In this document: piece after piece, positions 1 to 64,000 of the stretch
How positions within the stretch are numbered: the first letter of the stretch is position 1
How the letters are laid out: each line of letters begins with the position of its first letter
Assembly (NCBI GenBank): GCA_963840745.1
Contig: CAWJAC010000006.1
Span: 33,947 to 97,946, forward strand
Direction of reading: 5' to 3'
Source: Candidatus Zambryskiibacteriota bacterium
Lineage (GTDB): Bacteria; Patescibacteriota; Minisyncoccia; Phycocordibacterales; WO2-35-19
Length of the DNA: 64,000 nucleotides
Made by a program: the position numbers and the translations under genes
Notes under the pieces: generated by a model
What the model saw: the letters and a program-made list of their open reading frames with translations, nothing else
Database searches by the model: none
Told to the model about the DNA's origin: nothing

Positions 1-672
1 GGCCAATTCTTTCATTACCGACTTTCTGAATTTTTCCAACTTTTCCAATTTTTCATTGTAGCTTTTTTTAAAGACTGAAGATATTTCATCGTAACCTTCT
101 TTGTCAGCGTAAGGGAAGGAGAGATCTTCTAATTCACGGGCGAGTTTTCTTATACCAAGCCGGTTGGCGATGGGGGCATAGATTTCAATCGTTTCTTTGG
201 CGATTCTTTTTTGTTTTTCGGGCGGAATGAAAGCTAGCGTTTTTATGTTATGCAACCTATCGCAGAGCTTGACGATGAGCACTCTCAAATCTTTGGATGT
301 GGCTAAGAGTAGCTTGCGCAATGATTCATTGTAACGGTCGGCGCCGTGGTATTTGAGTGTGCCTAGTTTAGAAACTCCTTCTACTATAAACAGCACCTCC
401 TTGCTGAATTCTTTTTCTATAGTTTTGGCTTCAGTCTTCGTGTCTTCTAATATGTCATGCAAGAAGCCGGCGGCAACAGTCGTCGCATCCATGCCCAGCT
501 CGGCTATATTTTTGGCAGTTTCAAATAAGTGATTGAAATATGGTTCACCACTAAGTCTCGTCTGTTCATCGTGTGCCCTTTTGGCAAAATCATAGGCCTT
601 TTTTACAAGTTCTTTGTCTTCAACACTTGTATCTGTCAAAAGAGATAATATCTTTTCAACGTCGTTTTCCAT
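1..672 (-). CDS. RelA/SpoT-family protein, N-terminal HD (ppGpp hydrolase) domain; 3' part lies outside the window
   Basis: Own minus-strand translation from ATG (plus cat 670-672): MENDVEKILSLL...AYDFAKRAHDEQTRLSGEPYFNHL...AAGFLHDILEDT...LIVKLCDRLHNIKTL. This is the HD-domain pattern of RelA/SpoT homologs. Absent from the ORF track because it is open to the window edge. Confidence 0.8.
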   Translation of the reverse strand, partial: MENDVEKILSLLTDTSVEDKELVKKAYDFAKRAHDEQTRLSGEPYFNHLFETAKNIAELGMDATTVAAGFLHDILEDTKTEAKTIEKEFSKEVLFIVEGVSKLGTLKYHGADRYNESLRKLLLATSKDLRVLIVKLCDRLHNIKTLAFIPPEKQKRIAKETIEIYAPIANRLGIRKLARELEDLSFPYADKEGYDEISSVFKKSYNEKLEKLEKFRKSVMKELA

Positions 673-674
673 TT

Positions 675-2849
675 TTATTTTTTCTTTTGCCATCTGCCAC
701 GGCTGACTTTTTTGGGCTCGCGCAAGATTTCGAGAGCGCGGGGGAAAGTGATGGTGTAGACATCATCTGTTTTGAGCGAGCGAAAATCTTTTTGATGCAC
801 AATGTAAGGGCCGAAGCGGCCGATATTTGCTGAAATCATTTCGTGAGTTTCAGGATGTTTACCCAATTCTCTCGGCAAGCTCAAATATTTGACAGCTTCT
901 TCAAGTGTCACTGATTTTGGATCTTTGTCTTTGGGTATGCTAGACCGGCTCGGTTTTTTATTTTTTTCATCTTTAACCCCGAGCTGTACATAAGGCCCAA
1001 ACCTTCCATCCATCACAAATATCGGCAATCCTGTGGCGGGATCTGCACCGATCGTCTCAGCTTCTTTTATTTCACTGCCATCTATATTTCTCATACCTTT
1101 ACAGTCAGGAAATTTTTCGCAACTCAGAAACTTTCCTCCTCTGCCGAGTTTTATTATCATATCTGATCCACAGATTGGACACTTAATTTTGGGATCAGCA
1201 TCACCCAACGTAGTGAGCTTAGCGGTTTTTTCTTTTTCTTTAACATCTTTCAAAAAAGGTTTGTAAAATTCGCGCAGTGTCGGCTCATACTCCCTCTTGC
1301 CGTCGGCGATTTGGTCAAGCTCATCTTCCATTTCGGCAGTGAAAGTGTCGCTTATGTAATTCTCAAAATTATTTTCCAAAAATGTAGACACCACATCGCC
1401 GACATCTGTCGGCTTGAGAGTCCGGCCGTCTTTTTCTACATAACCTCGCTCTACGATAGTGCCGATGATGGAAGCATAAGTGGAGGGTCGGCCGATGCCT
1501 CTTTTCTCCAATTCTTTTATAAGCCCGGCTTCGCTGTATCTGTTTGGCGGCTCGGTTTGCTTTTTTTCATTATTTAAATTAAGTAAAGATAGAGGATCGT
1601 TTGCTTTAACTTTTGGCAACAAAACATCTTCACCTTTGGCTTGCGGATCTGCCAAAAGCCAACCGCTTTTTATAACGCGCGATCCGTTGGCGACGAAATC
1701 GGGAATCGTATCAACAGCTGCGATAATTTTAGTCCTCATTATCTCAGCATCCTTCATTTGAGAGGCGACGGCTCTCTGCCAAATGAGAGCATAAACCCTT
1801 TTTTGGTCATCGGTTGTGCCGCAATTTTCTTTATCGAAATGTGTTGGGCGAATAGCCTCGTGCGCTTCCTGCGCATTTTTAGATTTAGTTTTGTAAGTGC
1901 GGAATTGATGCATTTCTTCTCCGAACTTTTTTACCACTGCACCTTTGATTTGCCCCAAGGCCACAGACGCCATATTTAAGCTGTCGGTACGCATATAAGT
2001 AATATGTCCGGCTTCATAAAGTTTCTGGGCTGTCATCATTGTGCGTTTTGGTGAAAAGCCAAGCCGAGTGGAAGCCGCTTGTTGCAAAGTGGAAGTAGTA
2101 AATGGCGCATAAGGAGCCCTTTTGGCCGCCGTCTCTACCACGTCTTTGACAGACCATTTCCCGTTTTTTGCCACATTATAAATTTCATCTGCCTCTTTTT
2201 TTGTTTTTGGTTTTTCTTCGCACTCAACTATAATTTTTTCTTTTTTTTCTGTCTCAACATCTGCGCTTATTACAAAAAAAGTTTCCGGTTTAAAGGCTCT
2301 GATTTCTCTTTCTCTTTCCATTAATATTCTCAGAGCGGGGGATTGAACCCGGCCGGCCGAAAGCCCGTATCTAACTTTTTTCCAGATCAGTCCCAGACGA
2401 GATCATAACCCACCAAGTCGGTCCAAAACTCTCCTGGCCTCCTGAGCCTTTCTCAAATTTTGGTCAATGGCGCGAGGGTGTTTGAGCGCTTCTTCAATCG
2501 CTTCTTTGGTTATCTCATGATAAGTAACTCTTTGGGGTTTTATATCAGAATCTTTTTTTAAAATTTCGGCTAAGTGCCAGGCAATAGCTTCTCCTTCTCG
2601 ATCGGGGTCAGTGGCAAGCAGTATTTCGTCAGCCTTCTTGGCTAACTGTCTTATTTCTGCCACCACTCTTTCTTTGCCTTTTGAAATTTCATAATGGGGA
2701 ATAAAACCGCCTTCTATATCGATGGCCTTTTTGTTTGACTTGGGCAAATCGCGGACATGGCCAACACTGGCGACCACGGTATAATCGCTACCGACATACT
2801 TGCCGATAGTTTTGGCTTTGGCTGGTGATTCAACGATCAGTAATTTCAT
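675..2849 (-). CDS. topA: DNA topoisomerase I, interrupted by one in-frame TGA as assembled
   Basis: ORF 2403-2849 has the TOPRIM domain (MKLLIVESPAKAKTIGKY, DPDREGEAIAWH). ORF 675-2321 has the core plus C-terminal zinc ribbons (KCPICGS, FLSCEKFPDC). Both are in the same frame. The gap 2322-2402 is open and reads SRLGLIWKKVRYGLSAGRVQSPALRIL. Confidence 0.9.
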
Positions 2850-2892
2850 AATTGACTAAGCATAATGAAAAATAAAATAAAAAGCAAAAACC

Positions 2893-3780
2893 TCACCCCA
2901 AACGGATTTCACCGAGGGTTTCTTTGATAAGGCCTTTAAGTTCAAGGAGGGAAAGTAAAGTTTGGGTTTCGCCTATGGAAATTTGATGCTCCAAATTTGC
3001 CCGACGTAAAATTTCGTCGCGAGGAAGAGGCTCAATCAAAAGTTTTATAATAAACATCTCCTTTGGGGAGCAGTCAAAATATTTTTTCTCTTCATCTTCT
3101 TCACTTTCTTCGCCATTTTCTTTTTCCAAATGCAAAGCTTCCAAGATATCATAGCTATCGCGAATGGGTGTTGCGCCGAGACGAATGAGCATATGGGGCC
3201 CCTGACTTGTCGTATTGAATATACTTCCGGGAAGGGCAAGAACATCCCTGTTGTATTCAGTGGCAAGTCGCGCAGTAATTAAAGTGCCGGACTTTTTCTC
3301 AGCTTCTATTATAAGTGTGGCATGGCACATACCGGCCATAATTCTATTTCTTTGTGGGAAGCTCCATTGAGTCGCTTTAAATTCAGGATCAAATTCGTTC
3401 ATGATCATGCCGCCTTTTTCTACAATTTCTTGCGCTAGACGAGTATGAGATTGGGGATGCAAAACTTCTAGAGAAATTCCCGAGCCTGGCACTGAAATAG
3501 TAGGTAGATTATTTTTTAAAGCGGCTCTATGAGCAACGGAATCAATTCCAAGAGCTAGGCCGGAGATAATTGTTATGGGATAACCGCGCAAGCCGTCTAT
3601 GAAAGTTTCCACAGCTTCTTTGCCATAACTTGTATTTTTGCGAGCGCCGACTATGCAAAGAAGTTTTCTTGACCAATCAGCGATTTTGCCGGCATAAAAC
3701 AGTTGTTTTGGCAACTGATTTATTTCTTCGAGCAAAGGCGGCCAATCTTTTCTTGCTAGTTTTTTTATTTCATATTTCAT
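2893..3780 (-). CDS. dprA: DNA processing protein DprA/Smf
   Basis: 295 aa; SGLALGIDSVAHRAAL and the Rossmann-like DprA core. Confidence 0.85.
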   Translation of the reverse strand: MKYEIKKLARKDWPPLLEEINQLPKQLFYAGKIADWSRKLLCIVGARKNTSYGKEAVETFIDGLRGYPITIISGLALGIDSVAHRAALKNNLPTISVPGSGISLEVLHPQSHTRLAQEIVEKGGMIMNEFDPEFKATQWSFPQRNRIMAGMCHATLIIEAEKKSGTLITARLATEYNRDVLALPGSIFNTTSQGPHMLIRLGATPIRDSYDILEALHLEKENGEESEEDEEKKYFDCSPKEMFIIKLLIEPLPRDEILRRANLEHQISIGETQTLLSLLELKGLIKETLGEIRLG

Positions 3781-3827
3781 TTGTTTGTGGCACTCGCATT
3801 TATTGTAGCATTTGATATTATTTAAGC

Positions 3828-5099
3828 ATGCTAGATATTAAGTTTATAAGAGAAAACGCTGAGCTGGTGGCCGAAGGAGCCAAAAAGAAACACATAGAAT
3901 TTGATGTGCAAAAACTTATAGAAGTTGACGATAAGAGAAAAGCTATAAGTTTAAAACTTGATTTAAGAGAAGAGAGCAAGCAGAACGAAGCAAGCCAAAA
4001 AATTCCTCAGACGGTCAGACACCGGAAGAAAAAGAGCATTAATAAAAAAGATGCATGCCTTTTAAAGAAGAGATGCAAAAACTGGAAGAAGAGCTTAAGG
4101 GGGTGATGATTGAATGGCAAAAATTGATGGTATGCGGTGCCTAACATTCCGGATGTTTCGGTACCCGAAGGAAGTGAGGATAAAGATAACAAAGAGGTTA
4201 AAGTATGGGGAAGTATTCCAAAATTTGATTTTAAGCCCAAAAGCCATATTGAAATTATGCAAAATTTGGATATGGTTGATCTGGAAAGGGGGACAAAGGT
4301 TGCCGGGTTTAGGGGATATTTTTTGAAAAACGACGGAGTGCTTCTATCATTTGCCATTTGGCAGCATGCTCTCAGTCATTTTTTGAAAAAAGGTTTTACG
4401 CCTATGATAGTGCCATCGCTTGTCCGCCGAGAACCCTTTGTTGGTTCCGGATATTTGCCGCAAGGGGAAGAAGATTTATACAAAACTCAAGATGGAGAAT
4501 ATCTCTCCGGCACAGCGGAGGTGGCAACCATGGCTTTTCATATGGATGAAATTTTGGACAAAAAAAGTTTGCCTAAAAAGTTTTTATCATTTTCCCCGTG
4601 TTTTAGAAGAGAAGCGGGCGCATACAGTAAAGATGTTAAAGGTCTGATCAGGGTCCATGAATTTTATAAAGTGGAGCAAGTTATTTTGTGTGAGGCCAGC
4701 CACGAAGAATCAGTTAAATACCATGAATTTTTGCATCGCAACACAGAAGAATTCATCGAAACTCTCGGTATTCCTTATCACACAGTAATCAATTGTGCCG
4801 GTGATCTCGGTTTGGGCCAAGTTAAAAAATATGACATTGAATTATGGGTGCCTCTTGAAGAAAAGTATCGTGAGATAGGTTCAACATCATATTTTCATGA
4901 TTTTCAAACACGCAGATTGGGAATCCGTTATAAAGACGATGATGGTAAAATGAAATATACTCACTCTCTCAATAGTACGGCCATTCCAACACCACGCATA
5001 CTTGTGTCCTTAATTGAAAACTATCAACAGGCTGATGGCTCCATAATCATTCCGGAAGTTTTGAGGCCTTATATGGGTGGAAAAAGCAAAATAGAATAA
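3828..5099 (+). CDS. serS: Seryl-tRNA synthetase, at least two frame changes between about 3990 and 4137 as assembled
   Basis: The N-terminal arm (MLDIKFIRENAELV...) loses sense after about 3990. KEEMQKLEEELKGVMIEWQKLMV is readable in a second frame. The class II core is in ORF 4137-5099 (FSPCFRREAG, GLIRVHEF). Confidence 0.85.
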
Positions 5100-5120
5100 C
5101 ACCCCCGGACTTCGTCTCGA

Positions 5121-5141
5121 CCCCTCTTATGTTAAGAGGGG
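5121..5141. repeat. CCCCTCTTA-N3-TAAGAGGGG palindrome (family copy a)
   Basis: Perfect 9-bp arms read directly: cccctctta tgt taagagggg. Located just after serS. Confidence 0.8.
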
Positions 5142-5182
5142 TAAAAAAGATAGAAAAATAAAAATTCTCCACTTAATATTTC

Positions 5183-5590
5183 ATGAAAATCAGCGAATAT
5201 ACAAAAGAATATACTGCTGGTAAACCGATCACATTTTACAACGTAATCATGGAGGCAAATGAACTAATAGTAGAAATTGTAAATATAAGATGGGATGGTA
5301 TGAAGGAAGAATTTGAAGATGTATTTCATTTCTTGCAGTTATGGTTATATTCGAAATTTGGAGTAGATGGGGAAATATGGAAAATTACAAAACATTCTGT
5401 AAAGAAATTTATGGACAGAAAACTGATTTGGAATAAGATTTATGTATTTGTTGGATTGTCAGAAAATATTTCAGGTTTTGTTGGAAACTACAAGAAGATA
5501 GAAAAAGTGGTAAACCATCTTCAAAAATTCGGGATAGACAGAACAAAAGCTGAGGAAGCTTATGGTAAAATTGTGGCAAATAAACAGTAA
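5183..5590 (+). CDS. Hypothetical protein, possibly MazG-like all-alpha NTP pyrophosphohydrolase fold
   Basis: 135-aa ORF; the acidic helix pattern ANELIVEIV...MKEEFEDVFHFLQLW is weakly MazG-like. No firm motif. Confidence 0.4.
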   Translation: MKISEYTKEYTAGKPITFYNVIMEANELIVEIVNIRWDGMKEEFEDVFHFLQLWLYSKFGVDGEIWKITKHSVKKFMDRKLIWNKIYVFVGLSENISGFVGNYKKIEKVVNHLQKFGIDRTKAEEAYGKIVANKQ

Positions 5591-5603
5591 GATCCCCAAT
5601 TTA

Positions 5604-5990
5604 ATGAATTCAAAATTTCTTTACAATAATAAAGTCTTGAAAGATCGCAGGAAGGAATTAAGAAATAACTCAACTGAAACGGAAAAGATTCTTTGGGATA
5701 ATTTGAAACACAGCAAGCTTGGAGGTTTGAAATTTGTGAGGCAATACAGTGCTGGGCCATATATTTTAGATTTTTATTGCCCGAAACTTAGATTGGCGAT
5801 AGAATTAGATGGTAGACAGCATGGTGAGATAGAAGCCGTTTTGTATGATAAAGATAGAGAAGATTATTTAAATACTGTGCATATAGAAACTATTAGATTT
5901 TGGAACAAAGAAATAATAAATGATATAAAAGGATCGCTTAATAGAATTTTAATTCAAGCTATGAAAATGGCGAACCCCCTCTTAAGATAA
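5604..5990 (+). CDS. DUF559 endonuclease-domain protein (Vsr-like fold)
   Basis: FVRQYSAGPYILDFYCPKLRLAIELDGRQH...DKDREDYL...IRFWNKEI matches the DUF559 pattern. Start chosen at MNSKF to avoid overlap with the upstream gene. Confidence 0.75.
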   Translation: MNSKFLYNNKVLKDRRKELRNNSTETEKILWDNLKHSKLGGLKFVRQYSAGPYILDFYCPKLRLAIELDGRQHGEIEAVLYDKDREDYLNTVHIETIRFWNKEIINDIKGSLNRILIQAMKMANPLLR

Positions 5991-5997
5991 GAGGGGG
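5975..5997. repeat. CCCCCTCTTA-N3-TAAGAGGGGG palindrome (family copy b)
   Basis: Perfect 10-bp arms; overlaps the 3' end of the DUF559 gene. Confidence 0.8.
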
Positions 5998-6008
5998 TAG
6001 GGGGTGAT

Positions 6009-6833
6009 ATGAAAACAAGTAGATACAAAAAAGCATCTTCTAGAATTTCTAAACGGCAGAAAACAAGAAAATATGCCGGCATGTTTTTGAAGATAGCATT
6101 GCCGGTTGTTGTCTTGGTCGGCTTCGTTTTTCTCCTGCGGGCTAATTTTTTGCAGATAAAAAATTTTGAAATTCAGGGAACCGAAACCATACCACAGGAA
6201 AATATAAAAAATACAGCCTTAAGCTTTGCTTCTGGCACCAATTTTTTGGTTATACCAAAATCAAATATATTCTTTTTAAGTGAGAGCGGATTGGCAAACG
6301 CTTTGCTCGCTTCCAACCCAAGAATAGAAAAAGTTGATGTTGGTAAAAACTTTTTCAGTCAAAGCGTTGAGTTGTCGGTAGTTGAGAGGAAAGGAGATTT
6401 TCTGTGGTGCTCTGCGGATGGTAGTTGTTATTTTATGACCAAAGAGGGATTGGTATTCGAGAAATTAGACAGTAATTCGCCCAACTTCGCTGAAGCTTCG
6501 CTGGGTAAAATTCACTTCACAGGAATTTTAGACGGAAATCCCATTATGAAAAGTTTTGCCACTCCGGCAGAAATCCAAAATTATTTGAAACTGGTTGATG
6601 TTTTTAAAAATGCCAAGATTACTGTTACTGAAATAAATATTGAGTTAATAGATAAGGCTACGGCCAAAACGGATGTGGGCGACATAATATTTAATCCTGA
6701 AGATTCCGACCTATCAGTTGCGGCCCAAAATGCCATTCTCCTTATAAACGACGTGAAGAGTAAAAATGCTTCCGCTCGTTTCAATTATGTTGATGTCCGC
6801 TTCGGCAACAAAATGTTTTATAAGCTGATATAA
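6009..6833 (+). CDS. ftsQ: Cell division protein FtsQ-like (N-terminal TM segment plus POTRA domain)
   Basis: Basic N-terminus, one TM segment, then LQIKNFEIQGTETIPQENIKN, typical of the FtsQ POTRA start. Confidence 0.65.
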   Translation: MKTSRYKKASSRISKRQKTRKYAGMFLKIALPVVVLVGFVFLLRANFLQIKNFEIQGTETIPQENIKNTALSFASGTNFLVIPKSNIFFLSESGLANALLASNPRIEKVDVGKNFFSQSVELSVVERKGDFLWCSADGSCYFMTKEGLVFEKLDSNSPNFAEASLGKIHFTGILDGNPIMKSFATPAEIQNYLKLVDVFKNAKITVTEINIELIDKATAKTDVGDIIFNPEDSDLSVAAQNAILLINDVKSKNASARFNYVDVRFGNKMFYKLI

Positions 6834-6840
6834 TAAATAC

Positions 6841-7242
6841 ATGTCTGAAGCTTATGAGAGAGAACCGTTTTTTTTGGCTTATATAAAATGGCACTACGGA
6901 GAAGGGCTGAGGGAATTCTTCGGCGTAGTCGGAAATTTTTTGTGGTTTGTTACGAATTTTTTCTCATTCAAGCTTCTGCTCAAAACTTTATTTGCCCCTT
7001 GGAAAAGGATGGGCGAACATTATGAGGGCGGTCTTGATTTTGGCGCTCTTGCCTCAACACTTATAATCAACACTCTGATGAGAATAGTCGGCTTCTTGAC
7101 CAAAGTTGTGGTTTTACTGGTTGGGCTCGTCTCTTATATTTTGGTTTTGATCTTTTCATTCTTTCTTTCCGTCATTTGGATTTTCGCGCCCGCAATCCTT
7201 TTGGGATGCATCGTTCTTTCAGCCACATTTTTTGTTGTATAA
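6841..7242 (+). CDS. Small integral membrane protein, unknown function
   Basis: 133 aa with several hydrophobic segments. Confidence 0.5.
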   Translation: MSEAYEREPFFLAYIKWHYGEGLREFFGVVGNFLWFVTNFFSFKLLLKTLFAPWKRMGEHYEGGLDFGALASTLIINTLMRIVGFLTKVVVLLVGLVSYILVLIFSFFLSVIWIFAPAILLGCIVLSATFFVV

Positions 7243-7246
7243 AGCT

Positions 7247-9664
7247 ATGACTTTTAAAAAACTCAAAGAAACATCAAGACCGCATTATTACTGCCTTTTT
7301 CTGGATAAGTTTTTTCCGAGAAAACTGCGCAGCTCTTTAAGGGGTGCCTCGGCCCTTTTTGCTCTTATCTCTTTTGCTCTTTCTTTTAATGTCCTGCCGC
7401 TTTATTTCGGAGGTGCCGATGGTTTCTTTTTCCTTTTCATTTTTATTTATATGGCTCTTTCTTTCCTTGAATTTTTCTACCGCTCAATGGCCAATGAAGG
7501 CCTGCGGGTCAGAATAAACGAAAGCCTCCTTAGTAAAAACAAAAATATAGATTATGCTCTTTCAAGCATATTATTTGTTACAGACGAAATTAATATCACT
7601 TCAGCCTTGTTTGAATCAAAAGTCGGTGCAGAAGTTCTCGTGAGGTCTGGTATATTGCCTGAAAATTTCAAAAATTTTATATATTCGGAGAAGTCGCCCA
7701 TTATGTCTTCATCTTTAAATCTTGACAGCGATTTCGTCGATCTTTCTTTTTACCTGAGTGCTCTCTATGATGCCGATAAATCTTTAGAATCCTTCCTTTC
7801 TCAAAATTCTGTGAATAAAGAAGAGTTTGTCGGCGCGGCCGCTTGGGTTATGAATATGGAGGAACAGAAGCTTCGCAAAGAGAGATTTTGGAGCCGGGAA
7901 AATTTGGGGGCGATACCATCTATCGGCACCAGCTGGTCTTATGGAGTGTCTACCGATCTCGGCAAATTTGGAGTCTCATTCGAAAAGCTGACCAACATAT
8001 CTTCTCTTGATGTTGAAAATGGTTATCGAAGCAAAGAGGTGGCAGCTCTGGAAGGAATTCTTGAAAGGAGAGAAGAAGCCAACGCTATAATAATTGATGA
8101 TGACGAAGCGATAGCCAAAGACATCATCGGCCGGTTTTTAAAAAGAATTGACTTGGGTATTTCCCCTCCATCCCTTGAACATAAAAATGTCATTGAACTC
8201 GATTGGAATGCTCTGGCCGCTTTCTATAAAAACAAAGGCGAGCTTGAGAGTGAACTTCTGAAAATATTGAACCAATCGGTTTCTGCCGGCAATGTCATTC
8301 TATATATGAGAGATTTGTCGGGATTTATATCGAGTGTCAAATCTTTGGGTGTAAACTTGCCGTCACTTTTGTCTCCTTATCTTGCTTCCAGGAATTTGCA
8401 AGTCATAGCTTCGGCCACTAACACGGATTTTCATTTCTTTATTGAGCAAAGCCCGACTCTTCTGGAAAGGTTTGAAAGGATCATTCCTGACCCAGCAGGG
8501 GCTAATGCCTCAATGGGCGTCCTTTTGGAGCAGGCACCTTCTTTGGAAAGCCAATACGGCTTTTATTTTTCTTTCCCAAGTATTTTGGCGATTGCAAATA
8601 GTGCTGATCGTTTCGTCACTTATGGCGAGATGCCGGGCAAAGCGCTTGATATGATGACGGAGATCGCTCCTTGGGCGGCGGAGAGGAAAATATTTATTCT
8701 GAAGGAAAATGACGTTTCAATCTTTGTTTCGGAAAAGACAGGCATTACTACCGGAGCCATCAAAGAAAAAGAAGCGGAAAAAATCGAACATCTGGAAGAA
8801 TTGTTGCACCAAAGAGTGGTCGGCCAAGATGAAGCGGTCAGTGGCATTGCCAATGCCATAAGGAGGGCTCGCTCGGGCATAGACAATCCAAAGCGGCCGC
8901 TTTCTTCTTTCCTTTTCATTGGTCCAACCGGAGTGGGCAAAACAGAAGTGTCAAAAGCTTTAGCTGAAAGTTTTTTTGGCGACGAAAAGAAGATGATCCG
9001 ATTTGATATGACCGAATACAACGGACCGGATGCTCTCTCGCGTCTTATTGGAGATTTTGCTATGAGCAGAAGCGGCCTTTTGGCCAGTAAGATAAGAGAT
9101 AATCCATATAGCGTTCTTCTTTTGGATGAATTTGAAAAAGCGGCGCCGGATGTTTTGGATTTGTTCTTGCAAATATTGGACGAAGGCATTTTTACCGATG
9201 CTCTCGGCAGGCAAGTGGGGTGCCGCAATCTTATCATTATCGCTACCTCGAACGCCGGCAGTTCGCTTATTTGGGAGATAATTAAATCAGGCAAAGATTT
9301 GGTTCAATCAAAAGACTTGATTATCAATTCAATTATAAAAGATAAAATATTCAGGCCGGAACTTTTGAACCGTTTTGACGGCGTTATACTTTTTCATCCT
9401 CTGCAAAATAAGGAACTTGAGGATATCGCTAAACTTGAACTTGAAAAATTGGCGGGGAGGCTCAAAGGGCAAAATATTGATCTGATTATTAACGACGAAG
9501 TGATAAATTTCTTGGTAGAAAAGGGGAGCGACCCCCAATTTGGCGGCCGCTCTATCAATCGTGCTATTCAAAATGACATAGAAAATATAATTGCTCGCAA
9601 AATTGTCAGCGGGCAAGCCAAGCCGGGAAGCAAAATTGAAATAAAAAGAGAAGAACTTGTGTGA
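7247..9664 (+). CDS. Clp/Hsp100-family AAA+ ATPase with hydrophobic N-terminus and degenerate first ATPase module
   Basis: The D2 module is intact: VVGQDEAV...FLFIGPTGVGKTE...LLLDEFEKA...ATSN. The D1-like region keeps LQVIASATNTDFHFF...LLERFERI but has IIDDDEAIAKDIIG where a Walker A would sit. The N-terminus is hydrophobic (LFALISFALSF...FFFLFIFIYMALSF). Confidence 0.8.
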   Translation: MTFKKLKETSRPHYYCLFLDKFFPRKLRSSLRGASALFALISFALSFNVLPLYFGGADGFFFLFIFIYMALSFLEFFYRSMANEGLRVRINESLLSKNKNIDYALSSILFVTDEINITSALFESKVGAEVLVRSGILPENFKNFIYSEKSPIMSSSLNLDSDFVDLSFYLSALYDADKSLESFLSQNSVNKEEFVGAAAWVMNMEEQKLRKERFWSRENLGAIPSIGTSWSYGVSTDLGKFGVSFEKLTNISSLDVENGYRSKEVAALEGILERREEANAIIIDDDEAIAKDIIGRFLKRIDLGISPPSLEHKNVIELDWNALAAFYKNKGELESELLKILNQSVSAGNVILYMRDLSGFISSVKSLGVNLPSLLSPYLASRNLQVIASATNTDFHFFIEQSPTLLERFERIIPDPAGANASMGVLLEQAPSLESQYGFYFSFPSILAIANSADRFVTYGEMPGKALDMMTEIAPWAAERKIFILKENDVSIFVSEKTGITTGAIKEKEAEKIEHLEELLHQRVVGQDEAVSGIANAIRRARSGIDNPKRPLSSFLFIGPTGVGKTEVSKALAESFFGDEKKMIRFDMTEYNGPDALSRLIGDFAMSRSGLLASKIRDNPYSVLLLDEFEKAAPDVLDLFLQILDEGIFTDALGRQVGCRNLIIIATSNAGSSLIWEIIKSGKDLVQSKDLIINSIIKDKIFRPELLNRFDGVILFHPLQNKELEDIAKLELEKLAGRLKGQNIDLIINDEVINFLVEKGSDPQFGGRSINRAIQNDIENIIARKIVSGQAKPGSKIEIKREELV

Positions 9665-9676
9665 TAGAATGGCAGG

Positions 9677-10737
9677 ATGAATTTTTGGCAAAAAATGAAG
9701 AAACCCATTTTGTGTTTGGCGCCCATGGCCGATGTCACTGACGTGGCTTTTAGATTTATTATTGCTAAGTATTCGAAAGAATTGCAGAAGGTGCCCTTCT
9801 GCAATTATGTAACTTACACAGAATTTGTTTCGGCTGATGGGCTGGTGAGAGCGCCGGAGGCAGGTCGCAAGAAACTTTTGAAAGATTTGGAATATTCTGA
9901 AATTGAAAGACCTATTGTAGCTCAGTTTTTTACAAGCAAACCTGAAATGATGGAAAAGGCGGCGGCCTTGGCGGTTGAGCTTGGTTTTGACGGCATTGAT
10001 ATAAATATGGGCTGCCCAGATAAAAGTATTGAAAAGCAAAATGCCGGCGCGGCCTTAATGAAGAACTCTGAATTGGCTAGAGAAATAATTTTGGCGGCAA
10101 AACAGGGCGCCGGTAAATTACCGGTGTCGGTCAAGACTAGGGTTGGCTATAACAAAGATGAATTAGAAACATGGTTGCCAGAATTACTTGCTGAAAATCC
10201 GGCGGCGATAATTATTCATGCCCGCACTCGCAAAGAGATGTCTAAAGTGCCGGCTCAGTGGGCGCGCATAGCGCGGGCAGTTGAAATTCGTAATGATATA
10301 CAGAATTCAGAAAAATCAGAAAACATTGTTCCTGCGTCGGGTCTAAGGATAAGGCTCTTGAAACAATATTTTCTGATTTTTCTTTTCGAACTTTAATAAT
10401 AGGAAACGGTGATGTTGAAAATGTTGAAGATGCGATTAAAAAATGCGAAGAGAGCGGAGCCGATGGGGCAATGCTTGGTAGAGCAGTTTTTGGCAACCCG
10501 TGGTTATTTGCGGATTATCAGCCTACACTCGAAGAAAGGATTAAAGTTCTGTTGGAACATACCAAAACTTTTGAAGAAAAATTCAGCGGAGTAAAAAGTT
10601 TTGCTATTATGAAAAAGCATTTCAAAGAGTATTTGAAAGATTCTAACCTGAGAGACTTGAGATTTAAGCTCATGAAAGCCGAAAATTCTAAAGAAGTTGA
10701 GGAAATAATTTCAAATTTTGGGTTTCCAACTGAGTAG
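9677..10737 (+). CDS. dus: tRNA-dihydrouridine synthase, reading frame broken by an 80-nt hairpin insert
   Basis: ILCLAPMADVTD, GIDINMGCP, VKTRVG in ORF 9677-10396. IIGNGDVENVEDA...GADGAMLGRAVFGNPWLF is in a different frame (open from 10285). Removing 10310-10389 joins them in frame. Confidence 0.85.
10310..10382. other. Hairpin element copy 1: 21-bp stem (10310-10330 / 10362-10382) with a 31-nt conserved loop
   Basis: Arms gaaaaatcagaaaacattgtt / aacaatattttctgatttttc are complementary except one C/A, which is a G-U on the minus strand. The loop contains ctgcgtcgggtctaaggataaggctcttga. Confidence 0.75.
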
Positions 10738-11262
10738 CTTTCTTGTTTTTCTGTCTACAATGATGCCTATGAGTATCCAAATCAGCCCTACTATATATCC
10801 GGCTAAAACATCTGATAAATAATGCACTCCCAAATATAATCTACTCACTCCTACCATAATAATTAAAATAGATAGAAAAATAATAAAAGGATTTTTCAAA
10901 TGATGTTTGTCTGCACGCCAAATGGCATAAATCAGAAATCCGTATAATGCCATTGCTGCCGTGGCGTGGCCGCTTGGGAAAGATGGATCGGTTTCGAGAT
11001 AAAGCATATCTGCAAAAGGCGGCCTGCCGCGGTTCACGATGATTTTAAGTATGGCAGTTGTCACCGCGGCTCCTCCGACGGAAATAATAAGGGGAAGTAT
11101 TTTTATATAGTGCTTATGGATGTAAAAAGAAATTGCTGAAAGAAAAGTCAGACCGGAGACTATAAGATAACTACCTGAATATGTGATAACGAGCATTACA
11201 AAAGTAAGCCATTCAAATCTGTTATTTACAAAAAAATTTAAAACAGCTTGATCAATGTTCAT
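10711..11262 (-). CDS. PAP2-family phosphatase (undecaprenyl-diphosphatase-like)
   Basis: RGRPP...PSGHATAA...SRLYLGVHYLSDV are the three PAP2 motifs. Multiple TM segments. Confidence 0.8.
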   Translation of the reverse strand: MNIDQAVLNFFVNNRFEWLTFVMLVITYSGSYLIVSGLTFLSAISFYIHKHYIKILPLIISVGGAAVTTAILKIIVNRGRPPFADMLYLETDPSFPSGHATAAMALYGFLIYAIWRADKHHLKNPFIIFLSILIIMVGVSRLYLGVHYLSDVLAGYIVGLIWILIGIIVDRKTRKLLSWKPKI

Positions 11263-11299
11263 AAAAATTATTATATCACTTTTCCTAACCTCTCCCTAT

Positions 11300-11322
11300 C
11301 CCCCTCCTTATATTAAGGGGGG
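11300..11322. repeat. CCCCCTCCTTA-N3-TAAGGGGGG palindrome (family copy c, imperfect)
   Basis: Read directly. Part of a larger imperfect inverted repeat spanning 11285-11405. Confidence 0.7.
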
Positions 11323-11365
11323 TAACTATAACCTGAATTAATTGTTGAGTGTTAAATGTGAGATA

Positions 11366-11390
11366 CCCCTCCCTTAAAGTAAGGGAGGGG
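11366..11390. repeat. CCCCTCCCTTA-N3-TAAGGGAGGGG palindrome (family copy d)
   Basis: Perfect 11-bp arms. Confidence 0.8.
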
Positions 11391-11428
11391 AAAGGGGTGG
11401 GTTAGTAATATGCTAATATAATAAAATT

Positions 11429-12161
11429 ATGGAAGGCATTATGCGCTGCAGCAGGTATTCATTTGGACCCAACCGCCTTCATTATTGCGGACCGGATGCC
11501 AATAGGGAACTGCGGGAACTCATAGAAAAAGACGGAGATAATTTTGGCCTCTCACATATTCTCAAACAATTTAAAACTCTTTTTCCTTACCTGCGTTATA
11601 TTGCTCACATAAATAATATAAAAGATCCTTTTAACAGTAGGGTAGTCGAGGCTTATTGGCTCGGCAATGATCTTTTGGAAAAAGTGGAACAAAGGACTCT
11701 TTTTGATTTTTTGATTGATGATTTGAAAGTTAAAGATAAACTTAGAAGCAAAGAATTCAATTGGCTGGAGGAAAAAATAAAAAATGGAGCAGTGCCTCAC
11801 CATTCATTTCATGTTTTAAATATCTGGCAGCAAGCCGGTCATAACGATTTGCTCGACGATCTAGTGAGGATGGATGAATGCCGGATTTCTTCAGGCATGG
11901 TGACTGAAGTGAAAGGACCTGAAATTAATGTATCAACAGAACCACTGGTTTATACGAATGGTAAATTTGCTTTGGGTGCTCGCCATTTCAAAAACTTTGA
12001 TTCGCCAATTAGAATCTGAGTACGATATCGAGCAAATCAAACCCGGGCAAATCGTATCCATCCACTGGAGCGTGCCGTGTGAAGTCATCACTCTCGCTCA
12101 AGCCTCGACTCTCCGCAAATATACTCTCCAAAACATCGCCTTCGCCAATCTCACTGTTTAA
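11429..12161 (+). CDS. Conserved hypothetical protein (DUF6390-like), one frame change near 11975-11985
   Basis: MRCSRYSFGPNRLHYCGPD...VVEAYWLGNDLL in ORF 11429-12019. It continues as ISKTLIRQLESEYDIEQIKPGQIVSIHWSVPCEVIT in ORF 11928-2161's frame (ORF 11928-12161). Family name given from memory. Confidence 0.5.
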
Positions 12162-12165
12162 AACT

Positions 12166-12210
12166 ACAATCCACAAAATCGCTTGGCAGATGTTTTTGTG
12201 AGTATATACT
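12166..12210 (+). promoter_or_regulatory. Island module copy A (partial): TTGGCA-16-TATACT promoter
   Basis: caatccacaaaatcgcttggcagatgtttttgtgagtatatact aligns with copy C (14009-14063). -35 at 12183-12188, -10 at 12205-12210. Confidence 0.6.
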
Positions 12211-12237
12211 TTATATGTAACTAAGAAAGAGACCCTT

Positions 12238-12702
12238 ATGCAGATACGTCTGCATTGGGGGCTCTTTCATTTTATCTGGAGAAATAATACAATTTATTGC
12301 TTAATGAATGAAGCTGAAATTATTTTATTAAACCGTCATTATCGCCGTGTTCGTTTTTATGTAAAACTTGAAAAGCTTGGATATCATCTGGTACTTAAAC
12401 CAGTCAAAACCTTTGACGACCCTGAGGGCAACCCAGTGCGTAAGGCAAATTGCGATGTTGATATGACACTTATGCTAGCCACAAAGAAAAATGATTTTGA
12501 CCGAGCTATCATTCTTTCGGGGGATGGTGATTTTCTGCCAGTTCTCAAATATTTGAAAGAGAGTGGAAAAGAGGTTTTGGTTTTGGCCAGAGGTCCGAGA
12601 ACCGCGAAGGAAATAAAACAATTTGCTGGGAATAAGTTTATGGACTTTGAATACTTACGGGAAAGGTTGAAACGAACTGACATAAGCGGACAGGAGATAT
12701 AA
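12238..12702 (+). pseudogene. NYN/LabA-like (PIN-like RNase fold) domain protein, N-terminally truncated
   Basis: KANCDVDMTLML...AIILSGDGDFLPVLKYLKESGKEVLVLA matches the NYN core. The N-terminal FIDGxN segment seen in the paralog at 14108-14631 is missing and replaced by module A plus a hairpin. Confidence 0.6.
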
Positions 12703-12807
12703 AAGCGAACGGCACCCATATAGGATGCCGTTCAGGTCTGATATGGAAAGTATATCAAACTGAAAATGAAAGTCAAATGAAGTATTGTGTATAAATGATG
12801 GTTTTCT

Positions 12808-12895
12808 TAACAAAATCATTTTCCACAGCAAAAACACGGCTAGAATAAGGGCTAAAATGACAATCCACAAAAAGACCCAAAATTGCTTTCAATAA
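12808..12895. repeat. Island module copy B (promoter part degenerate)
   Basis: cacagcaaaaacacggctagaataagggctaaaatgacaatccacaaaaag aligns with copies C and D. Confidence 0.7.
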
Positions 12896-12919
12896 AAAAT
12901 GACCGCAGAGAAACAAATC

Positions 12920-13093
12920 TCAGCGGCCGACTCTCCTTAGTGACAAGAGGAAAGCGAGAGTGAAGAACGCACCCATCAGTCCATACAATGGATAATGTGG
13001 TACGTCTCCGTCAATAAAAGCGTTTGATTTTAGCGTAGCCATCACGGCCATTATTGCTAAGACCAGAGACAAGACGGTTATCCTGGTTTTCAT
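12920..13093 (-). CDS. Small membrane protein (57 aa), below the ORF-track cutoff
   Basis: Own translation: MKTRITVLSLVLAIMAVMATLKSNAFIDGDVPHYPLYGLMGAFFTLAFLLSLRRVGR. GAGG lies 8 nt upstream of the ATG. Visibly GC-richer than its surroundings. Confidence 0.5.
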   Translation of the reverse strand: MKTRITVLSLVLAIMAVMATLKSNAFIDGDVPHYPLYGLMGAFFTLAFLLSLRRVGR

Positions 13094-13177
13094 ATGTCTT
13101 AACCTCTAATTTAGATAATAACCAAAATTATGGCTGTTGTACAGAATAAAATTCTTCTGCATTTATTGTCAAAAATT

Positions 13178-13576
13178 TTATATGTTTTCCAATATTACTT
13201 TTTCGTAATTTTTATTTATTCTATGATCTCCTTTGGGCACGATAATCATTTTTACATTTTTTTTGCATAATGGTTTGAATATTTTTTGCAAAAATTTTTC
13301 TTTTTCACCGATTATAAAAATTACTTGTTTAGCTTTGCATTTACCTAATGATTCAAATGGTGTCGGTGAACAAAGAATAAGTTTTTTTAGTTTTCTTTTC
13401 AGAGATATTTCAAGAGAAAAAACAGCTCCGAGAGAAAAACTAACAACCGTATCGCAGTTTTTTGATGATGTCGCTTTTCCCGTATTCCAATCAATATCAG
13501 CCACAATTAAATGCTTGGATAATGATTTATAATTTTCTTTTGTTTCTCCTAATCCTGGATAAAATATTGTTTTCAT
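13178..13576 (-). CDS. Small alpha/beta-hydrolase-like protein
   Basis: Start at MKTIFYPGLGE. Possible nucleophile elbow SFSLG and late GDH. The upstream part of ORF 13178-13672 overlaps the DUF397 gene and looks spurious. Confidence 0.45.
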   Translation of the reverse strand: MKTIFYPGLGETKENYKSLSKHLIVADIDWNTGKATSSKNCDTVVSFSLGAVFSLEISLKRKLKKLILCSPTPFESLGKCKAKQVIFIIGEKEKFLQKIFKPLCKKNVKMIIVPKGDHRINKNYEKVILENI

Positions 13577-13623
13577 AAATAAAAATAAATAGTGATGGGG
13601 AGCTCCGAGAACTCCCCATTGGA

Positions 13624-13824
13624 CTAGACATCGAACTCGCCCGCTTTGACGCCGCTGACGAACGCTTTCCACTCGGCTCGAGTGAAGAACGCCGTGGTTT
13701 TAGTCGGATCGTTGCTGTTGCGGACAGCTACGCCATTTGTCTTCACTGCCACAGCAACGCAGGTTTTGGGATTGTTTTTGGACCAAGACGAAACCCTGAA
13801 GTCCTGGTCTCGTACTTCAAACAT
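13624..13824 (-). CDS. DUF397 domain protein
   Basis: FRVSSWSKNNPKTCVAVAV...VAVRNSNDPTKTTAFFTRAEWKAFVSGVKAGEFD fits the DUF397 pattern typical of actinobacteria. GC-richer by eye. Strong SD (gaggaaaggtgg). Confidence 0.75.
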   Translation of the reverse strand: MFEVRDQDFRVSSWSKNNPKTCVAVAVKTNGVAVRNSNDPTKTTAFFTRAEWKAFVSGVKAGEFDV

Positions 13825-13954
13825 ATTTTTCCACCTTTCCTCAAGGAATGTCTAGCTAGAAACACTCCTATCCAAAGTACAAGTTGCCTTGTCTGATTTA
13901 AATATACGCCTTGGATTATTGTTGTCAATTTTTAAAATCAAAAGGTGAACAAGA

Positions 13955-14063
13955 CGAACAATTTTATTTTCAACAGCAAAAATACGGCTAAGATAATGGA
14001 TAAAATGGTAATCCACAGGAAAACATCAAAAATCGCTTGACAGAATTTTTAGTGCATATATAC
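13955..14063 (+). promoter_or_regulatory. Island module copy C (complete): conserved block plus TTGACA-16-TATACT promoter
   Basis: -35 at 14036-14041, -10 at 14058-14063. The upstream block aacagcaaaaatacggctaagataatggataaaatggtaatccaca is shared with copies B and D. Confidence 0.65.
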
Positions 14064-14107
14064 TATAGGAGTACTATTACGAAAAAGGAACCAAACGGTG
14101 TTAGTGC

Positions 14108-14631
14108 CTAAGGTCCCTTTTTCTTTTTATGCAGATATTCTATTTTTGATTTTATATCAACGGTGTCTAAATAATCAAAAAATCTTACGGTTAGGTGTTT
14201 ATACAAAGAAGAGGCTGATTTTTTATCGGGGAAAAGTATTTTAATAAATAAATTTTTACCCATCAAATAATCAACCAGTTTTCTATAATCTCCATCACCA
14301 GACACCAAAACAATTTTATCAAAATCTTTGTTATCAACAATATTTTTCATCACTTCAAAAACAATATCCGTATCAACATTTCCTTTTTTCTCCGTTATCA
14401 AATTTAAACTATGATATTTAAATATAATAACAAAACCAGCTTGTTGCAGGTTTTTGTATAAATCGTTTTGTGTTTCGGATGTAAACCCTAGAAAATAATA
14501 TGCTTCTCTGACTTTATACTTATCTTTCAAATAAATCCTAAATTTTTTAAAATCCACTTTCCAATTATTTTGAGTTGTTCCAAAGGTAGGTTTTGCCCGT
14601 CTATAAAGGCGAGATTATTTTCTTTTTTCAT
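14108..14631 (-). CDS. NYN/LabA-like domain protein, one frame change near 14575-14590
   Basis: ATG at 14631 gives MKKENNLAFIDGQNL. A frame switch then gives TFGTTQNNWKVDFKKFRIYL...GNVDTDIVFEV...IVLVSGDGDYRKLVDYL. Confidence 0.7.
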
Positions 14632-14761
14632 GATTTAAAGTATATCAAATTGTTGACAAAAATATTTTAAGTAATACCATTAAATACAGACAGAGTTTGT
14701 AAAATCTGTACTTTGGATAGGAGAGCCACTCAGAGCTTTCCTTGAGGAAAGGTGGAAAAGT

Positions 14762-14896
14762 ATGTATATACCATCAGGCGAAATTCGGGAACCCGATGTT
14801 CTCTGTACCGTCTATCGCGCCGGGGACGACGACTCGGTTTCTTCCGATGACTATGGTGAAGACAGCGATGCCGACAGCGGCGAACAGGATTGCTAA
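14762..14896 (+). CDS. Candidate 44-aa acidic peptide
   Basis: MYIPSGEIREPDVLCTVYRAGDDDSVSSDDYGEDSDADSGEQDC. It has the same leader, SD and ATG context as the DUF397 gene. Followed by the hairpin aagacccctc...gaggggtctt. An overlapping minus-strand ORF is an alternative reading. Confidence 0.35.
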   Translation: MYIPSGEIREPDVLCTVYRAGDDDSVSSDDYGEDSDADSGEQDC

Positions 14897-14919
14897 CAGC
14901 ACACCCAAGACCCCTCGCA

Positions 14920-15511
14920 TTTAGAGGGGTCTTAATTTGTCTCTAAAAAATTTTAGTATATTTTCGTAAGGTTCAGAAAGCTTGTAAGCCTTTTTGTAAT
15001 CTTCGCTGTATTTTATATCAGCAACTATTTTAAGCATATCAGGTTCATCTTCAAAAACTTTACGAAGTACGGCGAATACCAATATATGAGAGTTAACCGT
15101 ATCGCTATCTCCTTTTACAAGTAAAAAATCGTTATTTATTTTAAATAAATCTTTATTGGAAGCTAAAAGTCTGTGAGTAAGTTCGTGGGTGAGAAGTGAC
15201 TATAAAATTTTTAGGACCTTTGTGAGAACTAATTATTAATGGATTAGACATATCGCGATTAACTCCAGCAACTGCATAAACATTAATATCTTCCTTAAAG
15301 GACAAGTCCAGAGCAGAACAAATTCCATTTAGAACTTTCTCTTCATATTTAGCCCATATATCTTTATAAGCCTGTATCCTTTTCTCCATTTTTTCTTTAT
15401 CTGGAGGAACCCACCTTTCCATCCAGAACTTTTTACGTCAGGACTATTTTTTACATAAAAGTTAAAAAATGGTTCTAAAAGTTTGCCGTGTTGTATTATA
15501 ATCTTTACCAT
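14920..15511 (-). pseudogene. HExxH (HELTH) metallopeptidase-like gene with two frame changes
   Basis: MVKIIIQHGKLLEPFF... then FWMERWVPPDKEKMEKRIQ... then LTHELTHRLLASNKDL...KFFRDKLRPL, read in three frames. Confidence 0.5.
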
Positions 15512-15574
15512 CTTTATATTATAACAGAAATTTTTATATTTTAAAAATAGGGAACACGTTTTGAATAAAAAACA

Positions 15575-15650
15575 GAACAAAATTATTTTGATAGTCTAAA
15601 ATACGGCTAAGATAATGGATAAAATGGCAATCCACAAAAAGGGTTCAAAA
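15575..15650. repeat. Island module copy D, left part (separated from its promoter part by the IS)
   Basis: ctaaaatacggctaagataatggataaaatggcaatccacaaaaag. The promoter part resumes at 16673 (cttgacag...). Confidence 0.7.
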
Positions 15651-16672
15651 TGTTTTAGGCACACACATATGGCGGATTGATTAACTGATAATTTCTTAGG
15701 AATTCGTTGGGCGTTTTGCCGTTTAATCCGCAATGTTCTAGATCATTGTAATACATCATTCCACACTTTCATTTAATTTGCAAATCTGTTGAAGTTTTTG
15801 AATTTGTATTTTTCGTAGAATTTTTCTTGATCTTCCCTATGACTTCTCTCCACAGTTCCGTTTTGAGCCGGTTTTCCCGGATCAATCAGATAATGGAGAA
15901 TATTGTGTTTGGCAGAAAATTCATCAAGGGAATGGAGGTTTCTTGAAGAAAGATCGGATCGTCTGTATGACCGAAATATTAGTTTGTGAAAATCTGACCA
16001 TTGTCTGTTTTAATGGCTTGGATTTTGTATTTGAATATTCTCCATCACATTTTCAGAAAAACAACCGAATGAAAATTTGATTTCTTCGTCGAATATACTG
16101 CCAGATGTCTCCAGCGAGAAGCGGTATCAATAGCGGTATATTGGTAATATCTTTTGTTTTCAACACGTCCTGGAACGTATTTAACATCAATTTCGACTAA
16201 TTCTCCCGGCTTGTCTCTAGTGCTTTGATGTATTTGTATGAAATCTTTCTTGACTCGGTATTTGTGTACCAAATTTTCTTTTTCAAAATCTTGCCGATAG
16301 TTCGTAGGTGAATTTAAAGTTCCTTCTTTTTTTAATTGCCAGTGTATTTTGAGAGCACACTTTTTGGTTTTCTTTCTGATCAAATGACTCTTTCCTTGAT
16401 CCATATCGGAGTCTCTCTGGTCTGAGTCTTGGGTTCAGTTGATTTGGGTTCCAAGTGACCAATCTCCATGCTTCTTGCACTTAGCCAGCCATCTCTCGAG
16501 ACTGCGTTTGCTGTGTGGACAGACCTTTACCACATCCACTAATCTTAACTGTCTGTATGCGATGGGGAGCACCCATCTCAATCTCTCTTCTTTGATTGTT
16601 TTTGCCATATGTATTGCCATTGCCCCATTCTAGGGGAAAACCGCCAAAAGAGTGTACACATTACCTAAAACA
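15651..16672 (-). mobile_element. IS481-like insertion sequence, decayed
   Basis: Terminal inverted repeats TGTTTTAGG at 15651-15659 and its reverse complement at 16664-16672. HTH fragment in ORF 16435-16620. rve core DVKYVPG...YYQYTAIDTASRW in ORF 16045-16404. Further fragments down to about 15660 carry stops and frame changes. Confidence 0.75.
15660..16620 (-). pseudogene. IS481-family DDE transposase, multiple frameshifts and stops
   Basis: As above. The C-terminal part (KTDNGQ..., YNDLEHCGLNGKTP) is readable only across broken frames. Confidence 0.7.
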
Positions 16673-16673
16673 C

Positions 16674-16701
16674 TTGACAGTATTTGTGGGTTTGATATAT
16701 T
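16674..16701 (+). promoter_or_regulatory. TTGACA-16-TATATT promoter (right part of module D) for the downstream secreted-protein gene
   Basis: cttgacagtatttgtgggtttgatatatt aligns with the module C promoter. AAGGAG SD lies 5 nt before the ATG at 16763. Confidence 0.6.
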
Positions 16702-16762
16702 TGTGGACGGAGAGAAATAAACGGATCTTTGAATTTTGAATTTTTGGTTTCAAGGAGCAGTT

Positions 16763-17674
16763 ATGACCACGACGACTCGAATTTTCGTGTTGTGCATGGT
16801 GGCCGTTGTGGTCACCGTGAGTGCGGTCGCGCAAGCACCGCAAAACTTCAATCGGCCGACGGCCGACGAACTCTTCAACCGCGCCGGCCTCACGGGTCCG
16901 CGCCACATCGCGTCTGCCATAGCGTCTGTCATGGCCGAAGTTAATGTCGCTGGGCAACCGCAGTTGGTGGAGCCCATTGCTGTTCTTCGCTCGCCGGGTA
17001 ACATCGTGTCGACGTCAACGGCACCGATTAACATTGACGTGAAGAAGGACTATGGGAGGTCAGTGTGGGTAGCTGGGGAGGTATACCGCAACGGCCAAAA
17101 GATCGGCGAAGCGGCATACGCGAACAAGAAGTACGCGCAGACCGCTTTCGGGCCCGGGTATTACACTTCCCTTACCGGCGGCGGCATCATTCCCTTTGAC
17201 GATGTGTCTACCGGCAACGCTGGGGACTGCACCATCGTGATCGTCCAGCTTTTTGACAGCGAGAACGGCGGCGCGCCCATTGGGCCGCCTATGACTACCA
17301 CGTTCTGGAATCGCGTCAAGCCCGTGTCTGCTGTTGCCCCGATGGTCGTGAACTCCGCCAGCATTTTGGCGGACGGCGCTTCCATGCAGGTGAACGGCAA
17401 CGGTTTTCCGACCGGCGGTCAGGCGATCATCGTCGAAACCGGGGATCCGGAGTGGGACAGCGGTTTTGTCGCCACCACCTCGGCCGACGGCAAGACCCTG
17501 CGTTTCGCAATCCCGACCGGCAAAACCGGCAACTTCCTCTATCCGAGGATGTGGGCGGCCCAGTCCAATTGGACTGTAGTCGTGACCACCCTGGACGGCA
17601 CGAGTGTAACCGCCCCCAACCTGCTCCAGGTTCAGGGCAACAGTCGCGACCTGACAGTCGCCCAAGTTCCATAA
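16763..17674 (+). CDS. Secreted protein with signal peptide and C-terminal IPT/TIG-like beta domain
   Basis: MTTTTRIFVLCMVAVVVTVSAVAQAP signal. Visibly GC-rich. Followed by a hairpin terminator (aaaacctcga...tcgaggtttttt). Confidence 0.7.
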   Translation: MTTTTRIFVLCMVAVVVTVSAVAQAPQNFNRPTADELFNRAGLTGPRHIASAIASVMAEVNVAGQPQLVEPIAVLRSPGNIVSTSTAPINIDVKKDYGRSVWVAGEVYRNGQKIGEAAYANKKYAQTAFGPGYYTSLTGGGIIPFDDVSTGNAGDCTIVIVQLFDSENGGAPIGPPMTTTFWNRVKPVSAVAPMVVNSASILADGASMQVNGNGFPTGGQAIIVETGDPEWDSGFVATTSADGKTLRFAIPTGKTGNFLYPRMWAAQSNWTVVVTTLDGTSVTAPNLLQVQGNSRDLTVAQVP

Positions 17675-17835
17675 CTTTCTCGCGCCAAACGGCGCTCGCT
17701 AACCAAAACCTCGATAGTATGGATTGTCTACGGACAGTTCATACCGTCGAGGTTTTTTCTTTATCCACTTTTTTTGTTGACCTCCAACCCGAACACTTAT
17801 ATAATATTTGTATATTTAATTTTATAAAATAATTT

Positions 17836-18369
17836 ATGGAAAATATTGAAAATAATCCATATCCTACTTCTTCCACTTCTCCTCGCAAAACAAACAAACG
17901 ACTAATTATTCTTGTTTGCATTTTGATAATTGCGGCTGCGGGCTGGGCTTATTATGCCTATAAAATCAAAAGTAAAAATAATGCAAGCCAACATCTGCCT
18001 CAAACTTTCTCGTTTACTGCCGAAACCAAACTTGCTTCTTCCCAGCTTCCCTCCGGATTTCCCAAAGATTTTCCGGCAAATAACGAAGTGGCATACGTTC
18101 TTTATAACTACAATGGCGAAACTAACGACAAGCTTGCGGGCGTGAGGGAATTTACCACCACAAGGTCGGTGCAGGAAGCTTACCAATTTTACCATAGTTA
18201 TTTTTCACAATTGGGATGGACAATGGACCCCTCCCAGCAACTGTCCACTAACCACATAGATACCTATGCGACGAATGGTTCATTTTACGCTTCCATCAAA
18301 ATCGACTCTTATCCCCAAGCTTCCAAACATGTGAAGGCACTGGTATTAATAGTCATTACTTCCGATTAA
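17836..18369 (+). CDS. Membrane-anchored hypothetical protein
   Basis: 177 aa; one TM segment (LIILVCILIIAAAGWAYYAY) after a polar N-terminus. Confidence 0.55.
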   Translation: MENIENNPYPTSSTSPRKTNKRLIILVCILIIAAAGWAYYAYKIKSKNNASQHLPQTFSFTAETKLASSQLPSGFPKDFPANNEVAYVLYNYNGETNDKLAGVREFTTTRSVQEAYQFYHSYFSQLGWTMDPSQQLSTNHIDTYATNGSFYASIKIDSYPQASKHVKALVLIVITSD

Positions 18370-18387
18370 AAGTAACTTATTTTTGCC

Positions 18388-20872
18388 ATGAAAAAATTTC
18401 AGTGGTTTCGCATAGCTGTTGGTTTTAGCCTATTTTTTAGCCTATTTTTATTTTTTGGCGCCAAGAGCCTGCATGCTGACAGCATTTGCAGCAACCCCAC
18501 TTGCAATACTGATTATTATTGCGACAACGGTACTTGCGTATGCAGCAGTCAATCGTTGTGCGGCAACAATTGCGATAACGGCAACGGCGTTTTATGCTCC
18601 GACGGCACTTGCGTTTCTGATGTTGCGGATTGTGGAGCCGGTCATGGGTGTCCGCAAGAAGCGCCGTGCTATGATAGCGGTAGCGGTACTTGTTGCGCTG
18701 CTGATCCCAACGGTTCCATTGGCTGTAGTCTAGGGTGCGGAGGAAGCACTGGAGGCGGTACGTGCACCGGCGATTCGGATTGCACCGGCGGCGCGCGTTG
18801 CGTAAACGGGGGTTGTACCACTGCTTGTACTGTGACGTGCAACAACAATTCGGATTGCGGGACGGATGAGTGGTGTGATGATCCGGGCGCTTGCGGAGCC
18901 TATTGCGTGTCTAATTTTGAACACAGCGTATGTGAAGGCTCTTCCTGTAGGACATATTCAGGCCCCGGTGACATGGACTGCGGTTCCGATGCCGATTGCG
19001 CTCCCAGTCCAACTTGCGTCAACGACGGCACTTGCCACAGCGGGGAAACCTGCAATCTTTGCCCCGTTGATTGCGGCGCCTGCATTGTTAACGGAGCCTG
19101 CCAAAATCCTCCCAACGGCAACATCTATGTTACGGCTCCGACCGGGACTTTATGCAGTAGCGGCATCGCTAGCCCTTCCACCCTTAGCGGCAGCGGCCCC
19201 TGGTCTTGGCAATGTACCAGCCCTAACGGTGGCACCACTGCTTCCTGTTCCGCCTCCGTTCCCAATCAGCCCACGCCCACATTACCGCTACCCCGGACTT
19301 CCTGCCAAGCACAGGAGGCGCCACCCAAGTTTACGCGGCTTCTACCAATGCCAATAATTGTTATGTGACTTCCAGCCCCACTGTGGACGCGGGGTTCTGG
19401 ACAACGCTTGGGCCATACACATACAATCCTTACATAAACATCTCCGATGTAACCCAAACTACCGTTTTTACCGAAACCTGCACCTATAACAGCCCGGCTT
19501 ATCCCTACTACATTCTTGGCCCCGTGACCAGTTCCGTGACGGTCAGTGTCGGTACAATCATTGGAACTTTAACCCCCTGCGAAACCGATATGTGTGCCAT
19601 GACTTATTATGGCGACGGGACAAATCCGGCCAACGCCACCTATCTTTACTATCCGTCCCATGATCAAATGATTTCCAGTTATTGTATTCCAGTATACGAC
19701 AATTGCAGCAGCCCGGCTTACAACATCAACGGCACGAATTATTGGATTAGGGAAGGCGGCAAAGACACCACGACTTGTTTAAACCTGCAAACGCCGGTTC
19801 CGGCTTGCGTGGTTCCTCCTCCGACCGGTCTTACCGGCACTTGTCCTTCTCCGAACACCACGGCCAACTTGAGTTGGACTGCTCCTTCGGGCTACAATAC
19901 TTTTTATGTTCGCTTAAATTCCACTGAAATGGCGGTTATACATGGCCGATTCCGAGCGGAATATCCACGTCAGTCACTGGTACCACATGGAATCCTCCAA
20001 CCACCGCGGGTCAAACTTACTCTTGGTGGGTGAGTACCGCCGGCCCAAGTGGAACTTACAGCAGCGATGCTGTTGGAAGTATCAGTTGTATCACTATCCC
20101 CACCACTCCCACCGGCCTCTCGGTCACTCCCAGCACCTGCGGCAACAACTGGCTCAACATTTCTTGGAACGCTTCTGCCGGAGCCACTTCATATCAGGTC
20201 TATCGCGATGGAGGACCTTTTCCTGTCTACAACGGATCAAGTCTGGCTTTCTCTGACACCGGACTTGCTTTAGGATCAAATCATTCATATACAGTTAAAG
20301 CTACAAACGCGCAAGGTTCTTCATCTTTAAGTGCTTCGGTGTCTAATACAGTAGCGTCTGCCTGTGCGGTTGCCACTGCCAATATAAGTGCTGATTCAAA
20401 TAGTATTCCATACAATACCTCTACCACTTTGCATTGGTCATACTCCAATGCCACTTCCTGCACCATTACTCCACCGGCTACTATCGGAGGTTATCCAAGC
20501 GGTTCGGGCAGTGTTTCCACCGGCAATTTAACAGTTAGCAGAACGTACACCATTTCTTGCAACCCCGGGAATACAAATTCCAGCGCTACAATTAATGTTA
20601 CAGGCGGGTCAAATGATTTATGTATTACAAAGTCAGGGCAAGGGACGGTTACTCTTAATCCTGTGGGAACACCGGATTCAACTTGTTGGAGTTATGGTTC
20701 AGGCGCTACAGTTCAACTTACTGAAAATCCTGGATCAGGCAGGGTATTTACCGGGTGGGGAGGTGACTGTGCTTCCTTTGCTAAAAGTGTAAGCTGTAAT
20801 TTAATAATGAATACCTCCAAAAGTGTTATTGCCAACTTCATGGTAATAGATCCTAATTACAAGGAGTTTTAA
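18388..20872 (+). CDS. Large secreted cysteine-rich protein with FN3-like and InlB B-repeat-like C-terminal domains; two frame changes as assembled
   Basis: Signal peptide, then dense Cys repeats (CDNGTCVC, CTGDSDCTGGARCVNGGC). FN3-like segment LSVTPSTCGNNWLNISWNASAGATSYQVYRDG. C-terminal GRVFTGWGGDC...VIANF. Frame switches near 19260-19285 and 19926-19930 (gaaatgg, an A-run). Confidence 0.7.
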
Positions 20873-20877
20873 ACTTC

Positions 20878-21243
20878 GTGAATGTTTTTGTATTTGGAAA
20901 TATAAATTTAGACAATGATTCGCTGCCATTGCGAATTTTGCCGCGGCTGCAGGAGAAGTTTCCCGATATTGAGTTTGAAATTAGGGATCCAAACGAAGAG
21001 TGGGAGGTACCGGAAGAGTTTGTCATTATTGACACCGTTATTGGTATAAAAGGAGTAAGGGTTTTTAAAACTTTGGATAAATTTTTGTCTGCGCCTCGGG
21101 TCTCAATGCACGACTTTGATTTTTTAACTAATCTGCAATATCTATCCAAGCTCGGCAAAATTAAAAAAATAAAAATCATCGGCGTGCCGCCGGATATGAA
21201 AGAATCAGAAGCTATAAAAAAAGTGAGCGCTATCTTGCGATAG
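20878..21243 (+). CDS. Hydrogenase maturation endopeptidase-like protein
   Basis: VFVFGNINLDNDSLPLRI...EFVIIDTV...SMHDFD resembles the HycI/HoxW pattern. Adjacent to hydrogenase genes. Confidence 0.55.
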   Translation: MNVFVFGNINLDNDSLPLRILPRLQEKFPDIEFEIRDPNEEWEVPEEFVIIDTVIGIKGVRVFKTLDKFLSAPRVSMHDFDFLTNLQYLSKLGKIKKIKIIGVPPDMKESEAIKKVSAILR

Positions 21244-21646
21244 CGCCCTGCTCGACTTTTTCTATGGGGATTAGTTTGTGCAGATAAACTCTGTCCCCTT
21301 TTTTGAGATCCAAATTGTAAATGTTTGGTTTGTAAAGTCTTGTGCCTTCACAATCCATTAAGACACTCAGAGTTATTTTGTTGGCAGAAACTACAAAGGC
21401 AACTTTCGTCGCACAATCGCCACCGGAGCCCTGGTGTTGATGCCAATATTCAGCGACAGTCGGAAAATTAAGCGATTCCCGAAAAGCTTTCGGAAAACAA
21501 CGTTCCAGAAGCTCTGGGGCCGGCTTCATTTTATTTTCTACCAGCCATTTCAAGTTCCCGAAATCTTCCTGGCTTATTTTACCAGCTCGTAACTTGTTTT
21601 CGGCACAAACCCAGGCATAACGCATAAAAAGCAAACCATTGCTCAT
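21230..21646 (-). CDS. Hypothetical protein; C-terminal part resembles the 11429-12161 protein
   Basis: AAAGGAG SD. EYWHQHQGSGGDCATKV / KKGDRVYLH loosely parallel NIWQQAGHNDLL...CRISSG / KPGQIVSIHW. By-eye similarity only. Confidence 0.45.
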   Translation of the reverse strand: MSNGLLFMRYAWVCAENKLRAGKISQEDFGNLKWLVENKMKPAPELLERCFPKAFRESLNFPTVAEYWHQHQGSGGDCATKVAFVVSANKITLSVLMDCEGTRLYKPNIYNLDLKKGDRVYLHKLIPIEKVEQGAIAR

Positions 21647-21659
21647 GACGAACTCCTTT

Positions 21660-22969
21660 CTATTTCCACTTTACCTTAAGAAAATGCGAAGCGCAAGACA
21701 TACAGGGGTCGTAAGCACGGATTAATTTTTCCATTTCAAAAGTAGATTTTATTTTTGTCCTCAACATATTCTGGTTTTTCTATCAAACTCTGAACCAAAA
21801 CACCAATATCTCTTTCTATATTTATTTGATTTTGACCGGTCGGCACCACCACTTCGCCTTCTTTGATTTTACCATTGCTTCCCAAAACAATTTTGTGATA
21901 AAGAGTGCCGCGCGGCGCTTCCACTACGCCTATTCCAACCGCATTTTTCTTGGCCTCGCCTTTTATAATATCTTCGTGTACAAATTTATTATTTGAAAGA
22001 ATATCAATCGATTCATCTACGCTGTGCAATATTTCAATGGCTTGAGCTAAGTTGTTGTAATAAATGTCTGTTGACGGAAAAAGTTTGAGAGATTCGGCGG
22101 CTGATTCCTTTGTTTTGGCATGCAATTTGTCTTTTGTAAATTGAGTACGAGCCAAAGCTGCCCACCATATATCCTTCACCTTCGTATGTATAGCCCATAG
22201 CTTCGGAATAAGGTATGACGGTGTTTTCCAAATGAAAGCGGAAATCTTTTTCTTCTATTTTTTTCCCATCACTTGCTTCAATAATACCTTGTATATATCC
22301 AAAAGAATTTTCCGGCACTAGGGCGATATATTTGGTCTTGCGGTCAAAATGGTTGGGTGCGTTTTTAAAAATTTCTATAAGTCTCAAGACTGCCGGCCTT
22401 ATATTTTGCAATTTACTAATCGCTTCATTTACACCGGTCTTGATCGGGGAAATGCAAAAAGCCGCCTATGACAGGGTTGGTGGCATGAACGCTTCCGCCC
22501 GGCAATAAGGGTTGCCAGGAAGTTGCCGGCAGACTTGGTGTCAAAGCCGTCATGAAGGAGCTGGTGCTCTACCGGATTATTTTCGTCGAAATCAAGAAAA
22601 GCATCTTTGCCAAAAATATCTGGCATGGAAAATAAATATAAGTGCAGAGCATGATCACGAATCATAAGCCCGTGCATAACCAGAGTTCGCAGGAGCATTG
22701 TTTGCGGAGAAGGAGTGATATTAAGCGCATTTTCACAAGCTTCTATACTGCACATGATGTGGGCGTTGGAGCAGGTGCCGCAAATGCGCGCCAGGTGGGC
22801 GGGGAATGGCGGCGATATCTTTGCCTTTCATGGCCTCAGTAAAAAATCTTTTGTATTCAGTGATGGCAAATTTAACGTCAGTCACTTTGCCGTCAACCAC
22901 TTTCAAATTGAGGGTGGCGTTGCCCTCGATTTTGGTTATATGTTCAAGCGATAAATCAAATGTGTGCAT
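21660..22969 (-). pseudogene. [NiFe]-hydrogenase large subunit, eroded (at least five frame changes)
   Basis: N-terminal ITKIEGNATLNLKVVDGKV. RICGTCSNAH motif (read from the underlying sequence) in a second frame, beginning just upstream of ORF 22429-22755 and ending at that ORF's M. Then SVHATNPVIGGF, LARTQFTKDKL...VEAPRGTLYH, and the C-terminal DPCMSCASH, each in a different frame. Frames of the pieces run 1,0,x,1,0,2. Confidence 0.8.
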
Positions 22970-23453
22970 GTTGTGGTCGTAATTCTGCTACTAATGCGTT
23001 AACTTTTTCCAAAAAAACCTCTGGGCTCATGGGACAGCCGGGTATTTCAACATCAACTTTGATCACGTCTGAAACTTTTTTGACTTCGGCAGACAAGCCG
23101 AATTTGGTAACCAAAAAATCAATATTTTCTTTTTGTTCTGGTGTAAAATTATTTCTCTGGCTGGCCGGAAGCCCAGAAACGGCGCAAGCGCCGACGGCCA
23201 CAACTTTTTTTGAAATATTCCTGATTTCTTTTATTTTATCTTCCTGCTCTTGCGAAGCGACAGCTCCCTCGATAAAAGCAATATCAAACTCATCAAAAGT
23301 ATTTTTTGACTGAAAAATACGCACATGGCGGAAATCAAAAATCTTTTTCCACTCCTGCCAATGGTCGTTGAGCACCTCTGTCATCACAATAGTATTATCC
23401 TCGCAGCAACTAAACGAAAACCATCCGATTTTGATTTTATCATTTTCCATCAT
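22956..23453 (-). CDS. [NiFe]-hydrogenase small subunit, cytoplasmic (group 3-like, HoxY/delta type)
   Basis: 165 aa with no signal peptide. FSFSCCEDN...GACAVSG...EIPGCPMSPE cysteine pattern of the NuoB-like small subunit. Confidence 0.7.
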   Translation of the reverse strand: MMENDKIKIGWFSFSCCEDNTIVMTEVLNDHWQEWKKIFDFRHVRIFQSKNTFDEFDIAFIEGAVASQEQEDKIKEIRNISKKVVAVGACAVSGLPASQRNNFTPEQKENIDFLVTKFGLSAEVKKVSDVIKVDVEIPGCPMSPEVFLEKVNALVAELRPQHAHI

Positions 23454-23475
23454 TTTTATTATATCACGTCAAAAA

Positions 23476-24144
23476 TTAATCAAGAGTGTCAAAGGTTCCC
23501 TTTGACACTATCCTTTTATATAATTTTGTGTTTTCATTTATGAAATTTTTGGTGCCCCCAAATATTTCGGTTAGAAATTGTTTGTGAACTATATGGTTTT
23601 TTCTATCAAAAATAAAATCATTATAACTGCTCCATTTGTATTCTTGCGGTTCATTCACAACTTTATCTTTTACTGGGTTCATATGAATATAGGAAGAGAT
23701 GAGCATCAATTGCGGATCAGTTTTTATTGGTACAGCTTTGAAAGCATCTTGAAAAACATGCCCAACTCTTTTGTGTTTTAGGTTTATGTATTTGGAGAAA
23801 CTGGTAAATACTTTTAATACAAGTTTTGAAATTGATTCCTCCCCACATTGTTCTATTAAAAGATGTATGTGATTTGGCATTAAACAGAAAGCATGTAATT
23901 TAAAACTTTTTGATTCTAAACTTTCTATTCTTATCCTTGATTTGGGGGATTTGGTTATTTCACTTTTATTTAAATCTCCTTTTTCAATCCCAAGACCCAA
24001 CCCTAATCTGAAAAGGAAAGCTCGATAGTCCTGTTCATCGCGGAATATGATCTCCTTGTTATTCCCACGGTTATAAAGATGATATATAGAACCTTTGGCA
24101 AAGTTTTTATAATCTCTGTTTCCCATACCATAGTTATACCACAA
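23476..24144 (-). CDS. IS200-like Y1 transposase of the REP-associated (RAYT) type
   Basis: FCLMPNHIHLLIE (HUH motif) and SSYIHMNPVK (catalytic Tyr region). Flanked on both sides by the same hairpin. Confidence 0.8.
   Translation of the reverse strand: MWYNYGMGNRDYKNFAKGSIYHLYNRGNNKEIIFRDEQDYRAFLFRLGLGLGIEKGDLNKSEITKSPKSRIRIESLESKSFKLHAFCLMPNHIHLLIEQCGEESISKLVLKVFTSFSKYINLKHKRVGHVFQDAFKAVPIKTDPQLMLISSYIHMNPVKDKVVNEPQEYKWSSYNDFIFDRKNHIVHKQFLTEIFGGTKNFINENTKLYKRIVSKGTFDTLD
23485..23509. repeat. REP hairpin, left of RAYT: agtgtcaaagg ttc cctttgacact
   Basis: Perfect 11-bp arms. Overlaps the RAYT stop region (codes VSKGTFDTL). Confidence 0.85.
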
Positions 24145-24150
24145 ATAGAA

Positions 24151-24172
24151 GTGTCAAAGGTTCCCTTTGACA
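24151..24172. repeat. REP hairpin, right of RAYT: gtgtcaaagg ttc cctttgacat
   Basis: Same core as 23485-23509; 9-10 bp arms. Confidence 0.85.
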
Positions 24173-24229
24173 TCTTTCGGTTATAGCAAATCTTGTGCTT
24201 GGGCGCACAGTTAGTGTTATAATAATTTT

Positions 24230-25684
24230 ATGTCTGAGAATATACATAGTGAAATATTTACCATAGGCGTCGGCGGGGCGGCCGGAGATGGTGTCAAAAG
24301 GATTGGCGGCAATATAGGGTCGCTTTTGCGCGATATGGGATTTGAAGTTTATTTGTCAGTGGAATATCCATCGCTTATTCGTGGTGGCCACAATTTTGTC
24401 CGCTTGAGTTGTAGTAAAAATAAGGTTTGGAATGACTATTCTAAACTGGATATTTTGGTCTGCTTGAACGAAGAAACTAAAGAAATTCATAAAGATGAAT
24501 TAAAAGAGGGCGCGTGGGTTCTTTCCGGTTTAACTCCAGAAGAAATTTCTGTAAAAATTAAAGAATTTTTAAATGAAAAAGGATTAACCGCCTCCGCTCT
24601 AAGCTTCGGCACGTCGAAGGAACTAATAGATGGCAACAAAGCTTTTAGCAAAGGTCTTATGGCGGCTGGTCTTGATTTTTATATCGCTTATCCTATGACT
24701 CCGGCCACTTCTATTTTGCATTATCTGGCAAGCAAGCAGACACCGGGCGGACTTAAAGTAATTCAGCCGGAGAATGAAATCTCTGTTATAAACATGGCTC
24801 TTGGTGCAGTTTATGCAGGCAAAAGAACGGCGGTCGGATCTGCAACGGGTGGTTTTGCTTTGATGCAGGAAGCTTTTAGTTTTGCGGGTCAGGCTGAGCT
24901 ACCGCTCGTGGTGGCTGTTTGCCAAAGACAGGCGCCGGCGACAGGTGTGCCGACCCGTTCTTCCCAATCAGATTTGAGATTTGTTATACACGCCGGTCAT
25001 GGCGAGTTTCCTAGAATTGTTATTGCCCCCGGAGATCCGGAGGAATGTTTCAGGGCCGGCGCTGATGCTCTAAACCTGGCTTGGAAATTCCAAACTCCAG
25101 TAATTGTTTTGCTTGATAAAATTTTATCCGAACATATGATGAGTCTTCCCGCTGCCGATATTGCAGGTGCTTTGCAAGCAGACCCTCCAAGTCCAATGGT
25201 TTTTCCGGGCACTCCCAATGTGGTGGTCAAAGTAACGAGTTATGAACATGACGAGGAAGGTCTGACTACCGACAGAGCTGAGGATGTAAAGAAAAATGTA
25301 GAAAAAAGATTTGAAAAGATGGCAAAGATTGAAGAAGAAATGAAAAATAAAGATAGCGTAAAAATTTACGGAGATGCAGATAGTGAAAATGTTATTGTCT
25401 TTTTTGGCTCTACTAAAAGTCCGGTTCTTGAAGCATCAAAATATTTTGATAAGCCAACCAAACTTTTGCAGATTGTTTGGCTTGAGCCATTTGATACAGA
25501 AAGAGTTAAAAAAGAACTTGAGGGCAAGCGGATGATTTGTGTTGAAGGAAATCACAATGGCCAACTAGCCTCACTTATTCGTGAAAAAACAAGTATTGAA
25601 ATAAAAGATAAAATTTTGAAGTACGATTCATCGCCTTTTGATCCATTGGAATTAGCCAAACAAATAAACATAATATGGAACTAA
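24230..25684 (+). CDS. 2-oxoacid:ferredoxin oxidoreductase, fused gamma-alpha subunit
   Basis: 484 aa. N-terminal gamma-like FTIGVGGAAGDGV, then the alpha domain (AYPMTPATSIL). Confidence 0.8.
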   Translation: MSENIHSEIFTIGVGGAAGDGVKRIGGNIGSLLRDMGFEVYLSVEYPSLIRGGHNFVRLSCSKNKVWNDYSKLDILVCLNEETKEIHKDELKEGAWVLSGLTPEEISVKIKEFLNEKGLTASALSFGTSKELIDGNKAFSKGLMAAGLDFYIAYPMTPATSILHYLASKQTPGGLKVIQPENEISVINMALGAVYAGKRTAVGSATGGFALMQEAFSFAGQAELPLVVAVCQRQAPATGVPTRSSQSDLRFVIHAGHGEFPRIVIAPGDPEECFRAGADALNLAWKFQTPVIVLLDKILSEHMMSLPAADIAGALQADPPSPMVFPGTPNVVVKVTSYEHDEEGLTTDRAEDVKKNVEKRFEKMAKIEEEMKNKDSVKIYGDADSENVIVFFGSTKSPVLEASKYFDKPTKLLQIVWLEPFDTERVKKELEGKRMICVEGNHNGQLASLIREKTSIEIKDKILKYDSSPFDPLELAKQINIIWN

Positions 25685-26467
25685 AAGATCTGACAACAAA
25701 AGTAAAAATAACGTGGTGCCCGGGTTGCCCAAACTCGCAGATTTTGGTTGCTTTCAGGCAAGCCGTCAAAGAGTTGGTTGAAAATGGTAATTTAAATATT
25801 GAGAATCTGGTGGCTTTCGCTGGTATAGGCTGTCATGGCAAAATTTCAGATTATATAAATATCAATTCTTTCACATCTCTCCATGGTCGGCTCATTCCGG
25901 CTATGACAGGCGCCAAATGCGCCAATCGGAACCTGACCATTGTCGGCTTTTCCGGTGATGGCGATTCTTACGACGAAGGCATTGAACATTTGATTCACGC
26001 CGCTAAAAGAAATTCAGATATAAATCTTTTTGTTCATGACAATCGTGTTTTTGCTCTGACTACCGGCCAATTTGATGCCATGAGTCCCAAGGGATTTAAA
26101 AGCAAATCAACCCCATTTGGCAGTATTGAAGAGCCATTTAACCCGCTGCTCCTCATGCTTGCCTCTGGAGCCACATTTGTGGCGCGCACTTATGCTGGAG
26201 ATATTTCCGGCACAAAAAAAATAATGCAGGCCGCTATTGCTCACAAAGGATTTTCATATGTGGATATTATTCAGCCTTGTCTTACTTTTTACGATACTCG
26301 AGATTATTTTAAGAAAAAGGTTTATTGGCTGCACGGAAGATTTTCCCAAATACGATCTGAAAGCGGCAATGGAAAAAGTGCAGGAAAATGAGGACGAGAA
26401 AGTTCCGCTGGGAATATTTTATGAAGTACAAAAACCGACATTTGAAGAAGAATTATGGAAAATTTAG
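25675..26467 (+). CDS. 2-oxoacid:ferredoxin oxidoreductase beta (TPP-binding) subunit, one frame change near 26320-26340
   Basis: WCPGCPNSQIL, GIGCHGK, GDGDSYDEG. The C-terminus EDFPKYDLKAAMEKV...FEEELWKI continues in the frame of ORF 26237-26467. Confidence 0.8.
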
Positions 26468-28470
26468 AAAAATTTTTTAATCCTAAATCGGTCGCAGTTA
26501 TCGGAGCAAGTTCTGATAAAAATAAAGTTGGCTTTGCTTTGATGGCGAATCTGCTTGCCGGCAAGAAGAGGGAAATTTATCCTATTACTCTGGGCGAAAA
26601 AGAAATACTCGGCATTCCTGCTTTTGTCTCGGTTTTAGATGTATCTGAAAAAATTGATTTGGCTATTATTGCCGTCCGGGCCGATATTGTGCCTCAAGTG
26701 TTGTCCGACTGTGGTAAAAAGGAAATACCAAATATCATTGTTGTCTCGTCAGGTTTTAAAGAAATAGGTCCGGCAGGCAAAAAGCTTGAAAATCAAATTG
26801 CAGCCATAGCCAAGCAAAACAACATGACAATTTTAGGGCCAAATTGTCTTGGAGTTATTGATACAAAAAATGATTTGAATGCCTCCTTTTCTCCGCAAAA
26901 ACCACTTGCCGGAAAAATCGCTCTTTTGTCTCAATCGGGCGCTTTGGGCACGGCAATGCTCGACTGGGCTATCGGCGAAGGGGTCGGTTTTTCAAAATTT
27001 GTAAGTTTGGGCAATGAGGCACAGCTGACAGAAATAGATTTCCTTAAGTTTTTGAAAGATGACGACGATACGGATTCCATTTTAATTTATTTGGAAAAAG
27101 TTAGCGATGGTCCGGAATTAATGCGTCTTTTAAAATCAATAACACCAAAAAAGCCGGTTGTCATACTCAAAGCCGGAGTGAGCGATTATGGAGCTTCTGC
27201 CATTATGTCCCACACTGGCTCTTTAGCGCCGGAATCCAGAGTTTTTACTGCTGCTTGTCAGCAAGCCGGTGCCATTATGGTGCCTTCGCTCCGCAAGTTT
27301 TTTAATATTTCCAAACTCTTATCACTTGGAGTCAAGGTAAACGCGCCCATTTCGCGCCTCATAGTTTTGACCAATGGAGGCGGACCATCCGTCATTGCTG
27401 CCGATGAGATCGGACTTTCCCGTTCCTTGTCTTTGGTTTCAATTCATGAAGATGTCAAAGAGAAATTAAGAGGGGTTCTACCGAGCATGGCGGCGGTCGG
27501 CAATCCTGTCGATATAATAGGCGATGCCTTGGCGGAACGATACGAAAAGGCTCTCGATATTTTATGCGGTGTCAAAGATGCAGACGGCATTATCGTAATG
27601 CTCACTCCGCAAATGATGACCGAGGCGGAAGCGACGGCTCATTTGCTTTCAAAATATAAAAATAAGAAAAAAATATTTCCAGTATTTATTGGCGGTCCAT
27701 CTATACAAGCTGGCCGTAGTGACTTGCTGCAGTCTGGCCTTGTTAATTTTGCTTTTTCAAAAGATGTGGTTTATGGGTTGGACAGCTTGGCAAACTATGC
27801 TCCAAAAATTTTGCTGTCAAAGACGGCCTTTGTCTTTGACAGTGTCTCTCAGATGCCATTTGAAGATATGACTAAAATTTTAGGTGAATATAATATTTCA
27901 ATAAAAGGAAAATTCATAAACAGAAAAGAAGATTTAGAAAACGCTCTCAGAGAATGCGGAGAAGGTCCTTATGCTATGAAAGCCATATCAAATAATATAG
28001 TTCACAAAATTGATGTTGGTGCTGTCAAGTTAAATATTTCAAATTTGGAAGAAGCTAATGTTGTTTGGGAAGAAATGTGGCAAAAATTTGTGCAGCTGGA
28101 TGGCATATTGATTCAAAAAATGGCTGAGGGCAAGGAAGTTATAATTGGTATGAAAAGAGATGCAACATTTGGCCCAACAATTCTTTTTGGTTTGGGTGGC
28201 ATTTTGGCAGAAGCTATAAAGGATACCGCTTTGCGAATTGCTCCTATAGAAAAAGAAGAAGCCTTTAAAATGATGCAAGAAATAAAAGGCATCAAAATAT
28301 TACAAGGTATGCGTGGCGAGCCGCCCGTAAATTTTGATTTGCTTGCTGATATTATCATAAATCTCTCTCGCCTCGCTCTTGACCATCCCGAAATAAAAGA
28401 AATAGACCTCAATCCCGTCATAGCCGCCGAATCTTCTGCGGCTATTGTTGATGTTAGATTAATGATTTAA
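26455..28470 (+). CDS. ADP-forming acetyl-CoA synthetase (fused alpha/beta; CoA-binding plus ATP-grasp)
   Basis: 671 aa. FNPKSVAVIGAS, SQSGALG, HTGSLA, then the C-terminal ATP-grasp part. Confidence 0.8.
   Translation: MENLEKFFNPKSVAVIGASSDKNKVGFALMANLLAGKKREIYPITLGEKEILGIPAFVSVLDVSEKIDLAIIAVRADIVPQVLSDCGKKEIPNIIVVSSGFKEIGPAGKKLENQIAAIAKQNNMTILGPNCLGVIDTKNDLNASFSPQKPLAGKIALLSQSGALGTAMLDWAIGEGVGFSKFVSLGNEAQLTEIDFLKFLKDDDDTDSILIYLEKVSDGPELMRLLKSITPKKPVVILKAGVSDYGASAIMSHTGSLAPESRVFTAACQQAGAIMVPSLRKFFNISKLLSLGVKVNAPISRLIVLTNGGGPSVIAADEIGLSRSLSLVSIHEDVKEKLRGVLPSMAAVGNPVDIIGDALAERYEKALDILCGVKDADGIIVMLTPQMMTEAEATAHLLSKYKNKKKIFPVFIGGPSIQAGRSDLLQSGLVNFAFSKDVVYGLDSLANYAPKILLSKTAFVFDSVSQMPFEDMTKILGEYNISIKGKFINRKEDLENALRECGEGPYAMKAISNNIVHKIDVGAVKLNISNLEEANVVWEEMWQKFVQLDGILIQKMAEGKEVIIGMKRDATFGPTILFGLGGILAEAIKDTALRIAPIEKEEAFKMMQEIKGIKILQGMRGEPPVNFDLLADIIINLSRLALDHPEIKEIDLNPVIAAESSAAIVDVRLMI
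27814..27842. repeat. REP-like palindrome inside the acetyl-CoA synthetase ORF: ctgtcaaagac ggccttt gtctttgacag
   Basis: Perfect 11-bp arms. Core TGTCAAAG shared with the RAYT-flanking REPs. Translated in frame as LSKTAFVFDS. Confidence 0.75.
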
Positions 28471-29698
28471 GGTCAAAGTTTGGATCGGACAATTCTGATT
28501 CGTGGCCGGAGACTTTGAAGTTGGATTCAATCAGTTTGTTTACGATAGACATATCTTGTGTGCGGTTGATAAATGTGGCGCCTATGATTTCGTCATTGCT
28601 ATCCACAATAATCCGCGCGAACCCGCCTTCGCCAAGCTTCGGCGAGGCAAGGCCGCGTTTTATTACTTTTTTTGAAGAGTCAACTCTCACGTCTCCAGAC
28701 ATAGCAATATTCAAACCAAAGCCCATGGCCGTGTAAAAAGAAACCATCCTAAATTGATTTATTTGGCCAAGCATATTTAAGGCAGCAGTACGGCCTTGCA
28801 TCTGGGCATTAACCCAATTGCCAAGCTGGACTCTTTCGCCCAACACAAGATCATTAAATTCAGCTACATCGCCAGCGGCATAAATATTCGGAATATTTGT
28901 TGCTAAATACTCGTTGGCTAAAATACCTTTGTTTGTTTCAATGCCGGCTTGCTTTAACCAATCCAAATGGCAAATTAATCCTATGCCGACGAGAGCCAAC
29001 TGGCAGGGAATCTGAGTGCTATCTTTTAAAACAACACCTTCAATTTTTTGGTCTCCCAAAATTTCAGAAACTTCAGCTTCACGCAAAATTTTAATACCAC
29101 CATTTTCCATGCCGGATTCAATCATTTTGGCAGACTCTTCATCCAAAAGTGGATACCAATAATATGGCTCGCGCATGATAAGAGTCACAGGAAGTCCGGC
29201 CAGACGCATCATCTCGCACATTTCAAAACTGACAAATCCTGAGCCGATAGCGATGGCTTGTTTTGCTGTTTTAATATTTTCCATAAGCACTTCAGCCTCA
29301 CTCAAGTCGCGCAAGTAACAAATACCTTTTTTGTCAGATCCGGGAATTTGCCAAGGTCTGGCTTCGCCACCGGTAGCGAGTAAAAGCTTTTCGTATTTTA
29401 AGATTTTACTGTTATTAAGTTCAATAGTTTTCAATTTTATATCTAACTTATTAGCCACTACGCCTTCAATAAATTCAATTTTGTTTTCTTCATACCATTC
29501 TTTTTTGCGCAGCCAAACGGAATCAAATGGAATTTTACCTAAAAAGAAATTTGGTTTGGAGAGCATAATGCGTGAATAAAAACGCGGCTCATCGGAAACT
29601 ATGGCGATACTTCCGTCTTTATCATTTTGGCGCAAAGTTTCAGCGGCCGTCGTACCGGCCACTCCACCGCCTATTATGAGATATTTATATTCACTCAT
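28454..29698 (-). CDS. FAD/NAD(P)-dependent pyridine nucleotide-disulfide oxidoreductase
   Basis: YLIIGGGVAGTTAAE and AIGSGFVSFE dinucleotide folds, AAGDVAEF. Confidence 0.75.
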   Translation of the reverse strand: MSEYKYLIIGGGVAGTTAAETLRQNDKDGSIAIVSDEPRFYSRIMLSKPNFFLGKIPFDSVWLRKKEWYEENKIEFIEGVVANKLDIKLKTIELNNSKILKYEKLLLATGGEARPWQIPGSDKKGICYLRDLSEAEVLMENIKTAKQAIAIGSGFVSFEMCEMMRLAGLPVTLIMREPYYWYPLLDEESAKMIESGMENGGIKILREAEVSEILGDQKIEGVVLKDSTQIPCQLALVGIGLICHLDWLKQAGIETNKGILANEYLATNIPNIYAAGDVAEFNDLVLGERVQLGNWVNAQMQGRTAALNMLGQINQFRMVSFYTAMGFGLNIAMSGDVRVDSSKKVIKRGLASPKLGEGGFARIIVDSNDEIIGATFINRTQDMSIVNKLIESNFKVSGHESELSDPNFDLKSLI

Positions 29699-29713
29699 AT
29701 TTTGATTATAACA

Positions 29714-29787
29714 AAAAACAACAGAAACATCATTTCTGCGTTAGGTCGCAAGGATAAGGCTCTTGAAATGATATTTCTGTTGTTTTT
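29714..29787. other. Hairpin element copy 2: 23-bp stem (29714-29736 / 29765-29787) with a 28-nt conserved loop
   Basis: aaaaacaacagaaacatcatttc / gaaatgatatttctgttgttttt with one C/A (a G-U on the minus strand). Loop tgcgttaggtcgcaaggataaggctctt. Intergenic, within a minus-strand operon. Confidence 0.75.
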
Positions 29788-29794
29788 CTCCTCT

Positions 29795-30055
29795 CTATTT
29801 GGGAAAAACTTGCACGCCTGATTTATCAAACAAAAGAATAGCTTTGGTTGGGCAGGATTCGGCTGACATAAGAAGGGCGGCATCATCTGCCGCGTCCGCA
29901 TGGGTTACTACTACTTTGTTTTCACCATCAAGTTCGTAAGTTTCGCCGGAAACAGCGATGCAAGAAGCGGCGCCGATGCACAAACCTCTATCAATCACAA
30001 TTTTACCAATATTTGATCCTTCTTTGTTGCGAGCGTATTCTTTTAAATCTGCCAT
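29795..30055 (-). CDS. Small ferredoxin
   Basis: 86 aa; DRGLCIGAASC...AESCP cluster ligands. Confidence 0.7.
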   Translation of the reverse strand: MADLKEYARNKEGSNIGKIVIDRGLCIGAASCIAVSGETYELDGENKVVVTHADAADDAALLMSAESCPTKAILLFDKSGVQVFPK

Positions 30056-30072
30056 GTTATTTAAATTAATTA

Positions 30073-30294
30073 CTAATTTTCTATAATAATTTGTTTTATT
30101 TCCGGAACTTCTTCTTTAATCATTCCGCCAATCATTTCATTGAATGTCTCATCGGAGAAAGAACAACCAACGCAAGCCCCTGACACCTTAAGTTTAACAA
30201 CTCCCTCTTTAATGTCCACCAAAGAAACATCCCCGCCGTGCATAACTATGTATGGCCGCATTTTTTCTATTATTTTTTTAATTTTGTTTTCCAT
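30073..30294 (-). CDS. NifU C-terminal-domain (Nfu-type) Fe-S assembly protein
   Basis: MRPYIVMHGGDVSLVDI...LKVSGACVGC. Confidence 0.75.
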   Translation of the reverse strand: MENKIKKIIEKMRPYIVMHGGDVSLVDIKEGVVKLKVSGACVGCSFSDETFNEMIGGMIKEEVPEIKQIIIEN

Positions 30295-30943
30295 AATACT
30301 TCTCCGTATAAAATCTTATTAATTCTTCTACTTTTGGCAGACATTCAGGATAGCCTATGCCGACTTTGGTGCGTTTTTGGACAGCGAGAAGGGTAGTGGC
30401 GCCTTCCAAAACCGCTTCTTCAATGTCGGCTTCTGTGGTTTTGGTATTTGGGTCTATAATTTGGGTGCCTTCTACAATAATTCTACTAAATTGCTTCGTT
30501 TTTTTGAACCAATCATTTATAGCGGCCCGCAATGCTTTGTCGCCCAGGACTGAGCAATGAATTTTCCTGTCAGGCAATCCTCCCAATCTTTTAATAATAT
30601 CCTGCGGTTTTATTTTAAGCGCTTTATCAATTTTCATGCCACCTTTTTCAGTAACCATGATCGAGAGCATTGAAGTTGAGGCTATGGCCGAAGCGCAGCC
30701 GAAGGTGCGCCATTTGAAATCAGTGACTGTGTCATTTTTTAAATTTATGTTGAGCCAGACTCGCATTACGTCACCGCAGGCGGGGGAGCCGACAATGCCC
30801 TCAGCATCATATTTAGCCTCCTTTGGATTTTCCCACAAGATATTTTTAGGTTTAAAAAAATGCTCCTTTACTTCTTTTGAGTAAGCCCAAGTATTGCCGG
30901 TAAACTTGTTTACTACATCTATTTTTTTATTTTGTTTTGCCAT
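30278..30943 (-). CDS. IscU/NifU N-terminal scaffold protein with C-terminal extension
   Basis: GSPACGDVMRVWL, FGCASAIASTS, KIHCSVLG. Confidence 0.8.
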   Translation of the reverse strand: MAKQNKKIDVVNKFTGNTWAYSKEVKEHFFKPKNILWENPKEAKYDAEGIVGSPACGDVMRVWLNINLKNDTVTDFKWRTFGCASAIASTSMLSIMVTEKGGMKIDKALKIKPQDIIKRLGGLPDRKIHCSVLGDKALRAAINDWFKKTKQFSRIIVEGTQIIDPNTKTTEADIEEAVLEGATTLLAVQKRTKVGIGYPECLPKVEELIRFYTEKYYGKQN

Positions 30944-32127
30944 TTTTTTCTGTTTGATGAAAAATCAAGGGAAGAAATTTGACGCAATTTTTTAACGACA
31001 ACGGGAAGATGCTTTAAAACATATTTTACATCTGCCATTGAGTTTCCAAGACCCAAAGTAAATCGGAGACTGCCGTGTATGTACTCATAAGAATTGCCTA
31101 AAGCCGCTAGAATATATGACGGCTCCAAATTCTGAGAGTTACAGGCCGAACCGGTGGCAACCATTATACCAAGTTCATCCAAATGCAAAAGCATGGCCTC
31201 ACCTTCAACATCTAAAATAGAAATATTCAAAAAATTTGGCAGACGTTTCTTTGGATGGCCGTTTAAAACTACTTTGGGAATAGATTTAAAAATACCTTTC
31301 TCTAAAGTGTCGCGTAGTTTTTTAATTTTAAAGGCTTGTGTCTTTTTATTTATTTCGCAGAGGCTTAAAGCCTTTGCGAAACCAACAATAGCCGGCACAT
31401 TTTCTGTGCCGCTCCGTAATTGTCCTTGCTGGCCGCCGCCGTAAATTATTGGATTTATTTTTGTGCCGTGCCTGACATATAAACCGCCAATGCCTTTGGG
31501 CCCGTAAATTTTGTGAGCTGATAAAGTCATCAGATCAACGCCGAGTTTATCTACATTTACATCCAAATATCCGGCCGCCTGGCTTGTGTCGGTGTGGAGG
31601 TAAGGAGCCCCACCCTTAAAATTTTTTATTATTTCTGAGATTTCCGGAATAGGCTGAATGGTGCCGGTTTCGCTGTCGGCCATAGTAATGGAAACTAAAA
31701 TTGTATTTTCACTCAATTCTTTTTTTAATTCATTTAAATCAACCAGACCATTTTTTAAAACATGCAATCTGGCAATTTCAAATCCCTCCTTTTCTAACAC
31801 ATCACAGACGGCCAAAATGCCTTTGTGCTCAATACTGGAGACGATTATTTTTCCTTTGTTTTTGTTGGCTCTTGCCACCCCCAAAATAGCCAAATTATCG
31901 GCTTCGGTGGCTGAGCCGGTATAAATAAATTCTTCTGGTCGGCAGCCTAAAATTTTGGTAATTGTTTTTGTCGCCTCCGATACCGCTCTGCCAGCATTTC
32001 TTCCCATTTCATATAAATTGGACGGATTGCCAAAATCATTTTTGAAATAGGGAAGCATGGCTAAAAAAACCTTTGAATCTAAAGGTGTAGTGGCAGCATA
32101 ATCAAAATAGCATTGCTTTTTTGACAT
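30919..32127 (-). CDS. Cysteine desulfurase (NifS/IscS class)
   Basis: FTGSATEADN, SAHKIYGPKG (PLP lysine), SGTENV, GSAC. Confidence 0.85.
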   Translation of the reverse strand: MSKKQCYFDYAATTPLDSKVFLAMLPYFKNDFGNPSNLYEMGRNAGRAVSEATKTITKILGCRPEEFIYTGSATEADNLAILGVARANKNKGKIIVSSIEHKGILAVCDVLEKEGFEIARLHVLKNGLVDLNELKKELSENTILVSITMADSETGTIQPIPEISEIIKNFKGGAPYLHTDTSQAAGYLDVNVDKLGVDLMTLSAHKIYGPKGIGGLYVRHGTKINPIIYGGGQQGQLRSGTENVPAIVGFAKALSLCEINKKTQAFKIKKLRDTLEKGIFKSIPKVVLNGHPKKRLPNFLNISILDVEGEAMLLHLDELGIMVATGSACNSQNLEPSYILAALGNSYEYIHGSLRFTLGLGNSMADVKYVLKHLPVVVKKLRQISSLDFSSNRKKWQNKIKK

Positions 32128-32165
32128 GGGCATATCTTACCATAAAAAAGAACGACGTTGACTTT

Positions 32166-32729
32166 TCAGTCAACGTCACTAGTCTTACCAACCCACTTGA
32201 TATTGATTCCCAGCAATTTCTTTTGATTAGGACTATGCCAGGCTTCTCCTCGGAGAATCTCATTTTTATGTTCATCGCCGAAAAGTGCCGGAACCCAAAA
32301 GCGATCTGATGGAGGCATTTCTTTTATCGGCAGTCTATAAGTCTTGTACCACCTGGGGTCTATTACCTCACTCTTTTTGAGTTTTGGTTTACCCCTCCAT
32401 TTATTCAGAATGAAGATGTAAACCCTGACTATGAACCAACCACCGCCTTCTTTCTTTTCTCTCTGGTTGTGGAAGGTCATGACTCCCTTAAACTCGAGAT
32501 CTTTCTTTAGGGCTACCAGACCGGATTCTTCATAGAGCTCTCTCATCGCGCAAGTCCGAGGGGTTTCTCTTTTGTCCAATGAACCGCCTAACCCGGTGCG
32601 GCGGCGAACTATTAACTTTTTAACTTTTCTTGGTAGAAAAGTTTTTTGTTTTCCACCCTCTCCTTTGACAAGAAAAACTAAAGTGGCGTCGATTTTGTTT
32701 TTGCTCAGATCCATAATGTTCTTCTCCAT
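32166..32729 (-). CDS. NUDIX hydrolase
   Basis: GLGGSLDKRETPRTCAMRELYEESGL is a Nudix box. Confidence 0.75.
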   Translation of the reverse strand: MEKNIMDLSKNKIDATLVFLVKGEGGKQKTFLPRKVKKLIVRRRTGLGGSLDKRETPRTCAMRELYEESGLVALKKDLEFKGVMTFHNQREKKEGGGWFIVRVYIFILNKWRGKPKLKKSEVIDPRWYKTYRLPIKEMPPSDRFWVPALFGDEHKNEILRGEAWHSPNQKKLLGINIKWVGKTSDVD

Positions 32730-32831
32730 GTTTAAAATATACTTTTTTCAAAATATTGCAACAACGTTAATTTTTGGTACAATAATCAAATCATTGAAAA
32801 TAAGTATTATAAGTGAGATAAAGTGGCTGGC

Positions 32832-32906
32832 TCCGCGGTGGCGCAGCGGTAGCGCAGTCGCCTGTTAAGCGATTGGTCGTTGGTTCGAATCCAACCCGCG
32901 GAGCCA
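32832..32906 (+). tRNA. tRNA-Asn (anticodon GUU), CCA encoded
   Basis: Hand-folded cloverleaf: acceptor tccgcgg/ccgcgga, D stem gcgc/gcgc, anticodon stem gtcgc/gcgat with loop cuGUUaa, T arm gttgg-ttcgaat-ccaac, discriminator g, cca. Confidence 0.9.
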
Positions 32907-33032
32907 GCCACTTTATCAAAAGCAAGAGTTAATTCAGGGAATTTAATTTAAATCAAAATTAATTTGCAACAATAGAAATATTATGGTTAAATCACATCAG
33001 GTCTGATCTTTGACCTAGAAAGGATGTGGTGT

Positions 33033-34406
33033 ATGAGACTCAAACAGAGTCCGTTTTTGCATATTGTCCCTGTTGGGGAGGGTTATGTTGCCCTTTACAA
33101 CAGCCTAAGTCTTGAGGTTGCATTCCTTGATGAAGGTTTTATTCAGAAACACAGCAGAGGACAGTTCTTTGAACCGTCTGATACTGATTCTGAGCAAACT
33201 CTCGAACAACTCCAAAATCTAGGATTTCTTATCGAAGAAACATCCGATGGTAATGAGTTGTACAAGCAGTACCAAACCGCACTTGGCAAACCAGCGATCA
33301 ATATTCTTTACCTTCTGCTCTCTGATGCTTGTAACATTAGGTGCCGGTATTGTTATTTCTTGGCTCCGATGCCAATTGGTTATCGACCGTCTTTGATGAC
33401 AAAAGAAATAGCAATTAAAGCACTTGATTTGTTCGCTCGGTGCGTACGGCGAAGTGTTGAGAAGGGGCACAAGGAACAACATATCGTGCTTTATGGCGGA
33501 GAACCAACCACGAATAAAAAAGTGTTGGTTGAAGCACTTCGATACATCGATGTGCTAAAAAGAAAAGACGAGCTCCTAAAAGAGATCGGGGTTACTCTAA
33601 ATACCAACGGGCTCCTTCTTGATAAAGCTATTCTCGAACAGTGCAAGATTTCAGGAGCAACTGTGGCGATTTCCATTGACGGCCCACAGGAAATTCACGA
33701 CAAAATGCGTGTGTTCGCATCCGGTGCTGGCACTTTCGATCAGGTTATTCGTGGATATCGGTTTGCGAAAGAAAAAGGAGTTAAGACCGGCGTTTGCGTG
33801 ACTGTAGACCACCACAATTTGTTCAAGATGAAGGAGATTGTGAAATGGCTATCAATCGAGCTTGGGGCCAAGGGATTGGGTTTTAATATCCTCATCGACA
33901 ACAAGTGCCAACATCCAATGGGTGACGCTGTAAACTACTCCGAGGTTATTGCGGAACAACTCATCGAGAGTTTTAAGGTGGCTCGTGAACTCGGTGTTTA
34001 TGAAGATCGAATTATGCGTCGTGTGAAAAATTTTCTCGAAAAGACACCTGTTCTGAGCGATTGCGGAGCTTGCGGTCTTCAAATTGTTGTGAGCCCAGAC
34101 GGCAAGATTGGCGTATGCCAAGCTTTCTGTGGGAGTAAGGAGTTTTTTGTCACAGAACAATTTGAGACGTTTGAGCCCGAGAGCCACCCATTTTGGAAAC
34201 AGTGGCGAGGGCGATCACCTTTCAGTAATAAGACTTGCAGGGAGTGCATTGCTCTTGGAAACTGTGGCGGTGGTTGTCCATACAACGCATATCAAACAAA
34301 TGGGTCAATTAATGCTCTTGATGAACGGTTCTGTACTCATGCGAAAGCCACCACCTTGTTTCTGATTAAGGATTTGTGGGAAAAACAGACAGAGGAAAAG
34401 GTGTAA
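33033..34406 (+). CDS. Radical SAM / SPASM-domain peptide maturase (SCIFF-maturase-like)
   Basis: LLLSDACNIRCRYCYF (CX3CX2C). C-terminal auxiliary-cluster cysteines CGACGL...GVCQAFCG...CRECIALGNCGGGCPYNAY. 457 aa from MRLKQ, with an AAGGA SD. Confidence 0.8.
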   Translation: MRLKQSPFLHIVPVGEGYVALYNSLSLEVAFLDEGFIQKHSRGQFFEPSDTDSEQTLEQLQNLGFLIEETSDGNELYKQYQTALGKPAINILYLLLSDACNIRCRYCYFLAPMPIGYRPSLMTKEIAIKALDLFARCVRRSVEKGHKEQHIVLYGGEPTTNKKVLVEALRYIDVLKRKDELLKEIGVTLNTNGLLLDKAILEQCKISGATVAISIDGPQEIHDKMRVFASGAGTFDQVIRGYRFAKEKGVKTGVCVTVDHHNLFKMKEIVKWLSIELGAKGLGFNILIDNKCQHPMGDAVNYSEVIAEQLIESFKVARELGVYEDRIMRRVKNFLEKTPVLSDCGACGLQIVVSPDGKIGVCQAFCGSKEFFVTEQFETFEPESHPFWKQWRGRSPFSNKTCRECIALGNCGGGCPYNAYQTNGSINALDERFCTHAKATTLFLIKDLWEKQTEEKV

Positions 34407-34448
34407 TGAATTAGCGGGAATGGGGGAGGTTGTTGCCTTCCCCCTTTT

Positions 34449-35147
34449 TTATTTAACGATTGATAATGTTCTCAAAATAAAATCTTTTGCGTTTTTAGAT
34501 TTTTTAAATTCTTTCTCAAATTGATTGAGATATTTCTTATGATCAGGATACGGCCTGACGTTTTTTTTATCAATAATCTTTCCATACAAAGAAGAACGCA
34601 AAACAATCACATTAAAAATCTCGGACAAAGCCCATAACTGGTCCTCGGTTAAATTTTGGGTCTCCTTTTTGATTTTTTTGTTAACAAAATCATAGAAAAT
34701 GAAGTGGAGTAATTCATGAGCTATCGTGTGAATTGTATCTGGTACAGACTTCTTATAATAAAATTGAAAAGTCTTCGACTCTAGAAATCTTGGGTTACAG
34801 TTAATAATCGAAGCATAGGCAACATACATACCGTCTGGAAACCTGTAGCCATTAAAATATTGTTCCGTTATGCGGACATAATCACTCTCAATTTTTTGCC
34901 AATTATGTTTTACCAATTGAACTTTTTTTTGAATTGGCTCCTGGTTCGTTTTGTAATAATTTGTAAAATATTTCTTTATAATTGCTTTTTTTATAGTAGT
35001 ATTTTCCGCGAGAGCCGTCTTTTTTAAATTTGGGTGTGTTTTGATTATACCTGCTCCAAAGTCTACTCCACCACCTTTTATATTAAGAAATTGGTCAGTC
35101 ATCAATTCATCCAATCCTTTATTAATATTAAATCTTAGCTTTTTCAT
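34449..35147 (-). CDS. HExxH-motif protein (putative metallopeptidase), unknown family
   Basis: 232 aa; TIHTIAHELLHFIFYDF. Immediately downstream of the Cys-rich peptide gene on the same strand. Confidence 0.5.
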   Translation of the reverse strand: MKKLRFNINKGLDELMTDQFLNIKGGGVDFGAGIIKTHPNLKKTALAENTTIKKAIIKKYFTNYYKTNQEPIQKKVQLVKHNWQKIESDYVRITEQYFNGYRFPDGMYVAYASIINCNPRFLESKTFQFYYKKSVPDTIHTIAHELLHFIFYDFVNKKIKKETQNLTEDQLWALSEIFNVIVLRSSLYGKIIDKKNVRPYPDHKKYLNQFEKEFKKSKNAKDFILRTLSIVK

Positions 35148-35211
35148 AAATATTTATATAAAAAATTTGAGCAGTTTTCGGACATGCTCAGGTCTTTGGT
35201 GGTTCGCGGTG

Positions 35212-35355
35212 TTACTTACAAGGCGTGCAGCGACACGAGTTACAAGCGGTGCAGTCGCATGGTTTGGAATTGGCGGCATTCTGCCAATCGATCTGGCCAG
35301 CGATTCTCGCCTTTGCTTTTAGGTCAGGAATTAGGAGGGTTCTTAGATTTTTCAT
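35212..35355 (-). CDS. Six-cysteine RiPP precursor candidate (SCIFF/ranthipeptide-like), 47 aa
   Basis: MKNLRTLLIPDLKAKARIAGQIDWQNAANSKPCDCTACNSCRCTPCK. AGGAG lies 8 nt upstream of ATG 35355. TTGCAT-17-TATATT upstream. The longer ORF-track version (to 35451) has no SD. Confidence 0.65.
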   Translation of the reverse strand: MKNLRTLLIPDLKAKARIAGQIDWQNAANSKPCDCTACNSCRCTPCK

Positions 35356-35515
35356 ACCCTCTCTCCTTTCTAGATCCTGATAAACAGGTCTACTGGAAAA
35401 TATAACAGAATTATCTGATATATGCAAATATTTAAACTCAAATAATCCCATTTATTCAATTAATACATGTTCTAACTTCGTTCGGCATGCGGAGCAAATT
35501 TTTATAAGTTTTTAA

Positions 35516-35743
35516 TTAATGATCTAATTTTGCATTTGCCACTTTTTCTTCGCTCTTCTTTTCTAATGCTTCTTTTTGGGCGGTCTCACTTTTGGTGTGC
35601 GCATGATCAGCCTCTTCTTGGAGTCGTTTTCTTTCCGCATCTGTTTTTCTATTTTGTTCTTCTTGCAGATGTGATCTTTCGTCGGCTTGTTTTTTTTCAA
35701 GATCTCTTTGTTCTCTTGCCTGACCATCGTTTGATGTACTCAT
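35516..35743 (-). CDS. Small highly charged coiled-coil-like protein
   Basis: 75 aa, E/K/R/Q-rich (EQRDLEKKQADERSHLQEEQNRKTDAERKRLQEE). Confidence 0.4.
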   Translation of the reverse strand: MSTSNDGQAREQRDLEKKQADERSHLQEEQNRKTDAERKRLQEEADHAHTKSETAQKEALEKKSEEKVANAKLDH

Positions 35744-35954
35744 AATTTTATTTTTTTAACTAATAATATACTAATAATATAATGTAACACACAATAAGCC
35801 GGTGTGGTGTGTGTTTAATTACATACACCAAGTTTTATCATCTATCAGACATAACTAGCTTGGGACAAGCTTCTTTTATCTATCAACAGTTTATACACTT
35901 AATATACAGATAAGTATAGTTGACTATATAAAATATAGGGTGCTATACTCTCCG

Positions 35955-36514
35955 ATAGACAGATCGATCAGGTACTAAAAGACTGTATTGATTAGGGGGC
36001 GTGAGGGAATATCTCGCTCCTAAGGTTAAAAGCCAATAATCAGTGGAGAAGAAATTCTCCTTCAAAGGGTTCATCGTAAGGTGAATCCGAAACACGAGCA
36101 GTCCTGCGTATCATATTTGACTAACCGAAAAATTATTTCTGTAGGGTTAATCTCCAAATCCAAAGAGATTCTTGCAGAAATAAATGTCCCTGAAACGCGA
36201 GTAAGGATAAATCGCGTTTGGTTTAAAGCCAAAAGCTTAAAACCAACAGAAGACTAGGAAGCCAAAAGTATCCTCATCCTGGGAGCCGAAGGCAAAAACC
36301 CACTTGCCGATGGTACAAGGGATATCTTTGGGCGTTCAACAGAACGACCAACGGATGCGAAAGTATCAGGAGGTTGGGGAAACCCACCAAAATGTAGCCA
36401 AACAGTTAACATCTGAATGGTCAACATTAGGTGGAATAACCCACCCCCTGATCTGAGCGAGAAGTCTCGAAAGAACAAAGCCCCCAAGGAGTAAAAATCC
36501 TGGGGACTTTTTTG
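35955..36514 (+). ncRNA. Unclassified structured RNA of about 560 nt
   Basis: TTGACT(35920-35925)-18-TATACT(35944-35949) promoter. No credible ORF. Many local stems, including GNRA hairpins GGAGAA-GAAA-TTCTCC (36045-36060) and TGGG-GAAA-CCCA (36375-36386). 5'/3' closing helix gatcagg (35966-35972) / cctgatc (36447-36453). Terminator hairpin plus T-run at 36481-36513. Confidence 0.6.
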
Positions 36515-36606
36515 TTAAAATTGAAATGAATACTACGTATTATTGACAAAAACCAAAAAATGATTATAGTCAAGGGCTCTGGCATTTAGAATGCCCGAGT
36601 TTTTAT

Positions 36607-37608
36607 ATGAAAAATAAACTTATTAAATTGCTTGAAAAACCTAAAATAGTTATTCCTGCAGTTTTCATTATTGCAGTTATCATCGGAGCGATATCATATA
36701 GGTTTATCGGCCAAGCTCCGGTTGCAATGCTTTCTAATGATGTAAATCTTGCTTCTTCATCAGTTGGCTCCACAGACAATTCAGTCGATTTGGCTTTCTC
36801 CAAAACCGGACGTTTGGGAGCAATAGGAGTAAGTGTCGGCAGTCTGGTAAAGAAAGGTGATATTCTCGCATCGCTTGATGCGGGTGATTCTCTAGGTGCT
36901 GTTAATCAGGCAAAGGGCGCGCTTGAGCTTGCCAAAGCTCAGTATGCTTCAATGAATGTTCAATATGCAAATACCAAAACACAACAAGATGTGCTTGTTG
37001 CAAATGCTTATCGGACGCTTCTGTCAAGCAATCTTGTTGCAGTTTCGAAAGACAATTCAGTTAATGTTGATAGCAGTCAGGCCCCGCAAATTAGCGGCAC
37101 CTATACATGCAGTAAAGAAGGCAGTTATGAAATAGACCAGTATGCTTCTGGGGTTTCATCCGGCTATTCATTTACTTTAAGTGGTCTTGAAAATGGGACT
37201 GGCAATGTAGTATATAATACTCCTCAACCGCTTGGATCATGCGGGTTATTTATTCAATTTCCGGCCGGATATTCTTATGGATTCGTACGATGGATAATTA
37301 ATATACCAAACACAAGATCGCCGGGCTATGTCGCAAATAAAAATGCCTATGATTTAGCAGTAGCAACTCGTGATCAGGTTTTAAAACAGTTTGAAGCTAA
37401 TCTCGGTGAAAACGGATCATATAATGCTAACATCGCCCAAGCGGCAGTTGATTCCGCGCAGGGTGCGTACGAAACGGCTCTGGCTGCATATCGCAATAAT
37501 CTTATTGTGGCCCCCATAGATGGAGTAGTAACCTTTGTTGACTCTGATCTTAAAATCGGGCAATCGGTTAATGCAAACAAAACCGTCATAACTATCGTTA
37601 AGAAATGA
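36607..37608 (+). CDS. HlyD/membrane-fusion-family periplasmic adaptor-like protein
   Basis: N-terminal TM segment, lipoyl-like GDILASLD, coiled-coil region, C-terminal APIDGVVTFVD. Confidence 0.6.
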   Translation: MKNKLIKLLEKPKIVIPAVFIIAVIIGAISYRFIGQAPVAMLSNDVNLASSSVGSTDNSVDLAFSKTGRLGAIGVSVGSLVKKGDILASLDAGDSLGAVNQAKGALELAKAQYASMNVQYANTKTQQDVLVANAYRTLLSSNLVAVSKDNSVNVDSSQAPQISGTYTCSKEGSYEIDQYASGVSSGYSFTLSGLENGTGNVVYNTPQPLGSCGLFIQFPAGYSYGFVRWIINIPNTRSPGYVANKNAYDLAVATRDQVLKQFEANLGENGSYNANIAQAAVDSAQGAYETALAAYRNNLIVAPIDGVVTFVDSDLKIGQSVNANKTVITIVKK

Positions 37609-38250
37609 TTATGGAAGATGATAAATCAAAAAAAAGTTTCCTCAGAAAACCTTGGGTACAAAGTCTTGCGGGTATTGTTTTAATAGTGGTCGCTCTTTTT
37701 GGGATCCTCTATTGGAAATCAACTTCATCTTATGTCGCTATCGACATGTCCCAAATTTCAGCTCCGATTATTGCTGTTGGCCCCGAATCAGAGGGGGTGC
37801 TTTCTGAAGTGTATGTGAAGCCGGGTGACACGGTTGTCTCCGATGAGCCTCTCGCGCGGGTTGGCGGAGAAACTCTTTCAGCTAAAACTTCCGGTGATTA
37901 TTATCAGTACGGAAAATATGCCTGGCCAAATTTTTATGCCGGGAAGCCCGGTGGTGTCCATGATTGACCCAAATCAACTCCGAGTGGTGGGAAAAATTGA
38001 CGAGAACAAAGGTTTATCCAGTATCAAAATCGGAGACCCGGCAACGTTTACGGTGGATGCGTTTGGCGGGACGGAATTTACCGGTATTGTCGATGAAATC
38101 AGTCCCACCTCGGACCAGTCAAGCGTGGTGTTCAGCATTTCCGATAAGCGCGAGATTAAACAGTTTGACTTAAAAGTTCGTTACGACATTGCGCTCCATC
38201 CTGAATTTAAAAACGGCATGTCCGCAAAGTTAAGGATTTATGCAAGATAA
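37605..38250 (+). CDS. HlyD/EmrA-family adaptor, one frame change near 37880-37890
   Basis: ORF 37605-37967 (TM segment, VKPGDTVVSDEPLARV) continues as VIISTENMPGQIF...VVGKIDENKG...FTVDAFGG in the frame of ORF 37825-38250. Confidence 0.65.
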
Positions 38251-39730
38251 ACACGGCAAAGGAGAAAACCTGCGATGGTGGATATTGCTTACCGTCATCA
38301 TTGGCACTTTTCTCGGCAGGCTGGATCAGACAATTGTTAATTTAGCATTACCAAAAATCATTACTGATTTCGGTATTACCGTTTCTGCCGCCGGGTGGAT
38401 CGCCACCGCTTATATATTGGCTAACGCCGTTTTTGTCCCCATTTGGGGTAAGCTTGGAGACACCCTTGGCCGAAAGAAAATTTATATTTTGGGTTTTTCC
38501 ATTTTTATTTTCGGTTCAGTTTTGGCCGGTATTTCATGGAACCTTTCATCACTTATTGTTTTTCGCATAATTCAAGCGATTGCGGGATCGGCAGATTATC
38601 CTACGGCGATGGCGATACTTGCCGTAACATTCAAAGAAGGCAAAGAACGCGCCCAAGCACTCGGAATTTGGTCGTCATCATTTGCGGCAGCGATAGTGTT
38701 TGGACCATTACTCGGCGGACCGCTTATTGATAACTTCGGCTGGCGATCTGTTTTTCTTGTAAATTTGCCGATTGGAATTTTAGGTATTTTCATGGCGCTT
38801 CGTTTTATTAACGAATCACGCTCGGAAATAAAAACAAGATTCTTTGATTGGTGGGGCGCACTCACTTTGGGAGGCATGCTCTCTGCCCTCGTTTTGGTTT
38901 TGGATCAAGGGTCTAGCTGGGGGTGGCTCTCGGTGGCAAGTTTGATATGCTATTTCTTAATCGTTACGCTTCTCGGACTTTTTATTAAAATTGAACAGAA
39001 GGTTCCTGAACCGATCGTTGACCTTAAATTTTTCAAAATTCCGGCATTCGTCAACGCTCTTGTAAATAACTTTGTGGTATTCATGGGCATGATGGGTGGC
39101 GTCTTTTTAATACCGGTCTTTGCCCAAACTTTTCTTGGATACTCTGCGACAGAGTCGGGATATCTTTTCATGCCAATGGCAGCAGCCATGATGCTTGCTG
39201 CTCCGCTCGGTGGAACGCTTACTGGAAAAGTAAAATCCAAGTACATAATATTTGCGAGTACCATCGTTGCCTCAATAGGCATTTTTCTTTTTACCGGACT
39301 TGATCCAAAATCAACTGCGCTTGATATTATAATTCCTTTGACGATTATGGCATTCGGAATCGGATTCGGTATGGCCCAGCGCACCAATATTATTGCGTCC
39401 GTTGTTCCTCAAAGCGAGATTGGCATTGCTTCATCTATCCTTGCTCTGGTGCGAAATATAGCGGGTGCATTCGGTATAGCTATCTTTGCGACCATATTGA
39501 ATAACAGGATTACCACCAATGTTCTTTCCATCAACAGGCTAAGCCAGCTTTACAGCCACAACCCGCTTGACGTTGCAAAATACATTTCACTCATAACTCT
39601 GAAAGCTCAGATAGACGCTTATGATTATGTTTTCCTGATTGCCTCCATCATAATCTTTATCGGCTCGTTCACCATACTTTTCCTTAAAGTGAAAAACGAA
39701 CGCATTGATATCAAAGTACAAGTTGAGTAG
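38240..39730 (+). CDS. MFS drug:H+ antiporter, DHA2 (EmrB/QacA, 14-TMS) type
   Basis: 496 aa. LDQTIVNLALP, GKLGDTLGRKK, about 14 hydrophobic segments. Confidence 0.8.
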   Translation: MQDKHGKGENLRWWILLTVIIGTFLGRLDQTIVNLALPKIITDFGITVSAAGWIATAYILANAVFVPIWGKLGDTLGRKKIYILGFSIFIFGSVLAGISWNLSSLIVFRIIQAIAGSADYPTAMAILAVTFKEGKERAQALGIWSSSFAAAIVFGPLLGGPLIDNFGWRSVFLVNLPIGILGIFMALRFINESRSEIKTRFFDWWGALTLGGMLSALVLVLDQGSSWGWLSVASLICYFLIVTLLGLFIKIEQKVPEPIVDLKFFKIPAFVNALVNNFVVFMGMMGGVFLIPVFAQTFLGYSATESGYLFMPMAAAMMLAAPLGGTLTGKVKSKYIIFASTIVASIGIFLFTGLDPKSTALDIIIPLTIMAFGIGFGMAQRTNIIASVVPQSEIGIASSILALVRNIAGAFGIAIFATILNNRITTNVLSINRLSQLYSHNPLDVAKYISLITLKAQIDAYDYVFLIASIIIFIGSFTILFLKVKNERIDIKVQVE

Positions 39731-39787
39731 TTATTGACTAATATATTTGCTTATTATATGATCCTTGTCGGGAAAGGAGTAATTCTC

Positions 39788-40129
39788 ATGTTCAAAATGC
39801 TGTGTTTGCCGGTTCTTTTAATTGTCGGTTTGGTATTTGGCCAAGAGAAAGTGATGCCGCGGGTTGCCTCGGTTGGACCAGCCAGTGGCCAGGCTGGAGA
39901 CACATTAACTGCGTCGGGGGAGAACCTCGACCAAACTAATGTAGCCGAGCTTCGTCTGACTGATGGCACTAATGACTTCAAGATTGTCATTGTCAGTCAG
40001 ACGACAACTACCATCAAGTTTAAGATTCCGGATGAAATCAAACCGGGTCGGTACGGTCTCGTGACCATATCAGCCAAGAGGACTCCTCCTCTTGAGATCG
40101 AGCAACCTGTTAAGGTTACGGTCAAATGA
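39788..40129 (+). CDS. Small secreted IPT/TIG-like domain protein
   Basis: Signal MFKMLCLPVLLIVGLVFG. SVGPASGQAGDTLTASGENL...IKFKIPDEIKPGRYGLV. AAAGGAG SD. GC-richer by eye. Confidence 0.6.
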   Translation: MFKMLCLPVLLIVGLVFGQEKVMPRVASVGPASGQAGDTLTASGENLDQTNVAELRLTDGTNDFKIVIVSQTTTTIKFKIPDEIKPGRYGLVTISAKRTPPLEIEQPVKVTVK

Positions 40130-40291
40130 GGTGTTACCCATATGCCTGAAAACACCATCCACCACTCAACGAAAAGCCACTTTTTGTTTGAGTGGTTTTC
40201 GTTTTTATTTTTATAAAAAATAATAAAAAAAGAGTCTGTGGCTTGAGAAGCTACAGACTCGCAAATCAATGACAACTATTAGTTATCATCT

Positions 40292-40783
40292 TTACTTCGG
40301 AACAAGTTCCTCAGGAATGCTTTTTATGGGGATGCCTTTGGCGTGGGCAAATCCCAGTTTCCACTGCACATTGAGCGACCTCTCTGAACTAGGCATGAGA
40401 CACAATGTGTCAATTTTCCCGGATTGGAAAATCGGCGCGTAAAGTTTGTCTCGTAACCGCTCCTGTAGTTTATATTCCTCCATCTTTGACAACTTTCTGT
40501 ATCCAAATTCTCTCTTCAGGATTTTGGTTGCCTGTTTCTGTAAAAGGAGGTGGTTAATAACGGTTACCCCTTTTATCTTGAAGCGTTCTATAGTGTCGCG
40601 CAGCCTCTTTCTATTTTCTTCGTTTGTTCTTGAGCCGGACGTGATGGGTCCGGCTACCCAAAACACGGGTTTGGGCATACGAGATAGTACAGTCAGAGCT
40701 ATTCGTACAAGTTCTTCCAGCGTCTGAGCATTCGAGATGTCAATGAGATCATCTTCCCCGTAATAACTCAATGGTTTTTTCAT
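40292..40783 (-). CDS. Hypothetical protein, possibly DUF4406 / nucleoside 2-deoxyribosyltransferase-like fold
   Basis: PVFWVAGPITSGS resembles the IAGPMTG motif of that fold. Weak evidence. Confidence 0.35.
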   Translation of the reverse strand: MKKPLSYYGEDDLIDISNAQTLEELVRIALTVLSRMPKPVFWVAGPITSGSRTNEENRKRLRDTIERFKIKGVTVINHLLLQKQATKILKREFGYRKLSKMEEYKLQERLRDKLYAPIFQSGKIDTLCLMPSSERSLNVQWKLGFAHAKGIPIKSIPEELVPK

Positions 40784-40909
40784 TTCACTCCTGATTTCTG
40801 TTTGTATTGTATCAGTAAAGATAATGTCGTCAACACGAATAAAATATTATTGTATTATTTGAAATAACCGCGCAGAAATGGTAAGATTTTGGTATTAAAT
40901 AAAAAACAT

Positions 40910-42365
40910 ATGTCAAAAATATTTAAATCGAAAATAACGATCAGTATCATAGTTGCGCTTGTTGTCTGTGTGGGCGGGTACTTTTTATTTTTTCACAAAA
41001 GTCCGACCTATCAATTCGTCATTGTAAAGCGCGGATCTATCACTGAATCAGTCTCTATTACTGGCAATACCACACCCTCACAAAGCGTTTCTCTCTCATT
41101 TGGCAGTAGCGGCATAATTTCTCACACCTACTCCGATCTTGGAAAGAAAGTGCAGGCCGGAGAGGTGCTGACAGAGCTTAACATAAATGACCTTACGGCG
41201 GGGCTTCACCAAGCGCAAGCCAATGTAGACCAGCAGCAGGCCAAGCTCAACTCGCTTCAAAGCGGCTCTCAGCCGTCTGACGCTTCTTCTGCATTTATTA
41301 TTTCCATGCGCGATGCATATCTCCAAACCGAAAGCTCGGTTCTCCGTTATGCCGATATTCTCTTCACTAATGCCGTTTCAGTTATCCCGATTATTAATAT
41401 CAGGACTCAGAGCCAAGATGAAAAGCAAGCCATAGATGCGGAACGTCTTGTTGTTGGTGAAAAAATTAAAAAATGGAAAGATGCCCTGGCAAATCTAAGC
41501 GCTTCATCTGATAATAAAACCATATCCGATGCTGGTTTGATTGGAAAAGATACCACAGTTTCAGTTTCAGATTTTCTCGACTATCTTGGCACCATAACCG
41601 GAAATCTGGATACGAGCAATTCTGGCTTGTCGCAGGATCAGATTGATACTTACAGGCAAACTGTAAATACTGCGGCCCAGGCTGCAAGCGCTGCAGCGTC
41701 CGCCGAGCAAAGCGCCTACGATGCTTGGACTTCAGCACCCCAAAATATTGATGCTCAAGAAGCCGCTGTTGAAGCGGCACAAGCCAGCGTCGAGAGCGCC
41801 AAAGGTGAAGATAGTGAACGCTCAAATCATTGCTCCCATAAGCGGCACTATTACTCAATTTGACGCGAAAGTAGGACAATCAGCTTCTCCGAATGTACCT
41901 CTTGTTTCCATAATGTCGGATGCCGGTTATGAAGTGGATGCCGGTGTTTCTGAAACTGATGTCGGCAAGGTCTCAGTCAATGATACTGTCACCATGACAC
42001 TTGATGCCTTCCAGAACGAAATTTTTTCCGGGTCGGTCTTTTATATTGCGCCGGCGGAAACCAATACTCAAGGAGTGGTCAATTATCTAATCAAAATTTC
42101 ATTCAGCAAATCCGATCCGCGGCTCAAGAGCGGATTGACGGCAAATATTGATATTCAAACAAAACATAAGGACAATGTACTGATTCTTCCGCAATATGCC
42201 ATTTTGCAAAATGACTCGGGAACGTTCGTGGAGACACTTGAAAATAATACAGTCAAACAAAATCCGGTGACTTTAGGTATTGCCGATCAGAAGGGGAATG
42301 TCGAGATAATCTCCGGCGTGACCGAGGGCGAGCAAGTTCTCAATATCGGACTGAAAGCGCAATAA
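40910..42365 (+). CDS. Efflux periplasmic adaptor (MacA/HlyD family), one frame change near 41800-41815
   Basis: TM segment, lipoyl GEVLTELN, long coiled coil, then IIAPISGTITQFDAKVGQ... in the frame of ORF 41721-42365. The change lies at gccaaaggtg. Confidence 0.7.
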
Positions 42366-43072
42366 TGATTGAGGTAAATGATTTAAAAAAAGAATATATT
42401 GAAGAAGAAACGCCGACCCAAGCTCTGCGGGGCGTTACTTTTAGTATTGATAAAGGCGAATTTGTTTCCATCATGGGGCCTTCGGGCTCGGGCAAATCAA
42501 CACTCCTTCATATATTGAGTTTTCTCGATCGACCTAGCGGCGGCTCTTACAAATTTCAAGGCAAAAGCATTGACGATATGACAGACAAAGAACTGGCGCG
42601 CGTTCGCAACAAAGATATGGGTTTCGTTTTTCAATCATTCAACCTGCTCTCCCGGCTGGATGTATATGATAATGTCGAAATACCTCTGCTTTATTCAGAT
42701 GTTCCTTCGGGCAAGCGTGAGGCATTGGTAATTGAAGCTGTCCGAGCGGTCGGGCTGGAAGAAAAACTGCGTGTTGAAGCCGGCAAACTTTCCGGCGGCC
42801 AAAAACAAAGAGTCGCTATCGCCCGAGCTTTGGTAACCGACCCGAATGTTATTTTTGCCGATGAACCCACCGGCAATCTTGATTCAGAGTCTGGCTTGCA
42901 GGTTATGGAAATATTGGAATCACTTAATAGCAAGGGTCGCACGGTGGTTTTGGTGACCCACGAAACTCAAACTGCCGAATTTGCCAATCGCATTATTAGA
43001 ATAAAAGATGGAAAAGTAGAAAGTGATAAAGCCATCACCCCCAATCGCATCCATCAGGGCAATCTTAAATAA
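42365..43072 (+). CDS. ABC transporter ATP-binding protein (MacB/LolD type)
   Basis: [35 protein letters not shown]. Confidence 0.85.
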
Positions 43073-43087
43073 TTATGCAATAAAAAA

Positions 43088-44338
43088 ATGATAGTTAGAG
43101 ACGCATTCAAAACCGCCACTCGCAGCCTCACGCATGGCAAAATGCGTTCTATTTTGACGATGCTCGGCATTGTCATCGGCATCGCTTCAGTCATAATTCT
43201 TATGTCCATCGGCCAGTCGGCTCAAGATTTGATTTTAGGACAAGTGCAAAGCATCGGTTCCAATCTTATTATCATAATACCGGGCGCGCCGAGCAATGGA
43301 AGATTCAGTTCTCCCGCCTCTGCTCAAGGCATAGTTATCACCAGTTTACAGCAAAGAGATGTTGATGCCCTAGAACGCGAGCCTTCGGTTAATCTCGCCG
43401 TGCCGGAAGTGCGCGGGCAAGCCGATGCCGTTTATGGTAATAATAATGTGACGGTCGGCTTCACCGGCTCTACCGCGGATTTTTTTCAAGTCAGCAATCT
43501 GGCAAAAGTTTCAGTGGGCCAAACCTTTTCAAAAAGCGATGTTGATTCCGGAAATCACGTGATAGTCATAGGTCCTGATTTGGCAAATACTTTATTTGGG
43601 CCAAATATAAATCCGATTGATAAAACCGTTCATCTAAAAGGCGTTTCCTTCCGTGTTATCGGTGTTTTGGCTAAAGGAGGAACGGGCGCCTTCGGTGTTG
43701 ACATAGGCAATCTGGTAGTGATGCCTTTGAGTGTCGCACAGAAACAGCTTTTGGGCATTGATTATTTTAACGTGATCATTGTCCAAGCCAATTCAAACTA
43801 TGATGTAAATTTTGTAAAAACCCGCATGACTTTTGCTTTGCGCCAAGATCATGGCATAACCGATCCCAAAAAAGACGACTTTAGCATACAAACACAAGCA
43901 GATATCCTCTCTATTTTGGGCAGCATCACTTCAATCCTGACGCTCTTTCTGGCGGCTATTGCTTCCATATCACTTATTGTCGGCGGCATAGGCATCATGA
44001 ACATTATGCTTGTTTCTGTCACAGAACGGACACGTGAGATCGGACTTCGCAAAGCAGTCGGGGCAACTAATGGCGATATTTTGCAGCAATTTCTAATTGA
44101 ATCGGTCTTGCTGACTTTTGCCGGTGGGGTAGTGGGTATTGCTATAGGCGCAGGCGCTGTGACTCTAGTCTATTTTATTCTCTCAACTTTCTTTTCTATA
44201 GGCTGGGTTTTTGCTTTTCCCATCTCGTCTGTAATTCTTGGACTCTTGGTGTCGGGTATCGCTGGTATTGCCTTCGGCATTTATCCGGCGCGCCAAGCTG
44301 CGCGAAAGAACCCCATTGATGCGCTGCGATATGAATAG
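43088..44338 (+). CDS. ABC transporter permease (MacB/FtsX-like)
   Basis: 416 aa. N-terminal TM segment, large periplasmic domain, C-terminal FtsX 3-TM bundle (TERTREIGLRKAVGA). Confidence 0.8.
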   Translation: MIVRDAFKTATRSLTHGKMRSILTMLGIVIGIASVIILMSIGQSAQDLILGQVQSIGSNLIIIIPGAPSNGRFSSPASAQGIVITSLQQRDVDALEREPSVNLAVPEVRGQADAVYGNNNVTVGFTGSTADFFQVSNLAKVSVGQTFSKSDVDSGNHVIVIGPDLANTLFGPNINPIDKTVHLKGVSFRVIGVLAKGGTGAFGVDIGNLVVMPLSVAQKQLLGIDYFNVIIVQANSNYDVNFVKTRMTFALRQDHGITDPKKDDFSIQTQADILSILGSITSILTLFLAAIASISLIVGGIGIMNIMLVSVTERTREIGLRKAVGATNGDILQQFLIESVLLTFAGGVVGIAIGAGAVTLVYFILSTFFSIGWVFAFPISSVILGLLVSGIAGIAFGIYPARQAARKNPIDALRYE

Positions 44339-44375
44339 TTTCGGGAGATTTCTGTTTTTGTGCTAGGATTATCTT

Positions 44376-45233
44376 ATGGCAGAAAAAAACCGTAAATACG
44401 AAAAACAAACTTTTATCGCTGTTTTGGTTATAGCTATTTTAGGGTTTTCGGCTGGCGGATACATTTATTATGGAATTGCTAAAAACATAGTTCAAAATAC
44501 AACAGATCTTGAGGGGAAAGTATTGGAGCTTCAGGATAAAAATATTACTCTAGCCCAGACACTTAAAGCAGAACAGCAAAAAAATGGAGCGTTTGAATAT
44601 CAGATCGGACAAATAGCCAGCACCGTAGGCACTCTTGATAAATTGTCCAAAACAGATAAAGAGCTTTTGCAGAAATATTCCAAAGTATATTTTTTAAACG
44701 AAAATTATGTGCCGGAAAGTCTTACAGATATACCGTCGAAATATCTTTATGATAAAAGCAAAGAAACCAAGATACACACAAAAGTGCTTCCTTATCTTGA
44801 AGATCTTATGGCAGAGGCTCAAAGAAACGGCATAAATTTGCAGATAATTTCAGCTTACCGCTCATTTGGAGAACAAAGCACTTTGAAGAGCACTTATATT
44901 GTGACTTATGGCAGCGGAGCCAATGCCTTTTCGGCTGACCAGGGATATTCCGAACACCAATTGGGCACGGCGGTTGATTTTACCACTTCAGAACTCGGAG
45001 CCGGATTTTCCGATTTCAAAAATACCGATGGTTATAAATGGCTCCTTCAAAATGCGTATTTATACGGATTTATTCTTTCTTATCCGGAAGGGAACTCTTA
45101 CTATCAATTTGAACCATGGCACTGGCGTTTTGTCGGCAAAAGCTTGGCTAATATGCTTCACCAGGAAAACAAGAATTTTTATGATGAGGACCAGCGTACT
45201 ATAGATAGTTATTTAATAAATATTTTTGATTAG
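44376..45233 (+). CDS. D-alanyl-D-alanine carboxypeptidase, M15B (VanY-like)
   Basis: SAYRSFGEQ, SEHQLGTAVDF, EPWHWRFVG. Confidence 0.8.
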   Translation: MAEKNRKYEKQTFIAVLVIAILGFSAGGYIYYGIAKNIVQNTTDLEGKVLELQDKNITLAQTLKAEQQKNGAFEYQIGQIASTVGTLDKLSKTDKELLQKYSKVYFLNENYVPESLTDIPSKYLYDKSKETKIHTKVLPYLEDLMAEAQRNGINLQIISAYRSFGEQSTLKSTYIVTYGSGANAFSADQGYSEHQLGTAVDFTTSELGAGFSDFKNTDGYKWLLQNAYLYGFILSYPEGNSYYQFEPWHWRFVGKSLANMLHQENKNFYDEDQRTIDSYLINIFD

Positions 45234-45234
45234 T

Positions 45235-45633
45235 ATGAAAATAAATATAAAAGCGACCGGCACAACACTTACTCCGTCCATATCCGAATATATCAATAAA
45301 AAAGTTGATATGCTGGATAAATTTTTTGAGGGAAAAGAAGTTTTGGTGAACGTGGAAGTCGGTAAAATATCCAAACATCACAAATCAGGAGATATATTTA
45401 GAGCCGAGATTCATATTGCCGATGGCGGACAAGAATACTATGCAGTGGCGGAGGCGGAGGATCTTTATGCCGCTATTGATGAAGTAAAAGATGAAATTGT
45501 CCATGAGCTGACATCAAAAAGAAGAAAATCCTTGCATCTTTTCAGACGCGGTGGCGCTCAAATAAAAAACTTAATGAAAGGCATAATAAATATAGGGGAC
45601 AGAAGCTGGCGGAGGTTCAGGAAAAAGAAATAA
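45235..45633 (+). CDS. hpf: Ribosome hibernation promoting factor / RaiA family
   Basis: MKINIKATGTTLTPSISEYINKKV...VNVEVGK...FRAEIHI. Confidence 0.8.
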   Translation: MKINIKATGTTLTPSISEYINKKVDMLDKFFEGKEVLVNVEVGKISKHHKSGDIFRAEIHIADGGQEYYAVAEAEDLYAAIDEVKDEIVHELTSKRRKSLHLFRRGGAQIKNLMKGIINIGDRSWRRFRKKK

Positions 45634-45706
45634 AATCCAAAAAATCAATCTATTGACAAAATGGAGTGTTTAGGGGTATAATCCACAACAGAAAGGATAG
45701 TTGTTT

Positions 45707-46192
45707 ATGAATTTACCAAAGACCCAACCTGAAAGCCTAAAAGCCGACTGGTTTAGGCTGACAATTATTATTGTTTTTGTATGTGTCCTTGTTGGATTCA
45801 TTGTTGCTGTGGTGTGGAATGGGGTTAACGGAGCTAAACGAGAAAAAGAAGCTCGGTTGACACGTAATATGCTTGAGCAGCGATTCCAGCAGGACATTGA
45901 TCGGGCCAAGCGAGCAACCGCCGACCCGTGCGCGACTGTGCCATTTGATTTCGCAAAGCCGGCGGCAGAGATTGGAGAATCAACCAAACTGTTTATTTTT
46001 GGGAACGAAATTCCTTTCTCTGCTGGATCTTTTGACCCCGCGATGTATCAATTTCGCCCCAACAAAGATCGCACCGAACTTTGGGTCAACGTTATAGCTG
46101 CGCAACGATACGGCGAGGCATCACACACATGGATGAAAATTGGTGAGAAGATTTGGCCACCGGACAACAATCCAGCCTGTAAGGGCAAGTAA
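45707..46192 (+). CDS. Membrane-anchored hypothetical protein
   Basis: Consensus TTGACA-18-TATAAT promoter upstream. One TM segment. Terminator hairpin plus T-run near 46213-46250. Confidence 0.5.
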   Translation: MNLPKTQPESLKADWFRLTIIIVFVCVLVGFIVAVVWNGVNGAKREKEARLTRNMLEQRFQQDIDRAKRATADPCATVPFDFAKPAAEIGESTKLFIFGNEIPFSAGSFDPAMYQFRPNKDRTELWVNVIAAQRYGEASHTWMKIGEKIWPPDNNPACKGK

Positions 46193-46308
46193 TCTTCTCG
46201 ACCAGACACTCTGGACCCGTTTGCTTAGGCAGGCGGGCCCTTTCTTTTTTTAAATTAATGTACACATCATTATTGCTATCGCTATATTTGCGTGTATAAT
46301 TAATAATT

Positions 46309-46908
46309 ATGGAAAAGATGTCAAAATTAAAATCAGAATCAAAAATCAGTCTCGAAAGGGAATCAGCAAAACGCAGCAAAAGAAGCAATTTGCGTAAAAT
46401 GATTTTAGAAACGGTAAAAGTTACCGGGTTAATCGGAGTAGCACTTCTTGCTCCGAATATGATTTGGGCCATGAAAAAACTTGGCATCATGCCACGGCTT
46501 AGAGAAAGGGAACTCATATTAAGGTCAAGAGATCGCCTTATTAAGAAAGGTTTTTTGAAATATGAAAAAGGAATGCTAATGATTACAAATGACGGTAAAA
46601 GATTCCTCATGAAAGAAACTTTATTTGAAAAATTAAAAGATGATAAAAATAAAAAATGGGATGGTAAATGGCGAGTTTTAATATTTGATATACCGGAAAA
46701 AAGAAAAATTGACCGGGAGCATATCAGATATATTTTAATTTCAATAGGGTTTATGTGTTTACAAAAAAGCGTTTGGATTTATCCTTATGATTGTGAAGAT
46801 TTGATCACTTTACTCAAGGCAGATCTTAAAATAGGGAAAGATGTGCTTTATATGATAGTAGATGCATTAGAATATGACAAACCGGTAAAAAAACATTTTA
46901 ATCTCTAA
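46309..46908 (+). CDS. PaaX-like / Cas2-fold DNA-binding protein
   Basis: KWDGKWRVLIFDIPEKRKIDREHIRYILISIGFMCLQKSVWIYPYD is the PaaX C-terminal-type signature. The ATG lies 8 nt after a TATAAT box. Confidence 0.6.
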   Translation: MEKMSKLKSESKISLERESAKRSKRSNLRKMILETVKVTGLIGVALLAPNMIWAMKKLGIMPRLRERELILRSRDRLIKKGFLKYEKGMLMITNDGKRFLMKETLFEKLKDDKNKKWDGKWRVLIFDIPEKRKIDREHIRYILISIGFMCLQKSVWIYPYDCEDLITLLKADLKIGKDVLYMIVDALEYDKPVKKHFNL

Positions 46909-46959
46909 TACACACAAACATTGCTATCACCATATACACGTGTATTTAAAAATGGATAA

Positions 46960-47851
46960 TTATTTTTGGCCACGGAGGAAATCTTCAAAAGGCATTTCTT
47001 TTTTACCTTCAGGTATAACTGAAAGTATTTTTAGTGAATCATTTTCCAAAGTTGCATCTGTAATAATCACCCTCATTTTTTTTCCATTTCTTTCAAGGAA
47101 AAAATAAGCCGTCGGCCACTCTTCAAAAGCTTTTATTTTTAAAAGATTTTGATAAGCGTCTTTTTCTAGATTACTCAAATCAATTTGAAGCTCACCGTCT
47201 TCTTTTTCTACTTTTTTGCATAAGGTTGCCTTGCTTTCATCCTGCGCTGTTAGTTTAATTTTCCCATCTAACCATTCTGGCAAAATTTGAGCGAATAATT
47301 TTGCACCTTCTATGGCCAATATTTTTTCGAGTTCTTTTCTATTTGGAATTTGGAATTTGTCATTTGAAATTTCCAGTTGTCGTGCAACGACAACTGGTCC
47401 TGTATCCATCCCCTCATCAATTTGCATAATGGTTACTCCAATCTCTTTTTCATCATTCAAAATTTGGCTTTGAATGGGGGAGGCGCCGCGATATTTTGGC
47501 AGGAGGGAAGGATGAATGTTTAAAGTTTTATGCTCAGGGATTTCAAAAATTTCTTTGGGAATTATTTTACCGTATGAGGCAACAAGGAAAAGATTATAGT
47601 TATTTGGATGACAGATTATAGATAAGAGAAGCGTTATCTTTTTTTAGAGAGACAGGATTGATAACTTCAATATTGTTATTTTGTGCCCAGACTTTTACTG
47701 GTGTCGGAGTGAGCACCAATTTTCTTCCTTTTGGTTTATCTGGCGTAGTAATAACAAGCTCAGGCAAAATACCACGAGCTCTTAATTCATCTAGAACATA
47801 AACACTAAATTGTGAACCTCCAAAAAATACCCAGTTTATTTTATTTGTCAT
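46960..47851 (-). CDS. fmt: Methionyl-tRNA formyltransferase, one frame change near 47610-47645
   Basis: N-terminal VFFGGSQFSV. After a frame switch: LFLVASYGKIIP...LNIHPSLLPKYRGASPIQ...IMQIDEGMDTGPV. Confidence 0.85.
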
Positions 47852-48423
47852 TTTATTTTTTCTTTTGATGGAACCATTTCTTTCAAATCAATTGCTTTGT
47901 CTGTAAAAAGAATTCCGTTAAGATGATCGGTTTCGTGCTGGAATGCCTGAGAGAGTAGGCCCGAACCGCCCATAGTAAACAATTTACCGTTTTCATCATA
48001 AGCCCTAATTAAAGTTTTTTTGGGCCTTTCTACTTTACCGTAAAGCCAACGCACCGAAAGGCAGCCTTCATCGGTCAACATTTTCTTTTTTGAAGTTTTT
48101 ATTATTTCCGGATTTATGAAAACCATATCTTTATATTCCGGTTTTTCTTTTGCAAATTGCTCCAAATCTTCTCTTTTGGAACCTTTGCCTTTTGTTTTTT
48201 CCTCATCCATTATTTCAAATATTTTTTTGGACACCACGAAAATCCTCAAATTTTCACCGATTTGCGGAGCGGCGATAGCTACGCCGTCTTCCTGACTATC
48301 CAGAGCTTTTATCATTCTTCTTATTATGGTTTCTATTTTGCGACTGTTAATATCTTCAATAGATACCGGCTTAGCCACTTTCCTCAAAATCTTATTTTCT
48401 TTTTGCACAATCTCGTTTGCCAT
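47848..48423 (-). CDS. def: Peptide deformylase (with internal insertion)
   Basis: GVAIAAPQIG, EGCLS, HETDHLNG. Start taken at MANEIVQ. Confidence 0.85.
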   Translation of the reverse strand: MANEIVQKENKILRKVAKPVSIEDINSRKIETIIRRMIKALDSQEDGVAIAAPQIGENLRIFVVSKKIFEIMDEEKTKGKGSKREDLEQFAKEKPEYKDMVFINPEIIKTSKKKMLTDEGCLSVRWLYGKVERPKKTLIRAYDENGKLFTMGGSGLLSQAFQHETDHLNGILFTDKAIDLKEMVPSKEKIK

Positions 48424-48464
48424 AAGCGTATTATACAATAAAATCCTTCTAAAATCTATTAAAA

Positions 48465-50390
48465 TCACAATAAATTATTGGGGTCTACTTTTAGTTCAAA
48501 GTGGGGAGGGAGAGATTTTAAAATTGCTAGCAAATTTTGATCTACCCATTTTTCTTTAGGCAATTTTATGACAGCATTAACGGCTGATTGCTCACCTCGT
48601 TTTTCGTGAGTAGAGGGAAAGATAGCTGGGTTGTAATCTTTAAAAATATTTTTTAAATTTTCAGATTCTTTAGCCACGAAATTTCTAGTACCCCTGACTG
48701 TTATTTTTATAAAAATACCGAATGGCGGATAGCCCAAAACTTCTCGGTCCTCTATTTCTTTTTTATAAAATTCTATAAGGTTGCCACTTACAGCAAATTC
48801 CACAGTAGGATCATTTGGATTGCGAGTTTGTATTAAAAAATTTTCTTTGGCTATATTTTTGGTCTGTACAATTAGGCGAAATATTTTTTCTCTGATGCAA
48901 AAGTCTGGGATAGAGAAAAGGGAATCAAAAGAAGCTATAGCAGTAGTCGCCACTTTTTTTCGGAGGAATGAGAAAGCCATTTCAGTGCCCAAAAGCACTC
49001 CGCCTCTGTTTTCATAAAACTTTTCCGCAGTGGCAGATGCTTTAGTATCGGTTGGAGTGATGTCTTTGTGGATTTCAAAAAGATTTATGTTTGGAATGCT
49101 TTTCCTTATCTCATCAGCTACTCGGTCTAGCCCCGCGCCAAAGGCCGCCAGTTTCCAGCTGCCGCAATTTTGGCAGACCTCGGCTGCATCGCGCATCTCT
49201 CCGCATTGATGGCATTTAAAAGCGCCACCGTCCCTTGTCTTATATAAAATCATAGGCGACGAGCAGTTGTTGCATTTGACTTGCTCGCCGCAATCGCGGC
49301 AGACAGTGACAGAAGAGAGACCTTTCCTAGCGGCAAAAATAAACATATTAGAGCTTTTTTCCGTGTTTTCTTTTATCATATTCAGCAATTCCGGAGATAA
49401 AGTTTTAAATTCTTTTCCTTGCCCTGAACTTGTCGAAGGGTCTTTCTTGCTTGATTCTCTCAAATCCACTACCTCTGTTTTAACTTCAGACGGCAGTCTC
49501 CATTTGACGCTTTCAAACTCTCCGACTTCTCCTTGTTTGTATCTATACAAAGTTTCTGTTCGGAGGAATGAATCCCCAATTACTGCGCGTATATTTTTTT
49601 TGTTCGCCAAAATCTCGGCAAAAAATCGCAGATCCATGAACGGCCGTGATAAAGTTTTCCAACCGTTTTCATTTTCTTTGTCTATAATCACAGTGCCAAA
49701 ATCATTTCTTGGCAAAAATAGCCATTTAGCGGTGGCGATGACGAGTATCGGATGCGGAGTCAAACAAGCTTTTTTCCATTCCTCTTTCAGTTCTTTTTTG
49801 TTCATTTCATTATGGAAAGAGCAGACGAATAATTCTATGCCGCGTTCCAAGTTTTCTTTGATGAGTTTGACGTCTTCATTTTGCGGCAGGCAGAGAAAGA
49901 CCGATCTTTTTTTAGCAAACTCTTCTCTGATAAGCGATCTGTAGAGAGACAGTCTTTCTTCGTCCGGAGCCTGAAGCACAGTCACTTCGTTTTTGGTGTT
50001 GTCAAAGACGGTCTTTGACAGTTGTCCCGAAAAGACTGTCTTTGACAACACGCTTGGATTTTCCAAAACAAAAGAAGGAATTAATTGGGACAAAACGCTT
50101 CCTTGGTTGGTAGCAAAATATTCTGCCGTTTCTTTGACTACCTCCAAAAATTCTTTTTGCAAAAATGGTTTGGCTGTGACGGCTGAAATTTTTTTGAGCT
50201 GGAAATCGGCTGACTTTATTTCAGATTTTGCTTCTGTGACATCTCGGCTCTCTAAAACCAGTGCTGATACTGCTTTGCTTCTAATATTTATTTTGACGAG
50301 AGAACCTGGTTCCAAATATTTTGGTCCGAAGTAGGAGAGTGATTCCTTATTCAACCCCTTTGAAAATGGGAGACATTCGATAATAAACAT
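48465..50390 (-). CDS. priA: Primosomal protein N' (PriA helicase)
   Basis: 641 aa. Cys-rich zinc region CRDCGEQVKCNNCSSPM...CHQCG...CQNCGS and helicase-like core. Confidence 0.8.
   Translation of the reverse strand: MFIIECLPFSKGLNKESLSYFGPKYLEPGSLVKINIRSKAVSALVLESRDVTEAKSEIKSADFQLKKISAVTAKPFLQKEFLEVVKETAEYFATNQGSVLSQLIPSFVLENPSVLSKTVFSGQLSKTVFDNTKNEVTVLQAPDEERLSLYRSLIREEFAKKRSVFLCLPQNEDVKLIKENLERGIELFVCSFHNEMNKKELKEEWKKACLTPHPILVIATAKWLFLPRNDFGTVIIDKENENGWKTLSRPFMDLRFFAEILANKKNIRAVIGDSFLRTETLYRYKQGEVGEFESVKWRLPSEVKTEVVDLRESSKKDPSTSSGQGKEFKTLSPELLNMIKENTEKSSNMFIFAARKGLSSVTVCRDCGEQVKCNNCSSPMILYKTRDGGAFKCHQCGEMRDAAEVCQNCGSWKLAAFGAGLDRVADEIRKSIPNINLFEIHKDITPTDTKASATAEKFYENRGGVLLGTEMAFSFLRKKVATTAIASFDSLFSIPDFCIREKIFRLIVQTKNIAKENFLIQTRNPNDPTVEFAVSGNLIEFYKKEIEDREVLGYPPFGIFIKITVRGTRNFVAKESENLKNIFKDYNPAIFPSTHEKRGEQSAVNAVIKLPKEKWVDQNLLAILKSLPPHFELKVDPNNLL
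49996..50051. repeat. Nested REP-like palindromes inside priA
   Basis: gtgttgtcaaagac (49996-50009) pairs perfectly with gtctttgacaacac (50038-50051). Inner tgtcaaagac / gtctttgaca at 50000-50020. Translated as LSKTVFSGQLSKTVFDNT. Confidence 0.75.
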
Positions 50391-50462
50391 ACAAAGATTG
50401 TGGCAGAGATTTATACAAAGCTCAAGATTGCCGAATGTCGGAGTGTCTTGTAGTATTTGAGC

Positions 50463-51476
50463 ATGGCATTTTTCTCTAAAAAATTGGGCATTGATCTGGG
50501 TACGGCTAATACTCTAGTTTTCGTGCCGGGCAAGGGGGTGGTTTTAAACGAGCCTTCGGTGGTCGCTATTTCTCTTGAAGACAACAAAATTTTGGCGGTT
50601 GGCAATGAGGCAAAAACAATGATAGGCCGTACACCAAAAGCCATAGTCGCTTACAGGCCGATGAAAGATGGCGTGATCGCTGATTATAAAGTAACGGAGG
50701 TGATGCTTTCTTATTATATGAAAAAAGCCTTGGGCGGCTGGCAGTTTATAAAACCGGAAGTGCTGATTTCAGTGCCGGCGGGAGTGACTTCTACCGAACG
50801 GCGAGCGGTGATAGAAGCAGCCATGAAAGCGGGAGCCAAGAACGCTTATGTGGTTAAAGAGCCAATACTGGCTGCCATCGGAGCCGGCATTCCCATTTAT
50901 GAAGCCAAAGGTCACATGGTGGCCGATATTGGCGGAGGCACTACCGATGTGGCGGTGATATCGCTCGGCGGCATTGTTTCGGCCACTTCAGTAAAATGCG
51001 CCGGCAACAAAATTGACGAAAGCATAACTGATTACGTAAAAAAAACTTTCAATCTGGCCATTGGAGATAAAACAGCTGAAGATATAAAAATTAAAATAGG
51101 ATCAGCTTTGCCTATAGACGAAGAACTCTCCATTGTCATAAAAGGCCGGGATCTTATTTCGGGTCTGCCGCGATCGGTTGAAATAAAAACCAACGAAATT
51201 GTGAAAGCAATTTCAAGAGAATTGAGGGAAATAATAAAAGCAATCAAAGACGTCTTGCAGGAAACACCGCCGGAATTGGCGTCAGATATAATGGACGAAG
51301 GACTCATTATGACCGGAGGAACTTCTGCTCTTCGAAACCTTCCTGAACTGGTTTTCAGAAGGGTTGGGGTAAAAGCCATCATGGCAGAAAATCCTCTTTA
51401 TTGTGTTGCCAAAGGCACCGGTATTGCTCTAGAGCATCTGAATGCTTATAAAAGAGTGATTGTCGCCAAAAGATAA
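50463..51476 (+). CDS. mreB: Rod shape-determining protein MreB (paralog 1)
   Basis: LGIDLGTANTLV, DIGGGTTDVAVISLGG, MTGGTSALRNL. Confidence 0.9.
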   Translation: MAFFSKKLGIDLGTANTLVFVPGKGVVLNEPSVVAISLEDNKILAVGNEAKTMIGRTPKAIVAYRPMKDGVIADYKVTEVMLSYYMKKALGGWQFIKPEVLISVPAGVTSTERRAVIEAAMKAGAKNAYVVKEPILAAIGAGIPIYEAKGHMVADIGGGTTDVAVISLGGIVSATSVKCAGNKIDESITDYVKKTFNLAIGDKTAEDIKIKIGSALPIDEELSIVIKGRDLISGLPRSVEIKTNEIVKAISRELREIIKAIKDVLQETPPELASDIMDEGLIMTGGTSALRNLPELVFRRVGVKAIMAENPLYCVAKGTGIALEHLNAYKRVIVAKR

Positions 51477-51482
51477 ATAAAA

Positions 51483-52115
51483 ATGCATCACGCCAATATC
51501 ATAATAAACAAAGGGAGTTGCAAAGATTTTGTTTTTGATATTTTAGAAAAAGATTTAAATTTTAATGTTAAAGCCAATCCGGATTTTTTACTCTTTGAAA
51601 ATGAATCTTTTGGCATTGATGATGCTCGGGATTTGGCGCTGTGGACGATCGGCAAACCCCTAGTTGGCGAGATGAAAGTTTCTCTGCTCATAATAAAATC
51701 GATCACCCCAGAGGCCCAAAACGCTTTGCTTAAAGTTTTGGAGGAGCCGCCGCCGGGGACTTATATTTTTATCAATTTAGAAAGTTTAGGCGGCATTTTA
51801 CCAACTTTTCTTTCCAGAGTGAGGATTTTAGATTTGATCGGGATTTCTGAAAAATCCGACGTATCGTCGAGTAAAGACATCGGCTCCAAATTTCTTCATT
51901 CCGATATAAAAGAGAAGTTCTCAATTGCTCGTTCTCTTTCAAAAAAAGAAGATAAGAATGAAATGAAGGAGCTGATCAAAAATTTTGAGGAAATTGCTTA
52001 TAAAAATAATTTTAAACCGACAGATTTGAAAAATATTCTCACCGCCAAAATTTTTGCTTCCACTAGAGGCTCTTCTCCCAAAATGCTTATTGAATGGCTC
52101 TCGTGTGTGATATAA
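51483..52115 (+). CDS. holB: DNA polymerase III delta-prime-like subunit
   Basis: SITPEAQNALLKVLEEPPPGTYIF...LPTFLSRVR. Confidence 0.65.
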   Translation: MHHANIIINKGSCKDFVFDILEKDLNFNVKANPDFLLFENESFGIDDARDLALWTIGKPLVGEMKVSLLIIKSITPEAQNALLKVLEEPPPGTYIFINLESLGGILPTFLSRVRILDLIGISEKSDVSSSKDIGSKFLHSDIKEKFSIARSLSKKEDKNEMKELIKNFEEIAYKNNFKPTDLKNILTAKIFASTRGSSPKMLIEWLSCVI

Positions 52116-52122
52116 TTTACAT

Positions 52123-52671
52123 ATGTTTGATTTTTCAGATTTAAAAGAAAAAAGCAAAGATATTGAAAATTGGCTAGCCAAAGAACTGTCGGTTATTCGT
52201 ACCGGCAGAGCGACTTCGGCTATTCTCGATTTTGTACAGATAGAAGCTTACGGCTCAAAAATGGCTATTAAAGAATTGGCTAATATTACGGTGGAAGATG
52301 CCAAAACAATAAGAATAGAACCGTGGGATCTAAGTATTGGTAAAAGCATTGAGAAAGCCATAATTTCTTCCAATTTGGGACTCTCGGTTTCGCCGTTTGA
52401 TAAGGGTTTGAGAATTATTTTTCCTGATCTGACTGCTGAAAGGCGAGAGCAATTTATAAAAGTATCCAGACAAAAATTTGAAGAAGCCAAAGTGTCACTG
52501 CGAAATTTGCGGGACAAAACCTGGAAAGCAATAGAAGAAAAAGAAAAAAGCGGTGGCATGGGCGAAGATGATAAATTCAGATTGAAAGAAGAAATGCAGA
52601 AAATAATAGATGAGAGTAATAAAAAACTGGAAGAATTAACTGCGAGAAAAGAAACAGAGATTAAAATTTAA
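52123..52671 (+). CDS. frr: Ribosome recycling factor
   Basis: 182 aa. LSVIRTGRATSAILD...IRIEPWD...IFPDLTAERREQ. Confidence 0.9.
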   Translation: MFDFSDLKEKSKDIENWLAKELSVIRTGRATSAILDFVQIEAYGSKMAIKELANITVEDAKTIRIEPWDLSIGKSIEKAIISSNLGLSVSPFDKGLRIIFPDLTAERREQFIKVSRQKFEEAKVSLRNLRDKTWKAIEEKEKSGGMGEDDKFRLKEEMQKIIDESNKKLEELTARKETEIKI

Positions 52672-52675
52672 ATAA

Positions 52676-53785
52676 ATGGCCTTTATAATTTTTTTGATTG
52701 TTTTGGGTGTTCTTGTGTTTGTCCACGAGCTCGGGCATTTTTTGGTTGCCAAAAGGGCGGGAGTGAAGGTGGATGAATTCGGATTTGGCTATCCGCCTAG
52801 AGCTTGGGTAATCGGCGAGAAATGGGGGACTTTGTTTACTTTGAACTGGGTTCCATTTGGCGGCTTTGTAAAAATTGTTGGGGAAGATTATGAGCCGCCT
52901 TCGCCAGAAGAATCTGGCTTCGGCGAGCCAAAGGAAAATCTTTCCTTTACTCAAGTTTCCAAAAAATGGCAGGCGGCAATGCTTGTGGCTGGAATCACTT
53001 TCAATATTCTTTTTGCTTGGCTGCTTTTTTCTTTGGGTTTTATGATTGGGTTGCCGACTCCGGTAGATAATAATTTCGGTGGAGAAGTCAAAAATCCGGC
53101 CCTAACTATAACTGGTCTTCTCGATAGCTCTCCGGCTCAAAAAGCGGGTCTCAAAACCGGTGATAAAATCAAAAATATTTCTTTAGCAAACGGAAAAGTG
53201 CTTCAGGCATTAAATCCCGAAGATGTTTCAAATTTTATAAATAACTCTTTAGGTCAAGTTGATGTGGAGGTTCTTCGCGGAGGAAAAATTTTGGATTTCA
53301 AACTCACACCGGAAATGGAGATAGAAAATGGTAGAAAAATAATAGGCATCAGTATGGATATGGTTGGCACCCTCTATTTGCCGATTCACAAAGCTATTTA
53401 CGAAGGAGGCAAAACCACTTTAAGACTCTCTTATCTGACAGTTGCGGGAATTGCAAATTTAATCAAAGATGCGGTGAGGGGTCATGCGGATATTTCTCAA
53501 GTAGCCGGTCCAGTTGGTATTATTGGTTTAGTGGGGGATGCATCAAAGCTCGGCTTCGCATATCTGCTTACTTTCACGGCTCTTATTTCTGTGAATTTAG
53601 CAATAATAAATTTAATACCATTCCCGGCTCTCGACGGCGGCCGCATTCTTTTCGTCGCCATTGAGGGCATCACCAAAAGAAAAATCAATCCTAAAGTGGC
53701 CCACACTTTAAACACCATCGGCTTCGCTCTCCTTATCGTTGTTATGCTTATAGTCACCTATCGTGATGTTTTAAGATTGTTTTAA
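52676..53785 (+). CDS. rseP: Site-2 (M50) intramembrane metalloprotease RseP with PDZ domain
   Basis: VFVHELGHFLVAK (HExxH), PDZ GLKTGDKI, NLIPFPALDGG. Confidence 0.85.
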   Translation: MAFIIFLIVLGVLVFVHELGHFLVAKRAGVKVDEFGFGYPPRAWVIGEKWGTLFTLNWVPFGGFVKIVGEDYEPPSPEESGFGEPKENLSFTQVSKKWQAAMLVAGITFNILFAWLLFSLGFMIGLPTPVDNNFGGEVKNPALTITGLLDSSPAQKAGLKTGDKIKNISLANGKVLQALNPEDVSNFINNSLGQVDVEVLRGGKILDFKLTPEMEIENGRKIIGISMDMVGTLYLPIHKAIYEGGKTTLRLSYLTVAGIANLIKDAVRGHADISQVAGPVGIIGLVGDASKLGFAYLLTFTALISVNLAIINLIPFPALDGGRILFVAIEGITKRKINPKVAHTLNTIGFALLIVVMLIVTYRDVLRLF

Positions 53786-53814
53786 AATACTTGTTTTTGG
53801 AGTATTATAAGAAT

Positions 53815-55053
53815 ATGAGACAATCGCAACTTTTTACTAAAACTAGGCGCGAAGCGCCGGCAGATGAGACGGCCAAAAATGCGCAACTTTTGGTTAGAGG
53901 GGGGTTTATTCATAAAGAAATGGCAGGAGCATATGATTTTCTGCCGCTTGGACTTCTGGTTTTGAAAAAAATTGAAAATATTATACGCGAAGAAATGAAT
54001 GCTATCGGCGGACAGGAAATACTGATGACTTCTCTTCAAGATCCGGAAATTTGGAAGGCGACCAATAGATGGGATATTGAAAAAGTAGACACTTGGTTTA
54101 AAACAAAACTTCAAAACAATACGGAACTCGGTTTGGCATTTACTCACGAAGAGCCGATCACGCGGATTATGGTCAATCAAATTCGTTCGTACAAAGATTT
54201 GCCTTTTTCGGCCTATCAATTTCAAACTAAATTCAGAAATGAATCAAGGGCCAAGAGCGGCATTTTGAGAGTAAGAGAATTCATCATGAAAGATTTGTAT
54301 TCTTTTGATAAAGATGAAGAAGGTCTCAATGATTTTTACGAAAAAGCCTCTGATGCTTATATCAAAATTTTCAACAGGGTTGGCTTGGGCGATAAAACAT
54401 ATAAAACATTTGCCTCCGGCGGAGTATTTTCAAAATACAGCCATGAATTTCAAACTCTTTGCGAAACTGGCGAGGACATTATTTTTGTAAATGAAAACAA
54501 AAAATTTGCGGTCAATAAAGAAGTATTCACTGACGAAGTTCTAGTTGACTTAGGTGTTTCCAAGAATGAATTTGTAGAAAAGAAAGCGATTGAAGTCGGA
54601 AATATTTTCAAACTTGGCGCCAGATTTTCTGAAGCTCTGGGTTTATTTTATATTTCTGAAAATGGAGAAAAATTACCGGTGGTCATGGGTAGCTATGGCA
54701 TTGGTCCATGCAGAGTCATGGGCACTATCGTGGAGTTGTTCGCAGACGAGAAAGGAATTGTCTGGCCAGAGTCTGTGGCACCGTTTAAATTGCATTTGAT
54801 TGAAATTACTTCGGATAAACCTGAAGTTAAAGAAATGACGGAAAAGATTTATAAAGAAATAGGTGAAAGCAATGTTTTGTATGATGACCGCGATCTGCGC
54901 GCCGGAGAAAAATTCGCCGATGCAGATCTTTTGGGTATGCCTTACCAGATTATTGTAAGCGAGAAAAACATAGCTCAAGGAAAATTGGAATTGAAAACCA
55001 GAAAGACAGGTGAGACAAAAATGGTCTCTGAAGCCGAAATTTTTTGTCTGTGA
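53815..55053 (+). CDS. proS: Prolyl-tRNA synthetase (short form)
   Basis: MRQSQLFTKTRREAP...AGAYDFLPLG...QFQTKFRNESRAKSGILRVREF. Confidence 0.85.
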   Translation: MRQSQLFTKTRREAPADETAKNAQLLVRGGFIHKEMAGAYDFLPLGLLVLKKIENIIREEMNAIGGQEILMTSLQDPEIWKATNRWDIEKVDTWFKTKLQNNTELGLAFTHEEPITRIMVNQIRSYKDLPFSAYQFQTKFRNESRAKSGILRVREFIMKDLYSFDKDEEGLNDFYEKASDAYIKIFNRVGLGDKTYKTFASGGVFSKYSHEFQTLCETGEDIIFVNENKKFAVNKEVFTDEVLVDLGVSKNEFVEKKAIEVGNIFKLGARFSEALGLFYISENGEKLPVVMGSYGIGPCRVMGTIVELFADEKGIVWPESVAPFKLHLIEITSDKPEVKEMTEKIYKEIGESNVLYDDRDLRAGEKFADADLLGMPYQIIVSEKNIAQGKLELKTRKTGETKMVSEAEIFCL

Positions 55054-55084
55054 CGAACTCCTAAATTTATGCTAGATTATCCGT

Positions 55085-56152
55085 ATGTTCAAAGAGAAAT
55101 TGGAGCAATGGAAACGCGTTTTGCGCAATGATATAGGTATTGATTTGGGAACGGCCAATATGCTGGTTTATGTGCGCGGCAAAGGCATCATCTTAAACGA
55201 GCCCTCGGTGGTTGCCGTCAATCAAAAAACCGGTCAGGTCGTCGCTGTCGGAGCGGAAGCAAAAAATATGCTCGGCCGAACGCCGCCGCACATTATCGCG
55301 GTGCGGCCCATTGTTGATGGAGTTATTTCTGATTTTGAAGTAACGGAAGAAATGATTCATTACCTTTTAAACAAAGCTCAAGCGATATCAAAAAAAATAT
55401 TAGGACCGAGAGTGGTAGTAGGAGTGCCTTCCGGTATTACCAATGTGGAGACAAGAGCAGTCAGAGATGCTACCAGAAATGTTGGGGCCAGCGAAGTGCA
55501 CATAGTAGAAGAGCCTATGGCGGCTGCTATTGGCATGCACTTGCCAATAAACGAACCTATTGGCAATATGGTTATTGACATAGGGGGCGGCACGGCTGAT
55601 ATTGCCGTCATATCTTTGGGGGGTGTTGTCAGTTCTAAAAATGTGCGCATCGCCGGAGACAAATTAAATAATGACATTGCTTCTTATATAAGAAGCGAAT
55701 TTAAAATAGTTATTGGAGAAAAAACGGCTGAAAGCATTAAAATAGCCATCTGCTCTCTTTTGCCGGAAGAATCTCCGCTCGAGACATCTGCCAGAGGTCG
55801 GGATCTTATCACCGGACTGCCGCGGGAAGTGGTGGTCACTGATTCCGATGTGAGAGATGCAGTTTCGCGTTCAATTGAAAGGCTGGTTGAAGCTACCAAA
55901 GAAGTACTGGAAATCACTCCGCCGGAAATACTTTCTGATATTATGCATCGCGGCATTTATCTTGCCGGCGGGGGTGCTCTTATAAAAGGGTTTTCCAAAG
56001 TTTTGGAACAAGAAATAAAAATACCGGTTTATATTGCAGATGATCCTCTAACTTGTGTGGTTCGCGGTACCGGCATAATTTTGGAAAAACTTGAGAAGTT
56101 CAAAGAAATATTAATTACTGATGAAAATGACATTTCTAATAAAGCATACTAA
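55085..56152 (+). CDS. mreB: Rod shape-determining protein MreB (paralog 2)
   Basis: IGIDLGTANMLV, DIGGGTADIAVISLGG, LAGGGALIKG. Confidence 0.9.
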   Translation: MFKEKLEQWKRVLRNDIGIDLGTANMLVYVRGKGIILNEPSVVAVNQKTGQVVAVGAEAKNMLGRTPPHIIAVRPIVDGVISDFEVTEEMIHYLLNKAQAISKKILGPRVVVGVPSGITNVETRAVRDATRNVGASEVHIVEEPMAAAIGMHLPINEPIGNMVIDIGGGTADIAVISLGGVVSSKNVRIAGDKLNNDIASYIRSEFKIVIGEKTAESIKIAICSLLPEESPLETSARGRDLITGLPREVVVTDSDVRDAVSRSIERLVEATKEVLEITPPEILSDIMHRGIYLAGGGALIKGFSKVLEQEIKIPVYIADDPLTCVVRGTGIILEKLEKFKEILITDENDISNKAY

Positions 56153-56933
56153 ACAAAACTTATTTGAAAGAAGTTTTTTTAAAATACTCATAATATTTTT
56201 ACTGATTTTAATATTTGTTTTTACATTCGGTTTTTCTAATACGGTCCGTTCTTTGGCATTAAACACTCTGTCTCCTTTATTTTCTACCGGTGATTATTTT
56301 TATAAAAATCTAGATCAAATACCAAATTTCTTTTCTGACAAAAATAAACTAATGGAAGAAAATACGGCATTATCGTCAGAATTAGAAAATTTACGTATTA
56401 GTATTGCCGATTATGAATCCATAAAATCTGAAAACCAAGTTTTACGCGAAGAGCTTAAAATAAAGCCGGCAGAAAATTCTATAACAGCTGCAGTTTACGC
56501 CAGACCTCCACAAATACCGCTCGATTCCTTGCTTTTAGATAAGGGTATGGCGGATGGATTAAATAACGGTGATCTGATTTTGGCCGGTGAAAGAGTTTTG
56601 ATCGGCAAAATTGTCAAAGTTTCCAAAAACAGAGCAACGGCAGCTCTCAATTCTTTTGTCGGAGCCACTACTTATGGTTATATAGCCAGAACCAATGAAC
56701 CAATAGAAGTGAGTGGGGTAGGTGGCGGCGGCATAGAAGCCAAAGTACCCATCGATTTTGATATCGCAGTCGGAGATCAAATAATGACAACTGGTTCTGT
56801 TCGATATCTAACTGCAGTTGTCGGATCAATCGAAGAAGATCGTTCATCTGGTATTAAAAATGTTTTGATGTCTTTGCCGGTCAACGTCTCAGAAGTTAAC
56901 ATTGTATTCATCTCTCCCCTTATTAGCGAGTAA
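56121..56933 (+). CDS. mreC: Rod shape-determining protein MreC
   Basis: TM segment, coiled coil (ENTALSSELENLR), beta-rich C-terminus. Position between mreB and mreD. Confidence 0.7.
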   Translation: MKMTFLIKHTKQNLFERSFFKILIIFLLILIFVFTFGFSNTVRSLALNTLSPLFSTGDYFYKNLDQIPNFFSDKNKLMEENTALSSELENLRISIADYESIKSENQVLREELKIKPAENSITAAVYARPPQIPLDSLLLDKGMADGLNNGDLILAGERVLIGKIVKVSKNRATAALNSFVGATTYGYIARTNEPIEVSGVGGGGIEAKVPIDFDIAVGDQIMTTGSVRYLTAVVGSIEEDRSSGIKNVLMSLPVNVSEVNIVFISPLISE

Positions 56934-56946
56934 TTTTAATTAAATA

Positions 56947-57207
56947 ATGTACAGAGTTTTATTTTTTATCGCTATTATAATTATTCCGGTTATTTTCAGC
57001 TGGTGGCTTTTTATACCGATGGCTTTGCTTTATGTTTATCTCGCCAAATTGCCGTATGAAATGATATTGGCCGGAATCATACTTGACTCTGTTTATTATT
57101 TTGGCAATGGATTTTGGGCTAAATACCCATTAACCATATTTTCTCTAATCCTCATTATTTTAGCTTTCTTTTTGAGCAAAAGAATCCATTGGTCGGAAGT
57201 TATATAA
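56947..57207 (+). CDS. mreD: MreD-like small membrane protein
   Basis: 86 aa, 3 hydrophobic segments. Call rests on synteny after mreC. Confidence 0.5.
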   Translation: MYRVLFFIAIIIIPVIFSWWLFIPMALLYVYLAKLPYEMILAGIILDSVYYFGNGFWAKYPLTIFSLILIILAFFLSKRIHWSEVI

Positions 57208-57219
57208 TACAAAATAAAC

Positions 57220-58935
57220 ATGATCGGGACTTTTAAAAGGATTACACACAAGTTTAAGAAGAGGAATTACAAGGACATAGATCCCGATGAAATTTTTCTT
57301 GACTCAAAAAATCTGCCGGAGTTTGATGCTAATCAGTTTGAAGGCCGATTGGAAAAGCCGATTTCTCCAAAAGCCTTTACGATTTTTGGTGTCGTCTGCC
57401 TTTTTGTAGTTACTGTTTTTTTGATAAAATTCGGATCTTTACAAATAGTTCAAGGTTCTGAATATAGAGAAAGAAGCGAAAATAATATGTTGAAGCAGAT
57501 CTTGATAGTGGCCCCAAGGGGCGCCATATATAGTCGAGACGGAGTTGAACTTGCCTGGAACAAACAATCCGAAATTGGAGATGATTATCCATTGCGCGAG
57601 TATATTGGGGTCTCGGGTTTTGGGAGTCTTCTAGGATTTGTAAAATATCCGGCTAAGGACAAGTCAGGATTTTATTACGAAGAAGAAATTTTACCAAAAG
57701 ACGGAGCGGAACTTTATTTGAATGAAATACTTGCCGGCAAAAATGGCTCAAAGCTCACCGAGACTTCTGTTAGCGGAGAAATAATTTCTCAAAGCGTTGC
57801 AGAGCCTCCTCAAAATGGTGAGAACGCGACTCTTTCAATAGACAGTCGGGTTCAGCAAAAATTTTACGAAATAATGAGCGGCTTGGCTGGTCAAGTCGGT
57901 TTCCAGGGCGGAGCCGGAGTGATTATGGACGTGAATTCAGGAGAAATATTGGCCATGAGCAGCTTTCCTAGTTATGATTCTGCGACAATGACTCTCGGCA
58001 GCGATGTGCAGAAAATAGAAAGTTATTACAATGACCCGAGTAATCCATTTTTAAACAGGGTGATATCGGGACTTTATGCTCCGGGTTCAATAGTCAAACC
58101 ATTTTTGGCTTTGGCCGCTCTGCAGGAAAAAGTTATTACTCCGGAAAAGATAATAATCAGCACCGGCCAAATTGAAGTACCCAACCCGTATGATTCTAGT
58201 AAGCCTTCTATTTTTAAGGACTGGAGAGTCAATGGTCCGGTGGATATGAGACGCGCTATCGCTGTTTCTTCAGATGTTTATTTTTATGAAATTGGCGGCG
58301 GATTTGGCGACCAGCCCGGGCTTGGTATAGACAGAATTAAAAAATATTTGGAAGCTTTTGGTTTTACTAAAAAAACAGGATTTGATACCCAAAAAGAGGC
58401 GACTGGTGTAATTCCCGATCCGGCCTGGAAAGCAAAAACTTTCCCGGGTGATATGTGGCGAATTGGGGATACTTACAATACCGCTATCGGTCAATATGGC
58501 GTTCAGATCACTCCCATCCAGGCGGTGGTTGCCGTCTCTGCCATCGCCAATGGGGGAACATTGCTGACTCCGTCGATGCTTTTTACTTCCACTTCTACAG
58601 TTGCAACAGGAACAAAAGTTCCCATAGACCAAGCAAATTTTCAAATAGTGAGAGAAGGAATGCGACAAGGTGTGACTGAAGGCGGCACAGCTGCCGGTTT
58701 AAATACCAGCGGCGTTGATGTTGCCGGTAAAACCGGTACGGCGGAGTTGGGTTCAAAAAAGCAATTTGTAAATTCTTGGGTCATAGGCTTTTTCCCTTAC
58801 GAAAAACCCAAATATGCTTTTGCAGTTGTTATGGAAAAGGGCCCGGTCACAAATCTTCTTGGCGGCACCTACGTCATGCGCACTCTCCTCGACTGGATGG
58901 CGATCAACACGCCGGAGTATTTGAAGAATGAATAA
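57220..58935 (+). CDS. mrdA: Penicillin-binding protein 2 (class B transpeptidase)
   Basis: APGSIVKP (SxxK), SSDVYF (SxN-like), GKTGTAE (KTG). Confidence 0.85.
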   Translation: MIGTFKRITHKFKKRNYKDIDPDEIFLDSKNLPEFDANQFEGRLEKPISPKAFTIFGVVCLFVVTVFLIKFGSLQIVQGSEYRERSENNMLKQILIVAPRGAIYSRDGVELAWNKQSEIGDDYPLREYIGVSGFGSLLGFVKYPAKDKSGFYYEEEILPKDGAELYLNEILAGKNGSKLTETSVSGEIISQSVAEPPQNGENATLSIDSRVQQKFYEIMSGLAGQVGFQGGAGVIMDVNSGEILAMSSFPSYDSATMTLGSDVQKIESYYNDPSNPFLNRVISGLYAPGSIVKPFLALAALQEKVITPEKIIISTGQIEVPNPYDSSKPSIFKDWRVNGPVDMRRAIAVSSDVYFYEIGGGFGDQPGLGIDRIKKYLEAFGFTKKTGFDTQKEATGVIPDPAWKAKTFPGDMWRIGDTYNTAIGQYGVQITPIQAVVAVSAIANGGTLLTPSMLFTSTSTVATGTKVPIDQANFQIVREGMRQGVTEGGTAAGLNTSGVDVAGKTGTAELGSKKQFVNSWVIGFFPYEKPKYAFAVVMEKGPVTNLLGGTYVMRTLLDWMAINTPEYLKNE

Positions 58936-58950
58936 AGTATAATTAAAAAT

Positions 58951-60156
58951 ATGAAATCTGTTTTTAAAAATATTTTAGTTAAAATTTTGGGATGGCAGGT
59001 CAGGAGGTTAAGAAAGAAAAATGATTTTAAAATTATAGGAGTGGTAGGGAGCATAGGAAAGACGAGTACCAAATTGGCTATTGCCAAAGTTTTGGAATCG
59101 GGGAAGAAGGTGAGATATCAGGAGGGAAATTACAATGAGATAATAAGCGTACCCCTGATATTTTTTGGCCACAAAATGCCGGAGATTTGGAATATTTTTG
59201 AATGGATAAAAATTATTTTTCAAAATGAGTGGCAAATATGGAGAGAATTTCCTTTTGATGTTGTAGTGACAGAACTTGGTACTGACGCGCCGGGGCAGAT
59301 AAGCCAATTTAGAAAGTATTTACTTTTGGATATTGCTGTTATTACTGCTATCGCTCCGGAGCATATGGAATTTTTTAAAACTATTGAAAATGTTGCTGAA
59401 GAAGAGTGGTCCGTGAGATATTTTAGCGATCTCACCTTTGTAAACAGGAATTTATGTCGGATTTTACCTAAAGATTTTGACCACAGCAATGTAATTTTTT
59501 ACGGCAAAGATTTTGACCCTATTTATAAATATGAAGCAGTCTCTCCGGTGCAATTATATTCTATAAGTATAGCTATTATTATTGCCAAAAATTTAAATAT
59601 TTCTAATGACAAAATTATAAAAGCTGTGAGCGAAATAAAAAGTTTTTCAGGCAGAATGGCTAAACTGAAAGGAATAAAAAATTCCACAATAATAGACGAC
59701 ACTTATAATGCCAGCCCCGATGCAGTCAAAATGGCTCTTGATACTCTCTATAATTGGCCAGCTTCGCAGAGAATAGCCATTTTGGGAATGATGAATGAGC
59801 TTGGCGCTGTATCGGAAGAAGAACACAAAAAAGTGGGGCAATATTGCAATCCTAAATTTTTGGATTTTGTCGTGACAGTTGGCAAAGATGCAGATCTATT
59901 TTTAGCCAAGGCAGCAAAAGAAAACGGCTGTTTAGTTTACGAAGCAAAAAACTCTACTGATGCCGGCAAATTTGTAGCGGAAAAAATAAAAGAAGGCGCC
60001 GTCATTTTAGCCAAGGGTTCCCAAAATGGGGTTTTTACCGAAGAAGCTCTTAAACCTCTACTTGCCGACAAATCAGACATTTCCAAGCTCGTCCGCCAAG
60101 ACAAATATTGGATGGACAAAAAACAGTTGACCCCACTCAGCGAGGTTGACTTTTAA
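58951..60156 (+). CDS. murF: Mur ligase family protein (MurF-like)
   Basis: IIGVVGSIGKTSTK P-loop, GNYNEIISVPL, DDTYNASPDA. Confidence 0.6.
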   Translation: MKSVFKNILVKILGWQVRRLRKKNDFKIIGVVGSIGKTSTKLAIAKVLESGKKVRYQEGNYNEIISVPLIFFGHKMPEIWNIFEWIKIIFQNEWQIWREFPFDVVVTELGTDAPGQISQFRKYLLLDIAVITAIAPEHMEFFKTIENVAEEEWSVRYFSDLTFVNRNLCRILPKDFDHSNVIFYGKDFDPIYKYEAVSPVQLYSISIAIIIAKNLNISNDKIIKAVSEIKSFSGRMAKLKGIKNSTIIDDTYNASPDAVKMALDTLYNWPASQRIAILGMMNELGAVSEEEHKKVGQYCNPKFLDFVVTVGKDADLFLAKAAKENGCLVYEAKNSTDAGKFVAEKIKEGAVILAKGSQNGVFTEEALKPLLADKSDISKLVRQDKYWMDKKQLTPLSEVDF

Positions 60157-60201
60157 CTCTAACCGCCTATAATACTGATTCCATTATTTTAATTTAATAA
60201 C

Positions 60202-60666
60202 ATGGAGGAAAAAGAATACCTGACAAAAGAAAAATATAAGACTCTTTCTGAAGAGTTTGATTATTTGAGGAAAACAAAGCGCAGAGAAGTAGCTGAGCAA
60301 TTGGAATACGCCAAATCTTTGGGCGATCTTTCCGAAAATGCCGAGTACCACGAGGCACGCGATATGCAGGGGGTGGTGGAAGACAGGATTCAAAAATTGG
60401 AAGATATCCTTAAAAATGCCGTCATAATATCTTCCCATGGAACCGAAGCTGTTGTCATCGGATCTGAAGTGACGGTAACTAAAAACGAGAATAAAGATGA
60501 AAAAATATACACAATAGTCGGGGGTGAAGAGTCGGATCTTTTTTTGGGCAAAATATCAGTACATTCTCCGTTCGGGGAAGCTATAATGGGTAAGAAAAAA
60601 GGCGAGTCTTTCACCTATAATGCACCTTCCGGCCCTATCACTTATAAAATAATTGAGATAAAATAG
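60202..60666 (+). CDS. greA: Transcription elongation factor GreA
   Basis: GDLSENAEYHEARD, C-terminal VHSPFGEAIMGKKKGE. Confidence 0.9.
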   Translation: MEEKEYLTKEKYKTLSEEFDYLRKTKRREVAEQLEYAKSLGDLSENAEYHEARDMQGVVEDRIQKLEDILKNAVIISSHGTEAVVIGSEVTVTKNENKDEKIYTIVGGEESDLFLGKISVHSPFGEAIMGKKKGESFTYNAPSGPITYKIIEIK

Positions 60667-60670
60667 AAGC

Positions 60671-62152
60671 ATGGCTTCTTTGGAAGAAATCCGTGCCGCT
60701 AGGTTAAAAAAACTAGAGACTCTTAAAGGAATGGGTGTTGATCCTTATCCCGCAAAAACAGAGAGGGATTTTGAAATTGGGAAATTAGTAGAAAACTTTG
60801 AAAAATTACTGAACGAAAATAAAAAAGTAACCATTGCCGGCAGAATAATGGCTCTGCGGGCCCAGGGGGCGATTATCTTTTGCGATCTTTTTGACGGTAC
60901 CCATTTGACAGGCTCAGGGCAAGTGGGTAAGTTCCAAATATTATTAAAAAAAGGCGAGGGGGTTGATGAAAAAAGTTTTGATTTATTTTTGGAGGTGGTT
61001 GATATAGGAGACTTCATTCAGGCGACTGGCACTCTTTTTACCACCAAAAGGGAAGAAAAGACTCTCCAAGTTTCCAGTTGGAAAATGCTGACCAAAAGCT
61101 TGCGGCCGCTGCCCGAGAAATGGCACGGTCTTACCGATATAGAAGAACGTTATCGTAGAAGATATTTGGATTTTTTGATGGATAGCGAATTGCGGGATTT
61201 GATCGTCAAAAAATCCAAATTTTGGGATGTGACACGCGAGTTTATGAAAAAAGAAGGATTTTTGGAAGTGGAAACACCAACACTGGAACTGACAACCGGC
61301 GGGGCAGAGGCAGAACCGTTCAAGACGCATCACAACGATTTTGATTTGGATATGTATCTGCGCATTTCGGTCGGTGAGCTATGGCAAAAAAGGCTCATGG
61401 CGGCCGGTTTCCCCAAGACTTTTGAAATAGGCAGAATTTATAGAAACGAAGGCAGCAGCCTGGAACATTTGCAAGAATTTACCAATATGGAATTTTACTG
61501 GGGCTATGCTGACTACCGCGACGGCATGGAACTGGTAAAAAGACTTTATAGAAAAGTAGCTCAGGAGGTTTTTGGTAAAACAAAATTTACCACTCGCGGA
61601 CACACTTTTGATTTGGCGGATGAATGGGTTTTGATTGATTATACCGAAGAAATGAAAAAACAAATAAGCATCGATATAAATACCGCTACTGTAAAAGAAA
61701 TGGAGAAAAAGTTGGATGAACTTCATATAAAATACGAAGGTGAAAATAAAGAACGCCTGACAGATTCGCTTTGGAAATATTGCCGTAAAAATATTTCAGG
61801 CCCGGCCTTTTTGATCAATCACCCTGTTCTTATTGCACCTTTGGCAAAATCAAATCCAGATGGAAAGACTGTCCAAATGTTTCAGCCGATAATAGCCGGA
61901 AGTGAAATGGGCAGGGGATATTCGGAACTCAATGACCCAATGGACCAAAAATTGCGTTTTGAAGCTCAGCAAAAATTGATTGATTCGGGAGACAAAGAAG
62001 CCATGATGCCCGACTGGGAATTTGTAGAAATGCTCGAACATGGTATGCCTCCCACATGTGGATTTGGTTATCCAGAGAGACTCTTTGCTTTTCTCGCGGA
62101 CAAACCCGTCCGTGAACTGCAAACTTTCCCTCTCATGCGTCCGAAAGAATAA
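60671..62152 (+). CDS. lysS: Lysyl-tRNA synthetase (class II)
   Basis: 493 aa. ERYRRRYLD, FLEVETP, IGRIYRNEG, PPTCGFG. Confidence 0.9.
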   Translation: MASLEEIRAARLKKLETLKGMGVDPYPAKTERDFEIGKLVENFEKLLNENKKVTIAGRIMALRAQGAIIFCDLFDGTHLTGSGQVGKFQILLKKGEGVDEKSFDLFLEVVDIGDFIQATGTLFTTKREEKTLQVSSWKMLTKSLRPLPEKWHGLTDIEERYRRRYLDFLMDSELRDLIVKKSKFWDVTREFMKKEGFLEVETPTLELTTGGAEAEPFKTHHNDFDLDMYLRISVGELWQKRLMAAGFPKTFEIGRIYRNEGSSLEHLQEFTNMEFYWGYADYRDGMELVKRLYRKVAQEVFGKTKFTTRGHTFDLADEWVLIDYTEEMKKQISIDINTATVKEMEKKLDELHIKYEGENKERLTDSLWKYCRKNISGPAFLINHPVLIAPLAKSNPDGKTVQMFQPIIAGSEMGRGYSELNDPMDQKLRFEAQQKLIDSGDKEAMMPDWEFVEMLEHGMPPTCGFGYPERLFAFLADKPVRELQTFPLMRPKE

Positions 62153-62269
62153 TTTAAAAAAATCTAAACTCAAAAATCCGCTCTAAAATATGGCGGATTT
62201 TTGTTTTATAGAAAAGAAAATAAGTTATCCACTTATCCACAGGTGGAAGTGGTAGACGAGTATAGTGAG

Positions 62270-62309
62270 GTGGTATAAGATGGAACCAAGTGGGAAGAAG
62301 TGGATAACG
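62270..62309 (+). promoter_or_regulatory. Candidate MraZ operator: four (G/A)TGG boxes at 10-bp spacing
   Basis: GTGGTATAAG ATGGAACCAA GTGGGAAGAA GTGGATAACG, with boxes at 62270, 62280, 62290 and 62300. Two more GTGG at 62243 and 62249. Directly upstream of the mraZ ATG at 62334. Confidence 0.5.
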
Positions 62310-62333
62310 TGTTTTGGGGTAAATTTTAATCCA

Positions 62334-62771
62334 ATGCTCATAGGAGAATATACACACAGTATAGATGACAAGAACAGAGTTTCTCTGCCATCTAAGTTTC
62401 GTTCTCTTATGGGCAAGAAGATTGTAGTTACTCCAGGCTTGGATCAATGTTTGTTTGTCTTCACGGTTAAAGAGTGGGAAAAAATTTCAGAGAGGATGTC
62501 GGAGAATTCTTCAATGCTTAGTGCCGACATGAGGAGCTTCACCAGATATATGTTCGGTGGAGCAAGCGAAGTTGAAGTGGATAATATCGGACGAGTTCTA
62601 GTTCCGGATTTCCTGCGGGAGCGCGCCAATCTCAAAACCAAAGTGGTTTTGATTGGAGTGCAGAACCGGGTGGAAATATGGAACGAGAAGTCGTGGACCG
62701 ATTACAAGAAGCAAGTGGAGAAGGGAGCTGATAGTTTGGCAGAAAAATTATCAGGTCTGGGCATCATGTAA
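62334..62771 (+). CDS. mraZ: Transcriptional regulator MraZ
   Basis: MLIGEYTHSIDDKNRVSLPSKFR...LVPDFLRE (two SpoVT-AbrB halves). The ORF-track start at 62265 reads through the operator repeats and is unlikely. Confidence 0.85.
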   Translation: MLIGEYTHSIDDKNRVSLPSKFRSLMGKKIVVTPGLDQCLFVFTVKEWEKISERMSENSSMLSADMRSFTRYMFGGASEVEVDNIGRVLVPDFLRERANLKTKVVLIGVQNRVEIWNEKSWTDYKKQVEKGADSLAEKLSGLGIM

Positions 62772-62781
62772 GGATACACTT

Positions 62782-63681
62782 ATGGCTCACGAAAGTGTTC
62801 TTTTAAAAGAAACAATAGACGGACTCTCTCTTGTTGATGGAGACATCTACTTGGATGCTACTGTTGGTTCCGGCGGCCATATGGAGGAAGTTTGGAGAAG
62901 GATGAAAGATAGAGTGGTGATTTCTGGGATCGATGCGGATGAAATGTCCATTTCGATAGCCAAAGAAAAACTAGACCTATCCGGAGCCAAACCAAAACTT
63001 GCGGTGCTTAACTTTAGAAATATTGATAAAGCGCCTGAAATTCTTGGCATTCAAAATCCAACCAAAATTTTATTTGATCTTGGTTGGAGCACCGACCAAT
63101 TTGATGAAGGTGGAAGAGGTTTCAGCTTCCAAAAAGATGAGCCGCTCATCATGACTTTCAAAAGCAATGCTGGAGATGAAGACACGACCGCTTACGATGC
63201 AGTGAATTTTTGGAGTGAAGAAAATCTGGCGAGTGTTTTGTACGGATATGGAGAGGAAAGATATGGGAGGAGAATTGCCAAGGCCATTGTAGAGAGGAGG
63301 AGAGAGAAAGCCATTGAAACCTCAAGTGAGCTGTCTGAAATTGTGAAAAACGCGGTACCCATATTTTATCGCTTCGGCAGAATTAATCCGGCTACCAAGA
63401 CTTTTCAAGCCATACGAATAGCGGTTAACGACGAATTGCGCGCCTTGGAGGAAGGCATTAAAAAAGGCTTTGAAATTTTAGGGAATGGCGGGCGGATGGC
63501 GGTGATTTCATTTCATAGTTTGGAGGACAGAATAGTTAAGAATTCTTTCAAATCGTTAGCGGTAGAAAATAAAGGAGAAATTATAAATAAAAAGCCAATT
63601 ACGCCAAGCATTGATGAAATAAACAGAAATCCAAGATCTCGAAGCGCCAAACTGAGGATCCTTCAAAAAATTTCAGGATAA
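62782..63681 (+). CDS. rsmH: 16S rRNA (cytosine1402-N4)-methyltransferase RsmH
   Basis: MAHESVLLKETIDGL...YLDATVGSGGH...DLGWSTDQ...ISFHSLEDR. Confidence 0.9.
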   Translation: MAHESVLLKETIDGLSLVDGDIYLDATVGSGGHMEEVWRRMKDRVVISGIDADEMSISIAKEKLDLSGAKPKLAVLNFRNIDKAPEILGIQNPTKILFDLGWSTDQFDEGGRGFSFQKDEPLIMTFKSNAGDEDTTAYDAVNFWSEENLASVLYGYGEERYGRRIAKAIVERRREKAIETSSELSEIVKNAVPIFYRFGRINPATKTFQAIRIAVNDELRALEEGIKKGFEILGNGGRMAVISFHSLEDRIVKNSFKSLAVENKGEIINKKPITPSIDEINRNPRSRSAKLRILQKISG

Positions 63682-63689
63682 ATAAAAAA

Positions 63690-64000
63690 ATGAACAATAT
63701 TATAATACAAAGAACAAAAGCGCTGGTGATGCATAAAACCTCTAATTATGCATTGATCGCTCTTATTTTTGCTGCTGCTCTCTCTTATGTATATTTTGCA
63801 AATGTGGCTGTTCGCACTCTGACTGTTCTCCAAAAAACCAATGAGCAGGTTCAATCTCTAAGTGTAGAAGTAAGTGAGATGGAATCAGAGCACCTTTCAG
63901 TTGAAAATAATATAAATGCAGCAAAAGCAGTGCAACTCGGTTTTGTGGAGGTTAATAATCCGACCTTTATAATGAAAACTTCTAAAAATACTGCTCTTTC
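63690..64000 (+). CDS. FtsL-like small membrane protein, partial (runs off window)
   Basis: Own translation from ATG 63690: MNNIIIQRTKALVMHKTSNYALIALIFAAALSYVYFANV...QSLSVEVSEMESE. A TM segment plus coiled coil in the dcw position after rsmH. Confidence 0.5.
   Translation, partial: MNNIIIQRTKALVMHKTSNYALIALIFAAALSYVYFANVAVRTLTVLQKTNEQVQSLSVEVSEMESEHLSVENNINAAKAVQLGFVEVNNPTFIMKTSKNTAL

What the first reader, a model, noticed from the sequence alone, without database searches (positions are those of the whole stretch)
49996..50051. Nested REP-like palindromes embedded in frame in priA create an LSKTVF tandem duplication
**Seen in the sequence**
- gtgttgtcaaagac (49996-50009) is the perfect reverse complement of gtctttgacaacac (50038-50051).
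- Between them, tgtcaaagac/gtctttgaca (50000-50020) forms a second palindrome.
- PriA reads through this as ...VLSKTVFSGQLSKTVFDNTKNEV..., with LSKTVF twice.
- The opposite strand reads SKTVFD as well, because of the palindromy.
- The same TGTCAAAGAC core occurs at 27814-27842. It is closely related to the REPs flanking the RAYT gene.

**Inference**
This is an in-frame REP-derived insertion in an essential replication-restart helicase, about 56 nt of strong secondary structure.
Basis: partly seen in the sequence, partly recalled or inferred. Interest (0 to 1): 0.6.

Follow-up and report, generated by a model that had tools for sequence, protein, structure and literature searches.

The report
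In-frame REP hairpin inside priA
A 56-base DNA hairpin from a family of small mobile palindromes (REPs, which flank a transposase gene in the same genome) sits in frame in a floppy linker of the PriA protein of a Zambryskibacteria-type (CPR) bacterium. This kind of selfish-DNA decoration of proteins is already known, but here it comes from a new family in which more than half of the sampled copies lie inside genes.

Summary
Window 49996-50051 is a 21-bp stem (one mismatch) with a 14-nt loop, and it contains the perfect palindrome TGTCAAAGAC-G-GTCTTTGACA. The minus-strand priA reads through it as VLSKTVFSGQLSKTVFDN.

It is a REP/REPIN-like element.
- The unit TGTCAAAG-N5-CTTTGACA flanks a RAYT-like HUH transposase in the window (23476-24144).
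- In a metagenome contig whose RAYT is 81% identical, the flanks are the priA palindrome itself or its loop-flipped form.
- 17 homologous long hairpins in related genomes show compensatory change at 14 of 19 stem pairs and share a conserved loop.
- They lie in priA, holB-like and other ORFs and between genes, in both orientations.

- The LSKTVF repeat is a by-product of an inverted repeat whose arms are self-complementary. It is not a tandem duplication.
- There is no net 18-codon indel. The element fills a hypervariable linker of about 25 residues. Sister PriAs, up to 90% identical elsewhere, carry other hairpins or none there.
- This PriA lacks the Walker A and B motifs.

In-frame REPs and Rickettsia RPEs, many of them in replication and repair genes, are already described. 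This is a new family of a known kind. Its effect on PriA is probably neutral.

The parts
48465..50390 (-). priA-like gene (641 aa). It has the 3'-DNA-binding domain, the Cys-rich zinc region and the C-terminal domain, but the Walker A and B motifs are degenerate.
   Evidence: ORF list. Pfam PriA_3primeBD. NCBIfam priA models E about 1e-67, below cut-off. Alignment to K. pneumoniae PriA 4nl4, with LQAPDEERL in place of GxGKT and IIDKENE in place of IDEEHD.
49996..50051 (.). Long hairpin (REP doublet, REPIN-like). On the coding (minus) strand it reads GTGTTGTCAAAGACAGTCTTT / loop TCGGGACAACTGTC / AAAGACCGTCTTTGACAACAC, and it encodes VLSKTVFSGQLSKTVFDN.
   Evidence: I1 (21-nt arms, 95% complementary, 14-nt loop). 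Folds. Homologous to 16 other elements (alignment A2).
49996..50016 (.). One stem arm of the long hairpin (3' arm on the coding strand).
   Evidence: I1.
50017..50030 (.). 14-nt loop. It is related to the loops of L012 and L016 (14 nt) and to the 17-nt family loop TGGGACCGGGGCAKTTY.
50031..50051 (.). Other stem arm of the long hairpin (5' arm on the coding strand).
   Evidence: I1.
50000..50020 (.). Complete single REP unit TGTCAAAGAC-G-GTCTTTGACA (perfect 10-1-10 palindrome). The same 21-mer or its loop-flipped form occurs in uvrA-like and uvrC-like ORFs of L076, in priA of L010, and flanking a RAYT in L147.
27814..27842 (+). Second in-frame family member, CTGTCAAAGAC-GGCCTTT-GTCTTTGACAG, read as LSKTAFVFDS. 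It lies in the inter-domain linker of an acetyl-CoA synthetase (ADP-forming)-like ORF (26455-28470).
   Evidence: The L003 orthologue has an unrelated variable linker here.
23476..24144 (-). RAYT-like Y1/HUH transposase gene (HUH = NHIH, Tyr motif YIHMNP). Its C-terminus, VSKGTFDT, is the translated REP.
   Evidence: Pfam Y1_Tnp E = 1.8e-10. NCBIfam REP_Tyr_transpos E = 1.3e-18 against IS200 0.005. 996 homologues, some named RayT by JGI. Motif counts.
23485..23509 (.). REP flanking the RAYT and overlapping its 3' end: AGTGTCAAAGG-TTC-CCTTTGACACT.
   Evidence: D13.
24150..24173 (.). REP flanking the RAYT just upstream of its start: (AG)TGTCAAAGG-TTC-CCTTTGACA.
   Evidence: D13.
2142..2151 (-). 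Isolated single arm TGTCAAAGAC inside topA. It may be a remnant or a chance match and is not claimed as a family member.

Best explanation
The feature is one copy of a REP/REPIN-type palindromic element family that is associated with a RAYT (REP-associated tyrosine transposase) gene in Zambryskibacteria/Paceibacteria (Patescibacteria, CPR).

The basic unit is the palindrome R-TGTCAAAG-N5-CTTTGACA-Y. The priA copy is the doublet form: two units arranged so that the whole folds into a stem of about 20 bp with a 14-nt loop.

It lies in the short, poorly predicted (probably unstructured) linker between the 3'-DNA-binding domain and the helicase-like core of PriA. It is translated because its length is a multiple of three and two of its three frames are open in either orientation.

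The LSKTVF...LSKTVFD repeat arises because in this copy the inner stem (GAC-N-GTC) is itself self-complementary, so both arms read alike.

Shown:
- family membership;
- association with the RAYT;
- in-frame copies at many sites;
- DNA-level complementarity kept through double-sided changes;
- turnover at this site between close relatives.

Inferred:
- The elements are moved or exchanged by the RAYT on single-stranded DNA, as for E. coli TnpA-REP and IS200/IS605 'peel and paste'.
- The priA linker is repeatedly occupied because it tolerates any peptide, and possibly because a resident hairpin attracts the next one.
- The encoded peptide is functionally neutral for PriA.
For: 1. RAYT link.
- The window RAYT-like ORF is flanked by GTGTCAAAGG-TTC-CCTTTGACA.
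- tblastn finds RAYT homologues (58-81% identity) bracketed by TGTCAAAG-N5-CTTTGACA on L147, L120, L113, L186 and L102. One L147 flank is exactly the priA 21-mer and the other is its loop-flipped form.
- 74 of 120 RAYT homologues end in xSKxxF[DE], which is the REP translated, including VSKTVFD.
- In L023 the RAYT-adjacent REP shares a 14-mer with that genome's priA hairpin arm.

2. Family.
- 17 long hairpins from 10 genomes align without ambiguity (A2).
- 97.2% of cells are paired, 14 of 19 pairs change on both sides, and covariation is 0.62 against 0.22 in shuffles (0 of 500 reach it). Slid controls pair at 49% or less.
- The loop is conserved.

3. Mobility or exchange.
- The L002 priA copy differs by 1 nt from an intergenic copy in the same locus.
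- Copies occur in both orientations.

4. In-frame copies elsewhere.
- They occur in holB-like, Dus-like, UvrA-like, UvrC-like and other ORFs.
- In a metagenome scan, 71 of 132 sites lie inside ORFs of at least 100 aa: 63 in the xSKxxFDx frame, 8 in the CQRxSLT frame, and 0 in the frame closed by TGA.

5. Permissive, high-turnover site.
- The alignment of 120 PriAs shows a hypervariable linker.
- Sister proteins 80-90% identical outside the linker carry different hairpin types or none.
- Unrelated hairpin families occupy the same linker in distant PriAs: L004, L007, L042, L043 and L076.
- In the AlphaFold model, residues 103-142 have pLDDT below 50, and DSSP assigns no secondary structure to residues 116-143.

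6. No alternative signal. Rfam finds nothing there, and there is no promoter or terminator match at the hairpin.
Against: - There is no net insertion relative to the nearest orthologue: 54 nt against 54 nt. 'Insertion' has to be read as insertion plus loss, or as replacement.
- The RAYT-flanking REP in this window (centre GGTTCC) is not identical to the priA copy (centre GAC-N-GTC).
- The RAYT scores below NCBIfam's curated cut-off (67 against 80 bits).
- No GTAG or CGTC tag is present.
- Transposition was never observed. Several elements sit at orthologous positions in different genomes, which vertical inheritance with compensatory change could also explain.
- The structure model is of low overall confidence (mean pLDDT 65), so 'disordered linker' is only weakly supported.
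Confidence: 0.82

Rival explanations
1. The hairpin is a selected functional nucleic-acid element. It could be an mRNA structure that slows translation or stabilises the transcript, or a DNA cruciform or protein-binding site. It would be kept at this position in priA and at other fixed positions by natural selection. The RAYT association would be incidental or a domesticated maintenance system.
For: - Hairpins lie at the same linker in many PriAs, with stems kept by double-sided changes.
- Some intergenic copies occupy orthologous positions directly after a TGTGnTATAAT-like box and before a start codon (L007, L015, L023).
- The same proteins carry the palindrome at the same residue with different centres in different metagenomes.
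- The RNA fold is very stable, -31.9 kcal/mol.
Against: - Many orthologues, including the closest (P0002, 82.5% identical outside the linker), have no hairpin.
- Sister PriAs carry unrelated hairpin types, and the element occurs in both orientations.
- G-U pairs make up only 8 of the 17 non-Watson-Crick cells, about what random transitions would give. Nothing therefore points to RNA-level selection.
- There is no Rfam family and no promoter or terminator context.
Confidence: 0.1
2. It is an ordinary replication-slippage tandem duplication of a 27-nt segment of priA (LSKTVFSGQ / LSKTVFDNT), unrelated to mobile DNA. The palindromy would then be a coincidence of the duplicated codons.
For: There is a 27-nt direct repeat, 17 nt at 94% identity (D3). 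The peptide LSKTVF occurs twice.
Against: - The direct repeat covers only the first 18 nt of each 27-nt unit, whereas the inverted repeat covers 20 of 21 positions.
- In 16 homologous elements the inverted repeat is conserved and the direct repeat is not.
- The same 21-mer occurs in unrelated genes and flanking RAYT genes.
Confidence: 0.03
3. It is an assembly or consensus artefact: a collapsed or chimeric repeat in a metagenome-assembled genome.
For: The source is evidently a MAG contig, and palindromes can cause mis-assembly. A probable frameshift exists nearby in fmt.
Against: - An independent Logan assembly carries the identical sequence while differing elsewhere by 19 mismatches and 10 gaps in 9.6 kb.
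- The reading frame is intact.
- Homologous hairpins occur at the same site in many independent genomes.
Confidence: 0.02
4. The repeated peptide xSKxxFD is a selected short linear protein motif, and the DNA palindromy is a consequence of it.
For: 63 of 71 intragenic copies use the xSKxxFDx frame. The motif is also the C-terminus of most RAYT homologues.
Against: - Copies occur between genes and in a second frame, as CQRxSLT.
- Every family copy read here spells the outer-arm residues as TCA-AAG and TTT-GAC, with no synonymous codons. The metagenome copies cannot test this, because they were selected by that DNA pattern.
- The centre varies so as to keep complementarity, not to keep the amino acids.
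Confidence: 0.03

Closest known systems
REP / REPIN - RAYT systems (E. coli TnpA-REP, Pseudomonas REPINs; Bertels & Rainey, PMC3116915, PMC3337134)
   Same: - Short palindromic units are dispersed in the genome.
- A doublet form folds into a longer hairpin.
- A Y1/HUH transposase gene is bracketed by the same palindromes.
- Some copies sit at orthologous positions in related genomes.
   Different: - There is no GTAG or CGTC tag.
- The elements are shorter: 21-nt units and 54-57-nt doublets.
- 54% of the sampled copies are intragenic and translated, whereas classical REPs are mostly extragenic.
- The RAYT is below the NCBIfam cut-off.
- The phylum (Patescibacteria) is not covered in the papers found.
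Intragenic GTAG/CGTC REPs of Opitutus terrae, Thauera, Rickettsia and others (Di Nocera et al. 2013, PMC3733652)
   Same: - Single REPs encode 7-8 residues and dimers about 15-24 residues inside functional ORFs.
- Many host genes act in replication and repair (uvrA, helicases, polymerases).
- Here the hosts include priA, uvrA-like, uvrC-like and holB-like genes.
   Different: - The sequence family is different and has no tetranucleotide tag.
- priA is not among the hosts listed in the held supplement.
- There is repeated occupancy and turnover at one linker across a whole clade.
Rickettsia palindromic elements (RPEs; reviewed in PMC10969869)
   Same: Selfish palindromic DNA is inserted in frame into housekeeping genes at sites compatible with protein function.
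   Different: - RPEs are about 100-150 bp, are not known to be linked to a RAYT, and belong to alpha-proteobacteria.
- The present units are 21-57 nt and are RAYT-associated.
IS200/IS605 insertion sequences and their non-autonomous derivatives (PATEs)
   Same: A Y1/HUH transposase has similar hairpins at both ends of its gene. The presumed mechanism acts on single-stranded DNA, which would allow precise excision and reinsertion.
   Different: The protein matches the RAYT model far better than the IS200 model (E = 1e-18 against 0.005). The dispersed copies are bare hairpins, not IS ends.

Membership tests
REP/REPIN-RAYT system | A short palindromic unit repeated at many loci | tested here: met
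   TGTCAAAGAC occurs 6 times in the window against 0.1 expected. There are 4 palindromic sites in 64 kb. The whole-genome copy number in the source organism was not measured.
REP/REPIN-RAYT system | A Y1 transposase gene of RAYT type flanked by the same palindromes | tested here: met
   Window 23485-23509 and 24150-24173 bracket ORF 23476-24144. The same arrangement occurs on L147, L120, L113, L186 and L102.
REP/REPIN-RAYT system | HUH motif and catalytic tyrosine (YxHxNP) in the transposase | tested here: met
   NHIH and YIHMNP are present in the window protein. They occur in 120 of 120 and 116 of 120 homologues respectively.
REP/REPIN-RAYT system | The protein reaches the curated NCBIfam REP_Tyr_transpos (NF047646) cut-off | tested here: not met
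   67.3 bits against a cut-off of 80, E = 1.3e-18. It is still the best model by far. JGI names several homologues RayT.
REP/REPIN-RAYT system | A conserved GTAG or CGTC tetranucleotide at one foot of the hairpin (Di Nocera superfamilies) | tested here: not met
   GTAG occurs in 3 of 131 flanks and CGTC in 3 of 131. The foot is R-TGTCAAAG instead.
REP/REPIN-RAYT system | REPIN architecture: two REPs forming a longer hairpin with a spacer | tested here: met
   A 19-21-bp stem with a 14- or 17-nt conserved loop is seen in 17 elements. The 3' half of the window element is a complete REP unit (I6).
REP/REPIN-RAYT system | Predominantly extragenic location | tested here: not met
   71 of 132 sites lie inside ORFs of at least 100 aa. 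Both non-RAYT sites in the window are intragenic.
REP/REPIN-RAYT system | Binding and cleavage or mobilisation of the REP by the RAYT | not testable with these tools
   This needs biochemistry or population data. The only indirect evidence is near-identical copies at two sites in L002.
Rickettsia palindromic elements (RPE) | In-frame insertion into functional ORFs | tested here: met
Rickettsia palindromic elements (RPE) | Element of about 100-150 bp belonging to the RPE sequence families | tested here: not met
   Lengths here are 21-57 nt. Sequence similarity to RPEs was not tested.
IS200/IS605 transposase | Match to the IS200 family model | tested here: not met
   NF033573: E = 0.005, 17 bits against a cut-off of 55.
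PriA replication-restart helicase (host gene) | 3'-DNA-binding domain and Cys-rich zinc region | tested here: met
   Pfam PriA_3primeBD. Four CxxC pairs align to 4nl4.
PriA replication-restart helicase (host gene) | Walker A (GxGKT) and Walker B (DEEH) ATPase motifs | tested here: not met
   LQAPDEERL and IIDKENE stand at the aligned positions. LQAPDEER-like sequence is conserved across 120 homologues.

The most novel reading that the evidence does not exclude
The hairpins are not merely tolerated junk. In Paceibacteria a RAYT-hairpin system would operate as a fixed-site cassette exchanger: resident hairpins in permissive linkers of housekeeping genes (priA, holB, uvrA, fmt and others) are repeatedly excised and replaced in frame. 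This would keep strong DNA/RNA hairpins at defined positions in replication and repair genes, where they may have been co-opted, for example as replication or translation pause sites or as RAYT landing pads. It would also make the RAYT a domesticated maintenance enzyme.
Probability: 0.1. Interest if true: 0.75.

Novelty: new member of a known kind. Interest (0 to 1): 0.45.

Why it matters
The result shows that REP/RAYT-type selfish DNA exists in the streamlined genomes of CPR/Patescibacteria. With little intergenic space available, more than half of the sampled copies survive as translated insertions in flexible linkers of core proteins. That explains part of the odd linker insertions and hypervariable segments seen in CPR housekeeping proteins. 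It warns annotators and structure predictors that such peptides (xSKxxFDx, GTGAVQ and the like) are DNA-driven. It also offers a natural data set, with the same linker occupied by different hairpins in close relatives, for studying how RAYTs choose targets. For PriA itself the element is probably neutral.

Tried and rejected
- Rfam scan of the whole window found only tRNA-Asn and nothing at the hairpin.
- The promoter/terminator scan around the site gave no signal at the hairpin.
- The tandem-duplication model was rejected because the inverted repeat, not the direct repeat, is the conserved feature.
- The expected indel of about 18 codons was not found. Linker length is similar with and without a hairpin (84 nt in the window against 66-96 nt in hairpin-free loci anchored the same way).
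- GTAG/CGTC tags are absent.
- RNA-level selection is not indicated, because G-U pairs are not enriched.
- Direct phmmer of the RAYT against PDB TnpA-REP (4er8) was only marginal, E = 0.21, so membership rests on profile models.
- A first regex scan for loop motifs missed most copies because the pattern was too narrow. It was redone.
- A first full-length MAFFT run timed out and was redone on N-terminal parts.
- Literature searches for RAYT/REPIN together with Patescibacteria or Parcubacteria found nothing.
Full report
**1. Observation**

- GTGTTGTCAAAGAC (49996-50009) and GTCTTTGACAACAC (50038-50051) are perfect reverse complements.
- TGTCAAAGAC-G-GTCTTTGACA (50000-50020) is a perfect palindrome.
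- The repeat finder extends the outer inverted repeat to 21-nt arms (49996-50016 / 50031-50051, 95% complementary) around a 14-nt loop. It also reports a 27-nt-period direct repeat.
- The 10-mer occurs 6 times in the window against 0.10 expected.
- The segment folds at -18.6 kcal/mol as DNA (z = -5.1) and -31.9 kcal/mol as RNA (z = -6.6).
- The minus-strand ORF 48465..50390 (641 aa) reads through it as ...NPSVLSKTVFSGQLSKTVFDNTKNEV....
- An independent Logan assembly (L082) is 99.63% identical to the window over 9.6 kb, with 19 mismatches and 10 gaps elsewhere. It has the identical hairpin, so an assembly artefact is unlikely.

**2. The host gene**

- The ORF is PriA-like: Pfam PriA_3primeBD, NCBIfam priA models at E about 1e-67 but below cut-off, and an alignment to K. 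pneumoniae PriA 4nl4.
- In that alignment, LQAPDEERL stands where Walker A should be and IIDKENE stands where DEEH should be. The same degenerate sequence is conserved in 120 homologues from Zambryskibacteria/Paceibacteria.
- The hairpin encodes residues 113-131.
- An AlphaFold model (mean pLDDT only 65) has pLDDT below 50 for residues 103-142, and DSSP assigns no secondary structure to residues 116-143.
- This is the short connector between the 3'-binding domain and the helicase-like core, where longer PriAs carry their winged-helix domain.

**3. The linker in orthologues**

- An alignment of 120 PriAs shows conserved blocks (LIPSFILEN ... LQAPDEER) around a hypervariable segment of about 25 residues.
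- Many orthologues carry peptides there that look like translated palindromes: LSKGTFWDRDSLKVPFD, LSKTPFLGQLSKGVFD, PRGGLEENFLRPPLR, FPKVAPSKNFLRCHLRK and PRSDLKMPQSQRSDLG.
- I fetched 79 priA loci from GTDB genomes and folded the linker DNA.
- The linkers of L001, L002, L004, L007, L010, L012, L016 and L023 form hairpins with z between -3.7 and -8.
- The linkers of L003, L005, L008, L014 and most distant loci do not.
- The window element has the same architecture as those of L012 and L016 (19-bp stem, 14-nt loop).
- It is related to a 17-nt-loop type (loop TGGGACCGGGGCAKTTY) in L001, L002, L023, L015 and L081.
- L010 carries a single unit, GTTGTCAAAGAC-C-GTCTTTGACAAC, read once as LSKTVFD.

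**4. It is a repeat family, not a priA peculiarity**

- The same long hairpins occur in a holB-like ORF, a Dus-like ORF, a 469-aa ORF and intergenic DNA of the same loci, in both orientations.
- In L002 the priA copy differs by one loop nucleotide from an intergenic copy 4 kb away.
- Seventeen elements align cleanly (A2).
- On that alignment the 19-bp stem is 97.2% paired and 14 of 19 pairs change on both sides. The covariation score is 0.62 against 0.22 in shuffles (0 of 500 reach it), and slid controls pair at 49% or less.
- G-U pairs account for 8 of the 17 non-Watson-Crick cells, roughly what random transitions would give. Nothing therefore points to RNA-level selection, and complementarity is most simply read as being kept at the DNA level.
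- Single 21-nt units identical or nearly identical to the priA inner palindrome lie in frame in UvrA-like ORFs (L071, L076) and a UvrC-like ORF (L076).

**5. Link to a transposase**

- Window ORF 23476-24144 matches Pfam Y1_Tnp (E = 1.8e-10).
- It matches NCBIfam REP-associated tyrosine transposase (E = 1.3e-18, 67 bits, cut-off 80) far better than IS200 (E = 0.005).
- It has HUH (NHIH) and YIHMNP motifs.
- It is bracketed by GTGTCAAAGG-TTC-CCTTTGACA at 23485-23509 and 24150-24173.
The centres are strongly non-random (ACCGT 22, ATGCC 21, AGACA 17).
- tblastn finds RAYT homologues of 58-81% identity bracketed by this palindrome on L147, L120, L113, L186 and L102.
- In L147 one flank is TGTCAAAGACGGTCTTTGACA, the priA sequence, and the other is its loop-flipped form TGTCAAAGACCGTCTTTGACA. 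A third copy of the priA form lies in frame in a 667-aa ORF on the same contig.
- The RAYT has 996 homologues, some named 'REP element-mobilizing transposase RayT' by JGI. 74 of the best 120 end in xSKxxF[DE], the translated REP.

**6. Intragenic bias and frames**

- Of the 132 metagenome sites, 71 lie inside ORFs of at least 100 aa.
- 63 use the frame xSKxxFDx, 8 use the frame CQRxSLT, and none use the third frame, which is closed by TGA in CTTTGACA.
- More generally, the 1.33 Mb of related loci contain 217 perfect hairpins with stems of at least 11 bp, against 8 in shuffled sequence. 92 of them are well inside ORFs of at least 150 aa.
- Several unrelated hairpin families contribute, and unrelated hairpins occupy the same PriA linker in L004, L007, L042, L043 and L076.

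**7. Insertion, duplication or replacement?**

- The direct repeat is a by-product. Across the 17 elements, inverted complementarity is 15-19 of 19, while the best direct identity ranges from 9 to 16. It is highest in the window only because its inner stem GAC-N-GTC is self-complementary.
- There is no net indel. Between CCAAG(C/T) and ACCAAAA, the window and its closest orthologue L080 (P0002, 82.5% identical outside the linker) each have 54 nt, and these are unrelated in sequence.
- A neighbour-joining tree without support values, together with pairwise identities, shows a patchy distribution.
  - The window (14-nt-loop type), P0002 (no hairpin) and P0004 (17-nt-loop type in the opposite orientation) are mutual nearest relatives.
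  - P0017 and P0020 are 90.3% identical outside the linker yet carry unrelated linkers.
  - P0009 looks like a decayed copy of the P0011 element.
- The site therefore experiences turnover (gain, replacement, decay) rather than one ancient insertion.

**8. Mechanism (inferred)**

- By analogy with E. coli TnpA-REP and IS200/IS605 (my own knowledge, not tested here), the RAYT would recognise the hairpin in single-stranded DNA and cut and rejoin at its foot.
- That would allow insertion, precise excision and exchange.
- Copies persist in ORFs only where the length is a multiple of three, the frame is open and the protein tolerates the peptide. This explains their location in linkers.
- A resident hairpin may itself attract the next event, which would explain replacement without a change in length.
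- Nothing indicates a benefit to PriA.

**9. Comparison with what is known**

- Intragenic, translated REPs are described. Singles encode 7-8 residues and dimers about 15-24. [quoted passage not shown] 2013, PMC3733652).
- Rickettsia RPEs are the classic in-frame case (PMC10969869).
- REPINs are two inverted REPs that form a long hairpin and are mobilised by RAYTs (PMC3337134).
- The present family differs in four ways:
  - it lacks GTAG/CGTC tags;
  - it is shorter;
  - 54% of the sampled copies are intragenic;
  - it occurs in Patescibacteria, for which I found no report.
- priA is not among the hosts listed in the held supplement of the 2013 paper.

**10. Verdict**

- This is a new family of a known kind of element.
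- Interest is moderate. The individual finding is ordinary selfish DNA. The breadth of in-frame hairpins in CPR core genes and the turnover at a fixed linker are worth a dedicated survey.

Noticed in passing
window 48465-50390 (protein residues 139-147 and about 233-240): The PriA-like protein lacks Walker A (LQAPDEERL in place of GxGKT) and Walker B (IIDKENE in place of IDEEHD). The same holds in about 120 Zambryskibacteria/Paceibacteria homologues. It retains the 3'-binding domain and the zinc-binding cysteines, so it may be an ATPase-dead PriA.
   Followed up: partly
window 46963-47851 (fmt): The methionyl-tRNA formyltransferase gene is split between two frames. Residues 1-83 are in frame -1 (47851-47603) and residues 67-302 are in frame -2 (47655-46963). 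The break lies in the stretch 47603-47655, which contains a T7 run. It is either a frameshift or an assembly error.
   Followed up: partly
window 9780-9806, 47373-47397, 39951-40004, 61163-61220: Other perfect hairpins (stems of 11-15 bp) overlap coordinates of listed ORFs and have unrelated sequences, for example CCAGTTGTCGT-GCA-ACGACAACTGG in fmt (only the first two were confirmed well inside an ORF). In the related genome L027, fmt carries a different in-frame hairpin a few residues away.
   Followed up: partly
window 5119-5142, 5973-5998, 11365-11390, 14906-14933: A family of GC-rich, terminator-like hairpins, ACCCC(C)TCTTA-NNN-TAAGAGGGG(G)T, lies outside or at the ends of the listed ORFs. 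In related genomes, similar CCCCTCTCC...GGAGAGGGG hairpins sit inside ORFs and are read as ...SPLSFARRGAGGE....
   Followed up: partly
window 32817-32917: tRNA-Asn (32832-32906) is enclosed by a perfect 22-nt inverted repeat (GATAAAGTGGCTGGCTCCGCGG / CCGCGGAGCCAGCCACTTTATC). The repeat extends the acceptor stem into the leader and trailer, about 15 nt upstream and 11 nt downstream of the called gene. It may be a processing stem.
   Followed up: no
window 12808-12883, 13956-14031, 15575-15650: Three copies of a 76-nt repeat (75-80% identical) lie in the ORF-poor stretch 12.7-16.7 kb. On the minus strand they read like N-terminal transmembrane segments of paralogous small proteins (D1).
   Followed up: no
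L007 8193-8248, L015 7756-7809, L023 8218-8274: Family hairpins lie at an orthologous intergenic position, directly after a TGTGnTATAAT-like box. In L007 and L015 an ATG (MFNF...) follows within 1-3 nt; in L023 none is visible in the 20 nt shown. They would form the 5' end of the transcript of the downstream gene. Their stems differ between genomes but stay complementary.
   Followed up: no
RAYT homologues P0121-P0240; window 23476-23509: 74 of 120 RAYT homologues end in xSKxxF[DE], so the downstream REP is translated as the C-terminus of the transposase. The centre varies between lineages: AA, GT, GA, SD, GI, TV, VP.
   Followed up: partly
window 50457-51476 and 55085-56152: Two mreB paralogues lie 4.6 kb apart (an 80-nt stretch is 76% identical, D4).
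   Followed up: no
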